From: an uncultured Gammaproteobacteria bacterium | GTDB taxonomy: Bacteria > Pseudomonadota > Gammaproteobacteria > CAWCPV01 | Direction: 5' to 3' | Assembly (NCBI GenBank): GCA_963797555.1 | Contig: CAWCPV010000002.1 | Span: 32,001 to 96,000 of the forward strand | DNA length: 64,000 nucleotides | Part shown: positions 1 through 64,000 of the stretch, piece by piece | Layout: each line of letters starts with the position of its first letter | Position numbering within the stretch: position 1 is the stretch's first letter | Made by a program: the position numbers and the translations under genes | The notes under the pieces: model-generated | The model's database searches: none | The model's input: only the letters and a program-made list of their open reading frames with translations | Told to the model about the DNA's origin: nothing

Positions 1-859
1 ACGGCGGCGGTGACGGTGTCGAGAAAGTCCTGGTAGGACGCCACCGAGGGGAACTCGGCACTGCCCCGGGCCAGAAGGCGCTGCACGATACGGCGCTTCA
101 AATGCCCGTGGGGTGACTCGATGCTGCCGTTCTCGTGGCAGGCCCCGGGGTTGTTGCGCGTCGGCCTCATCCCATAATGGGCGCAGAGCGCCGCGTAGCG
201 CGCCGCAAGGTCGTGCTGGGCCTCAGCCGAGAGGTTCTTGAACGCCGCCGAGAGGCTGTCAGTGCGGTGCTCGGCCGGTGCACCGCCCAGGCGCAGCAGC
301 GCCTGGCTCAGCCCCTCGGCGAGCGCCGTGAAGCTCTCCCCGCCCAGCACCACCCGCACCGTGCACCAGCCGCTGTAGGCCAGGCGGAAATGGTAGAGGC
401 GGTGGGCGAGCGGCTCGCCGGCGATGGTGACGGTGACGTCCTTGAGCACGGTGAAATCCGACAAACCCCGCAGTCCCGGGACCTGCTGCTGTGGGAACAT
501 CACCTCCTTCTCGGGTCCATGCGCCGCCCGCCAGGCCTTCACCCGGCGCTGCAAGGTGCGCAATAGCTTGTCCGGGTACTGGCCCGGATGGCGCTCCTGG
601 AGCCCTTCCAAGAGCGTCAGCGCGTGCAGTGCCGGGGTGTGCTCAAGCAGTGGGACCAGCTCGCTGTCCCACACGGTGTCAAAGGGGTCGCGGCGCGTTC
701 GATACCGCCGCGCGCCCCGCGGTGCTCGACGCTCGTCCCGCTCGTCAAGACGGCGCGCCGTGCGCTCCGAGAAACCCGCCTTGGCGGCGGCGGTTACTTG
801 GTTCTTACCTGCGGTTCTCTGTGACATATAGACCTTGACCTTTGCGGTGTGACGGCCAT
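1..859 (-). CDS. istA: IS21-family transposase IstA, 5' part (open at window edge, so absent from ORF track)
   Basis: Manual translation MAVTPQRVKVYMSQRTAGKNQVTAAAKAGFSERTARRL...RTLQRRVKAWRAAHGPEKEVMFPQ...SDFT...LYHFRLAYSGW; GGAGG RBS upstream. Confidence 0.85.
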
Positions 860-959
860 CCCTCCCCCCGAAGCATCGGATGTCAGAACGCCGCCAGTGT
901 GGCCGATCAACCGGACAAAGTAGTTGTCGCCAACCGGTCAACGTAATTGTCGCTCTATA
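1..959 (-). mobile_element. IS21-family element, left end (runs off window start)
   Basis: Minus-strand end TATAGAGCGACAATTACGTTGACCGGTTGGCGACAACTACTTTGTCCGGTT contains the twice-repeated GCGACAAyTACkTTGwCCGGTT subterminal motif typical of IS21 ends; followed by IstA-like ORF. Confidence 0.8.
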
Positions 960-1200
960 CCTTTTCCTTCGGCTTCTGGGGCGCAACGCCGAGGGACTGG
1001 GACGCGGTGACGCCGGCATGGCTCTGGCGCTGTCCTTCCTCGTGCCGGTCGCGGTCTACACCTCGCTCGCCCTCGCTCTCTTGGCCGCTGTGACTGCGCT
1101 CACCGCCCGGCGCCGCGGTCGCGCGCTGCACCTGAGGCTCGCCGCAGTGGTCGTCGCCTTGCTGCCGGCGGCCTTTCTGCTACTCGTCGATTTGCTATAG
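960..1200 (+). pseudogene. 3' remnant of a small membrane protein truncated by IS21
   Basis: Hydrophobic ORF (ALSFLVPVAVYTSLALALLAAV...VVVALLPAAFLLLVDLL) starting at the IS21 boundary without its own start. Confidence 0.4.
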
Positions 1201-1442
1201 CCTTGCACCAGCCCCATAGGGCGTCGCCATCGCCCGCCTTTACGGTCCCCGGTCCCCGGACACCGATCCCCATGCTTGCAACCGCCCCATAGGACCTCGC
1301 TATCGCCCGCGACCTGCGCCGGCAGGCGAGGGGAGCGACTGGAACGACGTGCTGATGGGCGGCAAGCTCAACGGGATTTCGCGTCCCGCTGACCTGGCTG
1401 CCGTCGGGGGACAGGCTCCCGGGCGGAGGGCGCCGGGGGCGC

Positions 1443-2599
1443 CTATCGAGGAGGAGCGCGTCGGCCGCTATGAAGCGCCCCGCCGCCACCGGCAGCGTCA
1501 GGGTGCCTTCCTCGGTCAGATCCACGCGGCTGCCGAGCGGGTGGCATTCCCGGTCCAGGGTATCCCGCAGCCAGCGGCTGTCCTCGTCCACTGCGCGGTT
1601 CAGCCTGAAACGCCGGATCTGGAAGGGCCTCATCTCGAGTCGGACCAGACGCCCGTTCGACGGATCCAAGGCCGCGAGGAACGCCAGGGCGAGGTCGCCG
1701 CGATACTCCTCGTACCCCGCGATGCCCTCGTAGTCGTTCAGGAAGTCGCCGCAGCCGTAGAGGACGGGTTTGTCCCGGTAGACCTCGCTGCCGAGCCGAT
1801 GGTGGGAAGAATGGCCGTGCACGAGGTACGCCCGCCTCGTGGACGAGCTTGCGGGCGAACGCCCGGTGGCTGCGCGGAATGGCGTAACCCCAATTGCCGC
1901 CCCAGTGGAGGGGGGCGACCACCGGCGAGCTGGCGCACGGTCTCCTCCGAGAGATCCGGAAGAAGATTCACGCCGGCGTGCTCCCCGGTGGCGGCCCATT
2001 CCTCCGGGATGCCGCTCGTCTCTGACCCGAACGAGAACATGAGCGTCCGTCCCTTGCCGGGCACCTCCAGCATGGCCGGGGCTTGGGCTTCCGGTCGGTC
2101 GCGCCCGGCGCCCGCCGTCCTGATCCCCGCCCGGTGCAGCGCCCCCAGCGTCTCCAGCAGGCCGGCCGCGCCCCAGTCCAGCACATGGTTGTTCGCGAGC
2201 ACGCAGCAGTCGATCCCGGCGGCCCGGAGGCAGGGGACGCTGTCGGGATTGCATGCGGTAATTGATGCCCTTGGCCTCCCACTGCCCGCTCGCGGTGACG
2301 GCGGTCTCCAGGTTGACGATTCTCGCATCGGGCGCCGAGCGCCCGAGCACCTCCAGGGCATCCCCCCAGACGTAGGCGAAGTCCACGGGCCGCGGAATCG
2401 GGCCGTGCGCGGTTTCTGCCAGCTCGACATAGCCGAAGGCCGACTTCAGATAGGGTTCGTGGAGGTTCGGGTCCGAGGGGTGGGGCAGCACCTGGTCGAT
2501 GCCTCTGCCCGTCATCACGTCGCCGCACAGGAGCAGCTTCACGGCGGCCTCGTTGTTCGACCCGCCATGCCAGTCCTCGATGAAAGCTCCTCGGTCCAT
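1443..2599 (-). pseudogene. CapA-family (poly-gamma-glutamate synthesis/metallophosphatase-like) protein, frameshifted with internal deletion
   Basis: Motifs GDVMTGRGIDQ, VNLETAVT, LANNHVLDWG, LHWGGNWGY, HGHSSHH, LYGCGDFLNDYEG spread over three frames. Confidence 0.85.
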
Positions 2600-2639
2600 A
2601 GTCACCCTGCCTGGGTCGGATGCCGGAGGCGCGCGGTCG

Positions 2640-2825
2640 CCCGCAAAGCACGGAAAGCTGGGCGCGCTGCACTGCGGTGTGACCAGGGTGGGACTGGTGG
2701 TGGTCGCGGGAGAGCAGAAGCAAATCGCGGACGGCCAGGAGGTGATCATGGAAAGGACCCAGGTCCGAGTGTCGCGAAAAGGCGAGGAGTATACCTTCAG
2801 CCGGCACGCGGCCGCGGCCGCCTAG
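2640..2825 (+). other. Possible 3' end of a small hypothetical protein
   Basis: Protein-like stretch LHCGVTRVGLVVVAGEQKQIADGQEVIMERTQVRVSRKGEEYTFSRH upstream of mobA; no clear start. Confidence 0.25.
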
Positions 2826-2891
2826 AGGCTGTCCCGGTTCCCCCGGTTCGCCGACGTGGCCCGGGGCGTGTCGGATGGCGGGAGGAGGGAG

Positions 2892-3507
2892 ATGGGAGCG
2901 TATTGGACAAGTCGGAAATCACCGGGGCGATCCTTGCGGGTGGACGCGCACGGCGCATGGGGGTGAGGACAAGGGGCTGATGGTGCTCGACCGCCGGCCC
3001 ATGATCGAGTACGTCGTGCAGGCTCTCCGTCCCAGGTGGCTGCGCTTCTCGTCGCCGCCAACCGCAACCAGACGGGTTATCCATGGCTGTGCGGTTCCCC
3101 TGTGGTCCCGGACCGGGTGGAAGGTTTCGCCGGGCGCCTGGCCGGCGTGGCCAGCGCGCTGCAGGCCCACGACCCTCTATGCGCTTGCCGTGCCCTGCGA
3201 TTCCCCGTTCGTGCCGCCGGACTTGGCGGACAGACTGCTGGACGCCTTGCTGGGGCGCGCTGCCGAGGTCGCCGTGCCCCACGACAGCGAGCGATTGCAG
3301 CCGGTGTTCGCCCTGATGAGACGCGATTTGTTGCCCAGCATCGACGCCTACCTGCAGGCTGGGGAGCGCAGAGTGGATCGCTGGTACGCCCGGCATCGGA
3401 GGGTCCCGGTGCACATGTCCGACGTTCCCGAGGCGTTCGTAAACGTCAATACGCCGGAGGACATGGCTGCGCTGGAGCGTCGCCTCGCGCGGGCCTCCGC
3501 ATGCTGA
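2892..3507 (+). pseudogene. mobA: Molybdenum cofactor guanylyltransferase, frameshifted
   Basis: ITGAILAGGRARRMG(G)EDKGL, ANRN, VPCDSPF, LQPVFAL, FVNVNTPED motifs in different frames. Confidence 0.85.
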
Positions 3508-5134
3508 GACACGCGACGGTACCGGTCCTCGGGCTCGCGGCCTTCAGCGGTACTGGCAACACCACCTTGCTGCGGAAGCTCATCCCGCTGCTGCGCGCGC
3601 AAGGTCTGCGCAGAGCTATGCTCGAATCTGGTGTACGGGGTTTGAGTGAGGCGGCGTATCCGGCTGGAATGTGAAGGGACCAGAGACACAAGCCAGCCGT
3701 GGAGGATACGCCGATGGATAACGATAGACCGATGGACGGCAGAGTGCCAGAGGGCGAGACGAGCGACCTGCTGACCGAACTTCTGAGAACGGGAGCGCGG
3801 CAACTGATTGCGCAGGCGGTGGAAGCGGAGCTGACCGAATTCCTGGGGCAGTTCCAGGGCGTGAAGTCGTTGGATGGCCGGGCGGCTGTGGTGCGAAACG
3901 GCTACCTGCCAGAGCGTGAGATCCGGACGGGTGTGGGGCCGGTCGCGGTGAAGGTGCCCAGGGTGCGAGACCGCAGTGGGTCAGGCATTCGGTTCCACTC
4001 CCGGTGCGGCGCACCAGGAGCTTGGAGGAGTTGCTGCCTTGGCTGTATTTGAAGGGAGTCTCCACGGGCGATTTTCAGGAGGCGTTGGCTTCATTGCTAG
4101 GCGAGCAGGCCGAGGGGCTGTCGCCTTCGACCCTCAGCCGGCTGAAACGTCAATGGGAAGAGGAGCACCAGCGCTGGGCACGCCGGGACCCCTCAGGCAA
4201 GCGCTACGTGTATTGGTGGGCCGATGGGGTGTACTTCAATGTGCGTGGGGAACAGGCGCGCGAATGCCTGCTCGTCATCGTCGGAGTGACCGAACAGGGC
4301 ACCAAGGAGTTCGTGGCCATTGAGGACGGCTTCCGGGAGTCGGAGCAGAGCTGGCTGGAGGTCCTGACGCGGCTCAAGCACCAGGGGCTGAAGGTCGGTC
4401 CCGAACTCGCCGTCGGCGATGGCGCTTTGGGCTTGTGGAAGGCGCTCACCAAAGTCTACGGCCAAACACGCCATCAGCGCTGTTGGGTGCACAAGAGGCT
4501 AACGTGCTGAACAAGCTCCCCAAGAGTCTCCAGCCGAAGGCCAAGAGCGCTCTTCACGAGATTCGGATGGCTGAAAGCCGCCACCAGGCGCAGAAGGCCT
4601 TTGAGGCGTTCCTCGACACCCACCGTGACAAGTATCCCAAGGCGGCACAGTGCCTGGAGAAGGACCGCCAGCAACTGCTTGCCTTCTACGACTTTCCAGC
4701 CGTGCATTGGCAGCACATCCGCACCACCAACCCCATCGAGTCGACCTTCGCCACAGTACGGCTTCGCACCGACAAGACGCGGGGTTGCGTGTCACGCCAG
4801 AGCTTCCTGGCGATGGTCTACAAGCTCGGCCAGAGCGCGGCCAAACGCTGGCGTCGACTCAGGGGCTTCGAACGCTTGGCCGAGGTCATTGCCGGGGTGA
4901 AATTCAAAGATGGAGTGCGTGTGGAAGCTGCGGAAGCCAACCGGATCGCCGCCTGATTCAGCCCATGCTCATACACCAGACTTGACTATATCTCGTCTGC
5001 GCATCGGAGCAATCAAGCACGCGCATTACACCTTCGACGTCGACCGTCCCGGGAAGGACAGCTACGAGCTGTGCAAAGCCGGTGCCTCCCGCGTGCTGGT
5101 GGCCTCCCGGCTGGGGCGGGCGTTGATTTGCTAG
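3501..5134 (+). pseudogene. mobB: MobB, interrupted by IS256 and 3'-truncated
   Basis: PVLGLAAFSGTG(N)TTLL..QGLR before the IS, RIGAIKHAHYTFDVDRPGKDSY after it; Walker A Lys changed to Asn; ends prematurely at 5134. Confidence 0.85.
3613..4994 (+). mobile_element. IS256-family element with frameshifted transposase (about 3714-4956)
   Basis: Imperfect IRs GAGCTATGCTCGAATCTGGTGTA / GAGATATAGTCAAGTCTGGTGTA; 9-bp TSD GTCTGCGCA at 3604-3612 and 4995-5003; motifs VRNGY, YWWADGVY, GDGALG, QRCWVHK, RTTNPIES. Confidence 0.95.
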
Positions 5135-5296
5135 GTGTTGGTTGCGAGGTTATGCTGAGCGGTGGTTGCTAGACTTTCGCGGCAACCGGGGTGGTCGCCG
5201 CGGGCGGCGGGAATGATTTTAGTGTAACAGGTATGCGGGAGGCGGCAAGGCGGCTATACTCGCGAATCATCAAAAGCGGGGGGAGGTGTCTTCAAG

Positions 5297-5818
5297 ATGA
5301 CGGTTAAGCAACTTTTTAGGATAAAGCAGTTTCGTGATATCAACGATGGAGACCTATTTATAGGCCGACTGGGAGACGGGGCCGTGATTCACGCAATCAA
5401 GGCGTTCCTGCCGGGTGAAGATGATGACCCGCCAAAGCCATTTATAGTGTCCGTCGGGCCATTTGCTAATGGGGATCAGCCTACAATCTACGAAGCATCT
5501 ATCTTGCGAGCTTCACCCGTCCTGGACGTGTCCTCGTACTACTCGTTCACCCCATCGCTTGCATCGGCTGACCTGGAGGGGTTGAACGGATACGCCGAGA
5601 GGGACTTGTTGGGCAAGGTGGTGCTACTTGACCAGGGTATGTATCTTGGTGCCATGTACCGCAGGGTTATGCAACTCGGCTTTCTTAATGTGGAAAGCGG
5701 GGCATTGGCCGTTAATCGACTTCCTGGAGAGCCAGCGATGGTGTCTTCCCGATGGCGGATAGAGGCAGCCGTGGAGAACTCGGCGCCGGAGATCATATTG
5801 GAGCACCGCGTAGAGTAG
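5297..5818 (+). CDS. Hypothetical protein (173 aa), lower-GC islet
   Basis: Intact ORF with GGAGG RBS, AT-richer composition, immediately upstream of TIR gene. Confidence 0.7.
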   Translation: MTVKQLFRIKQFRDINDGDLFIGRLGDGAVIHAIKAFLPGEDDDPPKPFIVSVGPFANGDQPTIYEASILRASPVLDVSSYYSFTPSLASADLEGLNGYAERDLLGKVVLLDQGMYLGAMYRRVMQLGFLNVESGALAVNRLPGEPAMVSSRWRIEAAVENSAPEIILEHRVE

Positions 5819-5838
5819 GTAGGATACCCGAGTATCCC

Positions 5839-6798
5839 ATGTGCGAGGTACTTTTCTCATATTCCCACCGGGACGAGGGGCTGCGCAACGAGCTGGAGAT
5901 CCATCTTTCCAGCTTGAAGCGTCAAGGTGTCATCACTACATGGCACGACCGGCGCGTAGGGGCTGGAGAAGAGGTACATGACGAGGTCAGCAGGCGCGTC
6001 GAGACTGCGGACATCATTCTCCTTCTGGTCAGTCCCTATTTCCTCGCTTCAGACTATTGCTATGAAGTGGAGATGCAGCGGGCCATGGAGCGGCACGAAG
6101 CGGGCGAGGCTCGGGTGATCCCGGTGATTCTCCATCCCTGTGACTGGCAGAGGGCGCCTTTCGGCAAGTTGCTGGCAGTCCCAACGGATGGCAAACCGGT
6201 GTCGAAGTTCCCGAACCAGCACGATGCGTTCCTAGAGATTACGCAGGCTATCCGCCAGGTGGCCGAGGACATGGGACGCCCAGTTGTACAGGCGCAATCA
6301 GGCAGCGAGCGACCTGCAGAACCGCCACCTGTCCCAATCGTCTCCGACATTCGGTCTAGTAACCTGCGTATGAAAAGGACGTTTTCGGACCGCGACAGAG
6401 ATCGTTTCCTCGATGAGGTATTCACTTACATCGCAAACTTCTTCGAAGGGTCCCTGGAGGAGCTTAAGAGGCGCAACCAGCAGGTAGATACCGCGTTCAA
6501 GCGGATCGACGCAAACCATTTCACAGCCGTGGTATACCGAAACGGCTCTATGGCCTCCAGCTGTAAGATCTGGCTAGGGGGCAGGCATTCTTTTGGTGGA
6601 GGAATTTGTTACTCGACGTTGATTACGTCGAACGATAACAGCCTCAACGAATCCTTATCGGTGAAAGATGACGGATACATTCTTTTTCTCCAGCCCTTGG
6701 GCATGCTGTCGCGTACCTATGGGGAGGAGCAGCAGTTCACCCCTGAGGGTGCTGCCGAGTACTTCTGGGCGGTCTTTATTGGGACGTTGCAGGGTTGA
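5839..6798 (+). CDS. TIR-domain protein (TIR_2-type N-terminus plus uncharacterised C-terminal domain)
   Basis: FSYSHRDE...WHDRRVGAGEE...ADIILLLVSPYFLASDYCYEVEM...VIPVILHPCDW; putative catalytic Glu present. Confidence 0.9.
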   Translation: MCEVLFSYSHRDEGLRNELEIHLSSLKRQGVITTWHDRRVGAGEEVHDEVSRRVETADIILLLVSPYFLASDYCYEVEMQRAMERHEAGEARVIPVILHPCDWQRAPFGKLLAVPTDGKPVSKFPNQHDAFLEITQAIRQVAEDMGRPVVQAQSGSERPAEPPPVPIVSDIRSSNLRMKRTFSDRDRDRFLDEVFTYIANFFEGSLEELKRRNQQVDTAFKRIDANHFTAVVYRNGSMASSCKIWLGGRHSFGGGICYSTLITSNDNSLNESLSVKDDGYILFLQPLGMLSRTYGEEQQFTPEGAAEYFWAVFIGTLQG

Positions 6799-6906
6799 GT
6801 TGAGGCGATGGGTCAGGTCCATCGTTGTAGCAGGTGCTCCGATGCGAGAACTGGCCCCAAATACCCCCCCCGAGCCTGCGAGCCCCCGTGCTTCGCCTGC
6901 CTCATC

Positions 6907-7151
6907 CCTGAATCCGCAGCCTGACTCGGCGAAACAACTAATAACAAGTTGATATATTTGGTATAATCCGGTTTTGCGAGTTTCACCCAATTGGTGCCAT
7001 GGCTCAAAATGTCCTCCACCCTTCTCGCGACCCGATTCCCACCTTTAAGCTCAAGCAAGGCAACGAACTGCTTACCGACCACGCCGGGCTTTCGCTGGTG
7101 GGTCTGGCCTTGGCGAAATTCGCCAAGGTCTGCCAGACACTGAGGGATTAA
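6907..7151 (+). mobile_element. IS1380-family left-end remnant with truncated transposase start (6999-7151)
   Basis: End CCTGAATCC, TATAAT box, ORF MAQ...FKLKQGNELLTDHAGLSLVG resembling IS1380 transposase N-termini. Confidence 0.55.
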
Positions 7152-7280
7152 AGGGGCCAGGCTCGGATATCTCTCGATTTAGCGAAACCCCAGCTTCATA
7201 AGCGGCTTGCCCGGTCATTCCCGGCCTGGGGTCCTAGCAGGATGCCCTGCTCCATAGTAGCCCCATGCGCCCGATACACC

Positions 7281-8015
7281 TCAGCGGGACACTCCGCCCA
7301 CAGACGACGGCGGGGCTGAGGTCGTAGCGGGGGTCACGGATAGTAGTTCCAGCTCGTAGGTCAGCACGCTGTTGGGCGGCAAACGCCCGAAGGCGTGGGC
7401 ACCATAGCCCAAATCCGGCGGCACGTAGAGAATCCACTTTGCCCCTGGCCGCATCCTCTGCAGGGCCTCCTGCCAACCGCGTAACGACCCGACCACCCGC
7501 ACCGTCACGGGCCGGCCTCGCGCGTTGGAGTTAGCGAAACCGGTGCCATCGGGTAGGGTGCCGCGGTACTGCACGGTCACCGTGTCGGCGAGCGTCGGCA
7601 TCGGGCCGCTGCCCTCCTTCAGGACCTTGTACTGCAAGCCGCTCGGCAGGACCTGCACTCCCGGCTTGTTCTTGTTCGCCGCGAGAAACGCCTGGCTCTT
7701 GTCGAGTTCCTTGGCCGCGAACGCCCGGGCGCGGAGGTTCTGCCGAACCGCCACGCGCTCGCGCAGCTCGACCAGCGTGCGGGTCATGGCCTGCGGGCTG
7801 AGCGCGGGTGTCTTGCCCTGCAGCCCGTCGCGCACGGCATCGAGCAGCATCTGCGAGTCCACCTCCACCTCCTGGCGCCGGATGTTGCTGCCGAACTCGT
7901 AGCCCAGGCTGTAGCTGTCCTTGGCCTTTTGACTTCCAGGCGGCACCTTCTCGGCAGCCCAGGCCGCCGGCCCCAGCAGACTCACCCCCAGCACAATCGC
8001 CACGGCTCGTCGCAT
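7281..8015 (-). CDS. FKBP-type peptidyl-prolyl isomerase, exported (Mip/FkpA-like)
   Basis: Signal peptide, SYSLG, LPSGLQYKVL, VTVQYRGTL, GWQEAL, PPDLGYG, PPNSVLTYELEL. Confidence 0.92.
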   Translation of the reverse strand: MRRAVAIVLGVSLLGPAAWAAEKVPPGSQKAKDSYSLGYEFGSNIRRQEVEVDSQMLLDAVRDGLQGKTPALSPQAMTRTLVELRERVAVRQNLRARAFAAKELDKSQAFLAANKNKPGVQVLPSGLQYKVLKEGSGPMPTLADTVTVQYRGTLPDGTGFANSNARGRPVTVRVVGSLRGWQEALQRMRPGAKWILYVPPDLGYGAHAFGRLPPNSVLTYELELLSVTPATTSAPPSSVGGVSR

Positions 8016-8108
8016 TGCGGTCCTCCAAGCGATTGCCAACCAGCGTCTTCCCAAACAAGAAGGCCGCGCAGGACGCGGCCCTCTTGCCGGGACTTTGCTC
8101 CCTCTACC

Positions 8109-10377
8109 CTAGTTTGTGACCTTGTAAGGCCGCATCATCTCGTTGTCCTCGTGGTCGATGATGTGGCAGTGCCACACGTAGCCGGGACCCTGGGTGGGGT
8201 CGAACGGATAGAAGTTCCTTCCCGCCTTCGCCGGTCCGACGCCCGTGCTGGTGGGGGTCCACCGCACTAGGATGCGTAGCACCTGGCCTGGCAGCGCCTT
8301 CGCGGTGTCCTTCCAGCCGGACTCCTCGGGGGCTGGCGGCATCGGTGCTCCCACCAAGTAGGGGGTGGGGTCGGGGTTGCCCCCGATAACAGGGACATGT
8401 TTATTGCCGTAGGGCAGGTTGGTCGTTGCCCCGCTGTTGTACGGCAGAGGCGGCCCGTAGTCGGGGCAGTACTCGCCGGCTGTGCAGCCCGGCGGCAGCG
8501 GCGCCGCACCAGGACTGCCGAAGGCAGCTGCCCATGCCGCGGGGTAGCCGGTCTCCTCGTCCGTGTTGAACGCCTGGCGGTTCAGGATCTGGAACTGGCT
8601 GAGATGCGTGTGCATGGGATGGGCATCCACCGTGAGATTGATGATCTCCCAGAGCCTCGGTGGAGCCCACCCGCGGCAGCTCGCTCACGCCGTCGGTCGG
8701 GAAGCTCGCCGCGATGTTGGGAGACTCCAGGCCGTCCCACTTGGTGTTGTTGACCAGCACCTCTAGCGGTCCCTCCGGCCCCTCGTTCTCCTTGAGCACC
8801 AGCCGCCGCACCCGATCGATCTTCGCAGGAGGGGAGAGAGCGCCGGCGCCGTTCGTCAGGCGGACCATGGGAACCTGCCTGGTGCAGCCGCCCTTCTGGA
8901 TCGGATCACAGCTCGTGTCCTTGCTGGTCGCCTTGGCAGCCACATGGAACTGCATGATGTTGGCCATGCCCGGCTGATCGACGCCCGGGACAAGCCCGTC
9001 CGGGAAGGGAACCGGCGCATCGTTGGTCACCGTGACGGTCTGCCCTTTGAGGGCTGTGAAGTCGACGATCAGGTCCGCCCGCTCCCCCGGCGCAATGAAT
9101 ACCGTCTGGACCGGCACCGGCTTATCCAGGTAAGCGTCGTCTGCGCCGATCTGATAGACCGGGGCGCCGCCGAAGCTCAGGTTGTAGAAGCGCGCATTCG
9201 ACCCCTCGATAATACGGAAGCGGTAGCGGCGCGGCTCGACGTTGTAGTACGGCCAGGGGGCGCCGTTGACGACCGCCACGTCCCCGATGAACTCCGGGAT
9301 CCAGAAGGGGTGCACGTCGGGGTTGGGCGGGGGCCCGTTCAGGCATGGGGGAGGGGGGGTCTCCTCGCTATCTCCGCAGCCCGGGTCGGAGCCGTCCGGA
9401 AAGTAAAGCTGGCTGTTGGTGTCGAACTGGCGGTCCTGGATGGCCATCTCGATCTGGTAGGGTCCGCTGGGGAGGTTCTTGGGCGCCACGGTGGGATCCT
9501 CGATGAAGTAGAAGGCCGCCATCCCACCGTACACGTTGGTGCGCGTGGCTCCCAGGGCGTGGTCGTGAACCCAGTCAGTTCCTGGCTCCTGGCTGTTCGG
9601 GTACCAGTACGTGGCCGTTCCCGGTGCCGGAGCGCCTACCGTGGAGTATCCAGGTCCGGTCAAGCCGTCGGAGGTGAACCACGAGTCCGGCCCGCCGTCG
9701 GACTGGGAGGGCACCTCGCCGCCGTGCAGGTGCGCCGTCGCCGGCGGTGAACCTCCAAACGGGACCCCGCAGGGAGTGTTGCCCGTGGTGATCGGCGCCG
9801 GGCAGTTCTTCATCCCGGAGTTTTGCAATGGATCTGCCCAATGGAGGGACTGGTCCACCGTCACCAGCCCCTGGACCAGACCTGTGCCCGCCGAAGGCAC
9901 GCCGGGGGCGGAGTTGGTCGGAGGGGTCGCGATCGGAGCAAGGTAAGCGGGCAGCTGGTTTACGTACGTGATGGTCGTCGAGACGTTGCGTGTGATCTCG
10001 AGGGTCACCGCCGGCCAGTTCGCCGGACCGAGCAGCGCGCCGGTGACGGCGTTGTTGGTCTGGTACGCCCAGACCCGAGTCGGGCCGAAGGTGACTCCAA
10101 GACCACAAGTATCCGAGGCGCCCTGCGGGAGCACCGCCTGATCGATCTCCCTCAGTGTCACTTGCAGATTCGGGTTCGCCGCAGCGTTCACGCGGGGAAT
10201 GGGCCCCGCCGGACCAAACACCGGCAGCGGCACGGCGAACTGGAGTATGCAGTCCCCGGGCAGCGCCGTCTGCGGCACCAGGTAACTGGCGGACGCACCG
10301 GGGGCGTAGCACGCGAGCCCGGCCAGGGTCGCGACGACCATGCATCTCATGTTCCATGAAACCGTCCTAATGGACAT
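8109..10377 (-). CDS. Multicopper oxidase (CotA/bilirubin oxidase-like), exported; one frameshift near 8650
   Basis: Copper motifs HLHG, WVHDH, HPMHTH, WHCHIIDHEDNEMM; N-terminal signal; split into 8401-10377 and 8109-8630 ORFs. Confidence 0.9.
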
Positions 10378-11750
10378 ACACTTAGCTCTTCCTCCTTAGC
10401 GCTTCTTTTCCGAGAACGGGACCCCGCACTCCACCCGCTGCGAATGCTGAAGCAGCGCAAAGCGAGAATGGCGCGGGTACGCGGTCGCCATGGCCGCGAT
10501 GGTCACTAGCTAACACCCGGCAAGTTTAGTGCAGTGAGGACAAATTTGCAGCACACGAGGATTTTCTTGCGCTGACGGAACTTTACCGAGGCGTCGGGCG
10601 CCGAGGGGCTCCGTAGGAGGGGACACGCCCCCCGGTGGGCGGCGGCGGGCCAGGTGAGAGGCGCGGACACCAGGCTCATGGCCTCAGCAAACGAGAGGAA
10701 TGGAGAGGCCCGCGAGAGTCGAAAGGAGCACCGACAATAATCCGGCGACGGAGGCGCCGGACGCCGCCGCACCGTTGCCGCGAAACGCCGAGGGGGTCAA
10801 CCCCGACAGCCGGCGGAGCACTCGGGCGAAATAGGGGGGTTGGCAAATTCCACGGCGTAGGCGATGTCGCCCACGGCCGCGCCGGGATTGCGGAGCATCT
10901 CCTGCGCCCTGACGCCGGCTGGGGAGGGGAGGCCGAGAAGCAACATGAAGAGGAAAGCATCGACACCAATACCTCGACCCGCCGCAACGATGTGCCCGCC
11001 CGCCAGCGCGACCGACGCTCGGCTTGGCCGGTTACGTCCGTTCCCGCTCACGAGCACCAGGGGGCGGCTCGTAGTTCTCCATGTCCGGGCGTCTCGCCAA
11101 AGCTTCGGTCCAGATATAAACACGCCCGGTTGCGATTTGTCGCAGGTAACGCTGGCCTGCGTAGAGGTGGGGTGCTCCCCGCGGGCGGCTGTTACCAAAG
11201 GCGGGAGCGGGCTCTGCGGCTGAGAGGTCGAATGCCGGGCTCTAGTCGAACAGTGCCGCCCACTCCGGTCGGCTCATACGGCGGGGGCTATCGTCGTTGA
11301 ATGTCCGGCCTCGAACGCATTTTTGCATTCCGCTGGGTGCACTGCATCCCTATGTCCGCTGTCCGCCACACTGCTGCCGATGTCGTGGCCGACGCGAATG
11401 GCGGTTGTGGGTCGGAAGCGGTCATCAGAGAAAGAGAGCCAAGCAGGCTGCCAGAAGTTTCTCTCCGCCGGCAGCCACTACCGAGTGCGCCACCAAGCGG
11501 CTCACGTGAATGATTCCCCTTTGACGGGGTTGCCAGCGCATGAATTGGCGTTTCTCGCTGCAGCACTGCACGACCGTCCTCCCACGCCGGTCCTGGCTAG
11601 GCACCCGACGCTCACAGGCCCTGGCAGATTCACACCCGGCAGATGCGCGTTGACCCCAGAGCGGTCGTTTGCCATAGTCCGCTGGTAAAGTCGTCCACGA
11701 CGGGCCGGGGGGCCGTGGCGTCCCCCCTCGCATTCTGGTGCTGGAACCAC

Positions 11751-12349
11751 ATGGTCAATATTATCTCCATGGTGAACCACAAGGGCGGCGTCGGTAAGAC
11801 AACGTCCGCAATCAACATCGCCGCAGCTCTGGCGGAGATCGACGGTGCTGTGCTGGTCGTGGACTTCGACCCGCAGGGCAGCGCGAGAGCCTGGCGTTGG
11901 GTGCTGACCTTTTGGCACGATGCCTGAAGCGCACGCCGGGCGACTGGCATTGGGTGATCGTCGACTGCCCGCCGAACATGGGGGTGCTTACCGTGAGCGC
12001 GCTCAGGGCCAGCCACCGCGCACTGTTTCCGGTGGAGGCAAGCTACCTGGCGCTGACCGGGGTGGTTCAGATGGTCGATGCGCTGCGGTCCATGCGCTCC
12101 CAGATTCCGGATCTGGAGATAGCGGGCGTCATCCCGTGTCGCGCTCACCCGCGGCGCCGGGTCCACGCTCGGGTCATGGAGAAACTGGAGCACATGTTTC
12201 CGGGAAAGGTCGGCCCGGTGGTCCGGGAGAATGCTTCCCTGGCGGAGGCGCCGGGCAGCGGACAGCCGGTGACCCGCTTTGCGCCCCGGTCCCACGGGGC
12301 GGAGGATTATCGAAGCGTGGCAGCATGGTTGGCCGCTCGGTCTCGTTGA
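11751..12349 (+). pseudogene. ParA/Soj-family ATPase with internal deletion and frameshift
   Basis: NHKGGVGKTT deviant Walker A, VDFDPQGSA, VIVDCPPNMG, RENASLAEAP; central segment missing. Confidence 0.85.
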
Positions 12350-12617
12350 AGGCCGTGCGATCTGCGGCGCAATGCAATCGGGAAGCGTCCTCCAGCCGCT
12401 TTGGTTCAAGGCTCGTGACCGTGTCTTTCTTCCTGCCGTTCGCCACAGCAGGCGTCTCAAAAGGCAGGGACCGGCGCGGGCTTCGCCGGCCACACCCGCC
12501 GACATGTCGCCCCGCGGCCGTCAGCGGTCGGCGTATGCTAGGATTAAGAACGAGCAGAAGCGTTGGGGGGTCGACACGAGGGTTTGTCCGGCCGGTGAGC
12601 CGGAGGAGGTTAAGGCA

Positions 12618-13274
12618 ATGGTCGAGGAGAAGAAGGCCCGAGCGGTCAAAGCCCCCACTACGAAAGAGCGGCCAGGAACTCCCGAGCAGGGAACAGCAGC
12701 GCCGCAGCCCAGCGCCACGGTGAAAACGGGGTTGGTGAGGACGTTGCACGGGGTCGACGAAATAGAGCAGGAGATTGTCGCGCTCGTGAGGAACACTCTC
12801 ACCGGCACTTTGCGTGCGACCGGCAACGTCGCCACCGAAGGCGTGAATGTGACCCGCGAGGTGGTCGGTGGCGCAGTGGCCGCCACTGAAGAGGTGGGCA
12901 CTGGGCTGATCCTGAGCGCAAAGAGCGTGGCCAAGGGGATGGTGCTCGGCGTGGGCGACGTCGGTGGTGATGTGGTTGATGTCGCGCGGGTGACCGTCAA
13001 GGCGCTCGTGACCGGCGCCTCGGACGTCGGAGCGGACGTCGCGGCGGCAGCGCGGCGAGCCGTCGATGGCGTCGTAGAAGCGGTCACCGAGACCGGCGGC
13101 AACGTCGGCCGGACGGCCACCGCCGCCGCCGAAGGAGCCCTGGATGCCGCAGGACGCGTCGGCAGCGCTGCAGTTACAGCCGTGAGGGATACCCTCGTTC
13201 TCGCAGTCACTGGCATCAAGGACATCCTCTCTGCCCTCCTGCCTCAGCGCACAGACCGCGAAACTACGGTGTGA
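12618..13274 (+). CDS. 22-residue amphipathic-repeat protein, copy 1 (unknown function)
   Basis: GGAGG RBS; seven consecutive 22-mers; paralogous to 20397-21053 and 51123-51842. Confidence 0.85.
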   Translation: MVEEKKARAVKAPTTKERPGTPEQGTAAPQPSATVKTGLVRTLHGVDEIEQEIVALVRNTLTGTLRATGNVATEGVNVTREVVGGAVAATEEVGTGLILSAKSVAKGMVLGVGDVGGDVVDVARVTVKALVTGASDVGADVAAAARRAVDGVVEAVTETGGNVGRTATAAAEGALDAAGRVGSAAVTAVRDTLVLAVTGIKDILSALLPQRTDRETTV

Positions 13275-14240
13275 CCCCGTCATGGGTATGGCCGGGCAGG
13301 CGCGCAGTGGCCCCCACACGCTACTGCGCGCCGACCGCACTTGACTCGGCACGCGGGGTCGATTCAGTTAGTGCCAGAGATCCTCTGGCTTTGCATTCGT
13401 GGTGTGCTCTGCGCCGAGCACGGCGCTCAGCCCTTCGTCGAGTCCCTCTTGCCCCTGGCGGAGTCCGCTCGCACCGCCTCGCGCCCATGACGAGTTGCAA
13501 GGAACGCTGCGCCGGCGGCAGGCGCTGTCGAAATTCGCTTGTGCATGGCTCTATCTCCTCTATCTCCGATCGTGGAGCATCATTGGGCGCCGCTTCGTTT
13601 CGACTATTCCTCCAAAGTCGTAATGAGCTCCTTGCCGACGGCCAACTATGCCCGTACCACATCGATACGCGCACAGGCGCCTGGGAAAAAGATCCCCTTC
13701 GGAGTTGAAAGGCTGGTCAATTCGGCTGCTGCGATGGGGGATCGTTTGCCGGGCGCACCGCCATACGTCGTGCCTGAATGAGTGCCGTCACATGGAGCAT
13801 GACGAATAGCGGCACGAGGCAGGCCGGGATCAGCACGAGCGGCAAGTGCGCCATCGGGCGGGCGGTCACCTCCCCTGCGGCGCTGCACCGGTCCCGGCGG
13901 GTAATCTCGATTCAGGATGCCGATCACGGTGGTCAGGACCATGGCGAACGCAATCCCTTGTCCGATGCGTCCGGGGGCGTGCGCCATCGTGGACGACGTG
14001 GGCAATGGGGCGTACTGCAGTGGGCCGCGCTCACTTGTCCAATTAGGACTTTACAGGGCGTGAACATGGGCGCCACCGTGTCCCCCGTGACGATGGGCGT
14101 TTGGCTGAATGCCGCCTACAACTTTCAGACCGTCAGAGGCCCAGAGGCTCGTACCCGAAGGCATGGTGGAGATTTTAACATCCTGCTGGACGTCGATGTC
14201 TAGGTCATCCGAGAAATTGGAACAGAAGGAGACAACTCGG

Positions 14241-14892
14241 ATGCATATAGTGGTTCTCGTCCTATTGGCGAGCCCATTCTATCTGAACGATTTCGCGAAT
14301 ATCTACATCAAAGACTGGCTCCTGTGGTTGTTTCTGGACTATATCGGCGTGAAGTTGTTTCCGCTGGCGCTTATGCTGTGGTTGATGCGAAGCGGGAAGA
14401 TGCGACCGGCAGAGTTTGGGCTAACGATCCAGAGCATGCGGTCATTTCTCCTTACCTTTATGGCTCTGACACTCGTTGGCACGATAATAGATCAAAATGG
14501 GTATCACTGGATAGCAAAGCTTCCTGGCTACCCGCCTCTTGGCGCTATGCCGGTCATTGGGAGCCCTGCCTGGAACTGGATTGACCTTACGTTGGGGCTG
14601 CTTCTGGTTGCGGCAGTCGAAGAACTCGTTTTTCGCGGCTATATGCGAACCTTTATAGGCAGGTTCACCGAAAACTGGTTTGCGATCGTTGTAATTTCGT
14701 CTGCCGCTTTCGGTCTTATCCACTGGAGTCTTGGTCTGCATGCAGTCCTGATCACCTCGATTATCGGCGCCGTGTTCATGATCGGGTACTTGAGGACGTT
14801 CCGCGCTGCCACCTGTCATACTAGCGCACTTTGCGGTCGACTTTATCGACTTCGCTGGTGTCATTCCAAAATCGATATTCAAATTATCCTGA
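14241..14892 (+). pseudogene. CPBP/Abi-family intramembrane protease, frameshift near 14800
   Basis: EELVFRG, FGLIH and ILAHF motifs; lower GC; AGGAG RBS. Confidence 0.8.
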
Positions 14893-14929
14893 GAGAAACA
14901 TGGCGGCTGGCTGTTTCCGGGCTTGAACC

Positions 14930-16344
14930 CATCCCATTACACACAACTCAAAGGACTTGAGCCTCACGCGCGTAGTGCAGTCCTGCCGCGAAGTCCATGA
15001 CGCGCGTGAGCCCTTGCCAGAGGGTTTTCACGCCGGGCTCGCCGTCGCCCTTGCGCCCCAGGAAGCCGCCGAGCCTGGCGATGAGATGCACCACTTGGTT
15101 CAGTCGGGGTGGCGTCTTCGGTGGGCGTTTCTTGTTCAGGAGGAAGGCTGCCTCCCACTCCTCGCGCTCGAACAACCACTCGGCCTCCAAGTCCGGACAG
15201 GTGCGCCCCAGGCGCATCAGCCGGGCGATGCGCCAGGCGACCACCATGAATAGCGCCAGCGCCCGTTCCAGGCGTTCCATGGTGCTGAGCTGCAACGCCT
15301 CCACGCGGCAGGCGTTCTTCAGCACGTGGAAGAAGAGTTCAATCTCCCAGCGGGCGCGATACCAGTCGATGAGCTCGGCCGCCGCCTCCAAGCTGGCGGC
15401 CTCACGGTTGGTGAGCAGGCGCCATTCGACGGGCTTCACGCCTGCTGGCGCGTCCACTTCCCGGGCCACGATGCAGGTGGCCTCCAACCGACCCCCCTTG
15501 CCGTCGGAGAGCTTCACACGCCTCGCCCACACCTGTTGGCAGACTTGCCGCGCTTTTTGTCCGTGGCGCGACGGCATCGTGAAGCGTATCCCGCCCAGGC
15601 ATTCGCCTCGGGTCACCTCCTCCCACAGCTTGCCGCCCTCGGGCAGCGCACGGTTGTGCCGGGAGCGGACCAACCAGTCGGCCGGCTGCCCCAGGTCGCG
15701 CGCTTTGGCCATCAGGGCTACGATGTCAGCCTCCCGGTCGGCTACATACACCAGGCGGGTCTGTGGAAGTTCGGACGCCAGCTCTGCCATGCGCTCATAG
15801 CCCTCCACCCAGCGGGTGCTTTCCAGAACACCTCCCCGAGGGCCTTCGGCGTCCTTCGGCTCGCGTGCCCACATCCACGCATCCAGCACGCCCAAGGGCT
15901 CGCGCGCGAGCGTCACGGCATACGTCGGATGCAGGTACATACCGCGTTGCGCCTCATAGCTCAACGGCCCCAGGCCAGCGATGTCCTGCCCGTTGAAGTC
16001 CACCTCCGTGGTGTCTTGGATGCACAGCACGATTTCGTGCTCCCGCATCCGGGCCGCAGAACACTGCCAGTGCGGCTCCAGGATGTCCCGCCAGTCCATC
16101 CCGTCGTGGGCAAAAAACCGGTAAGCTCCCTGGGTCTCGGCCCAGCCCCCACACGCTCCGGGAATGCTCGCGCTCGGCTTCTCCGCCAGCCGCTCGGCAA
16201 GCAACACGGCCCGCTTGCCCAGCCGCTTGTCGCCCAAATCGATGCCCCTAAATTCCTCCGCCGCCCAGCTCATCCCGACACCCCATCTTGTGACGTTATG
16301 TCAGGATGTTACACGATTGTCATCAAGTTGTGTGTAATGGGATG
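14930..16344 (-). mobile_element. IS4-family (IS50/Tn5-like) element, intact
   Basis: Perfect 19-bp IR CATCCCATTACACACAACT; 9-bp TSD GCTTGAACC at 14921-14929 and 16345-16353. Confidence 0.97.
14948..16273 (-). CDS. IS50-like DDE transposase
   Basis: WAAEEF..LGDKRL, QDTT, VADREAD, YRARWEIELFFHVLK, LGGFLGRKGDGEPG. Confidence 0.95.
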   Translation of the reverse strand: MSWAAEEFRGIDLGDKRLGKRAVLLAERLAEKPSASIPGACGGWAETQGAYRFFAHDGMDWRDILEPHWQCSAARMREHEIVLCIQDTTEVDFNGQDIAGLGPLSYEAQRGMYLHPTYAVTLAREPLGVLDAWMWAREPKDAEGPRGGVLESTRWVEGYERMAELASELPQTRLVYVADREADIVALMAKARDLGQPADWLVRSRHNRALPEGGKLWEEVTRGECLGGIRFTMPSRHGQKARQVCQQVWARRVKLSDGKGGRLEATCIVAREVDAPAGVKPVEWRLLTNREAASLEAAAELIDWYRARWEIELFFHVLKNACRVEALQLSTMERLERALALFMVVAWRIARLMRLGRTCPDLEAEWLFEREEWEAAFLLNKKRPPKTPPRLNQVVHLIARLGGFLGRKGDGEPGVKTLWQGLTRVMDFAAGLHYAREAQVL

Positions 16345-16519
16345 GCTTGAACCTTATCGACCCTCGGCGGCGGCATGCACGGCACGGTTGAGCTGCCGGG
16401 TGCTCAGGGGGGTGTTCCGTCGAGCCCGCCGGCAGTGCGGGCAGACAAGCGGGAACGTCCTAAATACGCCCCCAAGCGGCACCCTCCAAGGGGCGGCGGG
16501 CCGACACCCAAGACGCGTT

Positions 16520-17150
16520 GCGTCGGGTCGGTAGTGCTCCACCTCGAAGGTACCACCAAAAGCATCCGGCATCAGGCAATAGACGCAGCCGTGGTGGAAC
16601 TCCTCGGCGAGAGCGTCGATGTAGTCCCGTGGATTCGAGCAGCAACCACTGGCGACACCATCAAGGGCTGCGAGCGCTGTTTCGAGCTTCTGCTTCATCC
16701 CGGCATCCTTCTCGCCACTGAGCACCTTGACCAGCTTCTTACGGCGTCTTCCTTGGATCGCGTAGCGTCGTCCAAACCTCAGTGATCACGAGTCTCAATG
16801 TGCTCTGAACTTCACGCTGGCCGAATCGTTTGGGCGCAACGTCTCTTCTGTGAGCGCACCCGCCTTCGAGCGGGGCTTCGCTCGCTTGGCCTCGAACCAG
16901 AGATGCTCGGCCATCGAATCCTGGCAGGGATTGACGATGTACACGCCTCCGGGCTCGGGCTCGAACCACTTCTTGCCCTTTCTCCCGTTGCAGGCGCGAC
17001 AGGCGTAGAAGAGGTTCGAATACTCGGTGCGCAGATCCTCGAACTTGATCGAGGGGCGGGCGTCAGGTCTCTCAACGTTGGCTTGTCCGGCGGGCGATAC
17101 CGGCCAGGCCCGCTGGGCCGAGTGCTCTTGGTGGGTTGGCATGAGCGCAG
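16520..17150 (-). pseudogene. HNH endonuclease fragments in scrambled order
   Basis: KFEDLRTEYSNLFYACRACNGRKG...NPCQD (17050-16800) lies upstream of EEFHHGCVYCLMPD...EVEHYRP (16630-16525). Confidence 0.65.
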
Positions 17151-17274
17151 CGAACCCCAACGAATTCCGGCTACTGGCCGCGACCGTAGAGGACAAGGGT
17201 CGCTGTCGGGCTTCACGTCGTTCACCCCAATCTAACGCTCGACGGCTCGCACTGTCACGGCCTGGCTTCAGCAC

Positions 17275-17790
17275 GGGGACCTTCTCGATCACGTTGCGCG
17301 TGGTTAATCCGGGCGCTAGCACGTGCAGCGTGACACGGAGACAATAAGCAAAAAAGGCGATCCGAATGGCCAAAACACCCTTAAAATTCTTGAACGCTTC
17401 TTCCACCGCGACCAGTTGCAGGTAAAACGCCCATAGCTTGGCGGGATCGGTGTCGTGAGATTGGTGCGCAGCAGATACCACCGCACCTCGCGCAGTTTAT
17501 CGCGGCGCAACCGGTAGGTAGACGTGGCATCCTTGGGGTCGACCATACTGGCGCTCAATGCCCGCGAGGAACTCCCTCAACGTCGTATTGTCTGCCTGCC
17601 CGCCAACACTTCATGCGCCAGTGGCAAGCCTTCCGGCGTCACCACTAAGGCGATCACCACCTGCACACAATCCCTGCGCTTATCACGCAAGTGGCCAAAT
17701 CGTCGTTTGTCGTCCTCCGACTGGAGGTCCCTGGGTGGCGGCGTGAAAAGCCTTCGCAAGCCGGTTCGCTCCACTTGGCGAGAATCGGAG
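17275..17790 (-). mobile_element. Heavily deleted IS1634-family remnant
   Basis: Patches homologous to 28800-30498: KRRFGHLRDKRRDCVQVVIAL, YLQLVAVEEAFKNFKG. Confidence 0.8.
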
Positions 17791-17937
17791 CTGCTCGCGG
17801 GCCGATGACCCGCGAAGCAGGTGGTCCGGCTCGGACGCACACCGGCCACATCTCGCTGGCCTCCCCCGGTTGGGGAGTCGGCGTTCTCGCGCCTCAGGTG
17901 ACGGCTCGCCGGCAGCGCAGCTCGGGCCGAGACGTGG

Positions 17938-18735
17938 CTATCCGCCGGACGGTAAGAGACCGGGCAGTTCCGCTCTGCGGTAGCCGTCTGGAATCAGGAA
18001 CAGGCTCTGCGCGAGTGCGCCATGGGAAACGTTGGCGAGCCGAGCCGATCCACCCGTGGCGACGTCGGTTGCCGCGATGGGCAGCCCTTGCAGGCTTTCC
18101 AAGGCATAAGCCCACGCGTCCCCCTTGAACCGGTGCAGCAAGGGACCTGCGTGTTGTGCGAGCTCCCGGGCGAAGCTCGCGAGGGACTTGAAGGTTCTAA
18201 AGTCCGCGGCGGAGACCGGGACGTCTCCCGGATCGGCGTCGCACACCTCGCCGACCTCGTCCGGGCCCTGGATGATCCTGTAGACCCTGCAAGGGATTCC
18301 ATTGACGGTCCCGGTTGCAGACGTGCCGACTACATGCGGGTGCGTGACTTCGCCGCGCTGCACCAGGCCCGAGAGGCCCCAGCGCGCGAGCTGCTCCTCG
18401 ACCGCTTGGCGCTGTGAGGGGGACAGCTCCTGCGTCTGCCCCTGCAACAGGCCCAACGCTTGCTGCCCGTAACTGATCAGACCCTGAAGCTGCGCAGCCG
18501 TCGACTCGTCCGCCTGGTAATACTCTCGGTGCCGCTGGTCTACGGCGCGCAGCATTCGGTGCGCCTCGTCGTAGACGGCGTAGCCGGCGCCCGCCTGACC
18601 GGCCGGCCCCAGCCGGACCTTGCCCGCACTGATGTAGACCGCCCCGGATGGGACGCCGTGGCTGCCCTGGAATGTGAGCTCAGTGTCCGACCAAGCAGAC
18701 GACGCTTGGCCTAGCCCGACCAGCATAGCGATCAT
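17938..18735 (-). CDS. Exported DUF4412-like protein
   Basis: Signal-like N-terminus; ...TVNGIPCRVY...GLPI...LFLIPDGYRR pattern; start uncertain. Confidence 0.6.
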   Translation of the reverse strand: MIAMLVGLGQASSAWSDTELTFQGSHGVPSGAVYISAGKVRLGPAGQAGAGYAVYDEAHRMLRAVDQRHREYYQADESTAAQLQGLISYGQQALGLLQGQTQELSPSQRQAVEEQLARWGLSGLVQRGEVTHPHVVGTSATGTVNGIPCRVYRIIQGPDEVGEVCDADPGDVPVSAADFRTFKSLASFARELAQHAGPLLHRFKGDAWAYALESLQGLPIAATDVATGGSARLANVSHGALAQSLFLIPDGYRRAELPGLLPSGG

Positions 18736-19289
18736 CGTGACGCGTGGGGGAGTCACGTCTGGCCTCCTGAAGGCAAGCGCCGATGCACAGGGTTGCGCGC
18801 CCCAACGAGGGGCGGTCGCCCGAACAGAAACCGGCCCGTTCGCGCAGCTTACAGAGTAGACCACCTCGGCGCGGGTGCACAACCGGACGCGCCGCGGCGG
18901 TGCGGCCACACTGAGGGAGCGAAAGCACCGCAGGCAAAGGGCTACCATACCTGACTATGTGGTGGCCTTCCAACGCCTGAAGATGCGAGGCAGCGTTCGG
19001 GTGCCCCAGGCGATACACCGGGGACGCCCTGTGCGCGGTAAGATCAGCGCTGCGGCCGCGAGCCGACCGAAGGCTGGTTCGGGCTGGCATGCGGAGATCG
19101 GGCCCGCCACGGGGCGCCGAGCCTGCGCGGAGGAGGCCGTCCAGGTGTGACTGCCCGCGCGGCTCCCATGGCACCGTGCTCGTGACCTCGTGGGCCCCCC
19201 AAAAGGGGATGCAGTCCTGGCAGCGGGATTGGCCGACCGTCACGGTGACCCGGCGCCGACGACTGATTCTCCTCACAGGAGGCAGTGAG

Positions 19290-19685
19290 ATGACTTACGA
19301 CCAACTGATGGAGATATTGCATCGAGCCGCTCCCGGGGACTGGCTCCACGACAAGCAGAGGGGGATCTTCACGAATCGATACGACTTGGATATCCGCATC
19401 GAGCGTCAGTCATCCGCCGGAAGAGACGATGCGTACATCGAGCATTGGGCGTGTCCCTCCCCCGGCTCCAAGGCCCGCACCGTGCAATACAGCCTCTATT
19501 ACCGCAGCTCGCTGGTAGAGCACTTCATGCTGGTGGATATCGAGGGAGGGGAGGCGCAATTACCCATGCCCCGCCACGGTGTCAAGCTTACGGTGTCGCC
19601 GAAGGATTACGCGCTGGCCAAGGCCGTGGACACGACTGGTCGCCTCGACCAATACATGAGTCAGTGCGACATCTCGGTTTCCTGA
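19290..19685 (+). CDS. Hypothetical protein (131 aa)
   Basis: AGGAGG RBS before ATG 19290; protein-like composition MTYDQLMEILHRAAPGDW... Confidence 0.7.
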   Translation: MTYDQLMEILHRAAPGDWLHDKQRGIFTNRYDLDIRIERQSSAGRDDAYIEHWACPSPGSKARTVQYSLYYRSSLVEHFMLVDIEGGEAQLPMPRHGVKLTVSPKDYALAKAVDTTGRLDQYMSQCDISVS

Positions 19686-19904
19686 CCGTCCCCCCTCTCT
19701 CCAACACATTGCCTCGGCAGGGGCAACGGACCGACTTGGGCCGATGCGCTTCGGGAGTTGCTGCAAGAGGCTCGCCGGTATTTCGAGATGGTGGACTCAC
19801 GAGGCTGAAGGTTTATAAGGTCTATAGAGAAGACGAGCGGAAGGTGCGCCAATACGGCATCGGCAAGCGTCGGACAGACGCGTTCCACAAGGGTTGCGAC
19901 GTGG

Positions 19905-20110
19905 TTGCTCGGCTACGAGCGCGTCCTCGGCGACGCCAGGAGCGGCGATTGCACGCTGTTCCAGCGCGTGGACTACGTCGAAGAGGCGGGGGCGCAACGT
20001 CGACCCGGTGTCAAAAGCGGGTGCACGCCGGTCTGCAAGTGCGAGCCCGGCACGTGGGGCCGAAGGAGGTGGGCGAAAGCGTCACTCCGCCGGGCGGCTG
20101 GCAAAACCCG
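19905..20110 (+). pseudogene. zwf: Glucose-6-phosphate dehydrogenase C-terminal relic
   Basis: GYERVLGDARSGDCTLFQRVDYVEEA followed by PGTWG(P) in degraded frames. Confidence 0.55.
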
Positions 20111-20396
20111 ACACTCGGGCCGTAGCCCGCCCGCAGTCTACCCGGACTCCGTGGAGCGGCTGCTCTTCTCGCAGGCCGTCGCCGAGCCCCAGGAGCTGGT
20201 CGGCGGAGTGCGCGAGGCCCTCGCGAGCTTCGGTGGCGGCGCGCCTCTGGCCGACGATTCTCAGCGTCCTCGCGATGCATGACCGCGGCAACGTTGAAGC
20301 TGTCCCTCTCGCATGAAAGGCCAACGGCGGCCTGGAACACCCGAAGCCGTTGCCGACCTGCTCCCAGAAAACCATCCCGAAATCATCGGGCGTCGT

Positions 20397-21053
20397 TCAC
20401 TTCTCAGGCGGTCGCTTCGCCGCTTCGGGCAGGACCGCCGAGACCACGTCTTTCACCCCCGTGGCGGCCAAGACCAAGGTATCTCGCACTGCGCTTACCG
20501 CGGTGGCACCGATTCTGCCGGCGGCGTCGATGGCGCCCTCGCCGGCTGCGGTCGCAGCTCGGCCGACGTTGCCGCCGGTCTCGGTAACGGCCTCCACCAC
20601 CCCGTCGAAGGAGCGCTTGGCAACGGATACCACGTCCGAGCCCAGTTCGTAGGCACTGGCGACCAAAGACTTGACGGTCACTCGGGCAACATCGACGACG
20701 TCGCCGCCGACTTCCCCGACGCCGAGTATCACGCCCTTAGCAACGCCCTTGGCGCTCAGTACCAGCCCAGTGCCCACCTCTTCCGAGGCGGCAACGGCAC
20801 CCCCCACCACCTCTCGGGTGACGTTCACACCTTCGGTGGCCACATTTCCCGTGGCCCTGAGGGCGCCGACGACCGTGTGTTTTACCAGAGCCACGATCTC
20901 GCGCTCCACGTCGTCGATGCCTCTCAATGTATTGATCATGGCAAGCTTGATCGTGATGCTTGCCCCGGAATCCATTGCCTCACGTTCCGCCCTGGCTGCC
21001 GGGAGGTCGCTCCGCGCGGCCTCGCCTGGTTCGGTCTCGTGTTCTTCGTTCAT
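20397..21053 (-). CDS. 22-residue amphipathic-repeat protein, copy 2
   Basis: AGGAGGTG RBS; colinear with copies 1 and 3. Confidence 0.85.
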   Translation of the reverse strand: MNEEHETEPGEAARSDLPAARAEREAMDSGASITIKLAMINTLRGIDDVEREIVALVKHTVVGALRATGNVATEGVNVTREVVGGAVAASEEVGTGLVLSAKGVAKGVILGVGEVGGDVVDVARVTVKSLVASAYELGSDVVSVAKRSFDGVVEAVTETGGNVGRAATAAGEGAIDAAGRIGATAVSAVRDTLVLAATGVKDVVSAVLPEAAKRPPEK

Positions 21054-21709
21054 CGTTCACCTCCTTGTCCGCGCAGGGGCCAGATACTCTGCCGCCGGCC
21101 TCTGCTTGCTGGCCAGAAACCTGCTCGTGACGTCATCTCGTCGCCACAAACATTCATATTAGTTGACTCCCAATGAGCATGCCCACCATGATCGGCATTG
21201 TCGCGGCCCGCAGGATCGAAAGCGGGTCCAGCGACCCAGTGCGTCGTCTTCGCTCCGCGGTCCGCCTTTGGCACCAGTGTCGGGGCTACTTCGACCGAAA
21301 GGGGGCACTGCCCGCCACGGCTGCGCGACTGGCCCTTTTGGCCGGGTGACGCGCCCGTTCGAGCTTTCTCCCTCTGGGTCCGCTAGACACGCTTGGCATA
21401 CTGCACCATAGGTTGCTCTCCGACTGTGACTGAAGCGTCAAGGCCGGGTGACGCAATTTGCTGCGAAGCCGCAACGCCTCAACCGCGTTGGACTGGGCTG
21501 GCACACCTTCGATCGCGCGGCTAGGAAGGCAGCGCGCTTACACCCCGACCAGCACATGTTCACAGCCCTGTAACAGCAGTCGGATAAGGTCGACATGGCG
21601 GCGGCTTCCGACGAGTGAGCGGGCGCTGCGGAGCCCCCGCCAGACGCCGCGCCTCGCCGAGTCGGTCTTGCAGCGTTCGCCACTGCAGCATGGGAACTCC
21701 GCCCTTTGG

Positions 21710-22885
21710 AAATCGAGATGCCGTCCGATTGCGATGACGTGAATCGCCTGTTGGCCCGCATCAACGCCGCACCCATCGACCGCAGGAGCTTCCTCGCTGC
21801 CGCCGCATTCCATTGCCGGCTCCGCGGCGCGAGCCGTCGCCTCCGATGGGACGACGAAGCCGCGCTTCATCGCCTATCCCTTCGCTCTCGGCGTGGCGTC
21901 GGTGGAGGGCGTGCACACGGCAAGCACGGAGCTGGCCCACAGCGTGCACGTCGACGTAAACGGGCTGCGGCTTCGCCTCCTGCCAGGATTACGAGCACGG
22001 CTATTACTCGGCCTATCGACACATGGCCGAAGGGAATCTGGACCTCGTCGTCTTCCTCGGCGACTACATATACGAGGGCACCTGGGGCACCACCCTGGTC
22101 CGCCGTCATGCGCCCCCAGGGGACTGCGTCACCTTGGCCGACTATCGCATCCGCCACGCCCAGTACAAGAGCGACCGGGACCTTCAACGCATGCACGCCG
22201 CAGCGCCGTGGCTGTGCACCTGGGACGACCACGAGGTGAGCAACGACTACGCCGCGGACCAGTCGGAGTTCCTCGACCCGCACTTTCTGCTGCGTCGGGC
22301 CGCAGCCTACCAAGCCTATTTCGAGCACATGCCCTTGCCTAACCACATGGTGCCCAGAGGGCCGAACGCGGCTATTTACACCCACGTGGACTTTGGCACG
22401 CTGGTGCGATTCTATCTGCTGGACGACCGGCAGTACCGCAGCTACCAGGCATGTCCCAAGCCCGGCCAGGGCGGGTCAAACGTCGTGGGCCCGGACTGCA
22501 AGGAGCACGAAGATCCCGACCGTACCCTGCTCGGGCATGCCCAAGAGCAGTGGCTTTACGCGCGGTTCGCGGACTCGGGCGCCCGGTGGAACGTGTTGGC
22601 CCAGCAGTCGCTCATGGCCTATCTGGACAACAAGCCCGGCCCGGAGGAGGCGGTATGGACTGACGCCTGGTCGGGCTATCCGAGCTCGCGCCGCGCCCTC
22701 CTGGAACGGCTCGTCAAGCACAAGACGGCCAATCCCGTGGTCATCGGCGGTGACATTCACGCGAACGTGGTCGCGGACTTGCGCCTCGACGCTCGAGACC
22801 GCAGCTCTGCGCTGGTCGCCGCCGAATTTTGCGGCACTTCGATCAGCTCGGAGGGTCGCTCCAACGCCAGCTTCTGGGATCCCGT
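21710..22885 (+). pseudogene. phoD: Alkaline phosphatase D, deleted, frameshifted and 3'-truncated
   Basis: Tat-like DRRSFLAAA, YPF.LGVAS, FLGDYIYE, WDDHEV.NDY, LDDRQYR, GGDIHA, EFCGTSISS. Confidence 0.85.
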
Positions 22886-24470
22886 CCGCGTGGAGAAATC
22901 CTACCCTGAGCGACTCGTAGAGAACCTTGTCCCCCCGGATCAGCTCCTCGCGCAGATGATCTACGGCGAGGGCGAACCGCCTGCGCAGATTCTCACCCTC
23001 TGCCACGCCAGTTCCGTTCGGTGAGACCGGCGCGAATTCATCTGGTCGAATGAGGGTCACGTCGAGGGGCTCCAGGAGCGATTGGATTTCCGAGAGAGAT
23101 GAGAATCCCGACCTCCATACCGGGGCCTTCTCGGCGACCTGAGCAGCTAGGGAATCGTCTTCGACGACGTACACGGGGCGCTTGCTCGTCCACCTCGAAC
23201 CAATCCATAGGGGGAGCCGGCGCAGTTGCGTGCGGAGCTGCGGCGACATGTTTTGGAGCTGCCCAGCCAGGGCCCGCATGGTCTCCAGCACCACGCCTCG
23301 GCCCTCAACGTCAAGCGGTCTCTTCGAAAGCTCGCGCAACACCTCGATGCAGTCGTGAGCACTGGGCGCTGGAATCGCCAGCGTGCGCCAGAGCGCTTCC
23401 AGCGGTGTCAGACCTTCGCGCCGCCTTCGACGGTGGTCAAAGGGTGCGGGGGCTCCTCTTCATCGATAGCTGCTGGCGTTCGCGACGCGATGCGTTTCAG
23501 GGTCCGCGAATCTTCGGGACGCGACGGCCGTTCGTCCCCTCCTCCCCGACGGTGAGACGCACCTTCTCCTCCATCCCCTCCCGCGCGAGCACGTCGAGCG
23601 CGGCGTCGGTGGAATCTAGCTCGTCGAGGAGCACGCCGGCCCTCTTGAGTGCGTCGATGACCGACTGGCTGTCGTCATCATCGTTAAGGTAGGAAGGATG
23701 GAGTTGGAGCGCGAGCCCGAGCCGAGCGGCAAGGCTCTCGTCATCAACGCGGCACACGAGCGATTGCGGGTCGGCATGAGCAGGAGGCTCGACGCGACGT
23801 CCGTCTGCGAGGAGGATGGCGCGCTTCCGAAGAAAGTCCTCGATGAGAATCCGCATCAATCGCGGCCCTGGCAAGCCGCACGTACCAGGAGGGATCGCGT
23901 TGTCCGAGCTGCTCGTCGGTGAGGTCAAGGATCGCCAAGGCATCGGCAACGGTGATGCGATGTGATTGGCCAAGCTCGTCCAGCACCTCTCGCCACCGCC
24001 CCTCCTCATCACGAGTGGTCGATGTCAGCGGGTACTTGCCGGGTGCGAGCCTCATCTGGTCGTCTGATGTCAGGAGACCATCGAGGGGCAGTGCCTCGTA
24101 CACGATCTCTGCGATCGGCCTGGCCTCACTGTCCGGCGCGGTTGGGACACGCAAGGCATGGGCGACCAGGAGCTGACACCCCTGGATGACCAACTCCCGG
24201 ACGTGAGCCTGAACCCACTCGTCGGCTCCCTTATCGGCGCTGATCTCGTCGATTAAGGGGACGGCCCACCATCCGTCCGCCGGGCGCGACAAAAAGCGGT
24301 CGAGCGCGACCGCTGCCGAAATCGAGCCGAGATCACCCAGTCGGCGCTCGTTCCATTTTCTATGCAGCAGCGTCGTTCTGGCCGCGTCGGGATCGAACTG
24401 GGCGTTCACACTGAACGGCAAGCCAGTCTTGATCGGCAGTGGGAGCCGATCGTAGAAGCCACCGAGGGAT
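22885..24470 (-). pseudogene. Internal fragment of a large sacsin-like (GHKL ATPase-associated) protein
   Basis: LPLPIKTGLPFSVNAQFDPDAARTTL...WN resembles the LPFxxNAxF...WN sacsin-repeat signature; frameshifted, both ends missing. Confidence 0.5.
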
Positions 24471-24480
24471 TCATGAGCCC

Positions 24481-24740
24481 GCCGTGCAGATGGTCGACGC
24501 ACAGGTGCCGACCACCGATGGGCGCGAATTGACGTTCACCCGCTACACCCAACCTGAGCCAGAACTGCAACTGCTCTTCGCGCAGTTGAAGCTCGAACTG
24601 CCCGCACAACCAGCTCCGAAAATCAGCACCGCCCACACTGCCTCAGCCGCCGCGATGTAGCGCAGACCTTGCCAGGCGCCCTCTCGCAATTTCAACCACT
24701 TACGCTATCCCTACCCCGCGAATCCGCGAAGTCGGGCTAG
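24481..24740 (+). mobile_element. IS1634 3'-end fragment (about 260 bp)
   Basis: Near-identical reverse complement of 28796-29056, ending in IR GCGAATCCGCGAAGTCGGG plus CTAG. Confidence 0.92.
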
Positions 24741-24808
24741 TGCAGTGCGGTACGCGTCTGGTCGCTGCCTTGATATTTAGCAGCTCAAGCACGATCGACA
24801 GCGCCAAC

Positions 24809-25680
24809 CTACTCCAAGAGCCTGACGCGCTCCGCATCCCGCCCATTCAGCCAGCTCAGCGCTAGCGGGTCCCCGGTCGCTTGGAGCGCCTTCTCGTCCG
24901 CAAACAGGAACATCCGGGAGCCCTGACCGTCGTTGAGCTGCTTATTGGCCTCGATGAGGTTCTGGACCCGCTGAGGCGAGCTGGTCACACTGAGCACGCG
25001 AAAGTTCTTGAAGCCGTACACCTTCGTGTGAATGGCCTGCTTCCAGGTCTCGTGGTAGGCCAGCATCTTGCGGTAAAACGAAGTCTGCCGCAGGTCCGAG
25101 CGGAACACCGGCATCGTAGCCCGATCCGCCTCCAGGAAGAAGTAGGCTTTGTTCTTCCCCTCGGGTCTGTCCGTGAAGTGGAGCCCGAACATCTTGTCCG
25201 GGATCACCCCCAGCGTGAGCGCCTGGCCGCGGTGGGTGCAGGTGACATTCCACTTGAGGGGCGCCCTCCTTCTGCGGGTCACCTCCAGCGCCTGCTCCAG
25301 AATCTCTGAAGACCGGATCATCTTCACGGTACCGGCCGGCCGGCACGAAGCCTCGATCGCCACCATGAAGTCCGCCACCAGGAGCGTGTGGTCGAGATCG
25401 AACTTTCCCCGCGGAACGTGGTAAAGCTCTGCCAGCAGATCCGCACCCTTATTTCCGAGCGCATAGACCATGGGCTTGGAGCCCACCCGGCTGTAGAAGT
25501 CGATCTGCTCCTTCAACCGGTCCAGGTAGTGATGGTGGTAGAGAAGACCCAGCCGTCGGACAAGTCCTTGCCCGCCGCCAACAAGCGTAGCAAGGTGGGT
25601 GGACCGCAGGAACCGATGACGGAAGACATGGAGCAGGATCTCGACATCCCGCTCGGTGAGCTGGATATGCCCCTCCGGGG
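24809..25680 (-). pseudogene. Replication-relaxation family protein, 5'-truncated
   Basis: LTERDVEIL..HRFL, HTLLVADF, IPDKMFGL, FFLEADRATMP motifs. Confidence 0.75.
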
Positions 25681-25689
25681 CTCGCCGGA

Positions 25690-25940
25690 TGGAGGGCGAG
25701 GTCGATCACACCATGCAACTGGATGGCACCGGCCCGGGTGACTACCGCTCCGTCGTTGCTTTCTTTGCCCGGCAACTGCTCAAGGACTTGCGCCTGGTCG
25801 GCGGCTACGACCAGATCTATCCCAAGGTCAAGGTGTTCATCCGCGACCACCTCTTCACCCAGCCGGTCGATCTCGAAGACCCGGTCATCCTGCGCAACCT
25901 GTCCGAGCCGGAAGTCGGCAAGGTGCTGTTCGACCACTTG
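25690..25940 (+). pseudogene. Probable type III restriction (Res subunit) internal fragment
   Basis: DYRSVVAFFARQLLKDLRLVGGYDQIYPKVKVFIRDHLF..VDLEDPVILRNLSE; recognised from memory only. Confidence 0.5.
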
Positions 25941-26696
25941 CGTGAGCCGGCGATATGCCCCAGGTCGCCCACGTAGTCCGCCGGGGGTCGGACGTCCAGC
26001 ACCAAGAGGTCCTGTTGCTTGTCGAGGCGCGACTTCAGGGCTTCGACGTTCAGGCTCGGGCCGCGCCGCAGGCGGCTGACGAGACGCGGCAAGAAGGCGA
26101 GTGCGACCAGCAGGGCCAGGGCCAGCAGAACCTTCCGGATCAAGCCCTGCTCACCGGTGACCGCCTCACGTCCCGCGTAGCCGACGTAGGTGAAAGCGAT
26201 CGATCCGGCAGCATGAAGACGTAGGTGGCCGCGAGGTAATGGAGGAAACGCCCGCGGGTCAGGCCGAGCGCATAGTTGAGAAGGTTGAAGGGGAATAGCG
26301 GGACCAGGCGCACGAATGCCACGAAGCGCCATCCTCCCGATTCCGCTCCCTGAATGAGTTGCTGCAGCTTCCCCCGACTTTGCGTTCTACCCAGCTCGCG
26401 GCGAGATAGCGGGCGATCAGAAAGGCCGCTGAGGCGCCGAGCGTAGCCCCGCCGAGGTTGTACAATATGCCCCAGAAGGCGCCGAACAGGGCGCCCCCAG
26501 CCAGGGCCAGCACCGAACCCGGCACGAACAGCACCGTGGCCAGCGCATAAAGCACCACGAAAGCGACCGGCGCTGCAACTCCCGCCTGCTGGACCCAATG
26601 CTCCACGGTGGCCGCATCGAAGTCACCGCGGTGCAAGACCGTCCATGCGATACCTCGCGCCGAGGACAAGGAGCAGAGCGAGCCGCAGCAGATCAA
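25940..26696 (-). pseudogene. DedA/TVP38 (VTT) membrane protein fused to a truncated rhodanese domain
   Basis: FVPGSVLALAGGALFG, RLVPLFPFNLLNYALGLT, LDVRPPADYVG.LGHIAGS; frameshifted. Confidence 0.8.
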
Positions 26697-27553
26697 CGCG
26701 CCTCACCGGTTCCTCCCCAGCGGCGACGGTTGATAACATAGTCGGACACGTTGCCGATGAAAGGCAGCGCAAGCATCCCGGGAAGGGTGCAACAGCGCCT
26801 GGGGTCTCGGAAGGTCCAGATGCCGATGGTCATCTGCTCGTGGCTGGCCCGCGGCTGGCTGCGATAGGTGCCGAACAGCCGGTCCCACCACGGGAGGTTG
26901 AAGCCGAAGTTGCTGTTGGTCTCGTCGTCCTCCACCGAGTGGTGCACGCGGTGCATGTCGGGCGTCACCACGAAGAGCCGCAACATCCGGTCCGCCGCCA
27001 CGGGAATGCGCACGTTCCCATGGTTGAATAGGGACGTGGCGTTGAGCAGGACCTCGAAGAGGAGCACCGCAACGGCGGGTGGACCCAGTACCGTGACCGC
27101 CGCGAGCTTGACGAGCATGGAGAGGATGATCTCGATGGGATGGAAGCGGGCGCCGGTGGTCACATCGAAGTCGAGATCCGCGTGGTGGACGCGGTGCAGC
27201 CGCCAGAGGGCCGGGATCGCGTGGAACATCACATGCTGCAGATAAATGGCGAAGTCGAGGGCAAGGATCGAGCCGACCGCGGCCGCCCAGTGGGGCACGG
27301 ACACATTGTTGAGAAGTCCCCAGCCGCGCTCCGTCGCGAACAGGGCCATGCCGACCGCCGCGGCGGGAAACAGGAGCCTCAGCAAGACGCTGTTGAGCAG
27401 CACGACGCCGAGGTTGGTCACCCAGCGCATGGCCTTGGATATCGCGAGGGCCCGACGCGGCGCAAGCAGCTCCCAAAGCGCCATCAGCAGCAAGATGCCG
27501 AGAAAGCCTCCGAGCCGGATTGCTGGCTCGTGATTGATGATAAGCTCGTCCAT
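26693..27553 (-). CDS. Sterol desaturase/fatty-acid hydroxylase family protein
   Basis: His boxes HVMFH, HRVHH, FNHGN, HRVHH; NFG..WWDRLFGTY. Confidence 0.9.
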   Translation of the reverse strand: MDELIINHEPAIRLGGFLGILLLMALWELLAPRRALAISKAMRWVTNLGVVLLNSVLLRLLFPAAAVGMALFATERGWGLLNNVSVPHWAAAVGSILALDFAIYLQHVMFHAIPALWRLHRVHHADLDFDVTTGARFHPIEIILSMLVKLAAVTVLGPPAVAVLLFEVLLNATSLFNHGNVRIPVAADRMLRLFVVTPDMHRVHHSVEDDETNSNFGFNLPWWDRLFGTYRSQPRASHEQMTIGIWTFRDPRRCCTLPGMLALPFIGNVSDYVINRRRWGGTGEAR

Positions 27554-27619
27554 CGGTTGACCGCTGGCCAGGCACCGAGTAATGCTCAAGTGTTCCATTG
27601 AATACATTCCGACAGCGCC

Positions 27620-28312
27620 ATGTCAAGTAGCTCGTTCAAGCAGCGCCTGTTCGACCAATTCGCCCTGATCGCCAAAGCCCTCGCCAGCGGACGCCGGCTG
27701 GAGTTGCTGGAGTACCTGGCACAGGGTGAGCGCAGCGTGGAGGCCTTGGCCGAGGTATCGGGCCTCAGCCTCGCGAACGCCTCCCAGCACCTGCAGCAGC
27801 TTCGCCGCGCCGGGCTCGCCGCCCCGCGCAAGGCCGGTCAGCACGTGTACTACCGGCTAGCGGACGCCAAGGTCATCGAGCTGATGAGCGTGCTGCGGGC
27901 CATCGCAGAGAAGAACTTGGCCGAGGTCGAGCGACTCGTGAGGAGCTACCTCGCCGTGAAGGACGACTTGGAGCCCGTCCCGGCCGAGGAGCTGCGCGAA
28001 CGCATGCGGCACGGTCTGGTAACGGTGCTGGATGTGCGTCCGGCGGAGGAGTTCGCGGCGGGCCATCTGCCCGGCGCCATCAACATCCCGCTCAAAGTGT
28101 TGGAGGAGAACCTGGAGCGGCTGCCGCGCGATTCCGAGATTGTGGCCTACTGCCGCGGTCCTTACTGTGTGCTCGCCTTCGAGGCGGTTTCGAGACTGCG
28201 GGCAAAAGGCTTCCAGGCGAAGCGACTGGAGAACGGCTATCCCGAGTGGAAGGGCGCCGGCCTGCCGGTGGAAGAGTCCATCCACGCGAGCGCTGCTCGG
28301 GACAATACCTAG
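27620..28312 (+). CDS. ArsR/SmtB regulator with C-terminal rhodanese domain
   Basis: KALASGRRLELL...ASQHLQQLR HTH; LDVRPAEEFAAGHLPGA, YCRGPYC. Confidence 0.92.
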   Translation: MSSSSFKQRLFDQFALIAKALASGRRLELLEYLAQGERSVEALAEVSGLSLANASQHLQQLRRAGLAAPRKAGQHVYYRLADAKVIELMSVLRAIAEKNLAEVERLVRSYLAVKDDLEPVPAEELRERMRHGLVTVLDVRPAEEFAAGHLPGAINIPLKVLEENLERLPRDSEIVAYCRGPYCVLAFEAVSRLRAKGFQAKRLENGYPEWKGAGLPVEESIHASAARDNT

Positions 28313-28799
28313 GCTGTACGAGGCAGACCCACCGCGTCGCAAGGCCGCGGCGCCGCCACTCGTTCCCGGAATGACCTTAACGCCTGAAGTCGGCGCGGCG
28401 CGTTCGACGGGGACTGCCGGCGACCCGGCCGAAGCCTCGTGGTCGGTTACGAGCGGGCCCGTCGGGACCCAATAGTCACCTCTCCGACTTCCGAGGGCAA
28501 CTCCGTGTTGCCACGGTATATGCCTCGCTGGACAGGCTCAAGCTCCAACGCAAGCTCGACGAGATCGGTCGGACCCGCCTGAGTGACGCGGAGGGGGGTA
28601 CGTGAGCATGCGGTCGCGGCCGTATGCTGTCCTCGCCGGGCTGGGAGCGGCCCTTCTGATCCGCAGGGAGGAGCAGACCCAGCAGCGCTTCGTCCGCACC
28701 CCTGCGGGATACACAGGCCGCACGCCCGCTCTTCACCGACGAGTCGAACCGCGACCAAGCGGACGATCCGCCCGTTCCTCGATGCACCATAGACCCTAG

Positions 28800-30498
28800 C
28801 CCGACTTCGCGGATTCGCGGGGTAGGGATAGCGTAAGTGGTTGAAATTGCGAGAGGGCGCCTGGCAAGGTCTGCACTACATCGCGGCGGCTGAGGCAGTG
28901 TGGGCGGTGCTGATTTTCGGAGCTGGTGGTGCGGGCAGTTCGAGCTTCAACTGCGCGAGGAGCAGTTGCAGTTCTGGCTCAGGTTGGGTGTAGCGGGTGA
29001 ACGTCAATTCGCGCCCATCGGTGGTCGGCACCTGTGCGTCGACCATCTGCACGGCGGCGAATTTCTCCAGCACGCTGCGCGTGGTTAATCCAGGCGCGAG
29101 CGCATGCAAACGTCGCCCGAGCGTGACATGCAGACAATAGGCAAGAAAGGCAATGAAGATATGGGCTTCGATACGCTCGATGTGTTGATGAAAGATTGGC
29201 CGAATGGCCAAATCCCCCTTGAGATTCTTGAATGCTTCTTCCACCGCCACCAGTTGCAGGTAAACCCCCATAGCTTGGCGGGATCGGTGTCGGTGAGATT
29301 GGTGCGCAGCAGATACCGTCCTTCGCGCCGGCGCACTTCACGCAGCTTATCGCGGCGCAGGCGGTAGCTAAACGTGGCGTCCTTGGGGTCGACCTCCAGT
29401 TGAACCAAGCGCCATACCGCCGGGCCGTGTTGGCGCGCCGCACCGAGCTTCATCAGCAGTTGCTCGCGGGTGAGCTGCATGGTCGCGAGTTTCTTCAACC
29501 GCGCCCATAACCACTTCAGCTTGCGCCGTCGTATCGCACGCTCCTTCGCCACGCGCTGTTCACTTTGCGCGTACACATACAGCTCCCCATCCTGCGCCAA
29601 CAGTTTCACGGCTACGCCGGGGCGCGCTTCCCGCCACGGCTTGAGCAGCAGCGCGCTCTCCAATTTGCTGAGCCGCCCCTTGGGCGTGCCCACCAGGTCA
29701 GTGCACTGGCGGGCGACTTGCGCGCATCTCTTCCAGCACCGCTTCGGTCGGAATGCCGCGGTCCATCACCCAAATCCGCTGCGCTCTTCCGTACTGACGC
29801 TCAATGCGCGCGAGGAACTCCTTCAACGTCGTCTTGTCGGCCGTATTGCCCGCCAACACTTCATAGGCCAAGGGCAAGCCTTCCGGGGTCACCACCCAGG
29901 CGATCACCACCTGCACACAGTCCCTGCGCTTATCGCGCGAGTGGCCGAATCGTCGTTTGTCCTGCTCCGACTGCGGGGGCTCACACTCAAAGTAGGTGCT
30001 CGTGAGGTCGTAGAGCAGCACCTCGAAGGTGGCATTGAACAGATCCCGCCACCGCCGCACCAGATGGTCAAAGACCGCCGCCTTGTGCTCCAGCAAGCGG
30101 TCGTGACAGACATACAGCCGGTGGCTGTCGGAGAGCGCCGCATCCGCTCCGAGCAAATCCGTCAAGGCCGTACGGCCAAACCACTCCCGGTGCAACCGCC
30201 ACTCGCTGCCCGGTGCCAGCAACCGATAGGCCACGAGCACGAATAACACCTGATCCCACCGAGTGCCCTTGCGACTCGGCGTTAACCGTTCCCACCAGAA
30301 GCTCCTTGCCGTCTTTCTTCCGAGTCGTGGCCCGTAGAAACATGATGGAACATCATTATCCGCAGATTTTTCCCCTTGAAAACAAGCAAGGTCTTCACTA
30401 CAGCGCGTTTCAACCCTTTTTGGCTCACCACGGTCCCCACAAACAATCACTTACCCCTGGCCAGCGGGCCAATCGCCGTGCGAATCCGCGAAGTCGGG
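28800..30498 (-). mobile_element. IS1634-family element; transposase (30343-28876) frameshifted and internally deleted
   Basis: 19-bp IR CCCGACTTCGCGGATTCGC at both ends, flanked by CTAG (28796-99, 30499-502); YDLTSTYFE, GHSRDKR.D, VMDRGI, VEEAFKNLK, RPIFH. Confidence 0.92.
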
Positions 30499-30664
30499 CT
30501 AGGCTACCGCCCCCGCCAGCCCGTGGTCTGATCCCGGGACAGCCCCATCGGCGCACCCTGCAGCTCTTTCCTGTTCAACCGGCAAGCCCTCTCGCGACGC
30601 TCACGCCTTGCGATCCGCTGCAATGGAGCGACCGCAGAGGGAGTGACCGGACACGACCGCCTAG

Positions 30665-33705
<3,041 letters not shown>

Positions 33706-33706
33706 C

Positions 33707-34735
33707 GTGCGACTGCCCGCGGAGCGCCTGGCGGACCACCTGGCTCGCGGCCTGGCCCCGGCGTACCTGGTGTTTGGTGAGGAGCCCCTGTTGATCGCCG
33801 AGGCCGGTGATGCAATCCGGGCTAGCGCCCGTGAACGCGGCTACGACGAACGCCTGGTGTTCGTCGCGGACACGGGATTCGACTGGAACACGCTGAAGGT
33901 GGAGGCGTTCAGCCCGTCCCTGTTCTCGGCCAGACGACTGCTGGAGCTTCGCCTGGAAACCGCCCCCGGAGAGGCAGGGAGCCCATTTATCACCCACTAT
34001 GCCGCCCAGCCGCCCGCAGACTGCCTGCTGCTGGTGACCGCGGGCAAGCTCGACAGCCGGGCGCAGAAGACGCGGTGGTTCCAGGCATTGGAACAGGTAG
34101 CGTTGCTGGTACCCGTCCGCCCTGTGCCCGCAGCGCGGCTCCCAGACTGGATCAAGCAGCGATTGCAGGCCAAGGGTTTCCAGTCCACCCCCGAGGCCGC
34201 CTCCTTGCTCGCGGAACGGGTGGAAGGTAACCTATTGGCGGCGGCCCAGGAACTGGAGAAGCTCCGTCTGCTACACCGCAGCAACCAATTGGATGTGGAA
34301 GACGTCCTGGACGCGGTCGGTGACAGTGCCCGATACACTGTCTACGACTTGGCCGACGCGGCGCTGGATCGCGACCCGACCCGAGTCGTGCGCATTCTCC
34401 GGGGCGTGCGGGCGGAGGGGCTGGAGCCGCCACTGGTGCTATGGGCGCTGGCGCGTGAGCTGCGCGTTCTTCTGGGGCTTAGCCATGACCTGGAGTCGGG
34501 CCGCCGCTTGGAGCAAAGCCTGACGCAACGGGGCGTGCGGGAACTTCAGAAGCCCCGGGTGCGCGCGGCGTTGGCCGGACGCACCTGGTCTCACTTCCGG
34601 CGGCTGTTACAGCGCGCAGCGCGCTGCGACCGTGTCATCAAGGGGGTCGAGCCCGGCGATCCGTGGGACGAGCTGTTGGCGCTGGCCGTCGGCCTGGCGG
34701 GGCCCGAGCTACCCTCGGCGGCGGCCGTCGGCTAA
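33707..34735 (+). CDS. holA: DNA polymerase III delta subunit
   Basis: YLVFGEEPLL, SLFS.RRL, VEGNLLAAAQELEKL; synteny. Confidence 0.95.
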   Translation: MRLPAERLADHLARGLAPAYLVFGEEPLLIAEAGDAIRASARERGYDERLVFVADTGFDWNTLKVEAFSPSLFSARRLLELRLETAPGEAGSPFITHYAAQPPADCLLLVTAGKLDSRAQKTRWFQALEQVALLVPVRPVPAARLPDWIKQRLQAKGFQSTPEAASLLAERVEGNLLAAAQELEKLRLLHRSNQLDVEDVLDAVGDSARYTVYDLADAALDRDPTRVVRILRGVRAEGLEPPLVLWALARELRVLLGLSHDLESGRRLEQSLTQRGVRELQKPRVRAALAGRTWSHFRRLLQRAARCDRVIKGVEPGDPWDELLALAVGLAGPELPSAAAVG

Positions 34736-34813
34736 GACGGTGCCGCCCCGGACGAGGGTCCCAAGCGCATATCGCAAGCGGGACCACGCGGCCCACGAAG
34801 AGGCGAGTTGAGG

Positions 34814-36094
34814 ATGCAGGTGCTGACGGAAGAGCCCACTGACATCGGACAGTACATGCACCGCATCGGGCGCCGCGCGCGTGCCGCGGCGCAGGTCCTT
34901 GCGCGCACCCCCACGGGCAGCAAGGACGCCGCACTTCTGGCTGTGGCCGAAGCTGTGGAGCGCGAGTCCGACAGCCTGATCGAGGCCAACCGCCGGGATC
35001 TCACCGCCGCCGAGAGTGCGGGCCTGGATCCTCCCGCGCTGGACCGCCTGGCGCTGACCGCGGAGCGCATCGGAGCCATGGCCGATGGACTGCGCCAGAT
35101 TGCCGCGCTTCCCGATCCGGTCGGAGAAGTGACGGACCTCAAGTATCGGCCCTCGGGCATCCAGGTGGGCCGCATGCGCGTGCCGCTCGGGGTCATCGGG
35201 ATCATCTATGAGTCGCGTCCTAATGTCACAGCCGACGCTGCGGGTCTGTGCCTCAAATCCGGAAACGCCACTATCCTACGCGGGGGCACCGAGGCCATCC
35301 ACTCCAACCAGGCCGTCGCCGCCTGCATCCACCTGGGACTTTCCAGCGCCGGTCTTCCGGAGGATGCCGTACAGGTGGTCGAAACCACGGACCGGGCCGC
35401 GGTCCGTGAGCTGGTGCGCATGCAGGAGTACGTGGACGTGATCGTTCCCCGCGGCGGCAAGGGGCTCATCGAGCACATCAGCCGCGAAGCCCTGGTCCCG
35501 GTCATCAAGCACCTGCACGGGATCTGCCATGTATACATCGATGACCGCGCCGCCCTCGACAAGGCCGTGGCCATCGCGTACAACGCCAAGACCCAACGCT
35601 ACGGAACCTGCAACACCATGGAGACCCTGTTGGTGGCGGAGGGTGTCGCGGAAACGGTTCTGCCCAGGCTCGCGCGCATGTACCGCGAGGCGGGAGTGGA
35701 GCTGCGGGGCTGCCCGCTGACTCAGGCCATCCTGCCCGATGTCGCGGCTGCCACCGACGAGGACTGGGACACCGAGTACCTGGCCCCCATCCTGTCCATC
35801 CGGGTAGTCGAGGATCTGGACGAGGCCATCCAGCACATCCGTAATCACGGGTCCCAGCACACTGACGCCATCGTCACCGAGGACTACGGGCGCGCGTGGC
35901 GCTTTCTGCGGGAGGTGGACTCCAGCTCGGTCATGGTCAACGCATCCACCCGCTTCGCCGACGGCTTCGAGTACGGTCTGGGAGCAGAGATTGGCATCTC
36001 CACCGACAAGCTCCACGCCCGCGGCCCGGTCGGGCTGGAGGGGCTGACATCCCAGAAATTCATCGTCCTGGGCGACGGCCACATCCGGAGATAA
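34814..36094 (+). CDS. proA: Gamma-glutamyl phosphate reductase
   Basis: [44 protein letters not shown]. Confidence 0.97.
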
Positions 36095-36778
36095 GTGCAG
36101 CCGATAGGCGTTCTCGGCGGCACCTTCGACCCCGTCCACTTCGGGCACCTGCGTTCGGCCCTCGAGGTAAGGGAGGCGCTCGGTCTCGCGCAGTTGCGCC
36201 TGATTCCCTGCCGCCTGCCGCCCCACCGTGACCCGCCCGTGGCAAGCGCCGCACAGCGGCTCGCGATGCTGGAGGCGGCCATCGCCGGAGAGCCAGGGCT
36301 GCACGTCGACCGCCGCGAGCTGGATCGCCCCCCTCCCTCCTATACGGTGGACACCCTGCGCTCGCTGCGTACCGAGTTCGGCGCCCAGGCACCGCTGTGC
36401 CTGCTCTTGGGACAGGACGCGTTCCGAGGTGTGCCGGCCTGGCACCGTTGGGAGTTGCTCATCGAGCTCGCTCATTTCATCGTTCTGGAACGGCCCCAAC
36501 CACCCGAACGTTGGCCGCCAGAGGTCGAGGCGCTGCTGGAAGGTCGCCGGGCGGCAGACCCGAAGCGGCTGGCGGAGTGCCCTGCCGGGCTCGTGCTGTG
36601 CCACCGTGTCACCCAGCTCGACATCTCCGCCACCCGCATCCGGGATCTGGTCGCCTCCGGCAGCAGTCCACGCTATCTACTCCCTGACGCCGTGTGGGCC
36701 ATGATTCTGGAGCATGGCCTGTATGCCCACAGGAGCAGCCCCGCTTTCCGAACGGCACTCCGGGGGGAGACAGGATGA
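36095..36778 (+). CDS. nadD: Nicotinate-nucleotide adenylyltransferase
   Basis: [25 protein letters not shown]. Confidence 0.96.
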
Positions 36779-37131
36779 CAACGGAGCAGCTGGAGGCGTT
36801 AGTCGTCGCGGCCCTCGAGGATCTGAAGGGGATCGACATCCGCGTGCTGGACGTACGTGGGCTCACTAGCATCACCGATGTCATGGTGATCGCCGGCGGC
36901 ACCTCTAGCCGTCACGTCAAGTCACTGGCGCAACACCTGGTCGAGAAGGCAGCGGAGCGGGACATCCGCCCCCTGGGAGTCGAAGGGGAACTGTACGGCG
37001 AGTGGATCCTGGTGGATCTGGGGGATGTCGTGGCACACCTCATGCTGCCCCAGATCAGGGACTTCTATAACCTGGAAAAGCTCTGGGCCGACCCCAAGGC
37101 TGCCGCACACCCCGCACCGGCCGCCCACTGA
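36775..37131 (+). CDS. rsfS: Ribosome silencing factor
   Basis: [29 protein letters not shown]...FYNLEKLW. Confidence 0.96.
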
Positions 37132-37142
37132 CCGGCCGGGCA

Positions 37143-38429
37143 TCAGACTAGAAGCGGTGTCAGCACGCCCATCACGGAGTCCAGTGCGCCGCGGTTTCGG
37201 TCCACCAGCGTCCGCGCCCGCTCGCCCGCGCTGTGGCGCAGGTCGGCATCCCCCAGGTAGCGTGAAACGGCAGCCGCCAAGGTTTGGCTGTCCTCTACCA
37301 AGACCCCTGCGCCAGCCTCTAGCACCATGGCGCAGATAGACTCGAAGTTGAAAGTGTGGGGGCCGAACAGCACCGGTACTCCGAGCGCAGCGGGTTCCAC
37401 CACGTTGTGCCCTCCAACCGGGACCAGGCTCCCGCCCACGAACGCCACATCACTCGCTGCATAGAAGAGCGGCAGCTCTCCCATGCTGTCTCCCAGGAAT
37501 ATCGCCGTGCTCGGCCCGCAGGGCCGCCGCTCGCTGCGCAGGACGATAGGGTAGCCGCTGCGGCGGCAGAGGGTCCCCACACGAGAGAATCGCTCCGGGT
37601 GTCGCGGCACCAGGACCAGCAGACAGTCGGGGAACGTCTTCCTTAGCCGAGCGAAGGCATCCAGCGCCTGCTCCTCCTCGCCCTCGTGGGTACTGGCGGC
37701 CACCCACACGGGTCGGCTCACTCCCCAGTCTCTGCGCAGGACCGCCGCCTGCTCGTGCAGGCTCGCAGATAGCTTGATTTCGAACTTCACGTTCCCCGTC
37801 ACCTGGGTGACCGCCGGGTCGGCGCCCAGCCGGATGAATCGCCTCGCATCGGGCTCGGCCTGACAGGCCACAGCAGTGAGGTCGGTCAGCATTGCCCGCA
37901 CCAGGGAGCCTCCCCAGCGGTACCTTGCCGCCGATCGGGCGGAGAGTCTCGCATTGACGAGCACGACGGGGGTGTCCTGGTGCGCCGTGAAGTGGATGAG
38001 ATTCGGCCACAGCTCCGTCTCTACCAGGATAAGCAAACGCGGCCGCACCCGCCCCAGGAACCGCCGTACCGCCCCCGGTACGTCATACGGCACGTAGGAG
38101 TGCTCGACCAGACCCGACAGAGCCTGGCTCACGCGCTCCGAACCGGTTGGCGTCATGGTCGTCACCACCACCGGAAGAGCCGGAAAGCACTCCCGCAGGC
38201 GGCGGATGAGAGGGACGGCTGCCTGCACCTCCCCCACGGAAACCGCGTGCACCCAAACCGGCCGTGGACCGATGGTGCGCTGCACGCGGCCGAAACGCTC
38301 CGTCCAGCGTTGTCGGTAACCCGGGAGGCGCCGCCCCCGCCACAGCAGACGCAGCAAGGCTACGGGAAGGAGCGCATACCATACGGCCGAGTAGAGCTGG
38401 CGCAAGGGACGGGAGAGGGCAGCAGGCAT
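37143..38429 (-). CDS. waaA: Kdo transferase
   Basis: WVHAVSVGE, ETELWPN, ASTHEGEE, VPRHPERF, GGHNVVEPA. Confidence 0.96.
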   Translation of the reverse strand: MPAALSRPLRQLYSAVWYALLPVALLRLLWRGRRLPGYRQRWTERFGRVQRTIGPRPVWVHAVSVGEVQAAVPLIRRLRECFPALPVVVTTMTPTGSERVSQALSGLVEHSYVPYDVPGAVRRFLGRVRPRLLILVETELWPNLIHFTAHQDTPVVLVNARLSARSAARYRWGGSLVRAMLTDLTAVACQAEPDARRFIRLGADPAVTQVTGNVKFEIKLSASLHEQAAVLRRDWGVSRPVWVAASTHEGEEEQALDAFARLRKTFPDCLLVLVPRHPERFSRVGTLCRRSGYPIVLRSERRPCGPSTAIFLGDSMGELPLFYAASDVAFVGGSLVPVGGHNVVEPAALGVPVLFGPHTFNFESICAMVLEAGAGVLVEDSQTLAAAVSRYLGDADLRHSAGERARTLVDRNRGALDSVMGVLTPLLV

Positions 38430-38562
38430 TCACTGGGCGAGGGCATGCTATGCCGAATGGCGCCCCCCTGTCCAGGCGCGCCTGGCCGGAGGCCGGTTTT
38501 CTGCTCCAGAGCGGCGGCTGTTAGACTAGGCTACGATTTACGGCTAAGCGGCGACGCGCCGA

Positions 38563-38985
38563 ATGAGCTTATTGCAAGTGCGCCAAATCATCGAGCTCAG
38601 CACCCAGCATCGCGAAGAGCTGGTGGATATTACCGATCAAGTGCGCGGTGCGGTAGAACGGAGCGGACTTCGCGACGGCCTGGTCAGTCTCTACGCCCAG
38701 GGCGCCACGTCTGCCATCATGATTCAGGAGAACTGGGACGCCAGCGTTCCGACCAACGTCATTCAATGCCTGCGAACGCTCGTGCCGCATGGAGTATGGT
38801 TGCACGACAGGCAAGACGACAACGGGGACGCCCACATCAAGGCGGGGTTGGTGGGTCCATCGGAGTGCATCCCGCTCATCCACGGCCGCTTAGGCATCTC
38901 CCGCTGGCAGGGCATTTTCTTCTGCGAGTTCGATGGGCCACGCTCCCGCCGGAATGTCGTATGCACCATACTTGCTGACGACTGA
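38563..38985 (+). CDS. yjbQ: YjbQ/UPF0047 family protein
   Basis: QENWD, DNGDAHIKA, WQGIFFCEFDGPR. Confidence 0.9.
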   Translation: MSLLQVRQIIELSTQHREELVDITDQVRGAVERSGLRDGLVSLYAQGATSAIMIQENWDASVPTNVIQCLRTLVPHGVWLHDRQDDNGDAHIKAGLVGPSECIPLIHGRLGISRWQGIFFCEFDGPRSRRNVVCTILADD

Positions 38986-39095
38986 TTGCTCTGCTCCTCG
39001 ACGCGCGCATCCAACACCCTTTACCGTGCGCCATTTGGTCTTGCCCGTCGTCTAACCAATGGGGCAGCCCGTCCGGCTACCTACAGGAGGCCGTC

Positions 39096-40424
<1,329 letters not shown>

Positions 40425-40524
40425 CACCACAGCCCTAGCGCCACAACATGCGCCGGAGACGGACTCGGTCACCACGCCGGTGCTGGCCGCAGAGATCGAT
40501 TCAGCCACCCTGTGGAGGCAAGCG

Positions 40525-43311
40525 ATGCAGTCACACCATGATGATCCCTTCCAGGCATTGAGTGGTCTGGACGTCTCCGGGAAACGGGTCGCCTACTACA
40601 GATTGCAGGCCCTGGAAGACGCCGGCCTGGGGGAGGTCTCACGCCTTCCGTTCAGCATCAGGGTGCTGTTGGAGGCGGCCGTCCGTCGCTTGGACGGCTT
40701 CGCGGTCACCGAAAACCACGTGCGTGCCCTGGCGGCATGGCAGCCCAAGGGCGACAGCCGGGCGGAGATACCGTTCGTGCCGGCCCGCGTCTTGCTGCAG
40801 GACTTTACCGGCGTCCCCTCCGTGGTGGATATGGCGGCCATGCGCAGCGCCATCCAGCGACTAGGGGGCGACCCGCAACGCATCAACCCTGAAGTGCCGG
40901 CGGATCTGGTCATCGACCACTCGGTACAGGTCGACGCCTTCGGCTCGGCGAACGCGATCCTGCTAAACACCCGGCGCGAATTCGAACGCAACCAGGAGCG
41001 CTACGCGTTCCTGCGCTGGGGTCAGCGGGCCCTGCACAATTTCCGGGTGGTCCCGCCGGCCAGCGGAATCGTGCACCAAGTCAACCTCGAGTATCTCGCC
41101 GCCGTCGTCCGCTTGCAGGAAATCGACGGGGGAGACCTCGCCTGCCCGGACTCGCTGGTAGGCACCGACTCCCACACCACGATGATCAACGCACTGGGCG
41201 TCCTAGGCTGGGGTGTGGGGGGCATCGAGGCAGAGGCGGTGATGTTGGGTCAGCCGCTGTACATGACCCTGCCCCAGGTCGTGGGCTTCACGCTGCATGG
41301 CCAGTTGCCGGCCGGCGCCACAGCGACGGACCTGGTACTCACCATCACGCAGCAGTTGCGAGCTCACGGCGTCGTGGGAAAGTTCGTGGAATTCTTCGGC
41401 GAGGGACTGGACCACCTCGCGCTCCCCGACCGTGCCACCATCGCGAACATGGCCCCAGAGTACGGGGCCACCACCGGGTTCTTCCCGGTGGACGAGGAGA
41501 CGCTGCGTTATCTGCGCAGCACCGGCCGCAGCGCGGCGCAGATCGAGCTGGTGGAGCGCTATTGCAAGATCCAGGGCCTGTTCCGCAACGGCGGTGAGGC
41601 GCCGCGCTACAGCGAGACCCTGGAGCTGGACATGGGAGCGGTGGAACCTTCCCTTGCGGGGCCACGGCGCCCGCAGGACCGCGTACCGCTGCGCGCTGCA
41701 AAACAAGCTTTCCTGGACGCGCTCGGTGCCGTCTACCGCAAGGCCGTTGCCCCCGAGGGCGATGCCAATCCCGTCTACACCCGTTGGCAGAACGAGGGGG
41801 GCAATGCCGAAGAGCCGGCGGACCTTCATCCGGAGCGCCACGACCTCTACCATCACCTGCGGACCCCGGTGGATCTCGATGGCTCCCCGGAAGCGCATCT
41901 CTCCCACGGGTCGGTAGTGATCGCGGCGATCACGTCCTGCACCAACACCTCTAACCCGTCGGTCATGCTGGGCGCCGGGATCGTGGCGAAAAAGGCCCGC
42001 GAGCGGGGGCTCACCGTACCCCCCTGGGTGAAGACCAGCCTCGCCCCGGGATCGCGCGTCGTGACGCGCTACTTGCAGACGTCGGGGCTATTGGGAGCCT
42101 TGGAGGCATTGGGTTTTTACGTCGTGGGCTATGGATGCACGACGTGCATCGGAAACAGCGGGCCGCTGCCGGATCCTGTCGCCCGTGCCGTGAGGGAAAA
42201 CGACCTGATCGTGGTCTCTGTCCTCTCGGGCAATCGCAACTTCGAAGGGCGCATCAACCCGCTCGTCAAGGCCAATTACTTGGCGAGCCCGCCGCTGGTC
42301 GTGGCCTACGCCCTGGCCGGCACCATGGACATCGACCTCGACCGTGAGCCGCTGGGCAAAGATGCGCAGGGGCGCCCCGTATACTTGCGCGAGCTCTGGC
42401 CGACGCTGTCAGAGATTCGGGAAGCGCTGTCCTGCGTGGACCCGGCGATGTTCACCGAGGAGTACCGGCACGTGTTCGAAGGGAGCGAGGAGTGGAATCG
42501 CATCCCGACCCTCGACGGCGCCCTGTACCCTTGGGATGCTCAGTCGACCTACATCCGCGAGCCCCCGTTCTTCGCAGACTTGGGCCCCGAAGTCCCGCCC
42601 ATCCAACCTATCCGGGGCGCACGCGCGCTCGCCCTGCTGGGCGACTCGGTCACAACCGACCACATCTCGCCGGCAGGCAACATCGCCAAAGACTCCCCCG
42701 CCGGGCGTTACCTGATGGAGCACGGGGTGCAGCCCATGGAGTTCAACTCTTACGGGGCACGCCGGGGCAACCACGAGGTCATGCTGCGTGGAACATTCGC
42801 CAACATCCGCCTGCGTAACGCCCTGGCTCCGGAAACGGAGGGAGGCTTCACCACCTACCTGCCCGAGGGTCCGGTCATGAGCATCTTCGATGCGGCGATG
42901 CGCTATCAAGCGGCAGGCACCCCACTGGTCGTATTGGCGGGCAAGGAGTACGGCACGGGCTCCAGTCGCGACTGGGCGGCGAAGGGTACTTATCTGCTGG
43001 GTGTGCGTGCTGTGATCGCGGAGAGCTTCGAGCGCATCCACCGTGCGAACTTGGTGGGGATGGGGGTGTTGCCGCTGCAGTTCGAGGTCGGCCACGGCTG
43101 GCGCGACCTCGGCCTGAGCGGTCATGAAATCTACGACATCGACCTGCCCAAAACCCTGTCAGCCCGACAGCGGGTCAGCGTGAGCGCCACCGCCCCGGGA
43201 GGCGAGGTGCGCCGCTTTCAGACCGAGGCGAGACTGGACAGCCCGGTGGAGGTACGCTATTACGAGAACGGCGGCATCCTCCATACGGTGCTGCGCGACA
43301 TGCTGCGCTGA
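40525..43311 (+). CDS. acnA: Aconitate hydratase A
   Basis: [47 protein letters not shown]. Confidence 0.97.
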
Positions 43312-43324
43312 GAATCGCCTCTTG

Positions 43325-43464
43325 GAGCGCACGAAGAAATCGTCGCATCTGGGACGAGAGCAAGGCGCACGGAGCGCAGCGAGGAGACCTATCCAGCAGA
43401 TGGGTGAGGAGCGAGCACCGCGCCGCTATCGGGACGTACGGTAGATTTATCTATTGACAAGCTC
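43325..43464. repeat. About 140-bp dispersed MITE/REP-like element, copy 1
   Basis: Shares GAAGAAATCGTCGC...GAGAGCAAGGCGCACGGAGCGCAGCGA with 63939-64000; right end ACAAGCTC is the inverse of GAGCTTGT that starts copy 2. Confidence 0.7.
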
Positions 43465-43492
43465 TCAGAGTCGGCACCCCCGGGAGGACCCC

Positions 43493-44260
43493 ATGGATTC
43501 CGTGTCGGCGCCAGTTCCGCTGCTCTTGGCCGCGGCCGGCCCGACGGCGCTTGCCTTCGTCGCCGCGCTGCTGGGCTGGTCGGTCGGAGCCACGGAGGAG
43601 GATTATCAGGTCATGCGGGCACGCATGGTGCGAGAGATCTCCGAAGAGGTGGCCGAAACCGTGACCTGGACCGGCCAAGGGAAACTGGCGGAGCCGGTGC
43701 TCCAAGCCCTACGCTCGGTGCCGCGCCATGCGTTCGTGGACGAAGACGACAGGGAAGCCGCCTATGACAACCGCCCACTGCCCATCGGGTTCGGGCAGAC
43801 GATCTCGCAGCCTTTCATCGTGGCACTGATGACGGACCTGCTCAAGCCGCATCAGGGGCAGGTAGTGCTCGAGGTAGGTACCGGCTCCGGCTACCAGGCC
43901 GCCGTCCTCGCCCAGCTCGTCAAACAGGTGTACACGATCGAGGTCATCGAAGCGCTCGGACGACAGGCCAAGGAGCGACTGAGCCGGCTGGGGTACAAGA
44001 ACGTCGAGGTCCGGATTGGTGACGGCTATTACGGCTGGGAGGAGCATGCCCCGTTCGACGGCATCATCGTCACGGCCGCCGCCACCCACGTCCCCCCACC
44101 GCTCGTCCAGCAGCTCAAGCCCGGCGGCAAGATGGTCATCCCGGTGGGTGGGCCGTTCGCCACCCAGGAGCTGATGCTGGTACAGAAAGATACGCACGGG
44201 GAGATCACGACGCGCCAACTGCTGCCTGTCGCCTTCGTCCCTCTGACCGGCTCCCACTGA
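43493..44260 (+). CDS. pcm: Protein-L-isoaspartate O-methyltransferase with hydrophobic N-terminus
   Basis: VPRHAFV, GQTISQP, LEVGTGSGYQAA, APFDGIIVTAA. Confidence 0.93.
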   Translation: MDSVSAPVPLLLAAAGPTALAFVAALLGWSVGATEEDYQVMRARMVREISEEVAETVTWTGQGKLAEPVLQALRSVPRHAFVDEDDREAAYDNRPLPIGFGQTISQPFIVALMTDLLKPHQGQVVLEVGTGSGYQAAVLAQLVKQVYTIEVIEALGRQAKERLSRLGYKNVEVRIGDGYYGWEEHAPFDGIIVTAAATHVPPPLVQQLKPGGKMVIPVGGPFATQELMLVQKDTHGEITTRQLLPVAFVPLTGSH

Positions 44261-44293
44261 GCGCGCCAAAGCGCGTTCGTAACCAAGACTGGC

Positions 44294-46751
44294 ATGAGCC
44301 CGGGCGACAGCCTTCCCCGCCCGGCGGGCCGGGACAAGCCCTTTCCGGCGCGGGTCGCCGTCGCGGTGGCACTGGTGTCCGCGGCCGTTCTCGCGTACGA
44401 GGTACTGCTCACCCGTCTGTTCACCATCATCCAGTGGCACCACTTCGCATACATGATCATCAGCCTGGCACTGCTCGGCTTCGGTGCCAGCGGGACTTTT
44501 CTCTCCTATGCCCAGGGAGCGCTGCTGCAGCGCTTCCGAGCCGCGTTCGCCACCAACGCCGCCTGCTTCGGACTGGGGAGCGTAACGGCCTTCGCGCTCG
44601 CCGAGCGCATCCCGTTCAATCCGCTCGAGCTGTTCTGGGACCTACGCCAGCCTCTCTACCTGCTCGGCGTCTTCGGCTTGCTGAGTGTCCCGTTCTTTTG
44701 CGCCGCCAATGCCATCGGGCTGGCCCTCGCCCGCCTGCGAGGACACATTCCCGCAGTCTATTGTGCGGACTTGGCGGGGGCAGGCGCTGGCGCCATCGGC
44801 AGCCTGACCTTGCTGTTCTGGCTGGCTCCCGACCGTGCGCTGCTCGTGGTCGGGAGTCTCGGGCTGCTCGCCGGGGCACTCGGCGCGCCGGGGCGCCGGG
44901 CGCCAGCCGCGCTGGTGACTGCAGCCCTTTGCCTCCCGGTGGGCTGGCCCGACGCCTGGCTCGGGGTGACCCCGTCCCCCTACAAGCCGCTGAGCGTCGC
45001 ACTCCACGTCAAGGGCGCTCGGGTACTACAGGAACTATCCAGCCCGCTGGGGGTGCTCACCGTGGTGGAGAACGCCGTGGTTCCTCCGCGCCATGCGCCG
45101 GGCCTCAGCCTTCGTAGCCAGGCCGTGCCCCCGGCTCAACTGGAGATATACACCGACGCCGATGCCCCCACGGCCATCAGTCATTTCGACGGGCGCGCGG
45201 AGAGCGTCGCCTATCTCGATGAGCTGACCTCCGCCCTGCCGTACCACCTCGTGCACCGGCCCAAAGTGCTGGTGCTGGGGGCCGGCGGCGGCAGTGACGT
45301 CCTCCAGGCCATCGCGGCCGGTGCGCGGGCGGTCACTGCCGTCGAGATCAACCCCCAAATGGTGCGCTTGGTGCGCAAGGATTACGGCGCCTTCGCCGGC
45401 CACTTGTATGACCGTGACGACGTGCGCGTGGTGGTGAGCGAGGCCCGCACCTTCGTCGAGGGCAGTCGGGAGCGCTTCGATCTGATCCAGCTAGCGCTGG
45501 TGGACTCGTCCGGCGCCGCGGGAGCCGGCCTGTATGCTTTGAACGAGAGCTACATCTACACGGTGGATGCGTTGCGGACCTATGTGGCACATCTGCGGCC
45601 CGGCGGGCTGCTTGCAATCACCCGCTGGCTGAATCTACCGCCGCGCGACTGCGTCAAGCTGTTCGCAACGGCGGCGGAGGCGCTGGGCGGCTCCAGCCCT
45701 GCGCCGGCCGCGGGTCGCCTCGCCCTAGTGCGAAGCTGGCGGACCTGCACGCTGCTGGTCAAGAACGGTCTGCTGCGTGCCGCCGACACCCTCGCGATCC
45801 GGGACTTCTGCCGCACCAGGGGTTTCGACGTCGCGTACTATCCCGGCATCCGCCCGCAGGAGGTCAACCACTATAACCTGCTCCCACAGCCCTACCTCTA
45901 CCAGGCAGCGGTGTCCCTGCTCGGGTCTCGGCGAGACCAGTTCCTCGCGGGGTACAAGTTCGAACGTCAGACCCGCTACCGATAACCGTCCGTATTTCTT
46001 CCACTTCTTCCGCTGGAGCGCATTGCCGGAGCTGATTGAGCTTCCAGCCCGCGGCGGCCTAGCGCTCATGGAGTGGGGCTACGTGGTCCTGGTCGCCACC
46101 CTGGCGCAGGCCCTCCTCCTCGGTGTGGCGCTGATCCTGCTGCCCCTGTGGAGCCGTCGAGTCAGCGCTGCAGGGCATATGCGCTTGGGAGTCGCCAGTT
46201 ACTTCACTACGCTCGGTCTGGCTTTCCTGTTCATGGAGATCAGTTTCATTCAGAGGTTCGTCTTATACCTCGGGGCACCCCTCTACGCGGTCTCCGTCGT
46301 CGTCGCCGGTTTCCTGCTCTTCGCCAGCCTCGGAAGCCTCGGCTCCGTGCACCTCCAAGCGCGTCTGGGGCGCATCTCGGCCATCACCGCCGCCGTTGCC
46401 GCTATCGCCCTGCTGTGCCCCGGCTACCTCGTCCTTTCGCCGGCACTGCTGCACGTGTTGCCGGCGCTCCCGGAGCCGCTCAGGATCGCCGCCGCGCTCG
46501 CGCTCCTCGCGCCGCTCGCCTTCTTCATGGGCATGCCCTTCCCCTTGGGGCTCCAGCGGGTGGCGTGTGCAGCCCCTCCCCTGATCCCGTGGGCTTGGGC
46601 CATCAACGGCTGCGCCTCGGTCGTGGGCGCGGTCGGTGCAACCTGGCTGAGTGTCCACTTCGGATTCGCGGCAGTCGTGCTGCTGGCCGCAGCCCTGTAT
46701 GCCGTAGCAGCGGCCTCCCAGGGGCTGCTGCAACCCGTCCCCGGCGGATAA
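44294..46751 (+). CDS. Polytopic membrane protein with spermidine-synthase-like methyltransferase domain; frameshift near 45960
   Basis: N-terminal TM block, VLVLGAGGGSDV, AVEINP, YTVDA, PATDNRPYFF, C-terminal TM block WAWAING. Confidence 0.8.
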
Positions 46752-46821
46752 CGCTGCTTCGCGAATCGTTCTGGGAACGGGCACACGCGACGCTCGGGCG
46801 GGCACGTCCCGCAGGCGACCG

Positions 46822-47487
46822 CTACAGGGTGTCCCAGCCGGATCTCCGACGCCAGTGCAAGTGTGGCACAAGGACGCCGATCAACGTCCCGAGCAGCAGC
46901 ACCCCGGCCCCCACCAGGAACCAGTCCCGGGCCGTGCGGTCGCGCAGCTTGGCATTCTCCTGTTGCACTGACTGCAGATCCCGTTCCGTGTTGAGCACCT
47001 GCTCCTTCAACGCGCGGTTCTCAGCCTCGATGGTCAGGGCGTTGGCAGCGGTCTCACGGATGCTGGTCAGTCTTTGACTCGCGCGCCGGGTCTCCTCCAC
47101 GGCGTGCTGACGCTGTTTGTCGAGGTCGTTCTTCTGCTGTGTCAGCAGGCTAATCTGCGCTTTCAGTTGATGGTTCTCGATCTGGAGCGCCGCCACCCGC
47201 TGCTCCGCCTGCGCGATGCGCTCAGTGGCGCTCGGCGTGCTCGACAGGAAGCGTGTCAGCAGCCAACCCTCGACCCCGCTCGCCGTGCGGACCCTCGAGT
47301 AACCGTCCGGATCCGTCTCCAGGACCGCCACACGCGTGCCGCTGGGCAACATACGCAGGATATTGTGCTTGATGCTCTTGCCCGAACGGAGCGTGATCTC
47401 CAACTTGTCGCTCACGTAGCGCACGGTGTCCGGGAACCCGAGGCTCGGCCAAAGGAGCAGCAGCAACAGGAAGCCAGAAGTCCTCAC
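46822..47487 (-). CDS. SH3-domain protein, YgiM/TIGR04211-like
   Basis: RYVSD.L.ITLRSG, EGW, coiled coil, WFLVGAGV TM segment and basic tail. Confidence 0.85.
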   Translation of the reverse strand: MRTSGFLLLLLLWPSLGFPDTVRYVSDKLEITLRSGKSIKHNILRMLPSGTRVAVLETDPDGYSRVRTASGVEGWLLTRFLSSTPSATERIAQAEQRVAALQIENHQLKAQISLLTQQKNDLDKQRQHAVEETRRASQRLTSIRETAANALTIEAENRALKEQVLNTERDLQSVQQENAKLRDRTARDWFLVGAGVLLLGTLIGVLVPHLHWRRRSGWDTL

Positions 47488-47613
47488 TCGTTTGTGCGCG
47501 CCGAAGAGATGTTGGAGTGCAGTAGCCTATTCTATCCACAGCTCTCGGCTGCCATCCATCCTTTATGCGGCAAGAGACGGCATCGCGCAGCCCGACGACC
47601 GGCGCACAGGCAG

Positions 47614-47646
47614 AAAAAGGCCCCGCCGGTCGAGACCGGCGGGGCC
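47614..47646 (-). terminator. Rho-independent terminator of the porin gene
   Basis: Minus strand GGCCCCGCCGGT-CTCG-ACCGGCGGGGCC-TTTTT, 35 bp after the stop codon. Confidence 0.9.
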
Positions 47647-47681
47647 GAGAGGCAGGTGTTCAGCCCTTTGCGGGTTCTTGT

Positions 47682-48851
47682 CTAAAACGTGTGATCGATG
47701 CCCATCGTCCAGCGACTCTCGTCCTTGCCAAACGGGCCATTCGGTGAGCTTGCCTGCGTGTTGTTGAGGTTGTATGCGGTGTAACCGGCGTAGAGGTCGG
47801 TCCGCTTGCTCAGCCACTGCCTGACACCGAACACCCAGCCCTTGGTGCTGTTCAAAGTGAACGGCTCGCCGGTCGCCACGATCCGGCCCGTCGAGTCGCC
47901 GACCTGGCCGTACTCCAGGACCAGCATCGTGTTGCCGAACTTGTAGCTGCCGCCCACCTCCCAGGTATTGCCGCCGTTGCCGCTGACCACCGGGACAGTC
48001 GGGCTGCCCCCGGCGGGGAAGCGCGCCTCAAACTTGTCGGCGTACCTGGCCTGCGTGATGAGCCCGGCGTCCCACTCGTACTGACCGAACAGAGCGAACT
48101 GCGCGTAGTCGAACTTGCCGCCGATCTTGTACGCGTTCCCCTTGACGCCCTGGAACGCGCCGGTGGAAAGGTTCTCGGCCTGGGGCAGATTGCCGTTGAT
48201 GTAGTCGAAGAAGCCGAGCAGGGGGCCGTTGCTGTAGTGCAGACCGAGGCCGTAGGCGGCGTCGTTCGCAGAGGTCTGATCCAGGCCCCCATAACCGACC
48301 AGCTTCAGGCCCATGAAGTCGGGACTCTCGTAGTTGATGGCTTGGGTCTCGCGACCGCCGAACTTGGTGGCGCCGCGCTGCAGCTCCGACTGGATGCCCG
48401 GGAATTCACGGGCCTGCAGCGAGGTCTCGTACAGCGGGTCGATCGCTTTGCCGCTCGCCTTGTAGCCGGTCGAGAGGGTGCCAAACACCAGCCGTCCGAA
48501 GTTACCCGCCAACCCGACCCACTGGTCCTGGTCGACCAGGGTGTTGGTCTGGCCGGGATACTGCGTGATGGTGGGGTTGATTTCCCACGCGAAGTTGAAG
48601 ATGGCCTTCAGACCATTCCCCAGGTCCTCGCTGCCCTTGAAGCCGAACTTGGACTGATTGCTGGCCATGTAAGTGTTCTGCTGACCGAGGTCGATGGGCG
48701 CATTGTTGTCCCCGTTGATGCTGAGACGCGCCTCACCGAACAGCGTTACATCCGCCTGGGCGGCGCCGGCCCCGAACAGGGCCGCAGCAACTCCGAGCCC
48801 AATCGCGCCGCGCCGGACTGCTACATAGCGATTGTCACTTTGATTTGTCAT
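47682..48851 (-). CDS. Gram-negative outer-membrane porin
   Basis: Signal AQA-DVTLFG, SKFGFKGSEDLGNGLKA, LSKRT, C-terminal GIDHTF. Confidence 0.93.
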   Translation of the reverse strand: MTNQSDNRYVAVRRGAIGLGVAAALFGAGAAQADVTLFGEARLSINGDNNAPIDLGQQNTYMASNQSKFGFKGSEDLGNGLKAIFNFAWEINPTITQYPGQTNTLVDQDQWVGLAGNFGRLVFGTLSTGYKASGKAIDPLYETSLQAREFPGIQSELQRGATKFGGRETQAINYESPDFMGLKLVGYGGLDQTSANDAAYGLGLHYSNGPLLGFFDYINGNLPQAENLSTGAFQGVKGNAYKIGGKFDYAQFALFGQYEWDAGLITQARYADKFEARFPAGGSPTVPVVSGNGGNTWEVGGSYKFGNTMLVLEYGQVGDSTGRIVATGEPFTLNSTKGWVFGVRQWLSKRTDLYAGYTAYNLNNTQASSPNGPFGKDESRWTMGIDHTF

Positions 48852-49215
48852 GGCTTTGCTCCAGACTGAAGGGTGCCTAAGTTCTAGACGAGAAGTCTAT
48901 TCGTTGCGTGTTTGACACAGACAAGCATAGCGGTGGCCCCTGTTGTTCGCAACAATACAACGCTCGAAGTCAATCACCTGGCTCTTTAGTCCACCAGCGC
49001 ATGGCGCTTGTCATCAGTGTTGCGTTGAATCCACTGCTGCGTTGTATGATGTCCCAGGAATCTTTCAGTATGATGACGAGCGCGTGACAAGCCGCTGACA
49101 ACCGACAGACTGACCGCACACGTTGTCTGGCCGCCGCTGCACACATACCTTCATGGAACTGTCACACGGATGTGGTTTCATGCTCGCTTGTTCTGCCGAC
49201 CAGCTCAGGCGCGCC

Positions 49216-49506
49216 ATGCCATCGGTCGAAAGCCTCACCAAAGACAGCGGGTTGACTGGCCTCGCCCTGGGTATCGGCACCGCTCTTGCCGTCGCCTGGG
49301 TGCTGCCCGCAATCGGGGCGGTCGCCCGACCGGTCGCAAAGGCGGCCATCAAGTCCGTCCTCTCGACCTATGCCAAGGTACTGGAAGGCGCGGCCGAGCT
49401 GGGTGAGTCCCTCGATGACTTGGTGGCAGAAGCGCGCGCCGAGATGGCGTCGGGATCGAATCCGCCGGCCTCGGCGCACGGACCGTCCGCACGTGCGCAA
49501 TCCTAG
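49216..49506 (+). CDS. DUF5132/FezA-like small membrane protein, copy A
   Basis: GLALGIG TM segment, RPVAKAAIK, ESLDDLVAEARAE. Confidence 0.8.
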   Translation: MPSVESLTKDSGLTGLALGIGTALAVAWVLPAIGAVARPVAKAAIKSVLSTYAKVLEGAAELGESLDDLVAEARAEMASGSNPPASAHGPSARAQS

Positions 49507-51032
49507 CAGCCTGTCGGACTTGAGCTTCCCAAGACCATCCCAAACCGTTTCAGTGTTGCTTTGGCACCAAAATGGGCGATTTAGGGCCGGAATTTGGCCA
49601 TTTTTCCGCCAACTTCCCGGTTACAGACGCAATGCGGCCATGCGTTTTAGATTCCAGGCGAGACACACCAGCGTCCATTCGGCTTGGACGTTTTGCAGGC
49701 CACGCAGCAGGAATTGGCGAAATCCCATCACCGACTTGATGATACCGAAGACCGGCTCCACGGTTTGCTTGCGTAGGGCATAGTCCGCTTTGCCTTGGCG
49801 TGTCTTGAGCCTGTGCTTCATCGTCTCCAGCGGCCCCGCCTTTTCCGGCAGTGGCGGCGGCTCGCTGAAGCGTTCCGTCCAATGGGGATGATGCCCCTCC
49901 CGGCCTACCGCGATGAGCGGTTGGATCTCAGCCTGCTGGCAAGCGGCAACGTTGTGCTCGCTGAAGTAACCGGCGTCGGCCAGAAGCTTCTCGGGCTGAT
50001 TCAGCCCCTCGGGCAGGGCTTGGAGTTTTCCGACCATCGGCTCGACCTGCTCTTTGTCGTTGGCCGCTTGGGTGACGTGGGCGAGAACCACCAGCATCGT
50101 CTCGCTGTCCACCAGCGCTTGGGCGTTGTAGCTCTGCTCGAAGCCGCCGCCCGCCACGGGCATGATGCGGGATTCTTGGTCGGTCAGGTTGATCTGGTCT
50201 TCGGCACGTGGCCCGGGCTGGGGCGGCTTCGGCTCCTTGCCAGCGGGTTTCTTGCCGCTTGCCGCGGCCTTGGCCGCACGGGCGGCCACCTTGGCTTCAT
50301 AGTCGGCCTGCTCGCGCGCGAAACGTTCCTGGGCGCGTGCCTCGATCTTGGCCTTGGCCTCGGCGATGGCCGCAAGACGGTCCTGCCGGCGCTGCAGTTC
50401 TTCCGGAAGGCTCATCCCGTCCGCCACCGCCGTTTGGTCAGCTTGTTCGGCCAGTGCGAGCAGCTCTTGGACCTCGGCCTTGAGTTGGGCCTCGATCTGC
50501 TCGGCGTGGCCGTAAGACAAGGCACTGTGCCGGCTGGCGTTGGCGTGCAGCTTGGTGCCGTCCAGGCTGACCGTGCCGAAGCGGCTGATCTGGTTCTCTC
50601 GTGCCACTTGCAGGACCTGCACAAAGGCCGCTTCGAATTGCTTGCCAAAGCGCCGCCGAAAACTCGCCAGGGTGTCGTGGTCGGGATGCTGGTTACAGGC
50701 GATGAACCGAAAGGCCAGCGAATCGTAGGTCGCCCGCTCGATCTTGCGGCTGGAGAAGCTGCCCGTGGCATAACCGTATATCAGCAGCGACAGCAGCAGC
50801 GCCGGGTGGTAGGCCGCGCTTCCGTTGCCGGCATAGGCGCGCTCCAGCTCGCCAAGGGCCAGTCCTTCGACCACCTCCACTACGTAGCGCGCCAGGTGGG
50901 CCTCGGGCAGCCAGTCCTGCACCGACGGCGGCAACAGAAAGTCCGTGTCACGGTCAATCGGGCGAAAGCGGCTCATCTCAAAACTCCTCGGGGCAGTGGC
51001 CGCTATTGTACAGGGCTAAGTCCGACAGGCTG
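49507..51032 (-). mobile_element. IS1182-family element, intact
   Basis: 15-bp IR CAGCCTGTCGGACTT; CTAG duplicated at 49503-06 and 51033-36. Confidence 0.95.
49621..50976 (-). CDS. IS1182 transposase
   Basis: LPEAHLAR, YHP, PDHDT, LDGTKLHANAS, LADAGY, RKQTVEPVFG. Confidence 0.95.
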   Translation of the reverse strand: MSRFRPIDRDTDFLLPPSVQDWLPEAHLARYVVEVVEGLALGELERAYAGNGSAAYHPALLLSLLIYGYATGSFSSRKIERATYDSLAFRFIACNQHPDHDTLASFRRRFGKQFEAAFVQVLQVARENQISRFGTVSLDGTKLHANASRHSALSYGHAEQIEAQLKAEVQELLALAEQADQTAVADGMSLPEELQRRQDRLAAIAEAKAKIEARAQERFAREQADYEAKVAARAAKAAASGKKPAGKEPKPPQPGPRAEDQINLTDQESRIMPVAGGGFEQSYNAQALVDSETMLVVLAHVTQAANDKEQVEPMVGKLQALPEGLNQPEKLLADAGYFSEHNVAACQQAEIQPLIAVGREGHHPHWTERFSEPPPLPEKAGPLETMKHRLKTRQGKADYALRKQTVEPVFGIIKSVMGFRQFLLRGLQNVQAEWTLVCLAWNLKRMAALRL

Positions 51033-51122
51033 CTAGGACGCCAAAGCCCGAGCGTTGCGGTGCGGCGTGCCCGTGGGGCGCCGGCTGACGCCGATGTCAG
51101 ATAGCAGCCACCGAGGGCAACC

Positions 51123-51842
51123 ATGACCGATCCAGAGCATTTCGCCGCCGCTGGGAAGCGCACCGGTTCAACCAAGAAGACGAGGAGACCAGGAATGGGT
51201 ACGGACTCTACGAAGAGTGAAGAGCTCACGAGGCCGTCACCGGCCGAAGCGATCCAGCCCGTCAGCAAGGCAGGCACTACCGTCAAGGAAGGGATCGTGG
51301 GAAGTCTGAAGGGCATCGACGAGATCGAGGCGCAGATCGTCAGCTTGGTGAGGAACACGGTTTCGTATGCCGTACGGGCCACCGGCGGGATCGCATCCGA
51401 AACGCTGAGCATTACCAAGGACGTGGTGGTCGGTGCGCTGTCCGCCACCGAGGAGGTAGGTGCCGGCCTTACCCTCAGCACCAAGAGCGTCGCCAAGGGC
51501 ATCGTGATGGGGGTAAGCAACGTCGGTGGGGACGTCATCGCCGTGGCCGCCGAGATTGTGAAGGCGGCGGTCAGAGGCGCTTCGGAAGTCGGCGCGGACG
51601 TGGGCATGGTCGCCAAACGGGCGGTCGACGGCGTGGTGGAGGCCGTCACCGAAACCGGCGGGAACGTCGCCGATGTGGCGACGGCGGCAGCGAGCGGCGC
51701 GGTGGAGGCAGCCGCCGCCATCGGTAACACCGCCGTCCGTGCGGTCAGAGACATGACCCTCGGGATCGCAGAGGGCATCAAGGAGGTGGCTGGCGCCATC
51801 CTGCCCAAACCCCGGCAGGGGCCGCCCAATCAATCGGGCTGA
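51123..51842 (+). CDS. 22-residue amphipathic-repeat protein, copy 3 (alternative start 51195)
   Basis: Colinear with copies 1 and 2; between DUF5132 and HMA2 genes. Confidence 0.85.
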   Translation: MTDPEHFAAAGKRTGSTKKTRRPGMGTDSTKSEELTRPSPAEAIQPVSKAGTTVKEGIVGSLKGIDEIEAQIVSLVRNTVSYAVRATGGIASETLSITKDVVVGALSATEEVGAGLTLSTKSVAKGIVMGVSNVGGDVIAVAAEIVKAAVRGASEVGADVGMVAKRAVDGVVEAVTETGGNVADVATAAASGAVEAAAAIGNTAVRAVRDMTLGIAEGIKEVAGAILPKPRQGPPNQSG

Positions 51843-52099
51843 GGCGCCGTCAGCCGCGACTTCCCATGTCCGCCAAGGGTCGCATCCAGTGCGGGCGCCC
51901 CACGCTCTTGGGCTCTTGCGGTAAACCGGTCCCCGGCGCTCGGTGTCCCGCCGCCCCACTCGGGGGCGCGGCGGCGCTTCGTGACGCGGTTGCCCGAGGG
52001 TTCGCCTGGGGAACTTTTTCAAAGTTTTCACGAAACTGAAACACTGTGTTGATTTAATACCCAAGGTCGACAGCCAGCACATCACGGAGAGAAGACTCC

Positions 52100-52483
52100 A
52101 TGACAGCCTACATCCATCATGTTCCCGGCAGGCTGCGGGTGCGCTCTGCACAGATCAAGGGTAATCCGCATCGTGCGGCCGCCGTGCAGCGCACACTGCT
52201 GCAGACCGCCGGGCTGTTGTCCGCGGAGGTGAGCACGACCACCGGCAGCGTGGTCATCCATTACGACCCGCAGCGGGTCGATTCCGACACTCTTCTGGGC
52301 CCTTTCAAGGATGCGGGATGCGTGTCCCCCGACGCCAGCCTAAACACCTCCACCGGGCGTATCGAGTCGGCAGCGGCGAACGAACCCTACGCCTGGGGCC
52401 TGATCGGCAAGGCCGTCGCCGGCGTCGTCCTGGAGAAGCTGGTCGAGCATTCCGCCACTGCGCTGATCGGGGCCATCATCTAG
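52100..52483 (+). CDS. Cys-less HMA2 (FezC/CoBaHMA-like) domain protein
   Basis: YIHHVPGRLRVR...TTGSVVIHYD; hydrophobic C-terminal helix. Confidence 0.82.
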   Translation: MTAYIHHVPGRLRVRSAQIKGNPHRAAAVQRTLLQTAGLLSAEVSTTTGSVVIHYDPQRVDSDTLLGPFKDAGCVSPDASLNTSTGRIESAAANEPYAWGLIGKAVAGVVLEKLVEHSATALIGAII

Positions 52484-52965
52484 TGTAGTGCTTCATTCTG
52501 TTTAGAACTTAAACGTGCGTTGGCGCGGATGACCTTCTGCAGGATGTCCTTAGCCTTGGCGGTCCAGATGAAGGGTTTGGGATTGGCGTTGTGGGCATCG
52601 ACATAGCGGTTGATGGCAGGGATCAACTCGGGGACGCTTCGAAACACGCCACGGCGCAACCGATCCACAGTCAGGTCGCGGAAGAATCGCTCGACCATGT
52701 TCAACCAGGATGCTGAGGTGGGCGTGAAATGGATGTGGAAACGCGGGTGTTTTCCCAGCCATTTCTGAACGTTGGGATGTTTGTGGGTGGCGTAGTTGTC
52801 GCAGACCAAGTGCAGTTCCTTGTCCTTGGGCGTCTCGCGGTCGATTTGGCGCAGGAAGGTGAGCCACTCCGTGTGGCGATGGTGCGGCTCGCAGCGGGCA
52901 ATCACGGAACCCTCCAAGGTGTTCAGGGCAGCAAACAGTGTTGTGGTGCCATGGCGCTTGTAGTC
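52480..52965 (-). mobile_element. IS630-family element, 3' half only
   Basis: DYKRHGTTTLFAAL, VCDNYATHK, TPTSASWLNMVERFF, PKPFIW; ends at CTAG. Confidence 0.9.
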
Positions 52966-53067
52966 AACACAGATGCATCCCACCCACCGGCGCTGACTCC
53001 GCCCCTTGAGCGGCGAAGGCCTCGCTCCTCGCCGATTTCCCCAAGGGTTGCGAGCCCTTTCGGCGCC

Positions 53068-54255
53068 TCAGCCGAGCCTTCCTACCCTATCGGTCATTTC
53101 CCAGGGCAGACCGATGTCCATTCGTCCCATATGTCCGTACGTCGCGAGCCTGCTGTAGAAACGCCCCTTGAAAGCTGCGGGCAGCCTGCGCAAATTGAAG
53201 GTCCGGACGATCCCGGCGGGCCGCAGGTCGAAGTTCCGCTCGACCAGGGCACCGATCTCGCCGTCCGGAACGCGACCGGTGCCGAAGGTCTCCACCTGGA
53301 TGCTCACTGGCCGGGACAGGCCGACCGTGTAGCTGAGCTGCAGCTCGCACTCCTGTGCGAGCCCCGCCGCCACGATATTCTTGGCCGCATGGCGCGCGGC
53401 ATAGGCGCCCACCCGGTCGATGCGCGTGGGGTCCTTCCCGCTCAGAGCCGCCCCGCTATGCCGGGAGTACTCGCCGTAAGTGTCGATGGCGTTCTTGCGC
53501 CCGGTCAGCCCCGAATGCACCGTCGGACCACCCACGAGCAGCGGACCCCCGGGGTTTACGAATAGGCGCGTGCTGACATCCGGGCGTAACTCTTCGTCGA
53601 CGAAAGCGGGCTTCACCACCAACTCGATCAGGTCGTCCCGGAGCCTGGTCGGCGAGGGGGTGTCCGCGCCGTACTGGCTGGCCACGAGGGTGATGCTGTG
53701 GATGCGCGAGGGCCTGCGCCCGCGGAACTCCACGCCCACCTGAGTCTTGCCGTCCGGCGCCAAGTACTCCAGGAGACCCTTGAGACGCACGGCCGCGAGC
53801 TGCCTGGCGAGCTTGTGGGCCAGCCAGATCGGCAGGGGTACGAGGGCGCTGGTCTGGGTGCAGGCGAAGCCGAACACGGTAACCTGATTACGGGCCGGTA
53901 CCGCTTCAATTTCGTCCTCGGACAGCTCGGACTCATGTCCCCGCAGCTTTGGCCCGGCCGGCATCTCGTTGAAGCTCGTCATGATGCTGCAGGTCCCGGG
54001 GTTGAAGTCCTCACGGTCGTAGCCCACCTGGCGGATGACTTGGCGGGCGACCTCCGGAATGTCGACGCTCGCCCCCGAGTTGAAACGCGCCGCGATGAAC
54101 AGGATGCCCGTCGAGACGGCACACTCCACGCGGATCAACGAGAACGGGTCCTGCTCCAGAAAGCGGTCGACCACTGCGTCGCTCACTTGGTCGCACAGCT
54201 TGTCCGGGTGACCCTCGGTCACCGATTCCGAGGTGAACATGAAGTCGTCTCTCAT
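53068..54255 (-). CDS. Divergent methionine adenosyltransferase (MetK) paralogue
   Basis: FTSESVTEGHPDK, DGKTQ, GLTGRK, SGKD present, but GAGDQG replaced by PARNQV; ATGA overlap with ATPase stop. Confidence 0.9.
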   Translation of the reverse strand: MRDDFMFTSESVTEGHPDKLCDQVSDAVVDRFLEQDPFSLIRVECAVSTGILFIAARFNSGASVDIPEVARQVIRQVGYDREDFNPGTCSIMTSFNEMPAGPKLRGHESELSEDEIEAVPARNQVTVFGFACTQTSALVPLPIWLAHKLARQLAAVRLKGLLEYLAPDGKTQVGVEFRGRRPSRIHSITLVASQYGADTPSPTRLRDDLIELVVKPAFVDEELRPDVSTRLFVNPGGPLLVGGPTVHSGLTGRKNAIDTYGEYSRHSGAALSGKDPTRIDRVGAYAARHAAKNIVAAGLAQECELQLSYTVGLSRPVSIQVETFGTGRVPDGEIGALVERNFDLRPAGIVRTFNLRRLPAAFKGRFYSRLATYGHMGRMDIGLPWEMTDRVGRLG

Positions 54256-57200
54256 GGGCTTTCCTCCCGATGTGCAGCCGTCTCCAAACTCACGCGCGGT
54301 GCAGCCCGCGACGCTGTACCTGCAGGCCACGCCTTGGTGGTTTCGTTGATCAGCAGAGGCGCGAGTGCCGTGCCCGCAACGACCAGGCCGTCCAAGAGCC
54401 CAATGGGCGCACTCCCCAGGAATTGCCTCAAGCCGGGTAACACCGCCGACAGGAACTGTAGTCCGAGGGATCCTGCCATCGCCCCCTTCAGATAAGGGTT
54501 CGCGGGAAGCGGCCGCGGATCGAACAAGCTATGCGTCTCGGAACGGCAGCTGATGGCATGCAGGAGTTGCGCCGTGGTCAGGCTCATGAACGCCATCGTA
54601 TTGGCCCTAGCCCCCAGACCATAGCGGTAGACCCCGTAGCCGTATGCAGCGAGCGCGCCCGCGGTGAGCGTGGAGGACTCGAACCCGATGCGCCCGAAAT
54701 CGCCCCAGCCCACGATGGGCTGCCTCGGATCGCGCGGTGGACGGCGCAGCACGTCCGGCTCCGGCGCCTCCATGGCCAGGGCGAGCCCAGGAAAAATGTC
54801 CGTGACCAGATTGATCCACAACAACTGCATCGGTGTAAGGGGTTGGCCCGCCCCTGCAGCGATGGCACCCAGCATGACCATGATCTCGCTCAGGTTGGTG
54901 GCCAGAAGGAAGTGGATGGACTTGCGGATGTTCCCATAGATGGTGCGACCGCGACTCACCGCCGTCACCATGGTGGCGAGATCGTCTTCCTCCAGCACCA
55001 CGTCGGCCACGGTGCGCGCGACATCGGTCCCGGCCCCTCCCATAGCGATTCCGATGTCGGCGGCCTTGAGGGCTGGCCCATCATTGATGCCATCTCCGGT
55101 CATGGCCACCACCTGGCCCGTCCGCTGCAGCGCCTGAACGATCTGGAGCTTGTGCGCGGGGCTCACGCGGGCAAATACGTGGACCCGCTCGGCAATGGCC
55201 GCCAGAACCTCCGAGTCGATGCGCTCTAGGTGGGTGGAGTCCAGGATTTCCAACTGGCCGCCAGCGCTGAGGTCCAGGGCTTTGCCGATCGCATAGGCCG
55301 TGGGGCTCTGATCTCCGGTGATCATCACTGTATCGATCCCGGCGTCGTGGAAGAGCCCGATCAAGTCCCGGACACCGGGCCGGATAGGGTCAGCCATCCC
55401 GACCAATCCTACCCACGTGAGCCCCTGGGACAGCTCGCCCCCCTCTGGAAGATCACTATAGGCCATCCCGAGAACGCGCAGGGCATCGCCCGCCATGCGG
55501 TCATTTTCGATACGGATGGTCGACCTCAGCTCCTCGCTCAGCGGATGCCGCTCCCCATCCCGAAAGATCCAGTCGCAGAGGCCCAGCACCTCCGACGGAC
55601 TGCCCTTGACCGCAACCCGCACCTGCCCGTCTGGCAGGGCATGGTGGCTCGCCATGTAGTTACGATTCTCGGCGCGCTGCTCCAGTCTGAGCACGGGAAA
55701 GCGGCGTCTGAGCGGGGGCACGTCGACCCCGGCATCCATCGCCATGCGCAGCAAGGCCGCCTCCGTCGGCGAGCCTTTGAAGGGATCGCCCGCGCCCGGT
55801 GCGTTCGGCACCGCCTCGTTGCACAGCACGGATACCTCCGCGAGACGCATCAGGTCTGGATGCTCCGACGGCGGGACGGCTGTTCCGTCGGCATCCCAGA
55901 AACATCCCTGCGACACCCCCAAGCGCACACCGTCGGTAGCCACCCGGACCACGGCCATGCGGTTCAGAGTCAGTGTGCCCGTCTTGTCCAGACACAACAC
56001 CTGCACCGCACCCAAGGTCTCGACGGCATCGAGCTGGCGGATCAGGACCTTGTGCCGTCGCATGTCCCGGATGCCGATGGCCAGAGTGGTGGTAGCGACG
56101 GTCGGCAGCCCCTCAGGCACCGCCGCCACCGCCAAGGAGATGGCGGTCTTGAGCATCTGCAGCAGGCCATAGCCGCGCAACAGTCCGAGGACGAATACGA
56201 CGCCGCAGACCGCCCCGCTCAGCACAATGACCCGCGTGCCCAATTGGCTGAGCTGCCGTTGCATCGGAGTCTCAGGGGACCTCGCTTCGCCCACGAGGGT
56301 CTGAATCGTACCGAGCTCCGTAAAACCGCCGGTGCCGACGACGACGGCGAGCCCACTCCCCCCGGTAACGGTCGTCCCCATGTACACCATATTCACCCGG
56401 TCACCAAGGGGTAGCTCGTCCACGCTCAGTGCCGCGGTGCTCTTGCTGACCGGCATGCTCTCACCGGTGAGCGGGGACTCGTCGAGCGTGAGCCAGCGTG
56501 CCTCGACGAGCCGGGCATCCGCTGCCACGTAGCTGCCTGGCGATAGGCTCAAGATGTCACCGACCACCACGTTCTCACTGCCGATCTCTCGTAGGCGGTT
56601 CTCCCGCAAGACATGGACCGAGGGTTGCACCACGCTGGCCAGGGCATCGATAGTGCGTTCCGCCTGCCGCTCCGTGATAAAGCCGATGGTAGCGTTGATG
56701 ATCACGACCCCCATGATGACCACCGCATCCGCGAAGCCACCCGTCGCTGCTGAGATGACGGCGGAGGCGCTGAGCAGCGCCACCGGCAGGCTGTTGAGCT
56801 GGCCGAGCAACATGCTCAGCGCCGAACGTCCGGCGGGCTGGGGCAATACGTTCGGGCCATAGGCAGCGAGCCGGTTGGCCACGGCCCCATTGGAGAGGCC
56901 CGGGTGTCCTGGGCTATCGACGACCGCCAGGACCTCCGGGGTGTCGAGACGGTGCCATAATCTTTGCGCCTGAGTCTGGTAACCCCCGAGCAAGCGCCGG
57001 GCGTGGTGCGAGTGGACATTGCTGCCCCCGCGTTGCGCGGCGCTGCGACGGCTCGGCGAGGTGCCGTCGCCGGCCCTTTGGAGCTGCTGCAGGGCCGTGC
57101 GCGAAGGGAGAAGCCGTTCGATGGCGAGGACGATGGTCGGCAGGTCCGTCGCCTCGCCGAAGGTAACGAGCACGTTCCCGGTCAGCGTGCTGGCCCAGAC

Positions 57201-57323
57201 CCCGGTAACGCCCGAAAGCCGGCGCACCGCGGATTCCAGGAGGGCCCGCACATGCGCGCCGCGGTGAAGCCCATGGACGCGCAAACGCGCCCGCCCGGGG
57301 ACCGCGGTATGGATCGGACGCAC
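54252..57323 (-). CDS. P2A (Ca2+-type) P-type ATPase with N-terminal HMA2 domain
   Basis: TGES, VPEGLP, DKTGTLT, KGSP, MITGD, GDGIND, TNLSE, WINLVTD; N-terminus HTAVPGRARLRV...TLTGNVLV; GTG start inferred from GAGG RBS. Confidence 0.93.
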   Translation of the reverse strand: MRPIHTAVPGRARLRVHGLHRGAHVRALLESAVRRLSGVTGVWASTLTGNVLVTFGEATDLPTIVLAIERLLPSRTALQQLQRAGDGTSPSRRSAAQRGGSNVHSHHARRLLGGYQTQAQRLWHRLDTPEVLAVVDSPGHPGLSNGAVANRLAAYGPNVLPQPAGRSALSMLLGQLNSLPVALLSASAVISAATGGFADAVVIMGVVIINATIGFITERQAERTIDALASVVQPSVHVLRENRLREIGSENVVVGDILSLSPGSYVAADARLVEARWLTLDESPLTGESMPVSKSTAALSVDELPLGDRVNMVYMGTTVTGGSGLAVVVGTGGFTELGTIQTLVGEARSPETPMQRQLSQLGTRVIVLSGAVCGVVFVLGLLRGYGLLQMLKTAISLAVAAVPEGLPTVATTTLAIGIRDMRRHKVLIRQLDAVETLGAVQVLCLDKTGTLTLNRMAVVRVATDGVRLGVSQGCFWDADGTAVPPSEHPDLMRLAEVSVLCNEAVPNAPGAGDPFKGSPTEAALLRMAMDAGVDVPPLRRRFPVLRLEQRAENRNYMASHHALPDGQVRVAVKGSPSEVLGLCDWIFRDGERHPLSEELRSTIRIENDRMAGDALRVLGMAYSDLPEGGELSQGLTWVGLVGMADPIRPGVRDLIGLFHDAGIDTVMITGDQSPTAYAIGKALDLSAGGQLEILDSTHLERIDSEVLAAIAERVHVFARVSPAHKLQIVQALQRTGQVVAMTGDGINDGPALKAADIGIAMGGAGTDVARTVADVVLEEDDLATMVTAVSRGRTIYGNIRKSIHFLLATNLSEIMVMLGAIAAGAGQPLTPMQLLWINLVTDIFPGLALAMEAPEPDVLRRPPRDPRQPIVGWGDFGRIGFESSTLTAGALAAYGYGVYRYGLGARANTMAFMSLTTAQLLHAISCRSETHSLFDPRPLPANPYLKGAMAGSLGLQFLSAVLPGLRQFLGSAPIGLLDGLVVAGTALAPLLINETTKAWPAGTASRAAPRVSLETAAHREESP

Positions 57324-57542
57324 GGCGGCACCCTCTTCTGCGGCAGACGACAATGCCCGGGCCCTTCCAGCGGGTGCAGACCTATTCAGTCCTAGCTCAG
57401 TTACCTCGATGGTCGCAGGCGCGACGCGCGCAAACCAACCGCACGCATCTAATGCGAGCCCGTCGAGGAAACCGTGCATGATGTGGCGCAGATGTTTCAT
57501 AATGATGACTGGCCAAAATCCAGTCAAATTTAGAGGTGGAAC

Positions 57543-57827
57543 ATGGCACTGTTCGACGATGCATTGAAGAGCTGGGGGGTGCCCACCCTGTTGGGCGTCG
57601 GTGTGGTGATCGCCATCCCCGTTGTGCTGCCGCTGGTCGGCGCTGCACTGCGGCCCGTTGCCAAGGCAGCGATAAAGGGCTATCTCGCCTTCAGCGACGC
57701 GGCCAGCGAATACGTGGCGGGTGCGGCCGAGGAGTTGAGCGATCTAGTCGCCGAGGTCAAAGCCGAGCGAGCGGGCGTCGTTGCCGCCCCGTCTGCGGCA
57801 TCTGGGGCCGGGGCATCCGGGGAGTGA
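57543..57827 (+). CDS. DUF5132/FezA-like small membrane protein, copy B
   Basis: GAGG RBS; LLGVGVV TM segment, RPVAKAAIKG, EELSDLVAEVKAE. Confidence 0.85.
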   Translation: MALFDDALKSWGVPTLLGVGVVIAIPVVLPLVGAALRPVAKAAIKGYLAFSDAASEYVAGAAEELSDLVAEVKAERAGVVAAPSAASGAGASGE

Positions 57828-59743
57828 CCGGCCGAACTCCCTCCTGCGGGAGCGTCGCACCTTCGGGCAACTCTTCCATGAGACTTCCGGCCTTGCGCGT
57901 GGCCCACGCTCTACCGGGGCGAGTGCGCCTCAAGGTTCCCGCCCTCAAGGGTAACGGGGATCTCGTGCAGGCCGTGTGCGAACAACTGGAGACTGTCGAC
58001 GCCGTCCTGGAAGTGCGCGCGAGCCCGCTCACCGGAAGCCTGCTGGTCCGCTACGACACCTCGCGAATTCCGTCTCTAGGAGTCTGTCGGACTTAAGGTA
58101 GAAACGCGGGTGTTGCAACGCCCCAAGGGGGGAATCTTGACCATGTGGCTCAGGTATGGGTGAGAAGCTATCTTTTTTGCGTGGCAAGACCCTTCACGTG
58201 CCTTCTTTTCACCCGTTCAGGGCATGCATCCGCTTCAGATTCCACCCAAGGCATACTAAAGCCCATTCACTTCGGACTGCGTCTAAGCCGCGAAGCAGAA
58301 ATTGCCTGAACCCTTGCACGTGTTTGAGGATACCGAAGACGGTTTCCACGGAAGATTTGCGCTTGGCGTAAAGTGCCTTACCTTCCTTGGTTTGCAGGCG
58401 GTGGTGCATCGCCTGTACGGGTGTGGGATTGCGAGGGGGTTTAGGGTCTTCGGCGAAGCGCGTCTGTAAGGGAACATTGTGCTTCTCGCGTTTTTCCGGG
58501 ATGAGCGGCGCGATGCGAGCGTTTTTGCACCGCTGAACGTTGGCCTCGCTGAAGTAGCCGGTGTCGGCGAGGAGGGATTCGCCCTGACCCAGCGCCTCGG
58601 GCAACTGGGCAATGTTCTCTAACGCCGGCGCAATCTCCTGTTTGTCATTGGGGTGCTGGGTGACGTGGTGCTCCACGATGAGATGCGTCTCGACATCCAC
58701 CCCGGCCTGCACGTTGTAGGCCTGTTCGAACCCTCCACTGGAGGTGGGCATGATGCGTGATTCTTCATCCGTCAGATTGACTTGGTCCTTGGCCTGCGGG
58801 CCAGGTGTCGGAGGACTCGGCGCCTTGCCCCGAGCCTTCTTGCCGGTGTGTTTCTCATAGACCTCGCGCTTGGCCTGCTTCTGTTCGAACTCCGCCTGCT
58901 CGCGCTCAAAACGCGCCTGCGCCCGGGTCCGGATCTCCTCTTTCGCCTGGGCAATCGCCGCCAGTCGCTCTTCGCGACGCTTGAGTCGGCGGGAATATCC
59001 ATCTCCTCCGCCAGTGAGCTCCGGTCGGCCTGCTCGGCAAAGCGCATCAGGGCTTGCACTTCCTCCTGAAGCTGCGCCTCGAGCCGGTTCGCGTACTCCC
59101 AACTCAGCGCCTTATGCTTGCTGGCGTTTGCTTTGACCTTGCTCCCATCCAGCGCAATCGTGCCCAGCTTCACCAGCCCCATCTCTGCCGCCACCAGCAG
59201 AATCTCGACAAACAGCCCCTCCAGCTCCTTCAGAAACCGCCTGCGGAATTGCGCGATGGTGTCATGGTCCGGGTGCGTGTTGGCACAGATATACCGAAAC
59301 GCGATCGAATCATGGGTCGCCTTCTCCAGCTTGCGACTGGAAAACACCCCCGTGGCATAGCCGTAGAACAGCAACGCCACTAACATCGCCGGGTGGTAGG
59401 GCTTCGACCCCTTACCCCCGTACACCGCCGACAGATGCCTCAGCTCCAACTGCTCCACAATCTCCACCACAAATCGAGCCAAGTGCCCTTCCGGGAGATA
59501 GTCCTGCACGCAAGGCGGGAAAATATACGGGGTATCGCGGTCTATCGGGATGAATTCAACAGCCATCTTGCTCCCCAGGCGGTGGCCCGCTACAGTGCGC
59601 CTATTCTACCCCCGAGTCGGCTCCAAGTCCGACAGCCTCTAGGCGCCTTTCATAAGCTGCTCGAGCCCATCCACGGGCTGTTTCCGGGTGCCCAGGATCT
59701 GGGCGCTGCCGCCGCGCAACAGGCGGACTCCACGTCCCGCTGA
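57824..59743 (+). pseudogene. Second stand-alone HMA2 protein, interrupted by IS1182 (coding 57824 or 57878 to 58079, then 59643-59743)
   Basis: VAHALPGRVRLK...SPLTGSLLVRYD; frame resumes after the IS as (L)GAFHKLLEPIHGLF...SR*. Confidence 0.8.
58080..59639 (-). mobile_element. IS1182-family element (distinct from 49507 copy); transposase 59566-58209 frameshifted near 58990
   Basis: IRs GAG(T/G)CTGTCGGACTT; TAG duplicated within CTAG context; LDGSKVKANAS, LADTGY, RKSSVETVFG. Confidence 0.92.
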
Positions 59744-60152
59744 TCCCCGGCGTTGCGCGACGGAATTCTATCCTCGCTGGGCGCGCTCGATAACCGCTAT
59801 CGGACGCGCCGCTGCGGGGCACGGACTTGCGTCTGCTGATTCCGGTCCCGCTGTTATTTCTCGGCTTGCGGTCGCTCATCGTTGCCGAATAACTACTCGT
59901 TCCCGTCTGACATGACTACTTCTCGTTCACCTTCGTCACCTTTGCGATGCTGAACCGCCCGCGCCACGGCGCGGACGCCCCCTCCTGGTCCTCGTAGGGC
60001 GTCGTCAAGATCTCGGCTGACCTTGCCGAGGCGGCCTGACGGTTGGCGTGCGGTGGCCTGGCCGTCCGACCGTGATGGAGGCGACCCCACCGGCACGTCT
60101 CCGAGACGGACCGTGGCGTGTGTCACAGGAACGCAACGTTTCCGATCCGCTA

Positions 60153-60172
60153 ATGTCACGACGGCGTGACAT
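60153..60172. promoter_or_regulatory. Palindromic candidate operator ATGTCACG-N4-CGTGACAT
   Basis: Perfect 8-bp arms 45 bp upstream of the PlcP-like gene; another TGTCAC lies 33 bp upstream at 60121. Confidence 0.45.
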
Positions 60173-60217
60173 AGTGCGCAGCGTCCCGAGGACAGAGCGG
60201 CGCGGGCGATTCTTACG

Positions 60218-61027
60218 ATGAAACCGTTAGAGCTTCGGTCTGTGTGGATATCGGATGTGCATCTCGGTCTACGAGCATGCAAGGCCGAGTTTCTCCTGGA
60301 CTTCTTGCACAACGTGAGGTCCGAGTATCTGTACCTCGTGGGGGACATCATCGACTTCTGGACCCTGCGCAGCGGCTGGTACTGGCCCCAAATGCACAGC
60401 GACGTGTTGCGGGCGGTCCTGCACCGGGCCCAGAACGGTACGCATGTGGTCTACGTGCCCGGCAATCATGATGAGCTTTTCCGAGAATATGCCGGGACGA
60501 TCTTCGGGGGCGTCCAGGTGCGGTCCGAGGCGGTCCACGAGACGGCCGACGGCCGTAAGTTTCTAATCATTCACGGCGACGAGTTCGACTACGTCGTCAA
60601 GCACAACCGCACCGTGGCCCTGATCGGCAGCGGCGCATACGAGCTTCTGCTGAGCGCCAACCGTTGGGTGAACGCGGCGCGGCGCAGGCTCGGGCTGCCT
60701 TACTGGTCGCTTGCCGCTTACCTCAAGCACAAGGTGAAAAACGCGGTCAACTACATCAGTAATTTTGAGCATGCTCTGGTGCACGAGGCACGCAAGCGCA
60801 GGCTCGACGGCGTCATCTGTGGGCATATCCACAAGGCCGCCATCCAGCAGATCAACGGTGTCCTCTACTGCGACGGCGATTGGGTGGAAAGCTGTACGGC
60901 CCTGGTCGAGCACCAGAACGGACGCCTGGAGGTGATCCACTGGGCCGATGAAAGCGTGTTCCTGCTGGCGGAGGGCGAGGAACAACGGTCAGCGTCTATC
61001 CCCGTACACGTGGCTCGCGTCTCTTGA
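60218..61027 (+). CDS. PlcP-like Mn-dependent phospholipase C (LpxH/UDP-2,3-diacylglucosamine hydrolase superfamily)
   Basis: ISDVHLG, LVGDIID, YWPQ, PGNHDE (His rather than the LpxH Arg), HGDEFD, CGHIH, GDWVESCTAL. Confidence 0.8.
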   Translation: MKPLELRSVWISDVHLGLRACKAEFLLDFLHNVRSEYLYLVGDIIDFWTLRSGWYWPQMHSDVLRAVLHRAQNGTHVVYVPGNHDELFREYAGTIFGGVQVRSEAVHETADGRKFLIIHGDEFDYVVKHNRTVALIGSGAYELLLSANRWVNAARRRLGLPYWSLAAYLKHKVKNAVNYISNFEHALVHEARKRRLDGVICGHIHKAAIQQINGVLYCDGDWVESCTALVEHQNGRLEVIHWADESVFLLAEGEEQRSASIPVHVARVS

Positions 61028-61121
61028 GAGCGCCTGCCCCGCCTCATGCTTGTTCGTGGGTGCTGCGACGCTTACCGGCCACTGCTCACTCGATGATCCG
61101 AAAGCCATAGGAGATAACGGA

Positions 61122-61850
61122 GTGACGAAGCCTATGAGAATGCTCCGAGAGCCAGTGCAGGCTGCCTTCAGTCTGAGCCCGGCCCTGCTGAGCGACGTTC
61201 TGTACCATGCGAAGCCCTTGGGCCACAATGAGCAGCCCGACAATCTAAACCTCGGGTTCGGCTTTCTGTATTACGGCTTGGTCCGCGCCCTGCGCCCGGC
61301 ACATGTCCTGGTGATAGGCTCGGGCTTCGGATTCAGCGTCGTGTGCCTTGCCCTGGGCCTGAAGGACAATGCAAAAGGATGCCTGAGCTTCGTAGATCCC
61401 TCCTATTCGGTGTTCAAGAATGGACCGCTCCACACCATGGGCGGAAGGGGGCAGTGGGACGATCCTCCGCGGGTACGTGATCACTTCGCGCGTTTCGGAG
61501 TAGACGACCGGGTTGTCCATTACAAGCTGAGGAGTGACGAGTTCTTCCCGCAGTATGAAGCGCTGGACTTGGCCGCCATCGACATCGCCTTCATCGACGG
61601 CAATCATGCCTACGCCAACGTCAAGTACGACTTCCTTCAGGTGCTGCATCGCGCCCACAAGAACAGCTACGTCTTGCTTCACGACAGCAACATCTACATC
61701 CGCGAGATGGTGCACCACGCCGGCGTGAAACGCTGGCTCAAGTTTCTGAAGCGCGACAGGGACTGCTTCGAGGTGCTGGATTTCCCGTTCGCTTCCGGGG
61801 TGGCCGTCGTGCGTATCTTGCAGGACGGGGTATGGACCCCGCCGCAATAG
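61122..61850 (+). CDS. Class I SAM-dependent methyltransferase-like protein (Methyltransf_24-type)
   Basis: VLVIGSGFGFS, FVDP, IDIAFIDGNHAY, LLHDS. Confidence 0.75.
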   Translation: MTKPMRMLREPVQAAFSLSPALLSDVLYHAKPLGHNEQPDNLNLGFGFLYYGLVRALRPAHVLVIGSGFGFSVVCLALGLKDNAKGCLSFVDPSYSVFKNGPLHTMGGRGQWDDPPRVRDHFARFGVDDRVVHYKLRSDEFFPQYEALDLAAIDIAFIDGNHAYANVKYDFLQVLHRAHKNSYVLLHDSNIYIREMVHHAGVKRWLKFLKRDRDCFEVLDFPFASGVAVVRILQDGVWTPPQ

Positions 61851-62526
61851 CCCCCCTTTGGGGGTGGCCGCGGCCTCTGCCGCCGCGCTCTATTGGCGGT
61901 ATGTCTGGTTCTTCCGCAATCCGGCCCGGACACCGCCACGGGAGGACGGCGTCCTGAGCCCCGCCGATGGGACCGTGGTCTATGTCAAGCACATCGCTTC
62001 CAACGAGGCCGTGATCTGCATCAAGAAGGGGATGCACATCGCCGTCAGCGATATCGTGAGGAGCGAGATGCCCCTGCCGAAGCTGCTCGTCGGTGTCTTC
62101 ATGAGCCCGTTCAACGTGCACTACAACCGGGCGCCCATCTCGGGTCGCGTGGCGCTAATCCGGCACCATCCGGCCCACGGCCACAACGTCCACATGGGCC
62201 CCATGCATCTGCGGGTCATCCTGGGGCGGCTCCCCCTGTACACGAACAGCCGGCACCTGCTGCAGAACGAGCGGACCGTCACCCGGATCGACGGCATCTA
62301 CAGGGGTCACCCGATGCCCTGCTATGTGGTGCAGATCGCCGCGAAGACGGTCCGCGGCATCGACAGCTACGTAGGGGAAGGACAGGTCATCGAGAGGGGA
62401 CAGACCTTCGGGATGATCCGCATTGGCTCTCAAGTCGACCTGATACTACCGTGGACGGAAGACTTGGAGGTGGCGATCCGCCCCGGCGACAAGGTCCGCG
62501 CCGGCGAAACCATTCTGGTCCGCTGA
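61832..62526 (+). CDS. psd: Phosphatidylserine decarboxylase family proenzyme (likely start ATG 61832 with a 1-nt slip in the C/G runs at 61851-61864)
   Basis: FFRNP.R, SPADG, FMSPFNVHYNRAP, NER, GMIRIGSQVD self-cleavage GS motif, VRAGET. Confidence 0.85.
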
Positions 62527-62708
62527 GTGCCCCCGAGCCAGGGGGGACGGCGCCCTCGCTACACCTCGGACTGCGGCTATAAGTTGGAGACAGCGCTTCT
62601 GCAAGCGCCGGCGGCTATCTACCGTCCTGTCCAGCTCTTGGAGGCACACCTGCGGCTGCCGGAGGACGCGGCCCCGCCGACGCCGCACCAGATTGAGAGT
62701 GTACCTTC

Positions 62709-62880
62709 CGGGGCACCTCGAAAAATTTGGCACTGGCTGGCGCCAGTGGTCCCCGACGAGGAACGAAGCGACGCCCCAGCCCGGATTCTCCGACCTCGAC
62801 GAGCCCCCCTCGTGCACGTCCGCCAGGTGGTCGACTGGGATGCCTTTCGCCCCCGGCTTGGGCGTCTGCACCACGGGAGC
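62709..62880 (+). mobile_element. IS5-family left-end relic
   Basis: GGGCACCTCGAAAAA end followed by QPGFSDLDE / PLVHVRQVVDWDAFRP fragments. Confidence 0.5.
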
Positions 62881-63034
62881 GACGAGCAGATCGAGGTTGT
62901 ATCAACTGGAGCGAAGGGGATAGCGCCTCTTCGGGAATCGCGTATGGAAAGACCGCGCGGGTCCACCGACACATCCGGCAGCGCACACCACTGGAGCCCA
63001 CTCAGTCATTGCTGCCCTCCTGCGCCGATGGGCG

Positions 63035-63748
63035 TCACCACGGGATCGGCTGGCGGTCGCGGAAGAATCCGCCGCTGGGTCCCTCATCAGGGAGGGTGGC
63101 GAGCCACACGATGGTGTCCGCCCCTTCGGCGGGGGTGCGCAGCGCGTTGGGCCCACCCATCCGGGTGCGTACCCAGCCGGGGCATACCGAGTTGACCTTG
63201 ATGTTGGTGCCGGCGAGCTCATCGGCCAGGATCCGAGTGACCCCGTTCAAGGCGAGCTTGGACAAGCGGTACGCCGGATAGCCCCCATTCATGTCCGAGA
63301 GCTGCCCCATGCCGGATGAGACGTTCACGATGCGCCCGTAACCGCGCGCCTTCATCAGCGGAACGAGCGCCTGGGCCAGAGACAAGGCTGCGTAGGCATT
63401 GGTCTCCATCGCCGCGCGAATTCGGTCGAGATCAGCCGCGAAGATGCTGCTGGCCGCGTGCGCATCGGGCAGGATGCCGGCGTTGTTGACCAGGATGTCG
63501 AGCCCCCCGATGTCGGCGCGTAGGAAGTCCGCAAGCCCATGGATGCCTTCGACATCCGTGACCGACAGGGCTCGGAACAGGATGTCGAGGCCTTCGCCCC
63601 GCAACGTCTCCGCTGCCGCCTTGCCGTTGTCGGGGTCGCGGGCGGTGAGGACCACCCGGATCCCCCGCCTGGCGAGCTGGCGGCAGGTCTCGAAGCCAAG
63701 CCCGCGGTTGGCTCCAGTGACTACGGCGACCTTCGACTCCTCAGACAT
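63035..63748 (-). CDS. Short-chain dehydrogenase/reductase (carbonyl reductase-like)
   Basis: TGANRGLG, NNAG, NVSS, YRLSK, CPGWVRTRMGG. Confidence 0.93.
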   Translation of the reverse strand: MSEESKVAVVTGANRGLGFETCRQLARRGIRVVLTARDPDNGKAAAETLRGEGLDILFRALSVTDVEGIHGLADFLRADIGGLDILVNNAGILPDAHAASSIFAADLDRIRAAMETNAYAALSLAQALVPLMKARGYGRIVNVSSGMGQLSDMNGGYPAYRLSKLALNGVTRILADELAGTNIKVNSVCPGWVRTRMGGPNALRTPAEGADTIVWLATLPDEGPSGGFFRDRQPIPW

Positions 63749-63938
63749 GGCAGTCCCCCGGGGAAATCAAGCTGCGCTCGGGACGCCGTACAGTTTACAC
63801 GCCGGCCTGGCTGTTTCTCCCAAGCGCTAAGGGCGCCGCCGCCCTTCGCGCCTGATCACCGCACACCCCATCGCACTGTCATCCTCGGAAGTTCAAGAAC
63901 ACCCTCACCGGGGAGCGCGCTCGTCGGGGGGGAACTCA

Positions 63939-64000
63939 GAGCTTGTGAAGAAATCGTCGCGAGCGGTCCGAGAGCAAGGCGCACGGAGCGCAGCGACGAG
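63939..64000. repeat. Dispersed MITE/REP-like element, copy 2 (cut by window end)
   Basis: Matches 43325-43385. Confidence 0.65.

What the first reader, a model, noticed from the sequence alone, without database searches (positions are those of the whole stretch)
49216..62526. Candidate ferrosome-like compartment cluster built around a Ca2+-type pump, a rewired MetK and lipid-remodelling enzymes
Seen: removing the three IS insertions leaves DUF5132(A) > 22-mer repeat protein > HMA2 > < MetK-like < HMA2-P2A ATPase < > DUF5132(B) > HMA2 > PlcP-like > methyltransferase > PSD. Known: ferrosome (fez) clusters pair small Gly-rich membrane proteins and Cys-less HMA proteins with a P1B-6 ATPase, and a Cys-less basic HMA domain also occurs in cyanobacterial calcyanin, which is linked to intracellular CaCO3. 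Here the pump is a SERCA-like P2A enzyme (PEGL, NxxE, NxxTD) and no P1B ATPase is present in the window. Inference: the cluster may build a membrane-bound Ca/Mn or Ca-phosphate storage compartment with its own scaffold and lipid supply. I know of no description of this combination.
Basis: partly seen in the sequence, partly recalled or inferred. Interest (0 to 1): 0.88.

Follow-up and report, generated by a model that had tools for sequence, protein, structure and literature searches.

The report
Ferrosome-like operon around a calcium-type pump
A gene set found in many bacterial phyla, related in three of its parts to the genes that build iron-storing ferrosomes but centred on a calcium-type pump and an altered SAM-synthetase-like enzyme, sits here cut by three mobile elements; it may mark an undescribed cation-storage or pump-control system.

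Summary
The core is not a chance neighbourhood. In 58 of 80 related loci from at least seven phyla the pump carries an N-terminal HMA_2 (CoBaHMA) domain. It typically sits in the operon DUF5132 > HMA_2 protein > 22-mer repeat protein > pump > MetK-like < HMA_2 protein. The 16 relatives without the HMA_2 domain have none of the small partners.

Three parts are homologous to ferrosome-type operons. In 12 of 12 fetched P1B-6 ATPase loci the pump has an HMA_2 N-terminus and an HMA_2 protein downstream. In 11 of 12 a small protein upstream is related to DUF5132 (hhalign 93%, E 3e-7).

The pump is P2A, closest to SPCA1 and LMCA1. The MetK paralogue keeps the triphosphate and metal residues. It has replaced all three methionine-binding residues: D238 to H in 46 of 46, E55 to R or H in 46 of 46, Q98 lost in 46 of 46.

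The lipid genes are not part of the conserved module (0 to 2 of 80 loci). The PSD is nonetheless a second copy, and MT24-PSD recurs beside the cluster in one other phylum. No compartment, ion or product has been shown. I found no description in the papers searched.

The parts
49216..49506 (+). DUF5132(A): small protein with an N-terminal hydrophobic GxxxG segment (residues ~10-41) and a C-terminal charged helix. Its stop codon lies at the IS1 junction.
   Evidence: Pfam DUF5132 1.1e-9. Hydropathy. Translation.
49501..51038 (.). IS1: IS5/IS1182-like element with 21-nt perfect inverted ends and CTAG at both junctions. The transposase is at 49621-50976 (-).
   Evidence: Marsh-metagenome contigs of a ~94% identical relative skip it (joint 49505>51078).
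51123..51842 (+). REP22: 239-aa protein with a disordered basic N-terminus and about eight 22-residue helix-turn repeats, predicted to form an alpha-solenoid.
   Evidence: Periodicity. AF2 pLDDT 76.4, pTM 0.61. Best Foldseek hits are designed helical repeat proteins. No Pfam or NCBIfam match.
52100..52483 (+). HMA2(A): CoBaHMA/HMA_2 protein of the ~123-aa type. It starts HHVPGRLRVR, has no CxxC, and is full length.
   Evidence: Pfam HMA_2 4.2e-10. Alignment to homologues reaches its last residue.
52480..52966 (.). Truncated IS630-like element (487 nt) inserted at the stop codon of HMA2(A).
   Evidence: DDE_3 2.6e-19. 21 other copies at 95 to 99.8% identity, 20 of them full-length at 99.4% or more. 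Other copies continue beyond this end. Related contigs skip it (joint 52483>52984).
53068..54255 (-). MetK-like paralogue (395 aa from the ATG at 54255). It has a SAM-synthetase fold with an altered methionine/adenosine pocket.
54252..57527 (-). P2A-type P-type ATPase with an N-terminal HMA_2 domain (residues ~66-140, IHTAVPGRARLRV). Its TGA stop overlaps the ATG of MetK-like (ATGA).
57543..57827 (+). DUF5132(B), divergent from the pump gene.
   Evidence: Pfam 8.6e-5. In-house profile 8.2e-29.
57878..58075 (+). HMA2(B), N-terminal CoBaHMA part of a ~160-aa-type protein, cut by IS2.
   Evidence: Pfam HMA_2 2.7e-14..
58076..59642 (.). IS2: IS5/IS1182-like element with a frameshifted transposase (58209-59102 and 58772-59566, -).
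59643..59982 (+). Remainder of HMA2(B). It reads on for ~34 codons after IS2. The hydrophobic C-terminal part lies at 59818-59982 in another frame.
   Evidence: tblastn with the L020 homologue, residues 127-181, 52.7% identity, E 9e-12.
60218..61027 (+). Metallophosphoesterase (LpxH/PlcP-like at best). Not a conserved neighbour of the module.
61134..61850 (+). Methyltransf_24 methyltransferase. Homology to relatives begins at ORF residue ~68-74.
61858..62526 (+). Second, divergent phosphatidylserine-decarboxylase paralogue. It pairs with the methyltransferase in other genomes.
12273..13274 (+). REP22 paralogue 1 (core 57-60% identical), downstream of a truncated ParA-like gene at 11643-11927.
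20397..21053 (-). REP22 paralogue 2 (core 53% identical).

Best explanation
This is a rearranged copy, hit by three IS elements, of a widespread and probably horizontally mobile module that is a sister system to the ferrosome (fez) operon.

Shown:
- A catalytically intact P2A pump carries the same Cys-less basic HMA_2/CoBaHMA N-terminal domain as P1B-6 FezB-type pumps.
- It is encoded with FezC-like HMA_2 proteins and a FezA-like small GxxxG membrane protein (DUF5132).
- Two parts are special to this system: a 22-residue alpha-solenoid repeat protein, and a MetK paralogue that is often translationally coupled to the pump.

Inferred:
- The small membrane proteins and the CoBaHMA domains gather the pump on a specialised membrane patch or vesicle, perhaps through anionic lipids.
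- The pump loads a divalent cation into it from the cytosol. Ca2+ or Mn2+ is the most likely ion.
- REP22 acts as a cytosolic scaffold or coat.
- The MetK-like enzyme no longer uses methionine. It keeps the ATP-triphosphate chemistry, so it either adenosylates another, probably anionic, acceptor or releases tri-, pyro- and orthophosphate next to the pump.
- In this genome the ~160-aa HMA_2 gene is broken, so the system may be impaired here.
- The adjacent methyltransferase and second PSD are an occasional add-on, not core.
For: Conservation
- 58 of 80 loci have the HMA_2-fused pump.
- Of the 47 with at least 1.2 kb downstream, 41 have MetK-like directly adjacent. Three more show it by tblastn (L020, L021, L037).
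- DUF5132 is present in 44 of 58, a standalone HMA_2 protein in 39 of 58, and REP22 in 26 of 58.
- The 16 loci whose pump lacks HMA_2 have 0 of these small partners.
- In 31 loci with at least 4 kb on both flanks, DUF5132 is present in 30.

Exclusivity
- In G000 all HMA_2 and DUF5132 genes lie in the cluster. One weak profile hit elsewhere (E 0.005) is the only exception.
- The same holds in the genomes of L037, L007 and L044.

Homology to fez-type operons
- 12 of 12 fetched Desulfovibrionales-order loci have a P1B ATPase with DYSCA and HN[LV]TT. These are the P1B-6 motifs given in the ferrosome preprint. Each also carries an HMA_2 domain.
- 12 of 12 have a small HMA_2 protein downstream.
- 11 of 12 have a small upstream protein that hits the DUF5132 profile built here.
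- Pfam confirms HMA_2 on the downstream proteins.
- Profile-profile comparison of DUF5132 with these upstream proteins gives 93% probability, E 3.3e-7, over 71 columns.

Pump
- Best solved relatives are SPCA1 (2.7e-147) and LMCA1 (3.8e-140).
- DKTGT, TGES, PEGL, N..E, N..[ST]D and Q..H are kept in 48 to 57 of 57 homologues.

MetK-like
- D238 to H in 46 of 46, E55 to R or H in 46 of 46, Q98 present in 0 of 46, K269 to R in 46 of 46, and GAGDQG lost.
- D16, K17, E42, R244, K245, K265 and D271 are kept in 46 of 46, and H14 in 43 of 46. The roles of E55, Q98 and D238 come from PMC1282579.
- It forms a separate clade, split support 98.
- An ATGA-type overlap with the pump's stop codon occurs in 19 of 38 loci and in the window.

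Context
- Neighbours include Na_Ca_ex in 5 loci, PhoU in 6, a Pst-type permease in 4 and ParA-like in 4.
- DUF5132 and CoBaHMA genes flank ccyA and cax in Microcystis.
- IS-free alleles of two of the three insertions exist in related environmental contigs.
Against: - No compartment, ion or enzymatic product has been observed for any member.
- The pump scores below the NCBIfam equivalog cut-offs (584.6 against 798.3 for PMR1-type; 535.1 against 703.4 for SERCA-type).
- It has Q where SERCA has E908, so the second Ca site and the ion are uncertain.
- Its ion-site residues do not differ from those of relatives without HMA_2.
- The ferrosome preprint states that the R-rich N-terminus also occurs on related P1B pumps such as CtpC. 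No organelle is mentioned for CtpC in the passages read. The domain is therefore not diagnostic of a compartment.
- The DUF5132-FezA link is remote. Pfam places the fez-side proteins nearest DUF6110, below its cut-off.
- I identified the fez-side proteins by position beside P1B-6 pumps, not by comparison with D. magneticus FezA itself.
- No iron genes and no conserved SAM-using enzyme were seen among neighbours shared by at least 4 loci.
- Lipid genes are not conserved.
- Here HMA2(B) is a pseudogene.
- The assembly is only 84.6% complete.
Confidence: 0.45

Rival explanations
1. This is a cytoplasmic-membrane cation-efflux or homeostasis pump with dedicated regulatory subunits, and no compartment exists. 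DUF5132 and the HMA_2 membrane proteins would act like the small membrane regulators of eukaryotic P2 pumps (phospholamban, sarcolipin, FXYD; recalled). The CoBaHMA domain would be an autoregulatory or lipid-sensing domain. MetK-like would be a moonlighting or regulatory partner.
For: - The ion-site residues match those of relatives without HMA_2, which have no partners.
- The R-rich/HMA_2 N-terminus also occurs on P1B exporters such as CtpC.
- HMA_2-fused P1B pumps that are not P1B-6 lie beside the cluster in L022, L045, L052, L063 and L064. This shows a toolkit shared by pumps in general.
- Neighbours include a Na/Ca exchanger and two-component regulators.
Against: - It does not explain a conserved soluble alpha-solenoid repeat protein with three paralogues in this genome.
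- It does not explain ParA-like neighbours.
- In the one system studied, the homologous Fez proteins are enriched on ferrosomes and are required for them.
- DUF5132 and CoBaHMA genes sit with the marker gene of intracellular carbonate granules.
Confidence: 0.35
2. The module is built around the chemistry of the MetK paralogue rather than around cation storage. The enzyme would make an adenosylated or phosphate-derived product, and the P-type ATPase with its partners would export it, sequester it or respond to it. The pump's substrate would then not be Ca2+ or Mn2+.
For: - The pump and MetK-like are tightly and often translationally coupled.
- All three methionine-binding residues are replaced, two of them by basic residues, while the triphosphate and metal sites stay intact.
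- MetK-like and REP22 are absent from 12 of 12 fez-type loci, so they define this system.
Against: - The pump has a standard P2A cation site, conserved in 48 to 57 of 57 homologues.
- L052, L063 and L064 keep the pump, DUF5132 and HMA_2 genes without MetK-like.
- No other biosynthetic enzyme is conserved nearby.
Confidence: 0.1
3. The adjacency is accidental: unrelated genes brought together in an IS-rich island.
For: - The window is full of IS copies and gene fragments.
- The lipid genes are indeed not conserved neighbours.
Against: - The core order recurs in dozens of loci from several phyla.
- HMA_2 and DUF5132 genes are exclusive to the cluster in four genomes.
Confidence: 0.02

Closest known systems
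Ferrosome (fez) operon: FezA, FezB (P1B-6 ATPase), FezC. bioRxiv 10.1101/2020.01.10.902569, passages read.
   Same: - The P-type ATPase has an N-terminal R-rich/HMA_2 domain.
- It has a small HMA_2 protein partner.
- It has a small GxxxG membrane protein that is remotely homologous to DUF5132.
- The gene order, small membrane protein then pump, is the same.
   Different: - The pump is P2A (PEGL, N..E, N..TD) and lacks D[Y/F]SCA and HNxxT.
- The system adds REP22 and a MetK paralogue, absent from 12 of 12 fez-type loci.
- Its neighbours are phosphate and Ca-exchanger genes, not iron genes.
- No organelle has been shown.
ccyA (calcyanin) neighbourhood of Microcystis aeruginosa PCC 7806, linked to intracellular amorphous CaCO3. 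bioRxiv 10.1101/2024.07.07.602159, passages read.
   Same: - Two DUF5132 genes and two CoBaHMA/HMA_2 genes lie beside a calcium transporter.
- The CoBaHMA domains lack CxxC and carry conserved basic residues.
   Different: - There the transporter is a Ca2+/H+ exchanger and the marker is the GlyZip protein calcyanin.
- No P2A pump, MetK paralogue or REP22 is reported there.
- I did not test this window for a GlyZip protein.
SPCA1 / PMR1-type and Listeria LMCA1 Ca2+(/Mn2+) P2A ATPases
   Same: - These are the best solved relatives (2.7e-147 and 3.8e-140).
- All catalytic motifs and the TM4 and TM6 site residues are present.
   Different: - The pump has an extra ~190-residue N-terminus with a CoBaHMA domain.
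- TM5 has the SERCA-like N..E, which SPCA1 and LMCA1 lack in the alignment.
- TM8 has Q..H.
- It scores below the NCBIfam equivalog cut-offs.
MetK, methionine adenosyltransferase (TIGR01034)
   Same: - It has the three-domain fold and scores above the family cut-off.
- It keeps GHPDK, the K+/Mg2+ residues and the triphosphate-binding residues.
   Different: - E55, Q98 and D238 (methionine binding), S99 and R229 (adenosine binding) and the GAGDQG motif are replaced across the clade.
- A canonical MetK is encoded elsewhere, at C3:439092-440273, 40% identical.
PlcP-Agt phosphate-stress lipid remodelling. PMC9239053, passages read.
   Same: - An LpxH-related metallophosphoesterase lies next to the cluster here.
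- GT4 glycosyltransferases lie near the module in 5 loci, and Pst/PhoU genes in 4 to 6.
   Different: - Orthology to PlcP or Agt was not tested.
- The metallophosphoesterase is found in 0 of 80 related loci.

Membership tests
Ferrosome (fez) cluster | P1B-6 ATPase with D[Y/F]SCA and HNxxT transmembrane motifs | tested here: not met
   The pump is P2A, with PEGL in TM4 and NLVTD in TM6. No DYSCA/HNxxT ATPase was found anywhere in the assembly, which is 84.6% complete.
Ferrosome (fez) cluster | R-rich N-terminal motif on the pump | tested here: met
   The pump has IHTAVPGRARLRV inside an HMA_2 domain. The same domain is found on 12 of 12 P1B-6 pumps fetched.
Ferrosome (fez) cluster | FezC-like protein: N-terminal HMA with an R-rich motif plus membrane segments | tested here: met
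   HMA2(A) and HMA2(B) pass the Pfam HMA_2 cut-off. Homologues of the ~160-aa type have a hydrophobic C-terminal segment. The proteins in the fez position also hit HMA_2.
Ferrosome (fez) cluster | FezA-like small protein with a hydrophobic GxxxG region | tested here: met
   DUF5132(A) and (B) have an N-terminal hydrophobic GxxxG segment. hhalign against proteins upstream of P1B-6 pumps gives 93%, E 3.3e-7. D. magneticus FezA itself was not compared.
Ferrosome (fez) cluster | Forms lipid-bounded iron-phosphate granules; linked to iron-homeostasis genes | not testable with these tools
   No imaging was possible. Among neighbour families shared by at least 4 loci, none is an iron gene.
P2A Ca2+-ATPase (SERCA / PMR1 / LMCA1) | Catalytic motifs DKTGT, TGES, PEGL, TGDGxND | tested here: met
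P2A Ca2+-ATPase (SERCA / PMR1 / LMCA1) | Score above the NCBIfam equivalog cut-off | tested here: not met
   TIGR01522 scores 584.6 against 798.3. TIGR01116 scores 535.1 against 703.4.
P2A Ca2+-ATPase (SERCA / PMR1 / LMCA1) | Ca2+-site residues (SERCA E309, N768, E771, N796, T799, D800, E908; numbering recalled) | tested here: inconclusive
   Six of the seven are present. The E908 position is Q. Transport was not measured.
MetK (methionine adenosyltransferase) | Family HMM above the cut-off and the GHPD catalytic His | tested here: met
   TIGR01034 scores 365.8 against 309.4. H14 is kept in 43 of 46.
MetK (methionine adenosyltransferase) | Methionine-binding residues E55, Q98, D238 (PMC1282579) | tested here: not met
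   E55 is R or H in 46 of 46. Q98 is Q in 0 of 46. D238 is H in 46 of 46. The D238-type representatives keep E in 90, Q in 94 and D in all of about 106.
MetK (methionine adenosyltransferase) | GAGDQG motif | tested here: not met
   The window has PARNQV. The first G is present in 0 of 46 and the last G in 2 of 46.
CoBaHMA / HMA_2 (PF19991) | Pfam match above the cut-off; no CxxC; His before strand 1 and basic residues | tested here: met
   HMA2(A) scores 40.2 and HMA2(B) 53.8 bits, cut-off 30. The pump domain scores only 22 to 24.6 bits. 144 of 145 domains in the loci lack CxxC.
DUF5132 (PF17195) | Pfam match above the cut-off | tested here: met
   (A) scores 38.7 bits, cut-off 25. (B) scores 23 bits, just below, but is 45 to 51% identical to (A).
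Calcyanin iACC system | [quoted passage not shown] | not tested
   No calcyanin sequence or profile was in hand.
PlcP-Agt lipid remodelling | PlcP orthologue paired with a GT4 Agt | not tested
   Only the Metallophos domain and weak LpxH-like matches were seen. No PlcP reference was compared.

The most novel reading that the evidence does not exclude
The module builds a previously unseen bacterial organelle, a ferrosome-like vesicle loaded by a P2A pump with Ca2+ or Mn2+. The MetK paralogue would have been converted from a SAM synthetase into a local source of tri-, pyro- and orthophosphate, or into an adenosyltransferase for an anionic acceptor, and would seed or control a Ca/Mn-phosphate mineral. 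REP22 would form its coat. If so, DUF5132 plus CoBaHMA is a general kit for making cation-storing compartments, shared by ferrosomes, intracellular carbonate granules and this system.
Probability: 0.15. Interest if true: 0.95.

Novelty: new variant of a known kind. Interest (0 to 1): 0.8.

Why it matters
Ferrosomes are a recently defined lipid-bounded bacterial organelle. This result suggests that their small-protein toolkit is not specific to iron. DUF5132/FezA-like and CoBaHMA/FezC-like proteins, and a CoBaHMA-tagged pump, also serve a calcium-type P2A pump in Nitrospirota, Desulfobacterota, Cyanobacteria, Pseudomonadota, Acidobacteriota and others.

It gives concrete and culturable test organisms for asking whether bacteria make Ca/Mn storage compartments.

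It ties two DUF families to a function.

It exposes a MetK clade in which every methionine-binding residue has changed while the triphosphate site has not. That makes it a candidate new enzyme activity, yet it scores above the metK family cut-off and so would be named methionine adenosyltransferase by automatic annotation.

Tried and rejected
- The CoBaHMA paper (10.1002/prot.26668) is not held. Its domain-architecture tables may already list HMA_2-fused P2 pumps. From the abstract, as I recall it, it mentions transport and lipid-metabolism proteins.
- Supplements are closed. Supplementary Tables 3-6 of the ferrosome preprint may name the small-protein families.
- Four literature searches found no description of this cluster: 'DUF5132' (1 paper), 'CoBaHMA' (5 papers), metK + P-type ATPase + heavy-metal-associated (18 papers, none relevant by title or abstract) and ferrosome + calcium + P-type ATPase + R-rich (3 papers).
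- REP22 fold search: no natural match. The best hits are designed helical repeats, E 1e-3. The protein atlas returned only hypothetical clusters.
- Complex prediction on the L044 DUF5132 with its ~160-aa HMA_2 neighbour gave no answer (score 0.03, mark 0.32). This is evidence neither way.
- Sequencing runs: no RNA holder was listed, so nothing can be said on expression.
- I considered that IS1 had deleted an HMA_2 gene between DUF5132(A) and REP22. I rejected this because IS-free related contigs join the two directly.
- I considered that the PSD was the housekeeping copy. I rejected this because a stronger PSD lies on C4.
- A metagenome scan with the methyltransferase found only 3 loci. L084 and L085 carry MT24 with PSD fragments but no pump cluster within 10 kb.
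- Single-linkage ORF clustering and the first iterated profiles for HMA2 and MetK drifted because of alternate-frame ORFs and fused domains. I replaced them with a domain-only profile and phmmer.
- In one search, L062 counts as lacking HMA_2 and MetK. However, tblastn shows a MetK-like match there beside a partial pump match.

Full report
**Observation.** The window is contig C2:32001-96000 of a 5.35-Mb, 20-contig assembly with 65% G+C and 84.6% completeness.

In order, the genes are:
- DUF5132(A).
- A 239-aa protein with no family match.
- HMA_2 protein A.
- On the other strand, a MetK-like gene and a 1091-aa P-type ATPase with Cation_ATPase_N and Cation_ATPase_C domains and a weak N-terminal HMA_2 match.
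- DUF5132(B) and HMA_2 protein B.
- A metallophosphoesterase, a Methyltransf_24 enzyme and a phosphatidylserine decarboxylase.

Three mobile elements are real:
- IS1 (49501-51038) has perfect 21-nt inverted ends and a second identical copy on C20.
- A 487-nt IS630-like fragment (52480-52966) has 21 other copies, 20 of them near-identical.
- IS2 (58076-59642) has a frameshifted transposase.

IS1 and the IS630 fragment sit at the 3' ends of DUF5132(A) and HMA2(A). Only IS2 splits a gene. HMA2(B) continues after IS2, and its hydrophobic C-terminal part lies in another frame at 59818-59982, so it is a pseudogene.

Contigs from marsh metagenomes, about 94% identical, skip IS1 (49505>51078) and the IS630 fragment (52483>52984) in three runs each. 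These insertions are therefore recent. The order DUF5132(A) > repeat protein > HMA2(A) is native.

**Is the cluster more than chance?** I searched one genome per species with the ATPase and kept 80 loci.
- In 58 loci the pump ORF carries an HMA_2 domain. Two more are frameshifted, three are cut by contig ends and one is a fragment.
- The usual operon is DUF5132 > HMA_2 (~160 aa) > repeat protein (~230 aa) > pump (~1040 aa) > MetK-like (~397 aa), with a convergent HMA_2 (~123 aa).
- Of the 47 loci with at least 1.2 kb downstream, 41 have MetK-like directly adjacent. L020, L021 and L037 also show it by tblastn. L052, L063 and L064 lack it.
- DUF5132 is present in 44 of 58, a standalone HMA_2 protein in 39 of 58 and the repeat protein in 26 of 58.
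- Many of the contigs are short. In the 31 loci with at least 4 kb on both flanks, DUF5132 is present in 30.
- The 16 loci whose pump lacks HMA_2 (37 to 57% identity to the query) have none of the small partners. This serves as an internal control.
- Carriers include Nitrospirota, many Desulfobacterota, Cyanobacteria, Nitrosospira, Gamma- and Alphaproteobacteria, Acidobacteriota, Methylomirabilota and Binatia (record titles).
- The proteobacterial loci L005, L007 and L044 have the same convergent layout as the window.

In this genome the three HMA_2 domains and both DUF5132 genes lie only in the cluster. One weak profile hit elsewhere has E 0.005. The same exclusivity holds in the genomes of L037, L007 and L044. 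None of 60 same-class genomes has the repeat protein, which points to patchy, probably horizontal, spread.

**Relation to ferrosomes.** The ferrosome preprint defines three proteins:
- FezB is a P1B-6 ATPase with D[Y/F]SCA and HNxxT motifs and an N-terminal R-rich motif.
- FezC is an HMA protein with two membrane helices and the same R-rich motif.
- FezA is a small protein with a hydrophobic GxxxG region.

I searched HMA_2 in 121 genomes of the order that holds L037. Of these, 48 had matches, and I fetched 12 regions.
- All 12 hold a P1B ATPase with DYSCA and HN[LV]TT plus an HMA_2 domain.
- All 12 hold a small HMA_2 protein just downstream.
- 11 of 12 hold an 84 to 172-aa protein just upstream that hits the DUF5132 profile built from this cluster. 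The twelfth is cut by a contig end.
- Pfam confirms HMA_2 on the downstream proteins. It places the upstream ones nearest DUF6110, below its cut-off.
- A profile-profile comparison of 31 cluster DUF5132 proteins with 10 of these upstream proteins gives 93% probability, E 3.3e-7, over 71 columns. They share KPLA and EDxEDLxAEA[KR].

Three parts of the window's cluster therefore have homologues in fez-type operons. The repeat protein and MetK-like are absent from all 12. The assembly holds no DYSCA/HNxxT pump; its P1B ATPases are CPC and CPH types.

In L022, L045, L052, L063 and L064 an HMA_2-fused P1B pump that is not P1B-6 lies beside the cluster. The toolkit therefore serves several pump classes.

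**The pump.**
- Its best solved relatives are SPCA1 and LMCA1.
- The best NCBIfam models are the PMR1 and SERCA types, both below their cut-offs.
- DKTGT, TGES, PEGL, TM5 N..E and TM6 N..[ST]D are kept in 55 to 57 of 57 homologues, and TM8 Q..H in 48 and 54 of 57. The same set occurs in relatives without HMA_2.

The pump is a working cation pump of the Ca/Mn type by likeness. The ion itself is not shown.

The N-terminal domain reads IHTAVPGRARLRV and has no cysteine. Across the loci, 144 of 145 HMA_2 domains lack CxxC.

**The MetK paralogue.**
- It passes the metK family cut-off.
- A canonical MetK, 40% identical, lies on C3.
- In 46 cluster-linked sequences the triphosphate and metal residues are kept.
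- The residues that a review assigns to methionine binding are all replaced (PMC1282579). E55 becomes R or H, Q98 becomes a hydrophobic residue or H, and D238 becomes H in 46 of 46.
- K269 becomes R, GAGDQG is lost, and S99 and R229 are mostly replaced.
- Positions were assigned by alignment to the genome's own canonical MetK. Numbering beyond the cited residues is recalled.
- Among the best 150 representatives in a 1.84-billion-protein library, 106 are canonical and 27 have H at the D238 position.
- In a tree of 109 rows the H-type forms one side of a split with 98% support.
- In the window the pump's TGA overlaps the MetK-like ATG. A 4-nt overlap is possible in 19 of 38 loci.

The enzyme has most likely changed its second substrate while keeping the ATP-triphosphate chemistry. 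What it makes is unknown.

**The repeat protein.**
- It shows 22-residue periodicity.
- AlphaFold with 29 sequences gives six helices joined by three-residue Gly turns (pLDDT 76).
- Only designed helical repeats resemble it.
- Two paralogues lie elsewhere in the window, one beside a truncated ParA-like gene.

**Context in other genomes.** Neighbour families shared by at least 4 loci include:
- a zinc-ribbon protein (12 loci);
- an ABC ATPase (11 loci);
- two-component proteins (10 loci);
- DUF3562 (7 loci);
- PhoU (6 loci) with a Pst-type permease (4 loci);
- a Na/Ca exchanger (5 loci);
- GT4 (5 loci);
- ParA-like (4 loci);
- PHA_gran_rgn (4 loci).

In Chlorogloeopsis the DUF5132 protein is fused to the C-terminal part of the HMA_2 model. 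In Microcystis, two DUF5132 and two CoBaHMA genes flank ccyA and a Ca2+/H+ exchanger, and some are co-expressed with ccyA.

**The lipid genes.**
- The metallophosphoesterase occurs in 0 of 80 loci.
- The methyltransferase-PSD pair occurs only in L023, at 60% and 56% identity, about 4 kb upstream of the pump. A weak 23% PSD match occurs in L048.
- Related metagenome loci carry the pair without the pump cluster.
- The PSD here is a second copy.

These genes are an occasional neighbour, not a defining part.

**Verdict.** The ferrosome-like reading is supported at the level of homology and synteny. The lipid-supply part is not supported. The compartment, the ion and the MetK-like product remain inferences.

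I found no description of this operon in the papers searched. I could not read the CoBaHMA paper or any supplements.

Noticed in passing
window 12273-13274 (+) and 20397-21053 (-); 11643-11927 (+): Two further paralogues of the 22-mer repeat protein (53 to 60% identical cores) lie 30 to 40 kb upstream. One lies just after a ParA/MinD-like gene truncated at 94 aa. ParA-like genes also neighbour the module in L017, L022, L055 and L057.
   Followed up: partly
window 52480-52966 and 21 other places in G000: A 487-nt IS630-like stretch (DDE_3) recurs at 21 other places (20 full-length at 99.4% identity or more, one 306-nt partial at 95%). The other copies run on beyond the end seen here, so this copy is truncated.
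   Followed up: partly
window 22023-23024 (+): By eye, this ORF looks like a PhoD-type phosphatase (motifs recalled, no family search run). Together with Pst/PhoU near the module in other genomes, it hints at a phosphate theme.
   Followed up: no
L009:9264-9836 (Chlorogloeopsis fritschii PCC 6912): The cyanobacterial DUF5132 proteins are long (172 to 211 aa). This one joins DUF5132 to positions 89-152 of the HMA_2 model, which fuses two partners that are separate genes elsewhere. That genome has 18 HMA_2 matches.
   Followed up: partly
L022, L045, L052, L063, L064: HMA_2-fused P1B heavy-metal ATPases lie next to the P2A module. Two are of the CPC type and none has the P1B-6 motifs. In L052 the P1B pump has its own DUF5132 and HMA_2 genes.
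   Followed up: partly
L117-L128 (fez-type loci): A divergently transcribed protein of about 150 to 220 aa with a weak HMA_2-profile hit lies upstream of most P1B-6 operons. The one scanned (L117) has no Pfam match.
   Followed up: no
window 59720-59936: One related metagenome contig (X1, depth 5.4) skips 215 nt here, inside the remnant of HMA2(B), with three other letters between. It is unclear whether the window has an insertion or the relative has a deletion.
   Followed up: no
window 62527-63195 (+): An ORF with no family match. Its last 83 residues are 89% identical to a stretch on C13, and short pieces of it recur on C4, C16 and C7. It is probably another repeated element.
   Followed up: no
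window 43454-45985 (+): A protein-isoaspartate methyltransferase is followed by a 563-aa protein with weak spermine-synthase-like and methyltransferase matches, 3 kb upstream of the cluster. These are further SAM-using genes near the second MetK. Conservation was not examined.
   Followed up: no
window 14948-16273 (-) and 8401-10377 (-): A Tn5-type transposase and a 658-aa protein with a weak multicopper-oxidase match. The whole window is rich in mobile elements and gene fragments.
   Followed up: no

Follow-up and report, generated by a model that had tools for sequence, protein, structure and literature searches.

A probable neofunctionalised sister family of methionine adenosyltransferase encoded behind a CoBaHMA-headed P2-type ATPase

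Our analysis of a 64,000-nucleotide stretch of DNA (the window) points to a clade of MetK-like proteins that is very probably a conserved, neofunctionalised sister family within the methionine adenosyltransferase (MAT) fold, acting as an accessory of a pump module. The member encoded in the window quite probably no longer makes S-adenosylmethionine (SAM), and its gene lies directly downstream, on the same strand, of a P2-type ATPase headed by a CoBaHMA domain. The fullest explanation that we favor, at a probability of about 0.45, is that the MetK-like protein is a triphosphate- or polyphosphate-handling partner of this pump. The pump-linked MetK-like clade is a working definition of our own, with no published family behind it. 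The core of the locus consists of the following features:

53068..54255 (stop codon included), minus strand: MetK-like (MAT-fold) paralogue, 395 aa (translation, Pfam, TIGR01034, AF2, Foldseek)
54252..54255, minus strand: ATGA start/stop overlap of the ATPase and MetK-like genes (sequence)
54263..54267, minus strand: GGAGG, Shine-Dalgarno-like, 7 nt 5' of the MetK-like ATG (sequence)
54252..57323, minus strand: P2-type (SERCA/PMR1-like) ATPase, likely GTG start at 57323, 1023 aa (Pfam, NCBIfam)
57108..57323, minus strand: N-terminal CoBaHMA (Pfam HMA_2) domain of the ATPase (weak HMA_2 match and invariant residues)

The preliminary description of this DNA had portrayed the MetK-like ORF as full length and coupled to the ATPase, and both points stand, with the refinement that it is encoded by the minus strand. 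Its ATG (54255-54253) overlaps the TGA of the upstream ATPase gene (54254-54252), and among the 44 loci whose ATPase ORF is intact, 24 show the identical 4-nt overlap. A longer GTG frame reported by the ORF finder, reaching to 54330, is unsupported because homologues start their alignment at M1 of the 395-aa form. The longest ORF of the ATPase extends to 57527; the start at 57323 was placed by alignment of the N-terminus. The HMA_2 match there is weak (residues 72-136 of the long ORF; 24.6 bits in a separate search), and 39 homologues all have H73, G78, R79 and R81. The nearest solved relatives of the ATPase are SPCA1 and Listeria LMCA1.

On a predicted structure, the MetK-like protein has the full three-domain MAT fold. 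All three Pfam domains (PF00438, PF02772 and PF02773) score above their cut-offs, and the AF2 model (pLDDT 88.7) matches solved MATs in Foldseek with TM scores of 0.85-0.93 at about 40% identity. Model confidence is low at residues 255-262 and 264-270, the altered P-loop (G258S, G260A/S, F262L), which leaves the geometry of triphosphate binding uncertain. Against TIGR01034 the protein scores about 366 bits (365.8-366.1; curated cut-off 309.4). The canonical metK that the preliminary description had anticipated elsewhere in the genome is present (G000:C3:439149-440282) and scores 624.5 bits, some 260 bits higher, and the canonical copies of other carriers score 537-595 bits. Judged from these sequences, the MetK-like gene is not this genome's SAM synthetase copy. 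Of five other carriers tested, four have a canonical metK besides the paralogue, and in the remaining one just a fragment was seen, at the end of a contig.

A MAFFT alignment with E. coli K-12 MetK (NC_000913) and the genome's own canonical MetK places the by-eye residue comparison on firmer ground. H14, D16, E42, D163, K165, R244, K245, K265 and D271 (E. coli numbering), the triphosphate and metal residues that had been listed as retained, are all unchanged. The proposed substitutions are likewise borne out: GGEIT reads AARFN (E55R), GRFVIGGPMGD reads GPLLVGGPTVH (R229P, F230L, D238H), K269 is arginine, and the QSPDI loop, previously called unrecognisable, aligns as GKQSPDI to NEMPAGP (Q98M). 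One further change, G253E, was absent from the earlier list. The GAGDQG and GGGAFSGKD sequences are signature motifs of the MetK family, and both are altered as described, to PARNQV (G117R, D118N) and SGAALSGKD (G258S, G260A, F262L). Mutants of E. coli MetK, among them D118N, D238N and several lysine replacements, have reportedly been characterized by Taylor and Markham.

At the four methionine-site positions E55, Q98, D238 and K269, the MetK-like protein thus has R, M, H and R. The first three correspond to Glu70, Gln113 and Asp258 of human MAT2A, where Glu70 and Asp258 contact the methionine nitrogen and Gln113 its oxygen (PMC6850014). The claim of a change from acidic to basic at the residues that hold the amino group of methionine is borne out. 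The same text reports that patient variants of MAT1A, including Asp258Gly and a substitution of Lys289, lose SAM synthesis and keep phosphatase activity, and that gating-loop mutants of E. coli MetK form SAM more than 200-fold less efficiently with tripolyphosphate hydrolysis unchanged (PMC6850014). The companion claim, that adenine-binding residues are lost as well, holds only in part. F230 is leucine in the window's protein, whereas 104 of 120 close homologues keep the phenylalanine, as do 38 of the 57 clade sequences that could be scored; on these alignments F230L is a minority state and no family feature, and a family-wide loss of adenine binding is overstated because most members keep F230. 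Other adenine and ribose contacts have changed, with D or E at position 227 (T in MetK) in 42 of 59 clade sequences, P at position 229 (R in MetK) in 36 of 56, and S186 replaced by A.

The remaining substitutions are conserved across the clade. H238, R269 and L262 are invariant (each 59/59 scorable among 60 sequences), S258 is found in 57/59, E253 in 55/59, N118 in 46/60 and R55 in 51/60, the rest having H, K or Q at position 55. Position 98 is L or M in place of Q, which survives in only 2 of 60 sequences, and the two signature motifs become P-x-[KR]-N-Q-V and S-G-[AS]-A-L-S-G-K-D. The triphosphate and metal residues are kept to a similar degree: H14, D16, E42 and D163 in all 60, K165 in 57/60, R244 in 58/59, K245 and K265 each in 59/59, and D271 in 57/59. 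A scan of all alignment columns gave 10 switch positions, among them D238H, G253E, G258S and K269R. The canonical set of 41 sequences was selected for having E55, D238 and K269, and at the other switch positions it keeps the canonical residue in at least 35 of 41; its rows have G-D at 117-118, and G and F at 258 and 262. Clade members also carry a 7-residue insert near the C-terminus relative to MetK. In terms of sequence, then, the methionine residues and part of the adenosine residues are replaced by a new set comprising R55, K/R117, N118, H238, E253, S258, L262 and R269.

In a MAT tree of 114 rows, the 70 rows of the MetK-like clade are monophyletic (SH-aLRT 100, stem length 0.46), and the window's protein falls inside the clade and bears the H238/R269/L262 signature. 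The clade spans 8 phyla. A wider H238/R269 superclade includes P0228, P0230, P0233-P0235, P0238, P0242, P0243, P0247 and P0255. Pairwise dN/dS lies between 0.057 and 0.268 (19 of 22 pairs computable), values at which the clade is under purifying selection; these values and the recurrence of the same residues across the clade contradict the possibility, raised in the preliminary description, that the substitutions are private with dN/dS near 1, and together with the intact ORF agree with its impression that the gene is not decayed.

The association of the clade with a P2-type ATPase, also suggested earlier, is close to absolute. One ATPase subfamily lies directly upstream at 61 of 62 clade loci, compared with none of 14 canonical metK loci, and of 151 sampled Nitrospirota genomes 21 carry the paralogue, each with the subfamily ATPase adjoining. 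MetK-like and ATPase distances are correlated across 43 loci (Mantel r = 0.926; 0 of 999 permutations as high). Apparent ATPase-MetK fusions amount to four singleton partial chimeras (P0122, P0123, P0177, P0222), none of full-fusion length, and were set aside. A variant cluster (G143, locus L085) has DUF5132, CoBaHMA, repeat-protein and ATPase genes, the ATPase at 41% identity, and is without the MetK-like gene; no substitute enzyme was found directly behind its ATPase. The pump module can therefore work without the MetK-like protein.

The rest of the module surrounds the pair in the window:

49074..49102, minus strand: three 11-bp-phased heptamers [GC]T[TC]GTCA, a Pho-box-like array in the interval between a porin gene and the DUF5132 gene
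49123..49506, plus strand: second DUF5132 protein (Pfam DUF5132, 37.9 bits)
49621..50976, minus strand: IS transposase (DDE_Tnp_1, DUF772), between the DUF5132 gene and the repeat-protein gene (Pfam)
51123..51842, plus strand: Ala/Val/Gly-rich repeat protein
52100..52483, plus strand: second small CoBaHMA protein, 127 aa, abutting the IS630 fragment (HMA_2, 40.2 bits)
52480..52983, minus strand: IS630-family transposase fragment, 167 aa (Pfam DDE_3, NCBIfam NF033545)
57543..57827, plus strand: DUF5132-like small membrane protein, divergent from the ATPase (DUF5132, 23 bits, just below cut-off)
57878..58096, plus strand: small CoBaHMA protein, 72 aa (HMA_2, 56.9 bits)
58209..59102, minus strand: IS transposase (DDE_Tnp_1), adjoining the putatively truncated CoBaHMA gene (Pfam)

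The neighbour cluster that includes the DUF5132-like protein at 57543..57827 recurs in 48 of 60 sources and that of the repeat protein in 36 of 60; for the latter protein, no Pfam family was found, and its ESM Atlas matches were all hypothetical proteins. From the gene order, the pump module of this window is interrupted by three IS elements. The DUF5132 and repeat-protein genes stand uninterrupted in L027, L037, L047 and L051, a comparison that points to insertion of the element between them here. The IS630 fragment separates the plus-strand module genes from the MetK-like gene, and the 72-aa CoBaHMA protein is probably truncated because its stop codon lies inside a motif common to the other IS end. 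The paralogue was found in none of 40 same-class relatives, which, with the IS-cut module, makes its current use in this organism uncertain.

The explanation that we favor treats the MetK-like protein as the accessory enzyme of a module made up of DUF5132 protein, small CoBaHMA protein, repeat protein and the CoBaHMA-headed, calcium-type P2 ATPase. Pump and MetK-like protein are translated from one message and inherited together. The protein would still bind the magnesium-triphosphate moiety, and the former methionine and adenosine pocket, now basic, would accept an anionic group. At the cytoplasmic face of the pump it may hydrolyze or sense tripolyphosphate, short polyphosphate or the triphosphate of an NTP, in an expanded form of MetK's intrinsic tripolyphosphatase half-reaction, so that release of phosphate, or phosphate status, could be coupled to cation pumping, probably under phosphate limitation. 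An anionic substrate, use of the tripolyphosphatase half-reaction by itself, and a supply of phosphate for cation deposition, all put forward in the preliminary description, would be compatible with the residue pattern. The specific step of triphosphate or polyphosphate hydrolysis is itself doubtful. The invariance of H14 and the frequent retention of F230, which serve the nucleoside part in MetK, would suit a nucleosidyl transferase no less than a hydrolase.

Such a transferase, of adenosyl type, would direct a new anionic, non-amino-acid nucleophile in place of methionine at C5' of an NTP and release tripolyphosphate. The near or complete invariance of H14, D16, D163 and K165 and the presence of F230 in most scorable sequences would suit it; the charge reversal in E55R and D238H, along with K269R, would suit an anionic group, and the new residues are as conserved as a catalytic set. 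The fold appears to tolerate other nucleotides, judging by the titles of E. coli MetK co-crystal structures with CTP, UppNHp and GppNHp. We nevertheless consider this alternative unlikely, given the changed adenine and ribose contacts (T227 to D/E, R229 to P, D118 to N, S186 to A), a conserved neighbourhood that offers no candidate substrate pathway, and no obvious link from an adenosylated product to a cation pump. To a pseudoenzyme, a MAT fold without catalysis that would serve as scaffold or sensor, bind either the pump itself or some phosphate-rich ligand, and regulate pumping, we likewise give a small probability. It would accommodate the obligate adjacency, the translational coupling and the co-divergence with the pump, the loss of P-loop glycines, and the status of the gene as an extra copy beside canonical metK, in this genome and in most other carriers tested. 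A scaffold, however, would hardly need all of the metal ligands and basic triphosphate ligands that are held under strong purifying selection, nor does it readily explain why the MetK-like protein is more conserved than the pump (mean pairwise distance 0.348 versus 0.447).

Two further alternatives fare worse. An ordinary second SAM synthetase isozyme, co-expressed with the pump, is what the databases imply: the TIGR01034 cut-off is passed, and homologues are named 'methionine adenosyltransferase' in their sources. We judge it very improbable, as none of the methionine contacts E55, Q98 and D238 is preserved, neither signature motif is intact, the score falls far below that of the genome's own MetK, and in the genomes tested the MetK-like gene never replaces the canonical one. 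That the gene is a decaying duplicate with private, neutral substitutions is scarcely credible; the disruption of the surrounding module by IS elements would fit decay, but the ORF is intact and the low dN/dS and the recurrence of the same substitutions in 8 phyla speak against it. At the level of the family, decay is contradicted because the substitutions are conserved across the clade.

Hints of a phosphate connection come from the neighbourhoods. pstS is found within 8 kb in 13 of 60 sources and pstC/A in 12 of 60; OlsB-like genes are near in 11, OlsA-like genes in 12 and a GT21 glycosyltransferase gene in 7 of the 60, and most of these pst and lipid-remodelling neighbours belong to a single group of related Nitrospirota. 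Upstream of DUF5132 genes, phased TGTCA pairs are over-represented: about 2% of the sequence holds 11 of the 57 hits, 7 of these 11 being from the same Nitrospirota group and facing away from the DUF5132 gene. In the window, a search for the E. coli-type Pho box CTGTCATNNNNCTGTCAT with at most 3 mismatches gave 2 matches against 3.16 expected, which is no enrichment, and a looser scan, for phased repeats, gave 5 hits against 0.53 expected, with as many or more in 8 of 500 shuffles. From that scan comes the heptamer array at 49074..49102, which resembles, on our assumption, the E. coli Pho box. For this window the phosphate link is weak.

Several known systems share parts of this arrangement. 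Bacterial MetK (EC 2.5.1.6; for E. coli, structures 1FUG and 7LL3, among others) has the same three-domain fold, length, Mg/K residues and triphosphate residues; the MetK-like clade differs in E55R, Q98L/M, D238H, K269R, G253E and the C-terminal insert, and is a separate clade, present as a second copy behind one ATPase subfamily. The triphosphate tunnel metalloenzyme tripolyphosphatases catalyze metal-dependent hydrolysis of triphosphate and short polyphosphate, the activity proposed for the MetK-like protein; their fold is unrelated, and the likeness is one of proposed activity alone. The CoBaHMA domain family was reportedly described by Gaschignard et al. in 2024 in Proteins. At the ccyA (calcyanin) locus of Microcystis aeruginosa PCC 7806, DUF5132 and CoBaHMA proteins cluster with a calcium transporter, and the domain is proposed to bind anionic partners; that locus, as far as the available text describes it, has a Ca2+/H+ exchanger and calcyanin and lacks a CoBaHMA-headed P2 ATPase, and the same portion of text mentions neither 'adenosylmethionine' nor a MetK-like gene (bioRxiv 10.1101/2024.07.07.602159). 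A specially acidic gating loop of the MetK-like protein, docking on a basic CoBaHMA patch, was considered and dropped, the median net charge of the loop being -5 for clade members against -4 for canonical MetKs.

Ferrosomes are granules enclosed by a membrane and rich in metal, phosphorus and oxygen, and the fez clusters that encode them (Grant and Komeili, bioRxiv 10.1101/2020.01.10.902569) resemble the module in combining a P-type ATPase with small membrane proteins lacking annotated functions in a compact, widely transferred operon. FezB is of the P1B-6 heavy-metal type, whereas the pump here is of the P2 calcium type, and no MAT-fold protein is mentioned in the part of that source available to us. 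It is tempting to speculate that the CoBaHMA-headed pump and the small membrane proteins build or serve a compartment beside whose pump the MetK-like protein hydrolyzes or transfers tri- or polyphosphate. The MAT fold would then have taken on a new role, as the enzyme that handles phosphate in a so far undescribed membrane system built on a pump and responsive to phosphate limitation, similar to ferrosomes or to acidocalcisome-like stores of calcium and phosphate; we consider this extension unlikely.

The family apparently is undescribed: in the literature searched, which comprised main texts other than the CoBaHMA family paper, we found no published description of a pump-linked MetK-like paralogue. 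The 2004 genome paper on Methylococcus capsulatus lists two divergent metK genes, MCA0450 and MCA0139. Annotation pipelines name thousands of such proteins 'methionine adenosyltransferase', and because of these names, reconstructions of Nitrospirota, Methylomirabilota, sulfate reducers, cyanobacteria and others probably count a false SAM synthetase. If our reading is correct, the family would offer the first natural case of a MAT fold whose two half-reactions have been separated, or whose nucleophile pocket has been re-specified. Moreover, the clade marks a multi-phylum pump module whose CoBaHMA and DUF5132 parts are like those near the cyanobacterial calcium-carbonate gene ccyA. Among its carriers are the cultured strains Thermodesulfatator autotrophicus S606, Rivularia sp. 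UHCC 0363 and Plectonema cf. radiosum LEGE 06105, which make direct tests of the module possible.

The MetK-like gene belongs to a genuine variant of the MAT family, one that is under selection, spans several phyla, has a rebuilt active site and is obligately partnered with a pump. By fold and sequence family its product is a MAT: all three Pfam MAT domains are found in it, the closest solved structures are bacterial MetKs (E about 1e-97), and an AF2 model built with 77 clade sequences (pLDDT 88.7) matches solved MATs at TM 0.85-0.93 and about 40% identity. Confidence in the model is low only at residues 255-262 and 264-270, which span the tripolyphosphate-recognition loop and the P-loop. The TIGR01034 score (366.1 bits) exceeds the cut-off of 309.4, so annotation pipelines will label the protein methionine adenosyltransferase. 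M1 of the 395-aa form coincides with the alignment start of the homologues, with the longer GTG frame of the ORF finder left unmatched; GGAGG lies 7 nt 5' of the ATG, which overlaps the TGA of the upstream ATPase gene as ATGA (54255-54252). The MetK-like ORF and the surrounding features are placed as follows.

Features of the module and its surroundings in the window
49074-49102, minus strand: three [GC]T[TC]GTCA heptamers in 11-bp phase, flanked by the porin gene (start at 48851, minus strand) and by the DUF5132 gene at 49123
49123-49506, plus strand: DUF5132 gene
49621-50976: transposase gene, separating the DUF5132 gene from the repeat-protein gene
51123-51842: repeat-protein gene
52100-52483: CoBaHMA gene
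52480-52983: IS630 fragment adjoining the MetK-like gene
54255..53068, minus strand: MetK-like ORF, 395 aa
57543-57827: DUF5132 gene
57878-58096: CoBaHMA gene
58209-59102: transposase gene adjoining the CoBaHMA gene

Alignment to E. coli K-12 MetK (locus L003, the source of residue numbers) and to the canonical MetK of the same genome bears out every active-site substitution that the preliminary description had listed. In the methionine site and gating loop these are E55R and Q98M, with the loop itself unrecognisable; elsewhere we find G117R/D118N (GAGDQG to PARNQV), R229P/F230L/D238H, G258S/G260A/F262L (GGGAFSGKD to SGAALSGKD) and K269R, to which the alignment adds G253E. H14, D16, E42, D163, K165, R244, K245, K265 and D271 are kept. 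The protein fails the methionine-site and signature-motif tests for MetK and for that reason should not be filed as a MetK enzyme.

The altered residues are widely shared. Among the query and the best 119 of thousands of relatives in a word-indexed search (66-84% identical to the query), R55, H238, E253, S258 and L262 each occur in 120/120, N118 in 119/120, R269 in 117/120, K/R117 in 116/120, P229 in 113/120 and L/M98 in 110/120, and F230 is retained in 104/120. A scan using one genome per species yielded 80 loci, from which, together with the window, 60 clade sequences were taken. Here H238, R269 and L262 are found in 59/59, S258 in 57/59, E253 in 55/59, R55 in 51/60 (the rest H, K or Q), N118 in 46/60 and F230 in 38/57; 57-60 of 59-60 sequences have the triphosphate and metal ligands. 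Comparing all columns of 57 clade and 41 canonical rows for residues that differ at a frequency of at least 85% in each group recovered ten switch positions, including D238H, G253E, G258S and K269R. Synonymous and nonsynonymous changes tell a similar story, with NG86 dN/dS at 0.057-0.268 in the 19/22 clade pairs that were computable (the other three were saturated). The substitutions are thus not private to this sequence and dN/dS is not near 1, which disposes of the two objections in the preliminary description that can be tested in silico.

The proposal that these substitutions define a conserved clade linked to a P2-type ATPase also holds, both in the tree and in gene order. The tree (114 rows, IQ-TREE quick, LG+G4), which excludes ten partial rows (L078, L041, L053, P0237, P0245, P0258, P0275, P0280, P0284 and P0285), places all ATPase-linked sequences and 13 context-less representatives in a single clade with SH-aLRT 100 and a stem length of 0.46. 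Within it, P0228, P0230, P0233, P0234, P0235, P0238, P0242, P0243, P0247 and P0255 are more divergent representatives; L262 is common to them, H238 and R269 are mostly present, and several have Q, S, T or V at K165.

The upstream gene encodes a P2-type ATPase in which E1-E2_ATPase, Cation_ATPase_N and Cation_ATPase_C domains are recognised. Among NCBIfam models it matches the PMR1-type and SERCA-type calcium ATPases best, with scores under the equivalog cut-off of each, and its closest solved structures are SPCA1 and Listeria LMCA1. In 39 aligned N-termini the homologues open directly with a CoBaHMA (Pfam HMA_2) domain, its residues H73, G78, R79 and R81 being the same throughout, and the ATPase of the window therefore likely starts at the GTG at 57323. 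This ATPase lies immediately 5' of the MetK-like gene, on the same strand, in 61/62 loci with a match at least 51% identical, the sole exception (L055) having only 97 nt of upstream DNA, versus 0/14 canonical metK loci (at most 50% identity). The other four of the 80 loci are a partial match at a contig start (L080) and short C-terminal fragments (L081, L082 and L083); L081 and L083 have upstream DNA with no ATPase nearby, and their source MAG also carries a full locus (L031). Where the ATPase ORF is intact, the two genes overlap by 4 nt in 24/44 loci, and in 35/44 they either overlap or lie no more than 22 nt apart. Pairwise distances of the two proteins across 43 loci are strongly correlated (Mantel r = 0.926; 0/999 permutations as high), the MetK-like protein being the more conserved (0.348 vs 0.447).

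In a sample of 151 Nitrospirota genomes, 21 carry the paralogue, and the subfamily ATPase adjoins it in 21/21. In one of them, G084 (locus L084, G084:C3:654000-664000), it is broken up into three reading frames at about 3997-7044 beside an intact MetK-like gene, either a pseudogene or the product of sequencing errors. In G083 the ATPase is at a contig end. A related cluster in another genome (L085, G143:C19:28000-38000) has a CoBaHMA-headed ATPase 41% identical together with DUF5132, CoBaHMA and repeat-protein genes, and the MetK-like gene is absent from it. Downstream in L085 are a zinc-ribbon gene and an opposite-strand CoBaHMA gene, then a DUF294 nucleotidyltransferase with cNMP-binding and CBS domains. 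In four singletons (P0122, P0123, P0177 and P0222) a piece of the ATPase is fused to a partial or complete MetK-like protein; all fall short of full-fusion length, and they could have arisen from assembly errors, frameshifts or fusion by deletion.

What the paralogue does can be approached through the contacts it has lost. In the parts of a MAT study on which we draw (PMC6850014), Glu70 and Asp258 of human MAT2A (E. coli E55 and D238) bind the methionine amino group, Gln113 (Q98) binds the carboxylate and Phe250 (F230) stacks on adenine. The same parts describe MAT1A patient variants, including Asp258Gly and a Lys289 substitution, that lose SAM synthesis and keep phosphatase activity, and E. 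coli gating-loop mutants in which SAM formation falls more than 200-fold with tripolyphosphate hydrolysis unchanged. Exactly the MAT2A-type methionine contacts set out there are replaced in the paralogue, with invariant basic residues (R55, K/R117, H238 and R269) in their stead. As these contacts have turned basic and the triphosphate and metal ligands are kept, we infer that the paralogue no longer makes SAM, still binds an Mg-triphosphate moiety, and now accepts an anionic group in the former methionine/adenosine pocket.

It may hydrolyse or sense tripolyphosphate, short polyphosphate or the triphosphate of an NTP at the pump, which would extend the second half-reaction of MetK. Alternatively, it might transfer a nucleosidyl group to a new, anionic nucleophile, a reading favoured by the retention of H14 and of most F230, or act as a non-catalytic regulator of the pump. 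An ordinary SAM synthetase is the least likely of these readings. Of the possible functions, one involving triphosphate or polyphosphate has the best support, as a guess, and the interpretation in the preliminary description is in part supported. E253, an acidic residue gained where the tripolyphosphate-recognition loop ends, could, speculatively, act as a general base or an extra metal ligand.

Clustering the neighbouring ORFs of 59 loci and the window (60 sources) recovered a DUF5132-like small membrane protein in 48/60, an Ala/Val/Gly-rich repeat protein of about 230 aa without a Pfam family in 36/60, and small CoBaHMA proteins; these counts are lower bounds, since many loci are cut by contig ends. 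Every part of the module is found in the window, laid out as in the Pseudomonadota-type loci L027, L037, L047 and L051 save for three IS interruptions. The motif CTGTCGGACTT(G/A)AG, at 49511-49524 and 58084-58097, is probably an IS end, as it occupies the same position, the low-coordinate side, beside two DDE_Tnp_1 transposase genes; the similarity between the two IS copies is only distant (74% over 43 nt). The small CoBaHMA ORF at 57878-58096 has its stop codon within the second motif copy and is thus probably truncated. A calcineurin-like metallophosphoesterase gene (60218-61027, plus strand) lies just past the IS flanking the module.

DUF5132 and CoBaHMA components are common to the module and to the ccyA neighbourhood of Microcystis (bioRxiv 10.1101/2024.07.07.602159), and in pairing a pump with small membrane proteins the module resembles ferrosome operons (bioRxiv 10.1101/2020.01.10.902569). 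Its transporter class differs from both, and the portions of those texts compared mention no MAT-fold gene. Our literature search found no description of the paralogue, though the 2024 CoBaHMA paper or supplementary files could mention it.

The window's genome does carry a canonical metK elsewhere (G000:C3:439149-440282; 624.5 bits, TIGR01034). Canonical metK (537-595 bits) accompanies the paralogue (364-381 bits) in 4/5 other carrier genomes, and in the fifth is seen only as a fragment at a contig end. The paralogue was found in 0/40 same-class relatives (among them the unpublished G044, used in this count only), whose best matches, at most 45% identical, fall in the canonical range. This absence, the intermixing of phyla in the clade's tree and the flanking IS elements together suggest that the module was acquired by horizontal transfer. 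In Methylococcus capsulatus Bath two metK genes, MCA0450 and MCA0139, are reported to diverge in phylogeny (PMC517821); one of them might be a clade member, in which case a cultured model would be available.

A link to phosphate is suggested by some neighbourhoods. Within 8 kb, pstS occurs in 13/60 sources and pstC/A in 12/60; OlsB-like genes occur in 11/60, OlsA-like in 12/60 and a GT21 glycosyltransferase in 7/60. TGTCA pairs in 11-bp phase are over-represented in the 300 nt preceding DUF5132 genes (11/57 matches in about 2% of the sequence). The window has five phased matches where 0.53 are expected, a number equalled or exceeded in 8/500 shuffles, and its heptamer array at 49074-49102 looks like a PhoB/OmpR-type array. 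Against such a link, the loci with pst, Ols, GT21 or repeats are mostly closely related Nitrospirota, including 7/11 repeat matches, and the phased repeats are not oriented toward the DUF5132 gene but away from it; those of the window point at the porin gene at 48851. The window shows no enrichment of the strict E. coli Pho-box consensus (2 matches vs 3.16 expected). One Nitrospirota group (L004, L007, L008, L012, L013, L014, L054, L061, L073 and a few others) has pstS and pstC/A around the module, together with OlsB-like and OlsA-like acyltransferases, a GT21 glycosyltransferase and a zinc-ribbon protein, a neighbourhood that looks like a phosphate-limitation and lipid-remodelling island.
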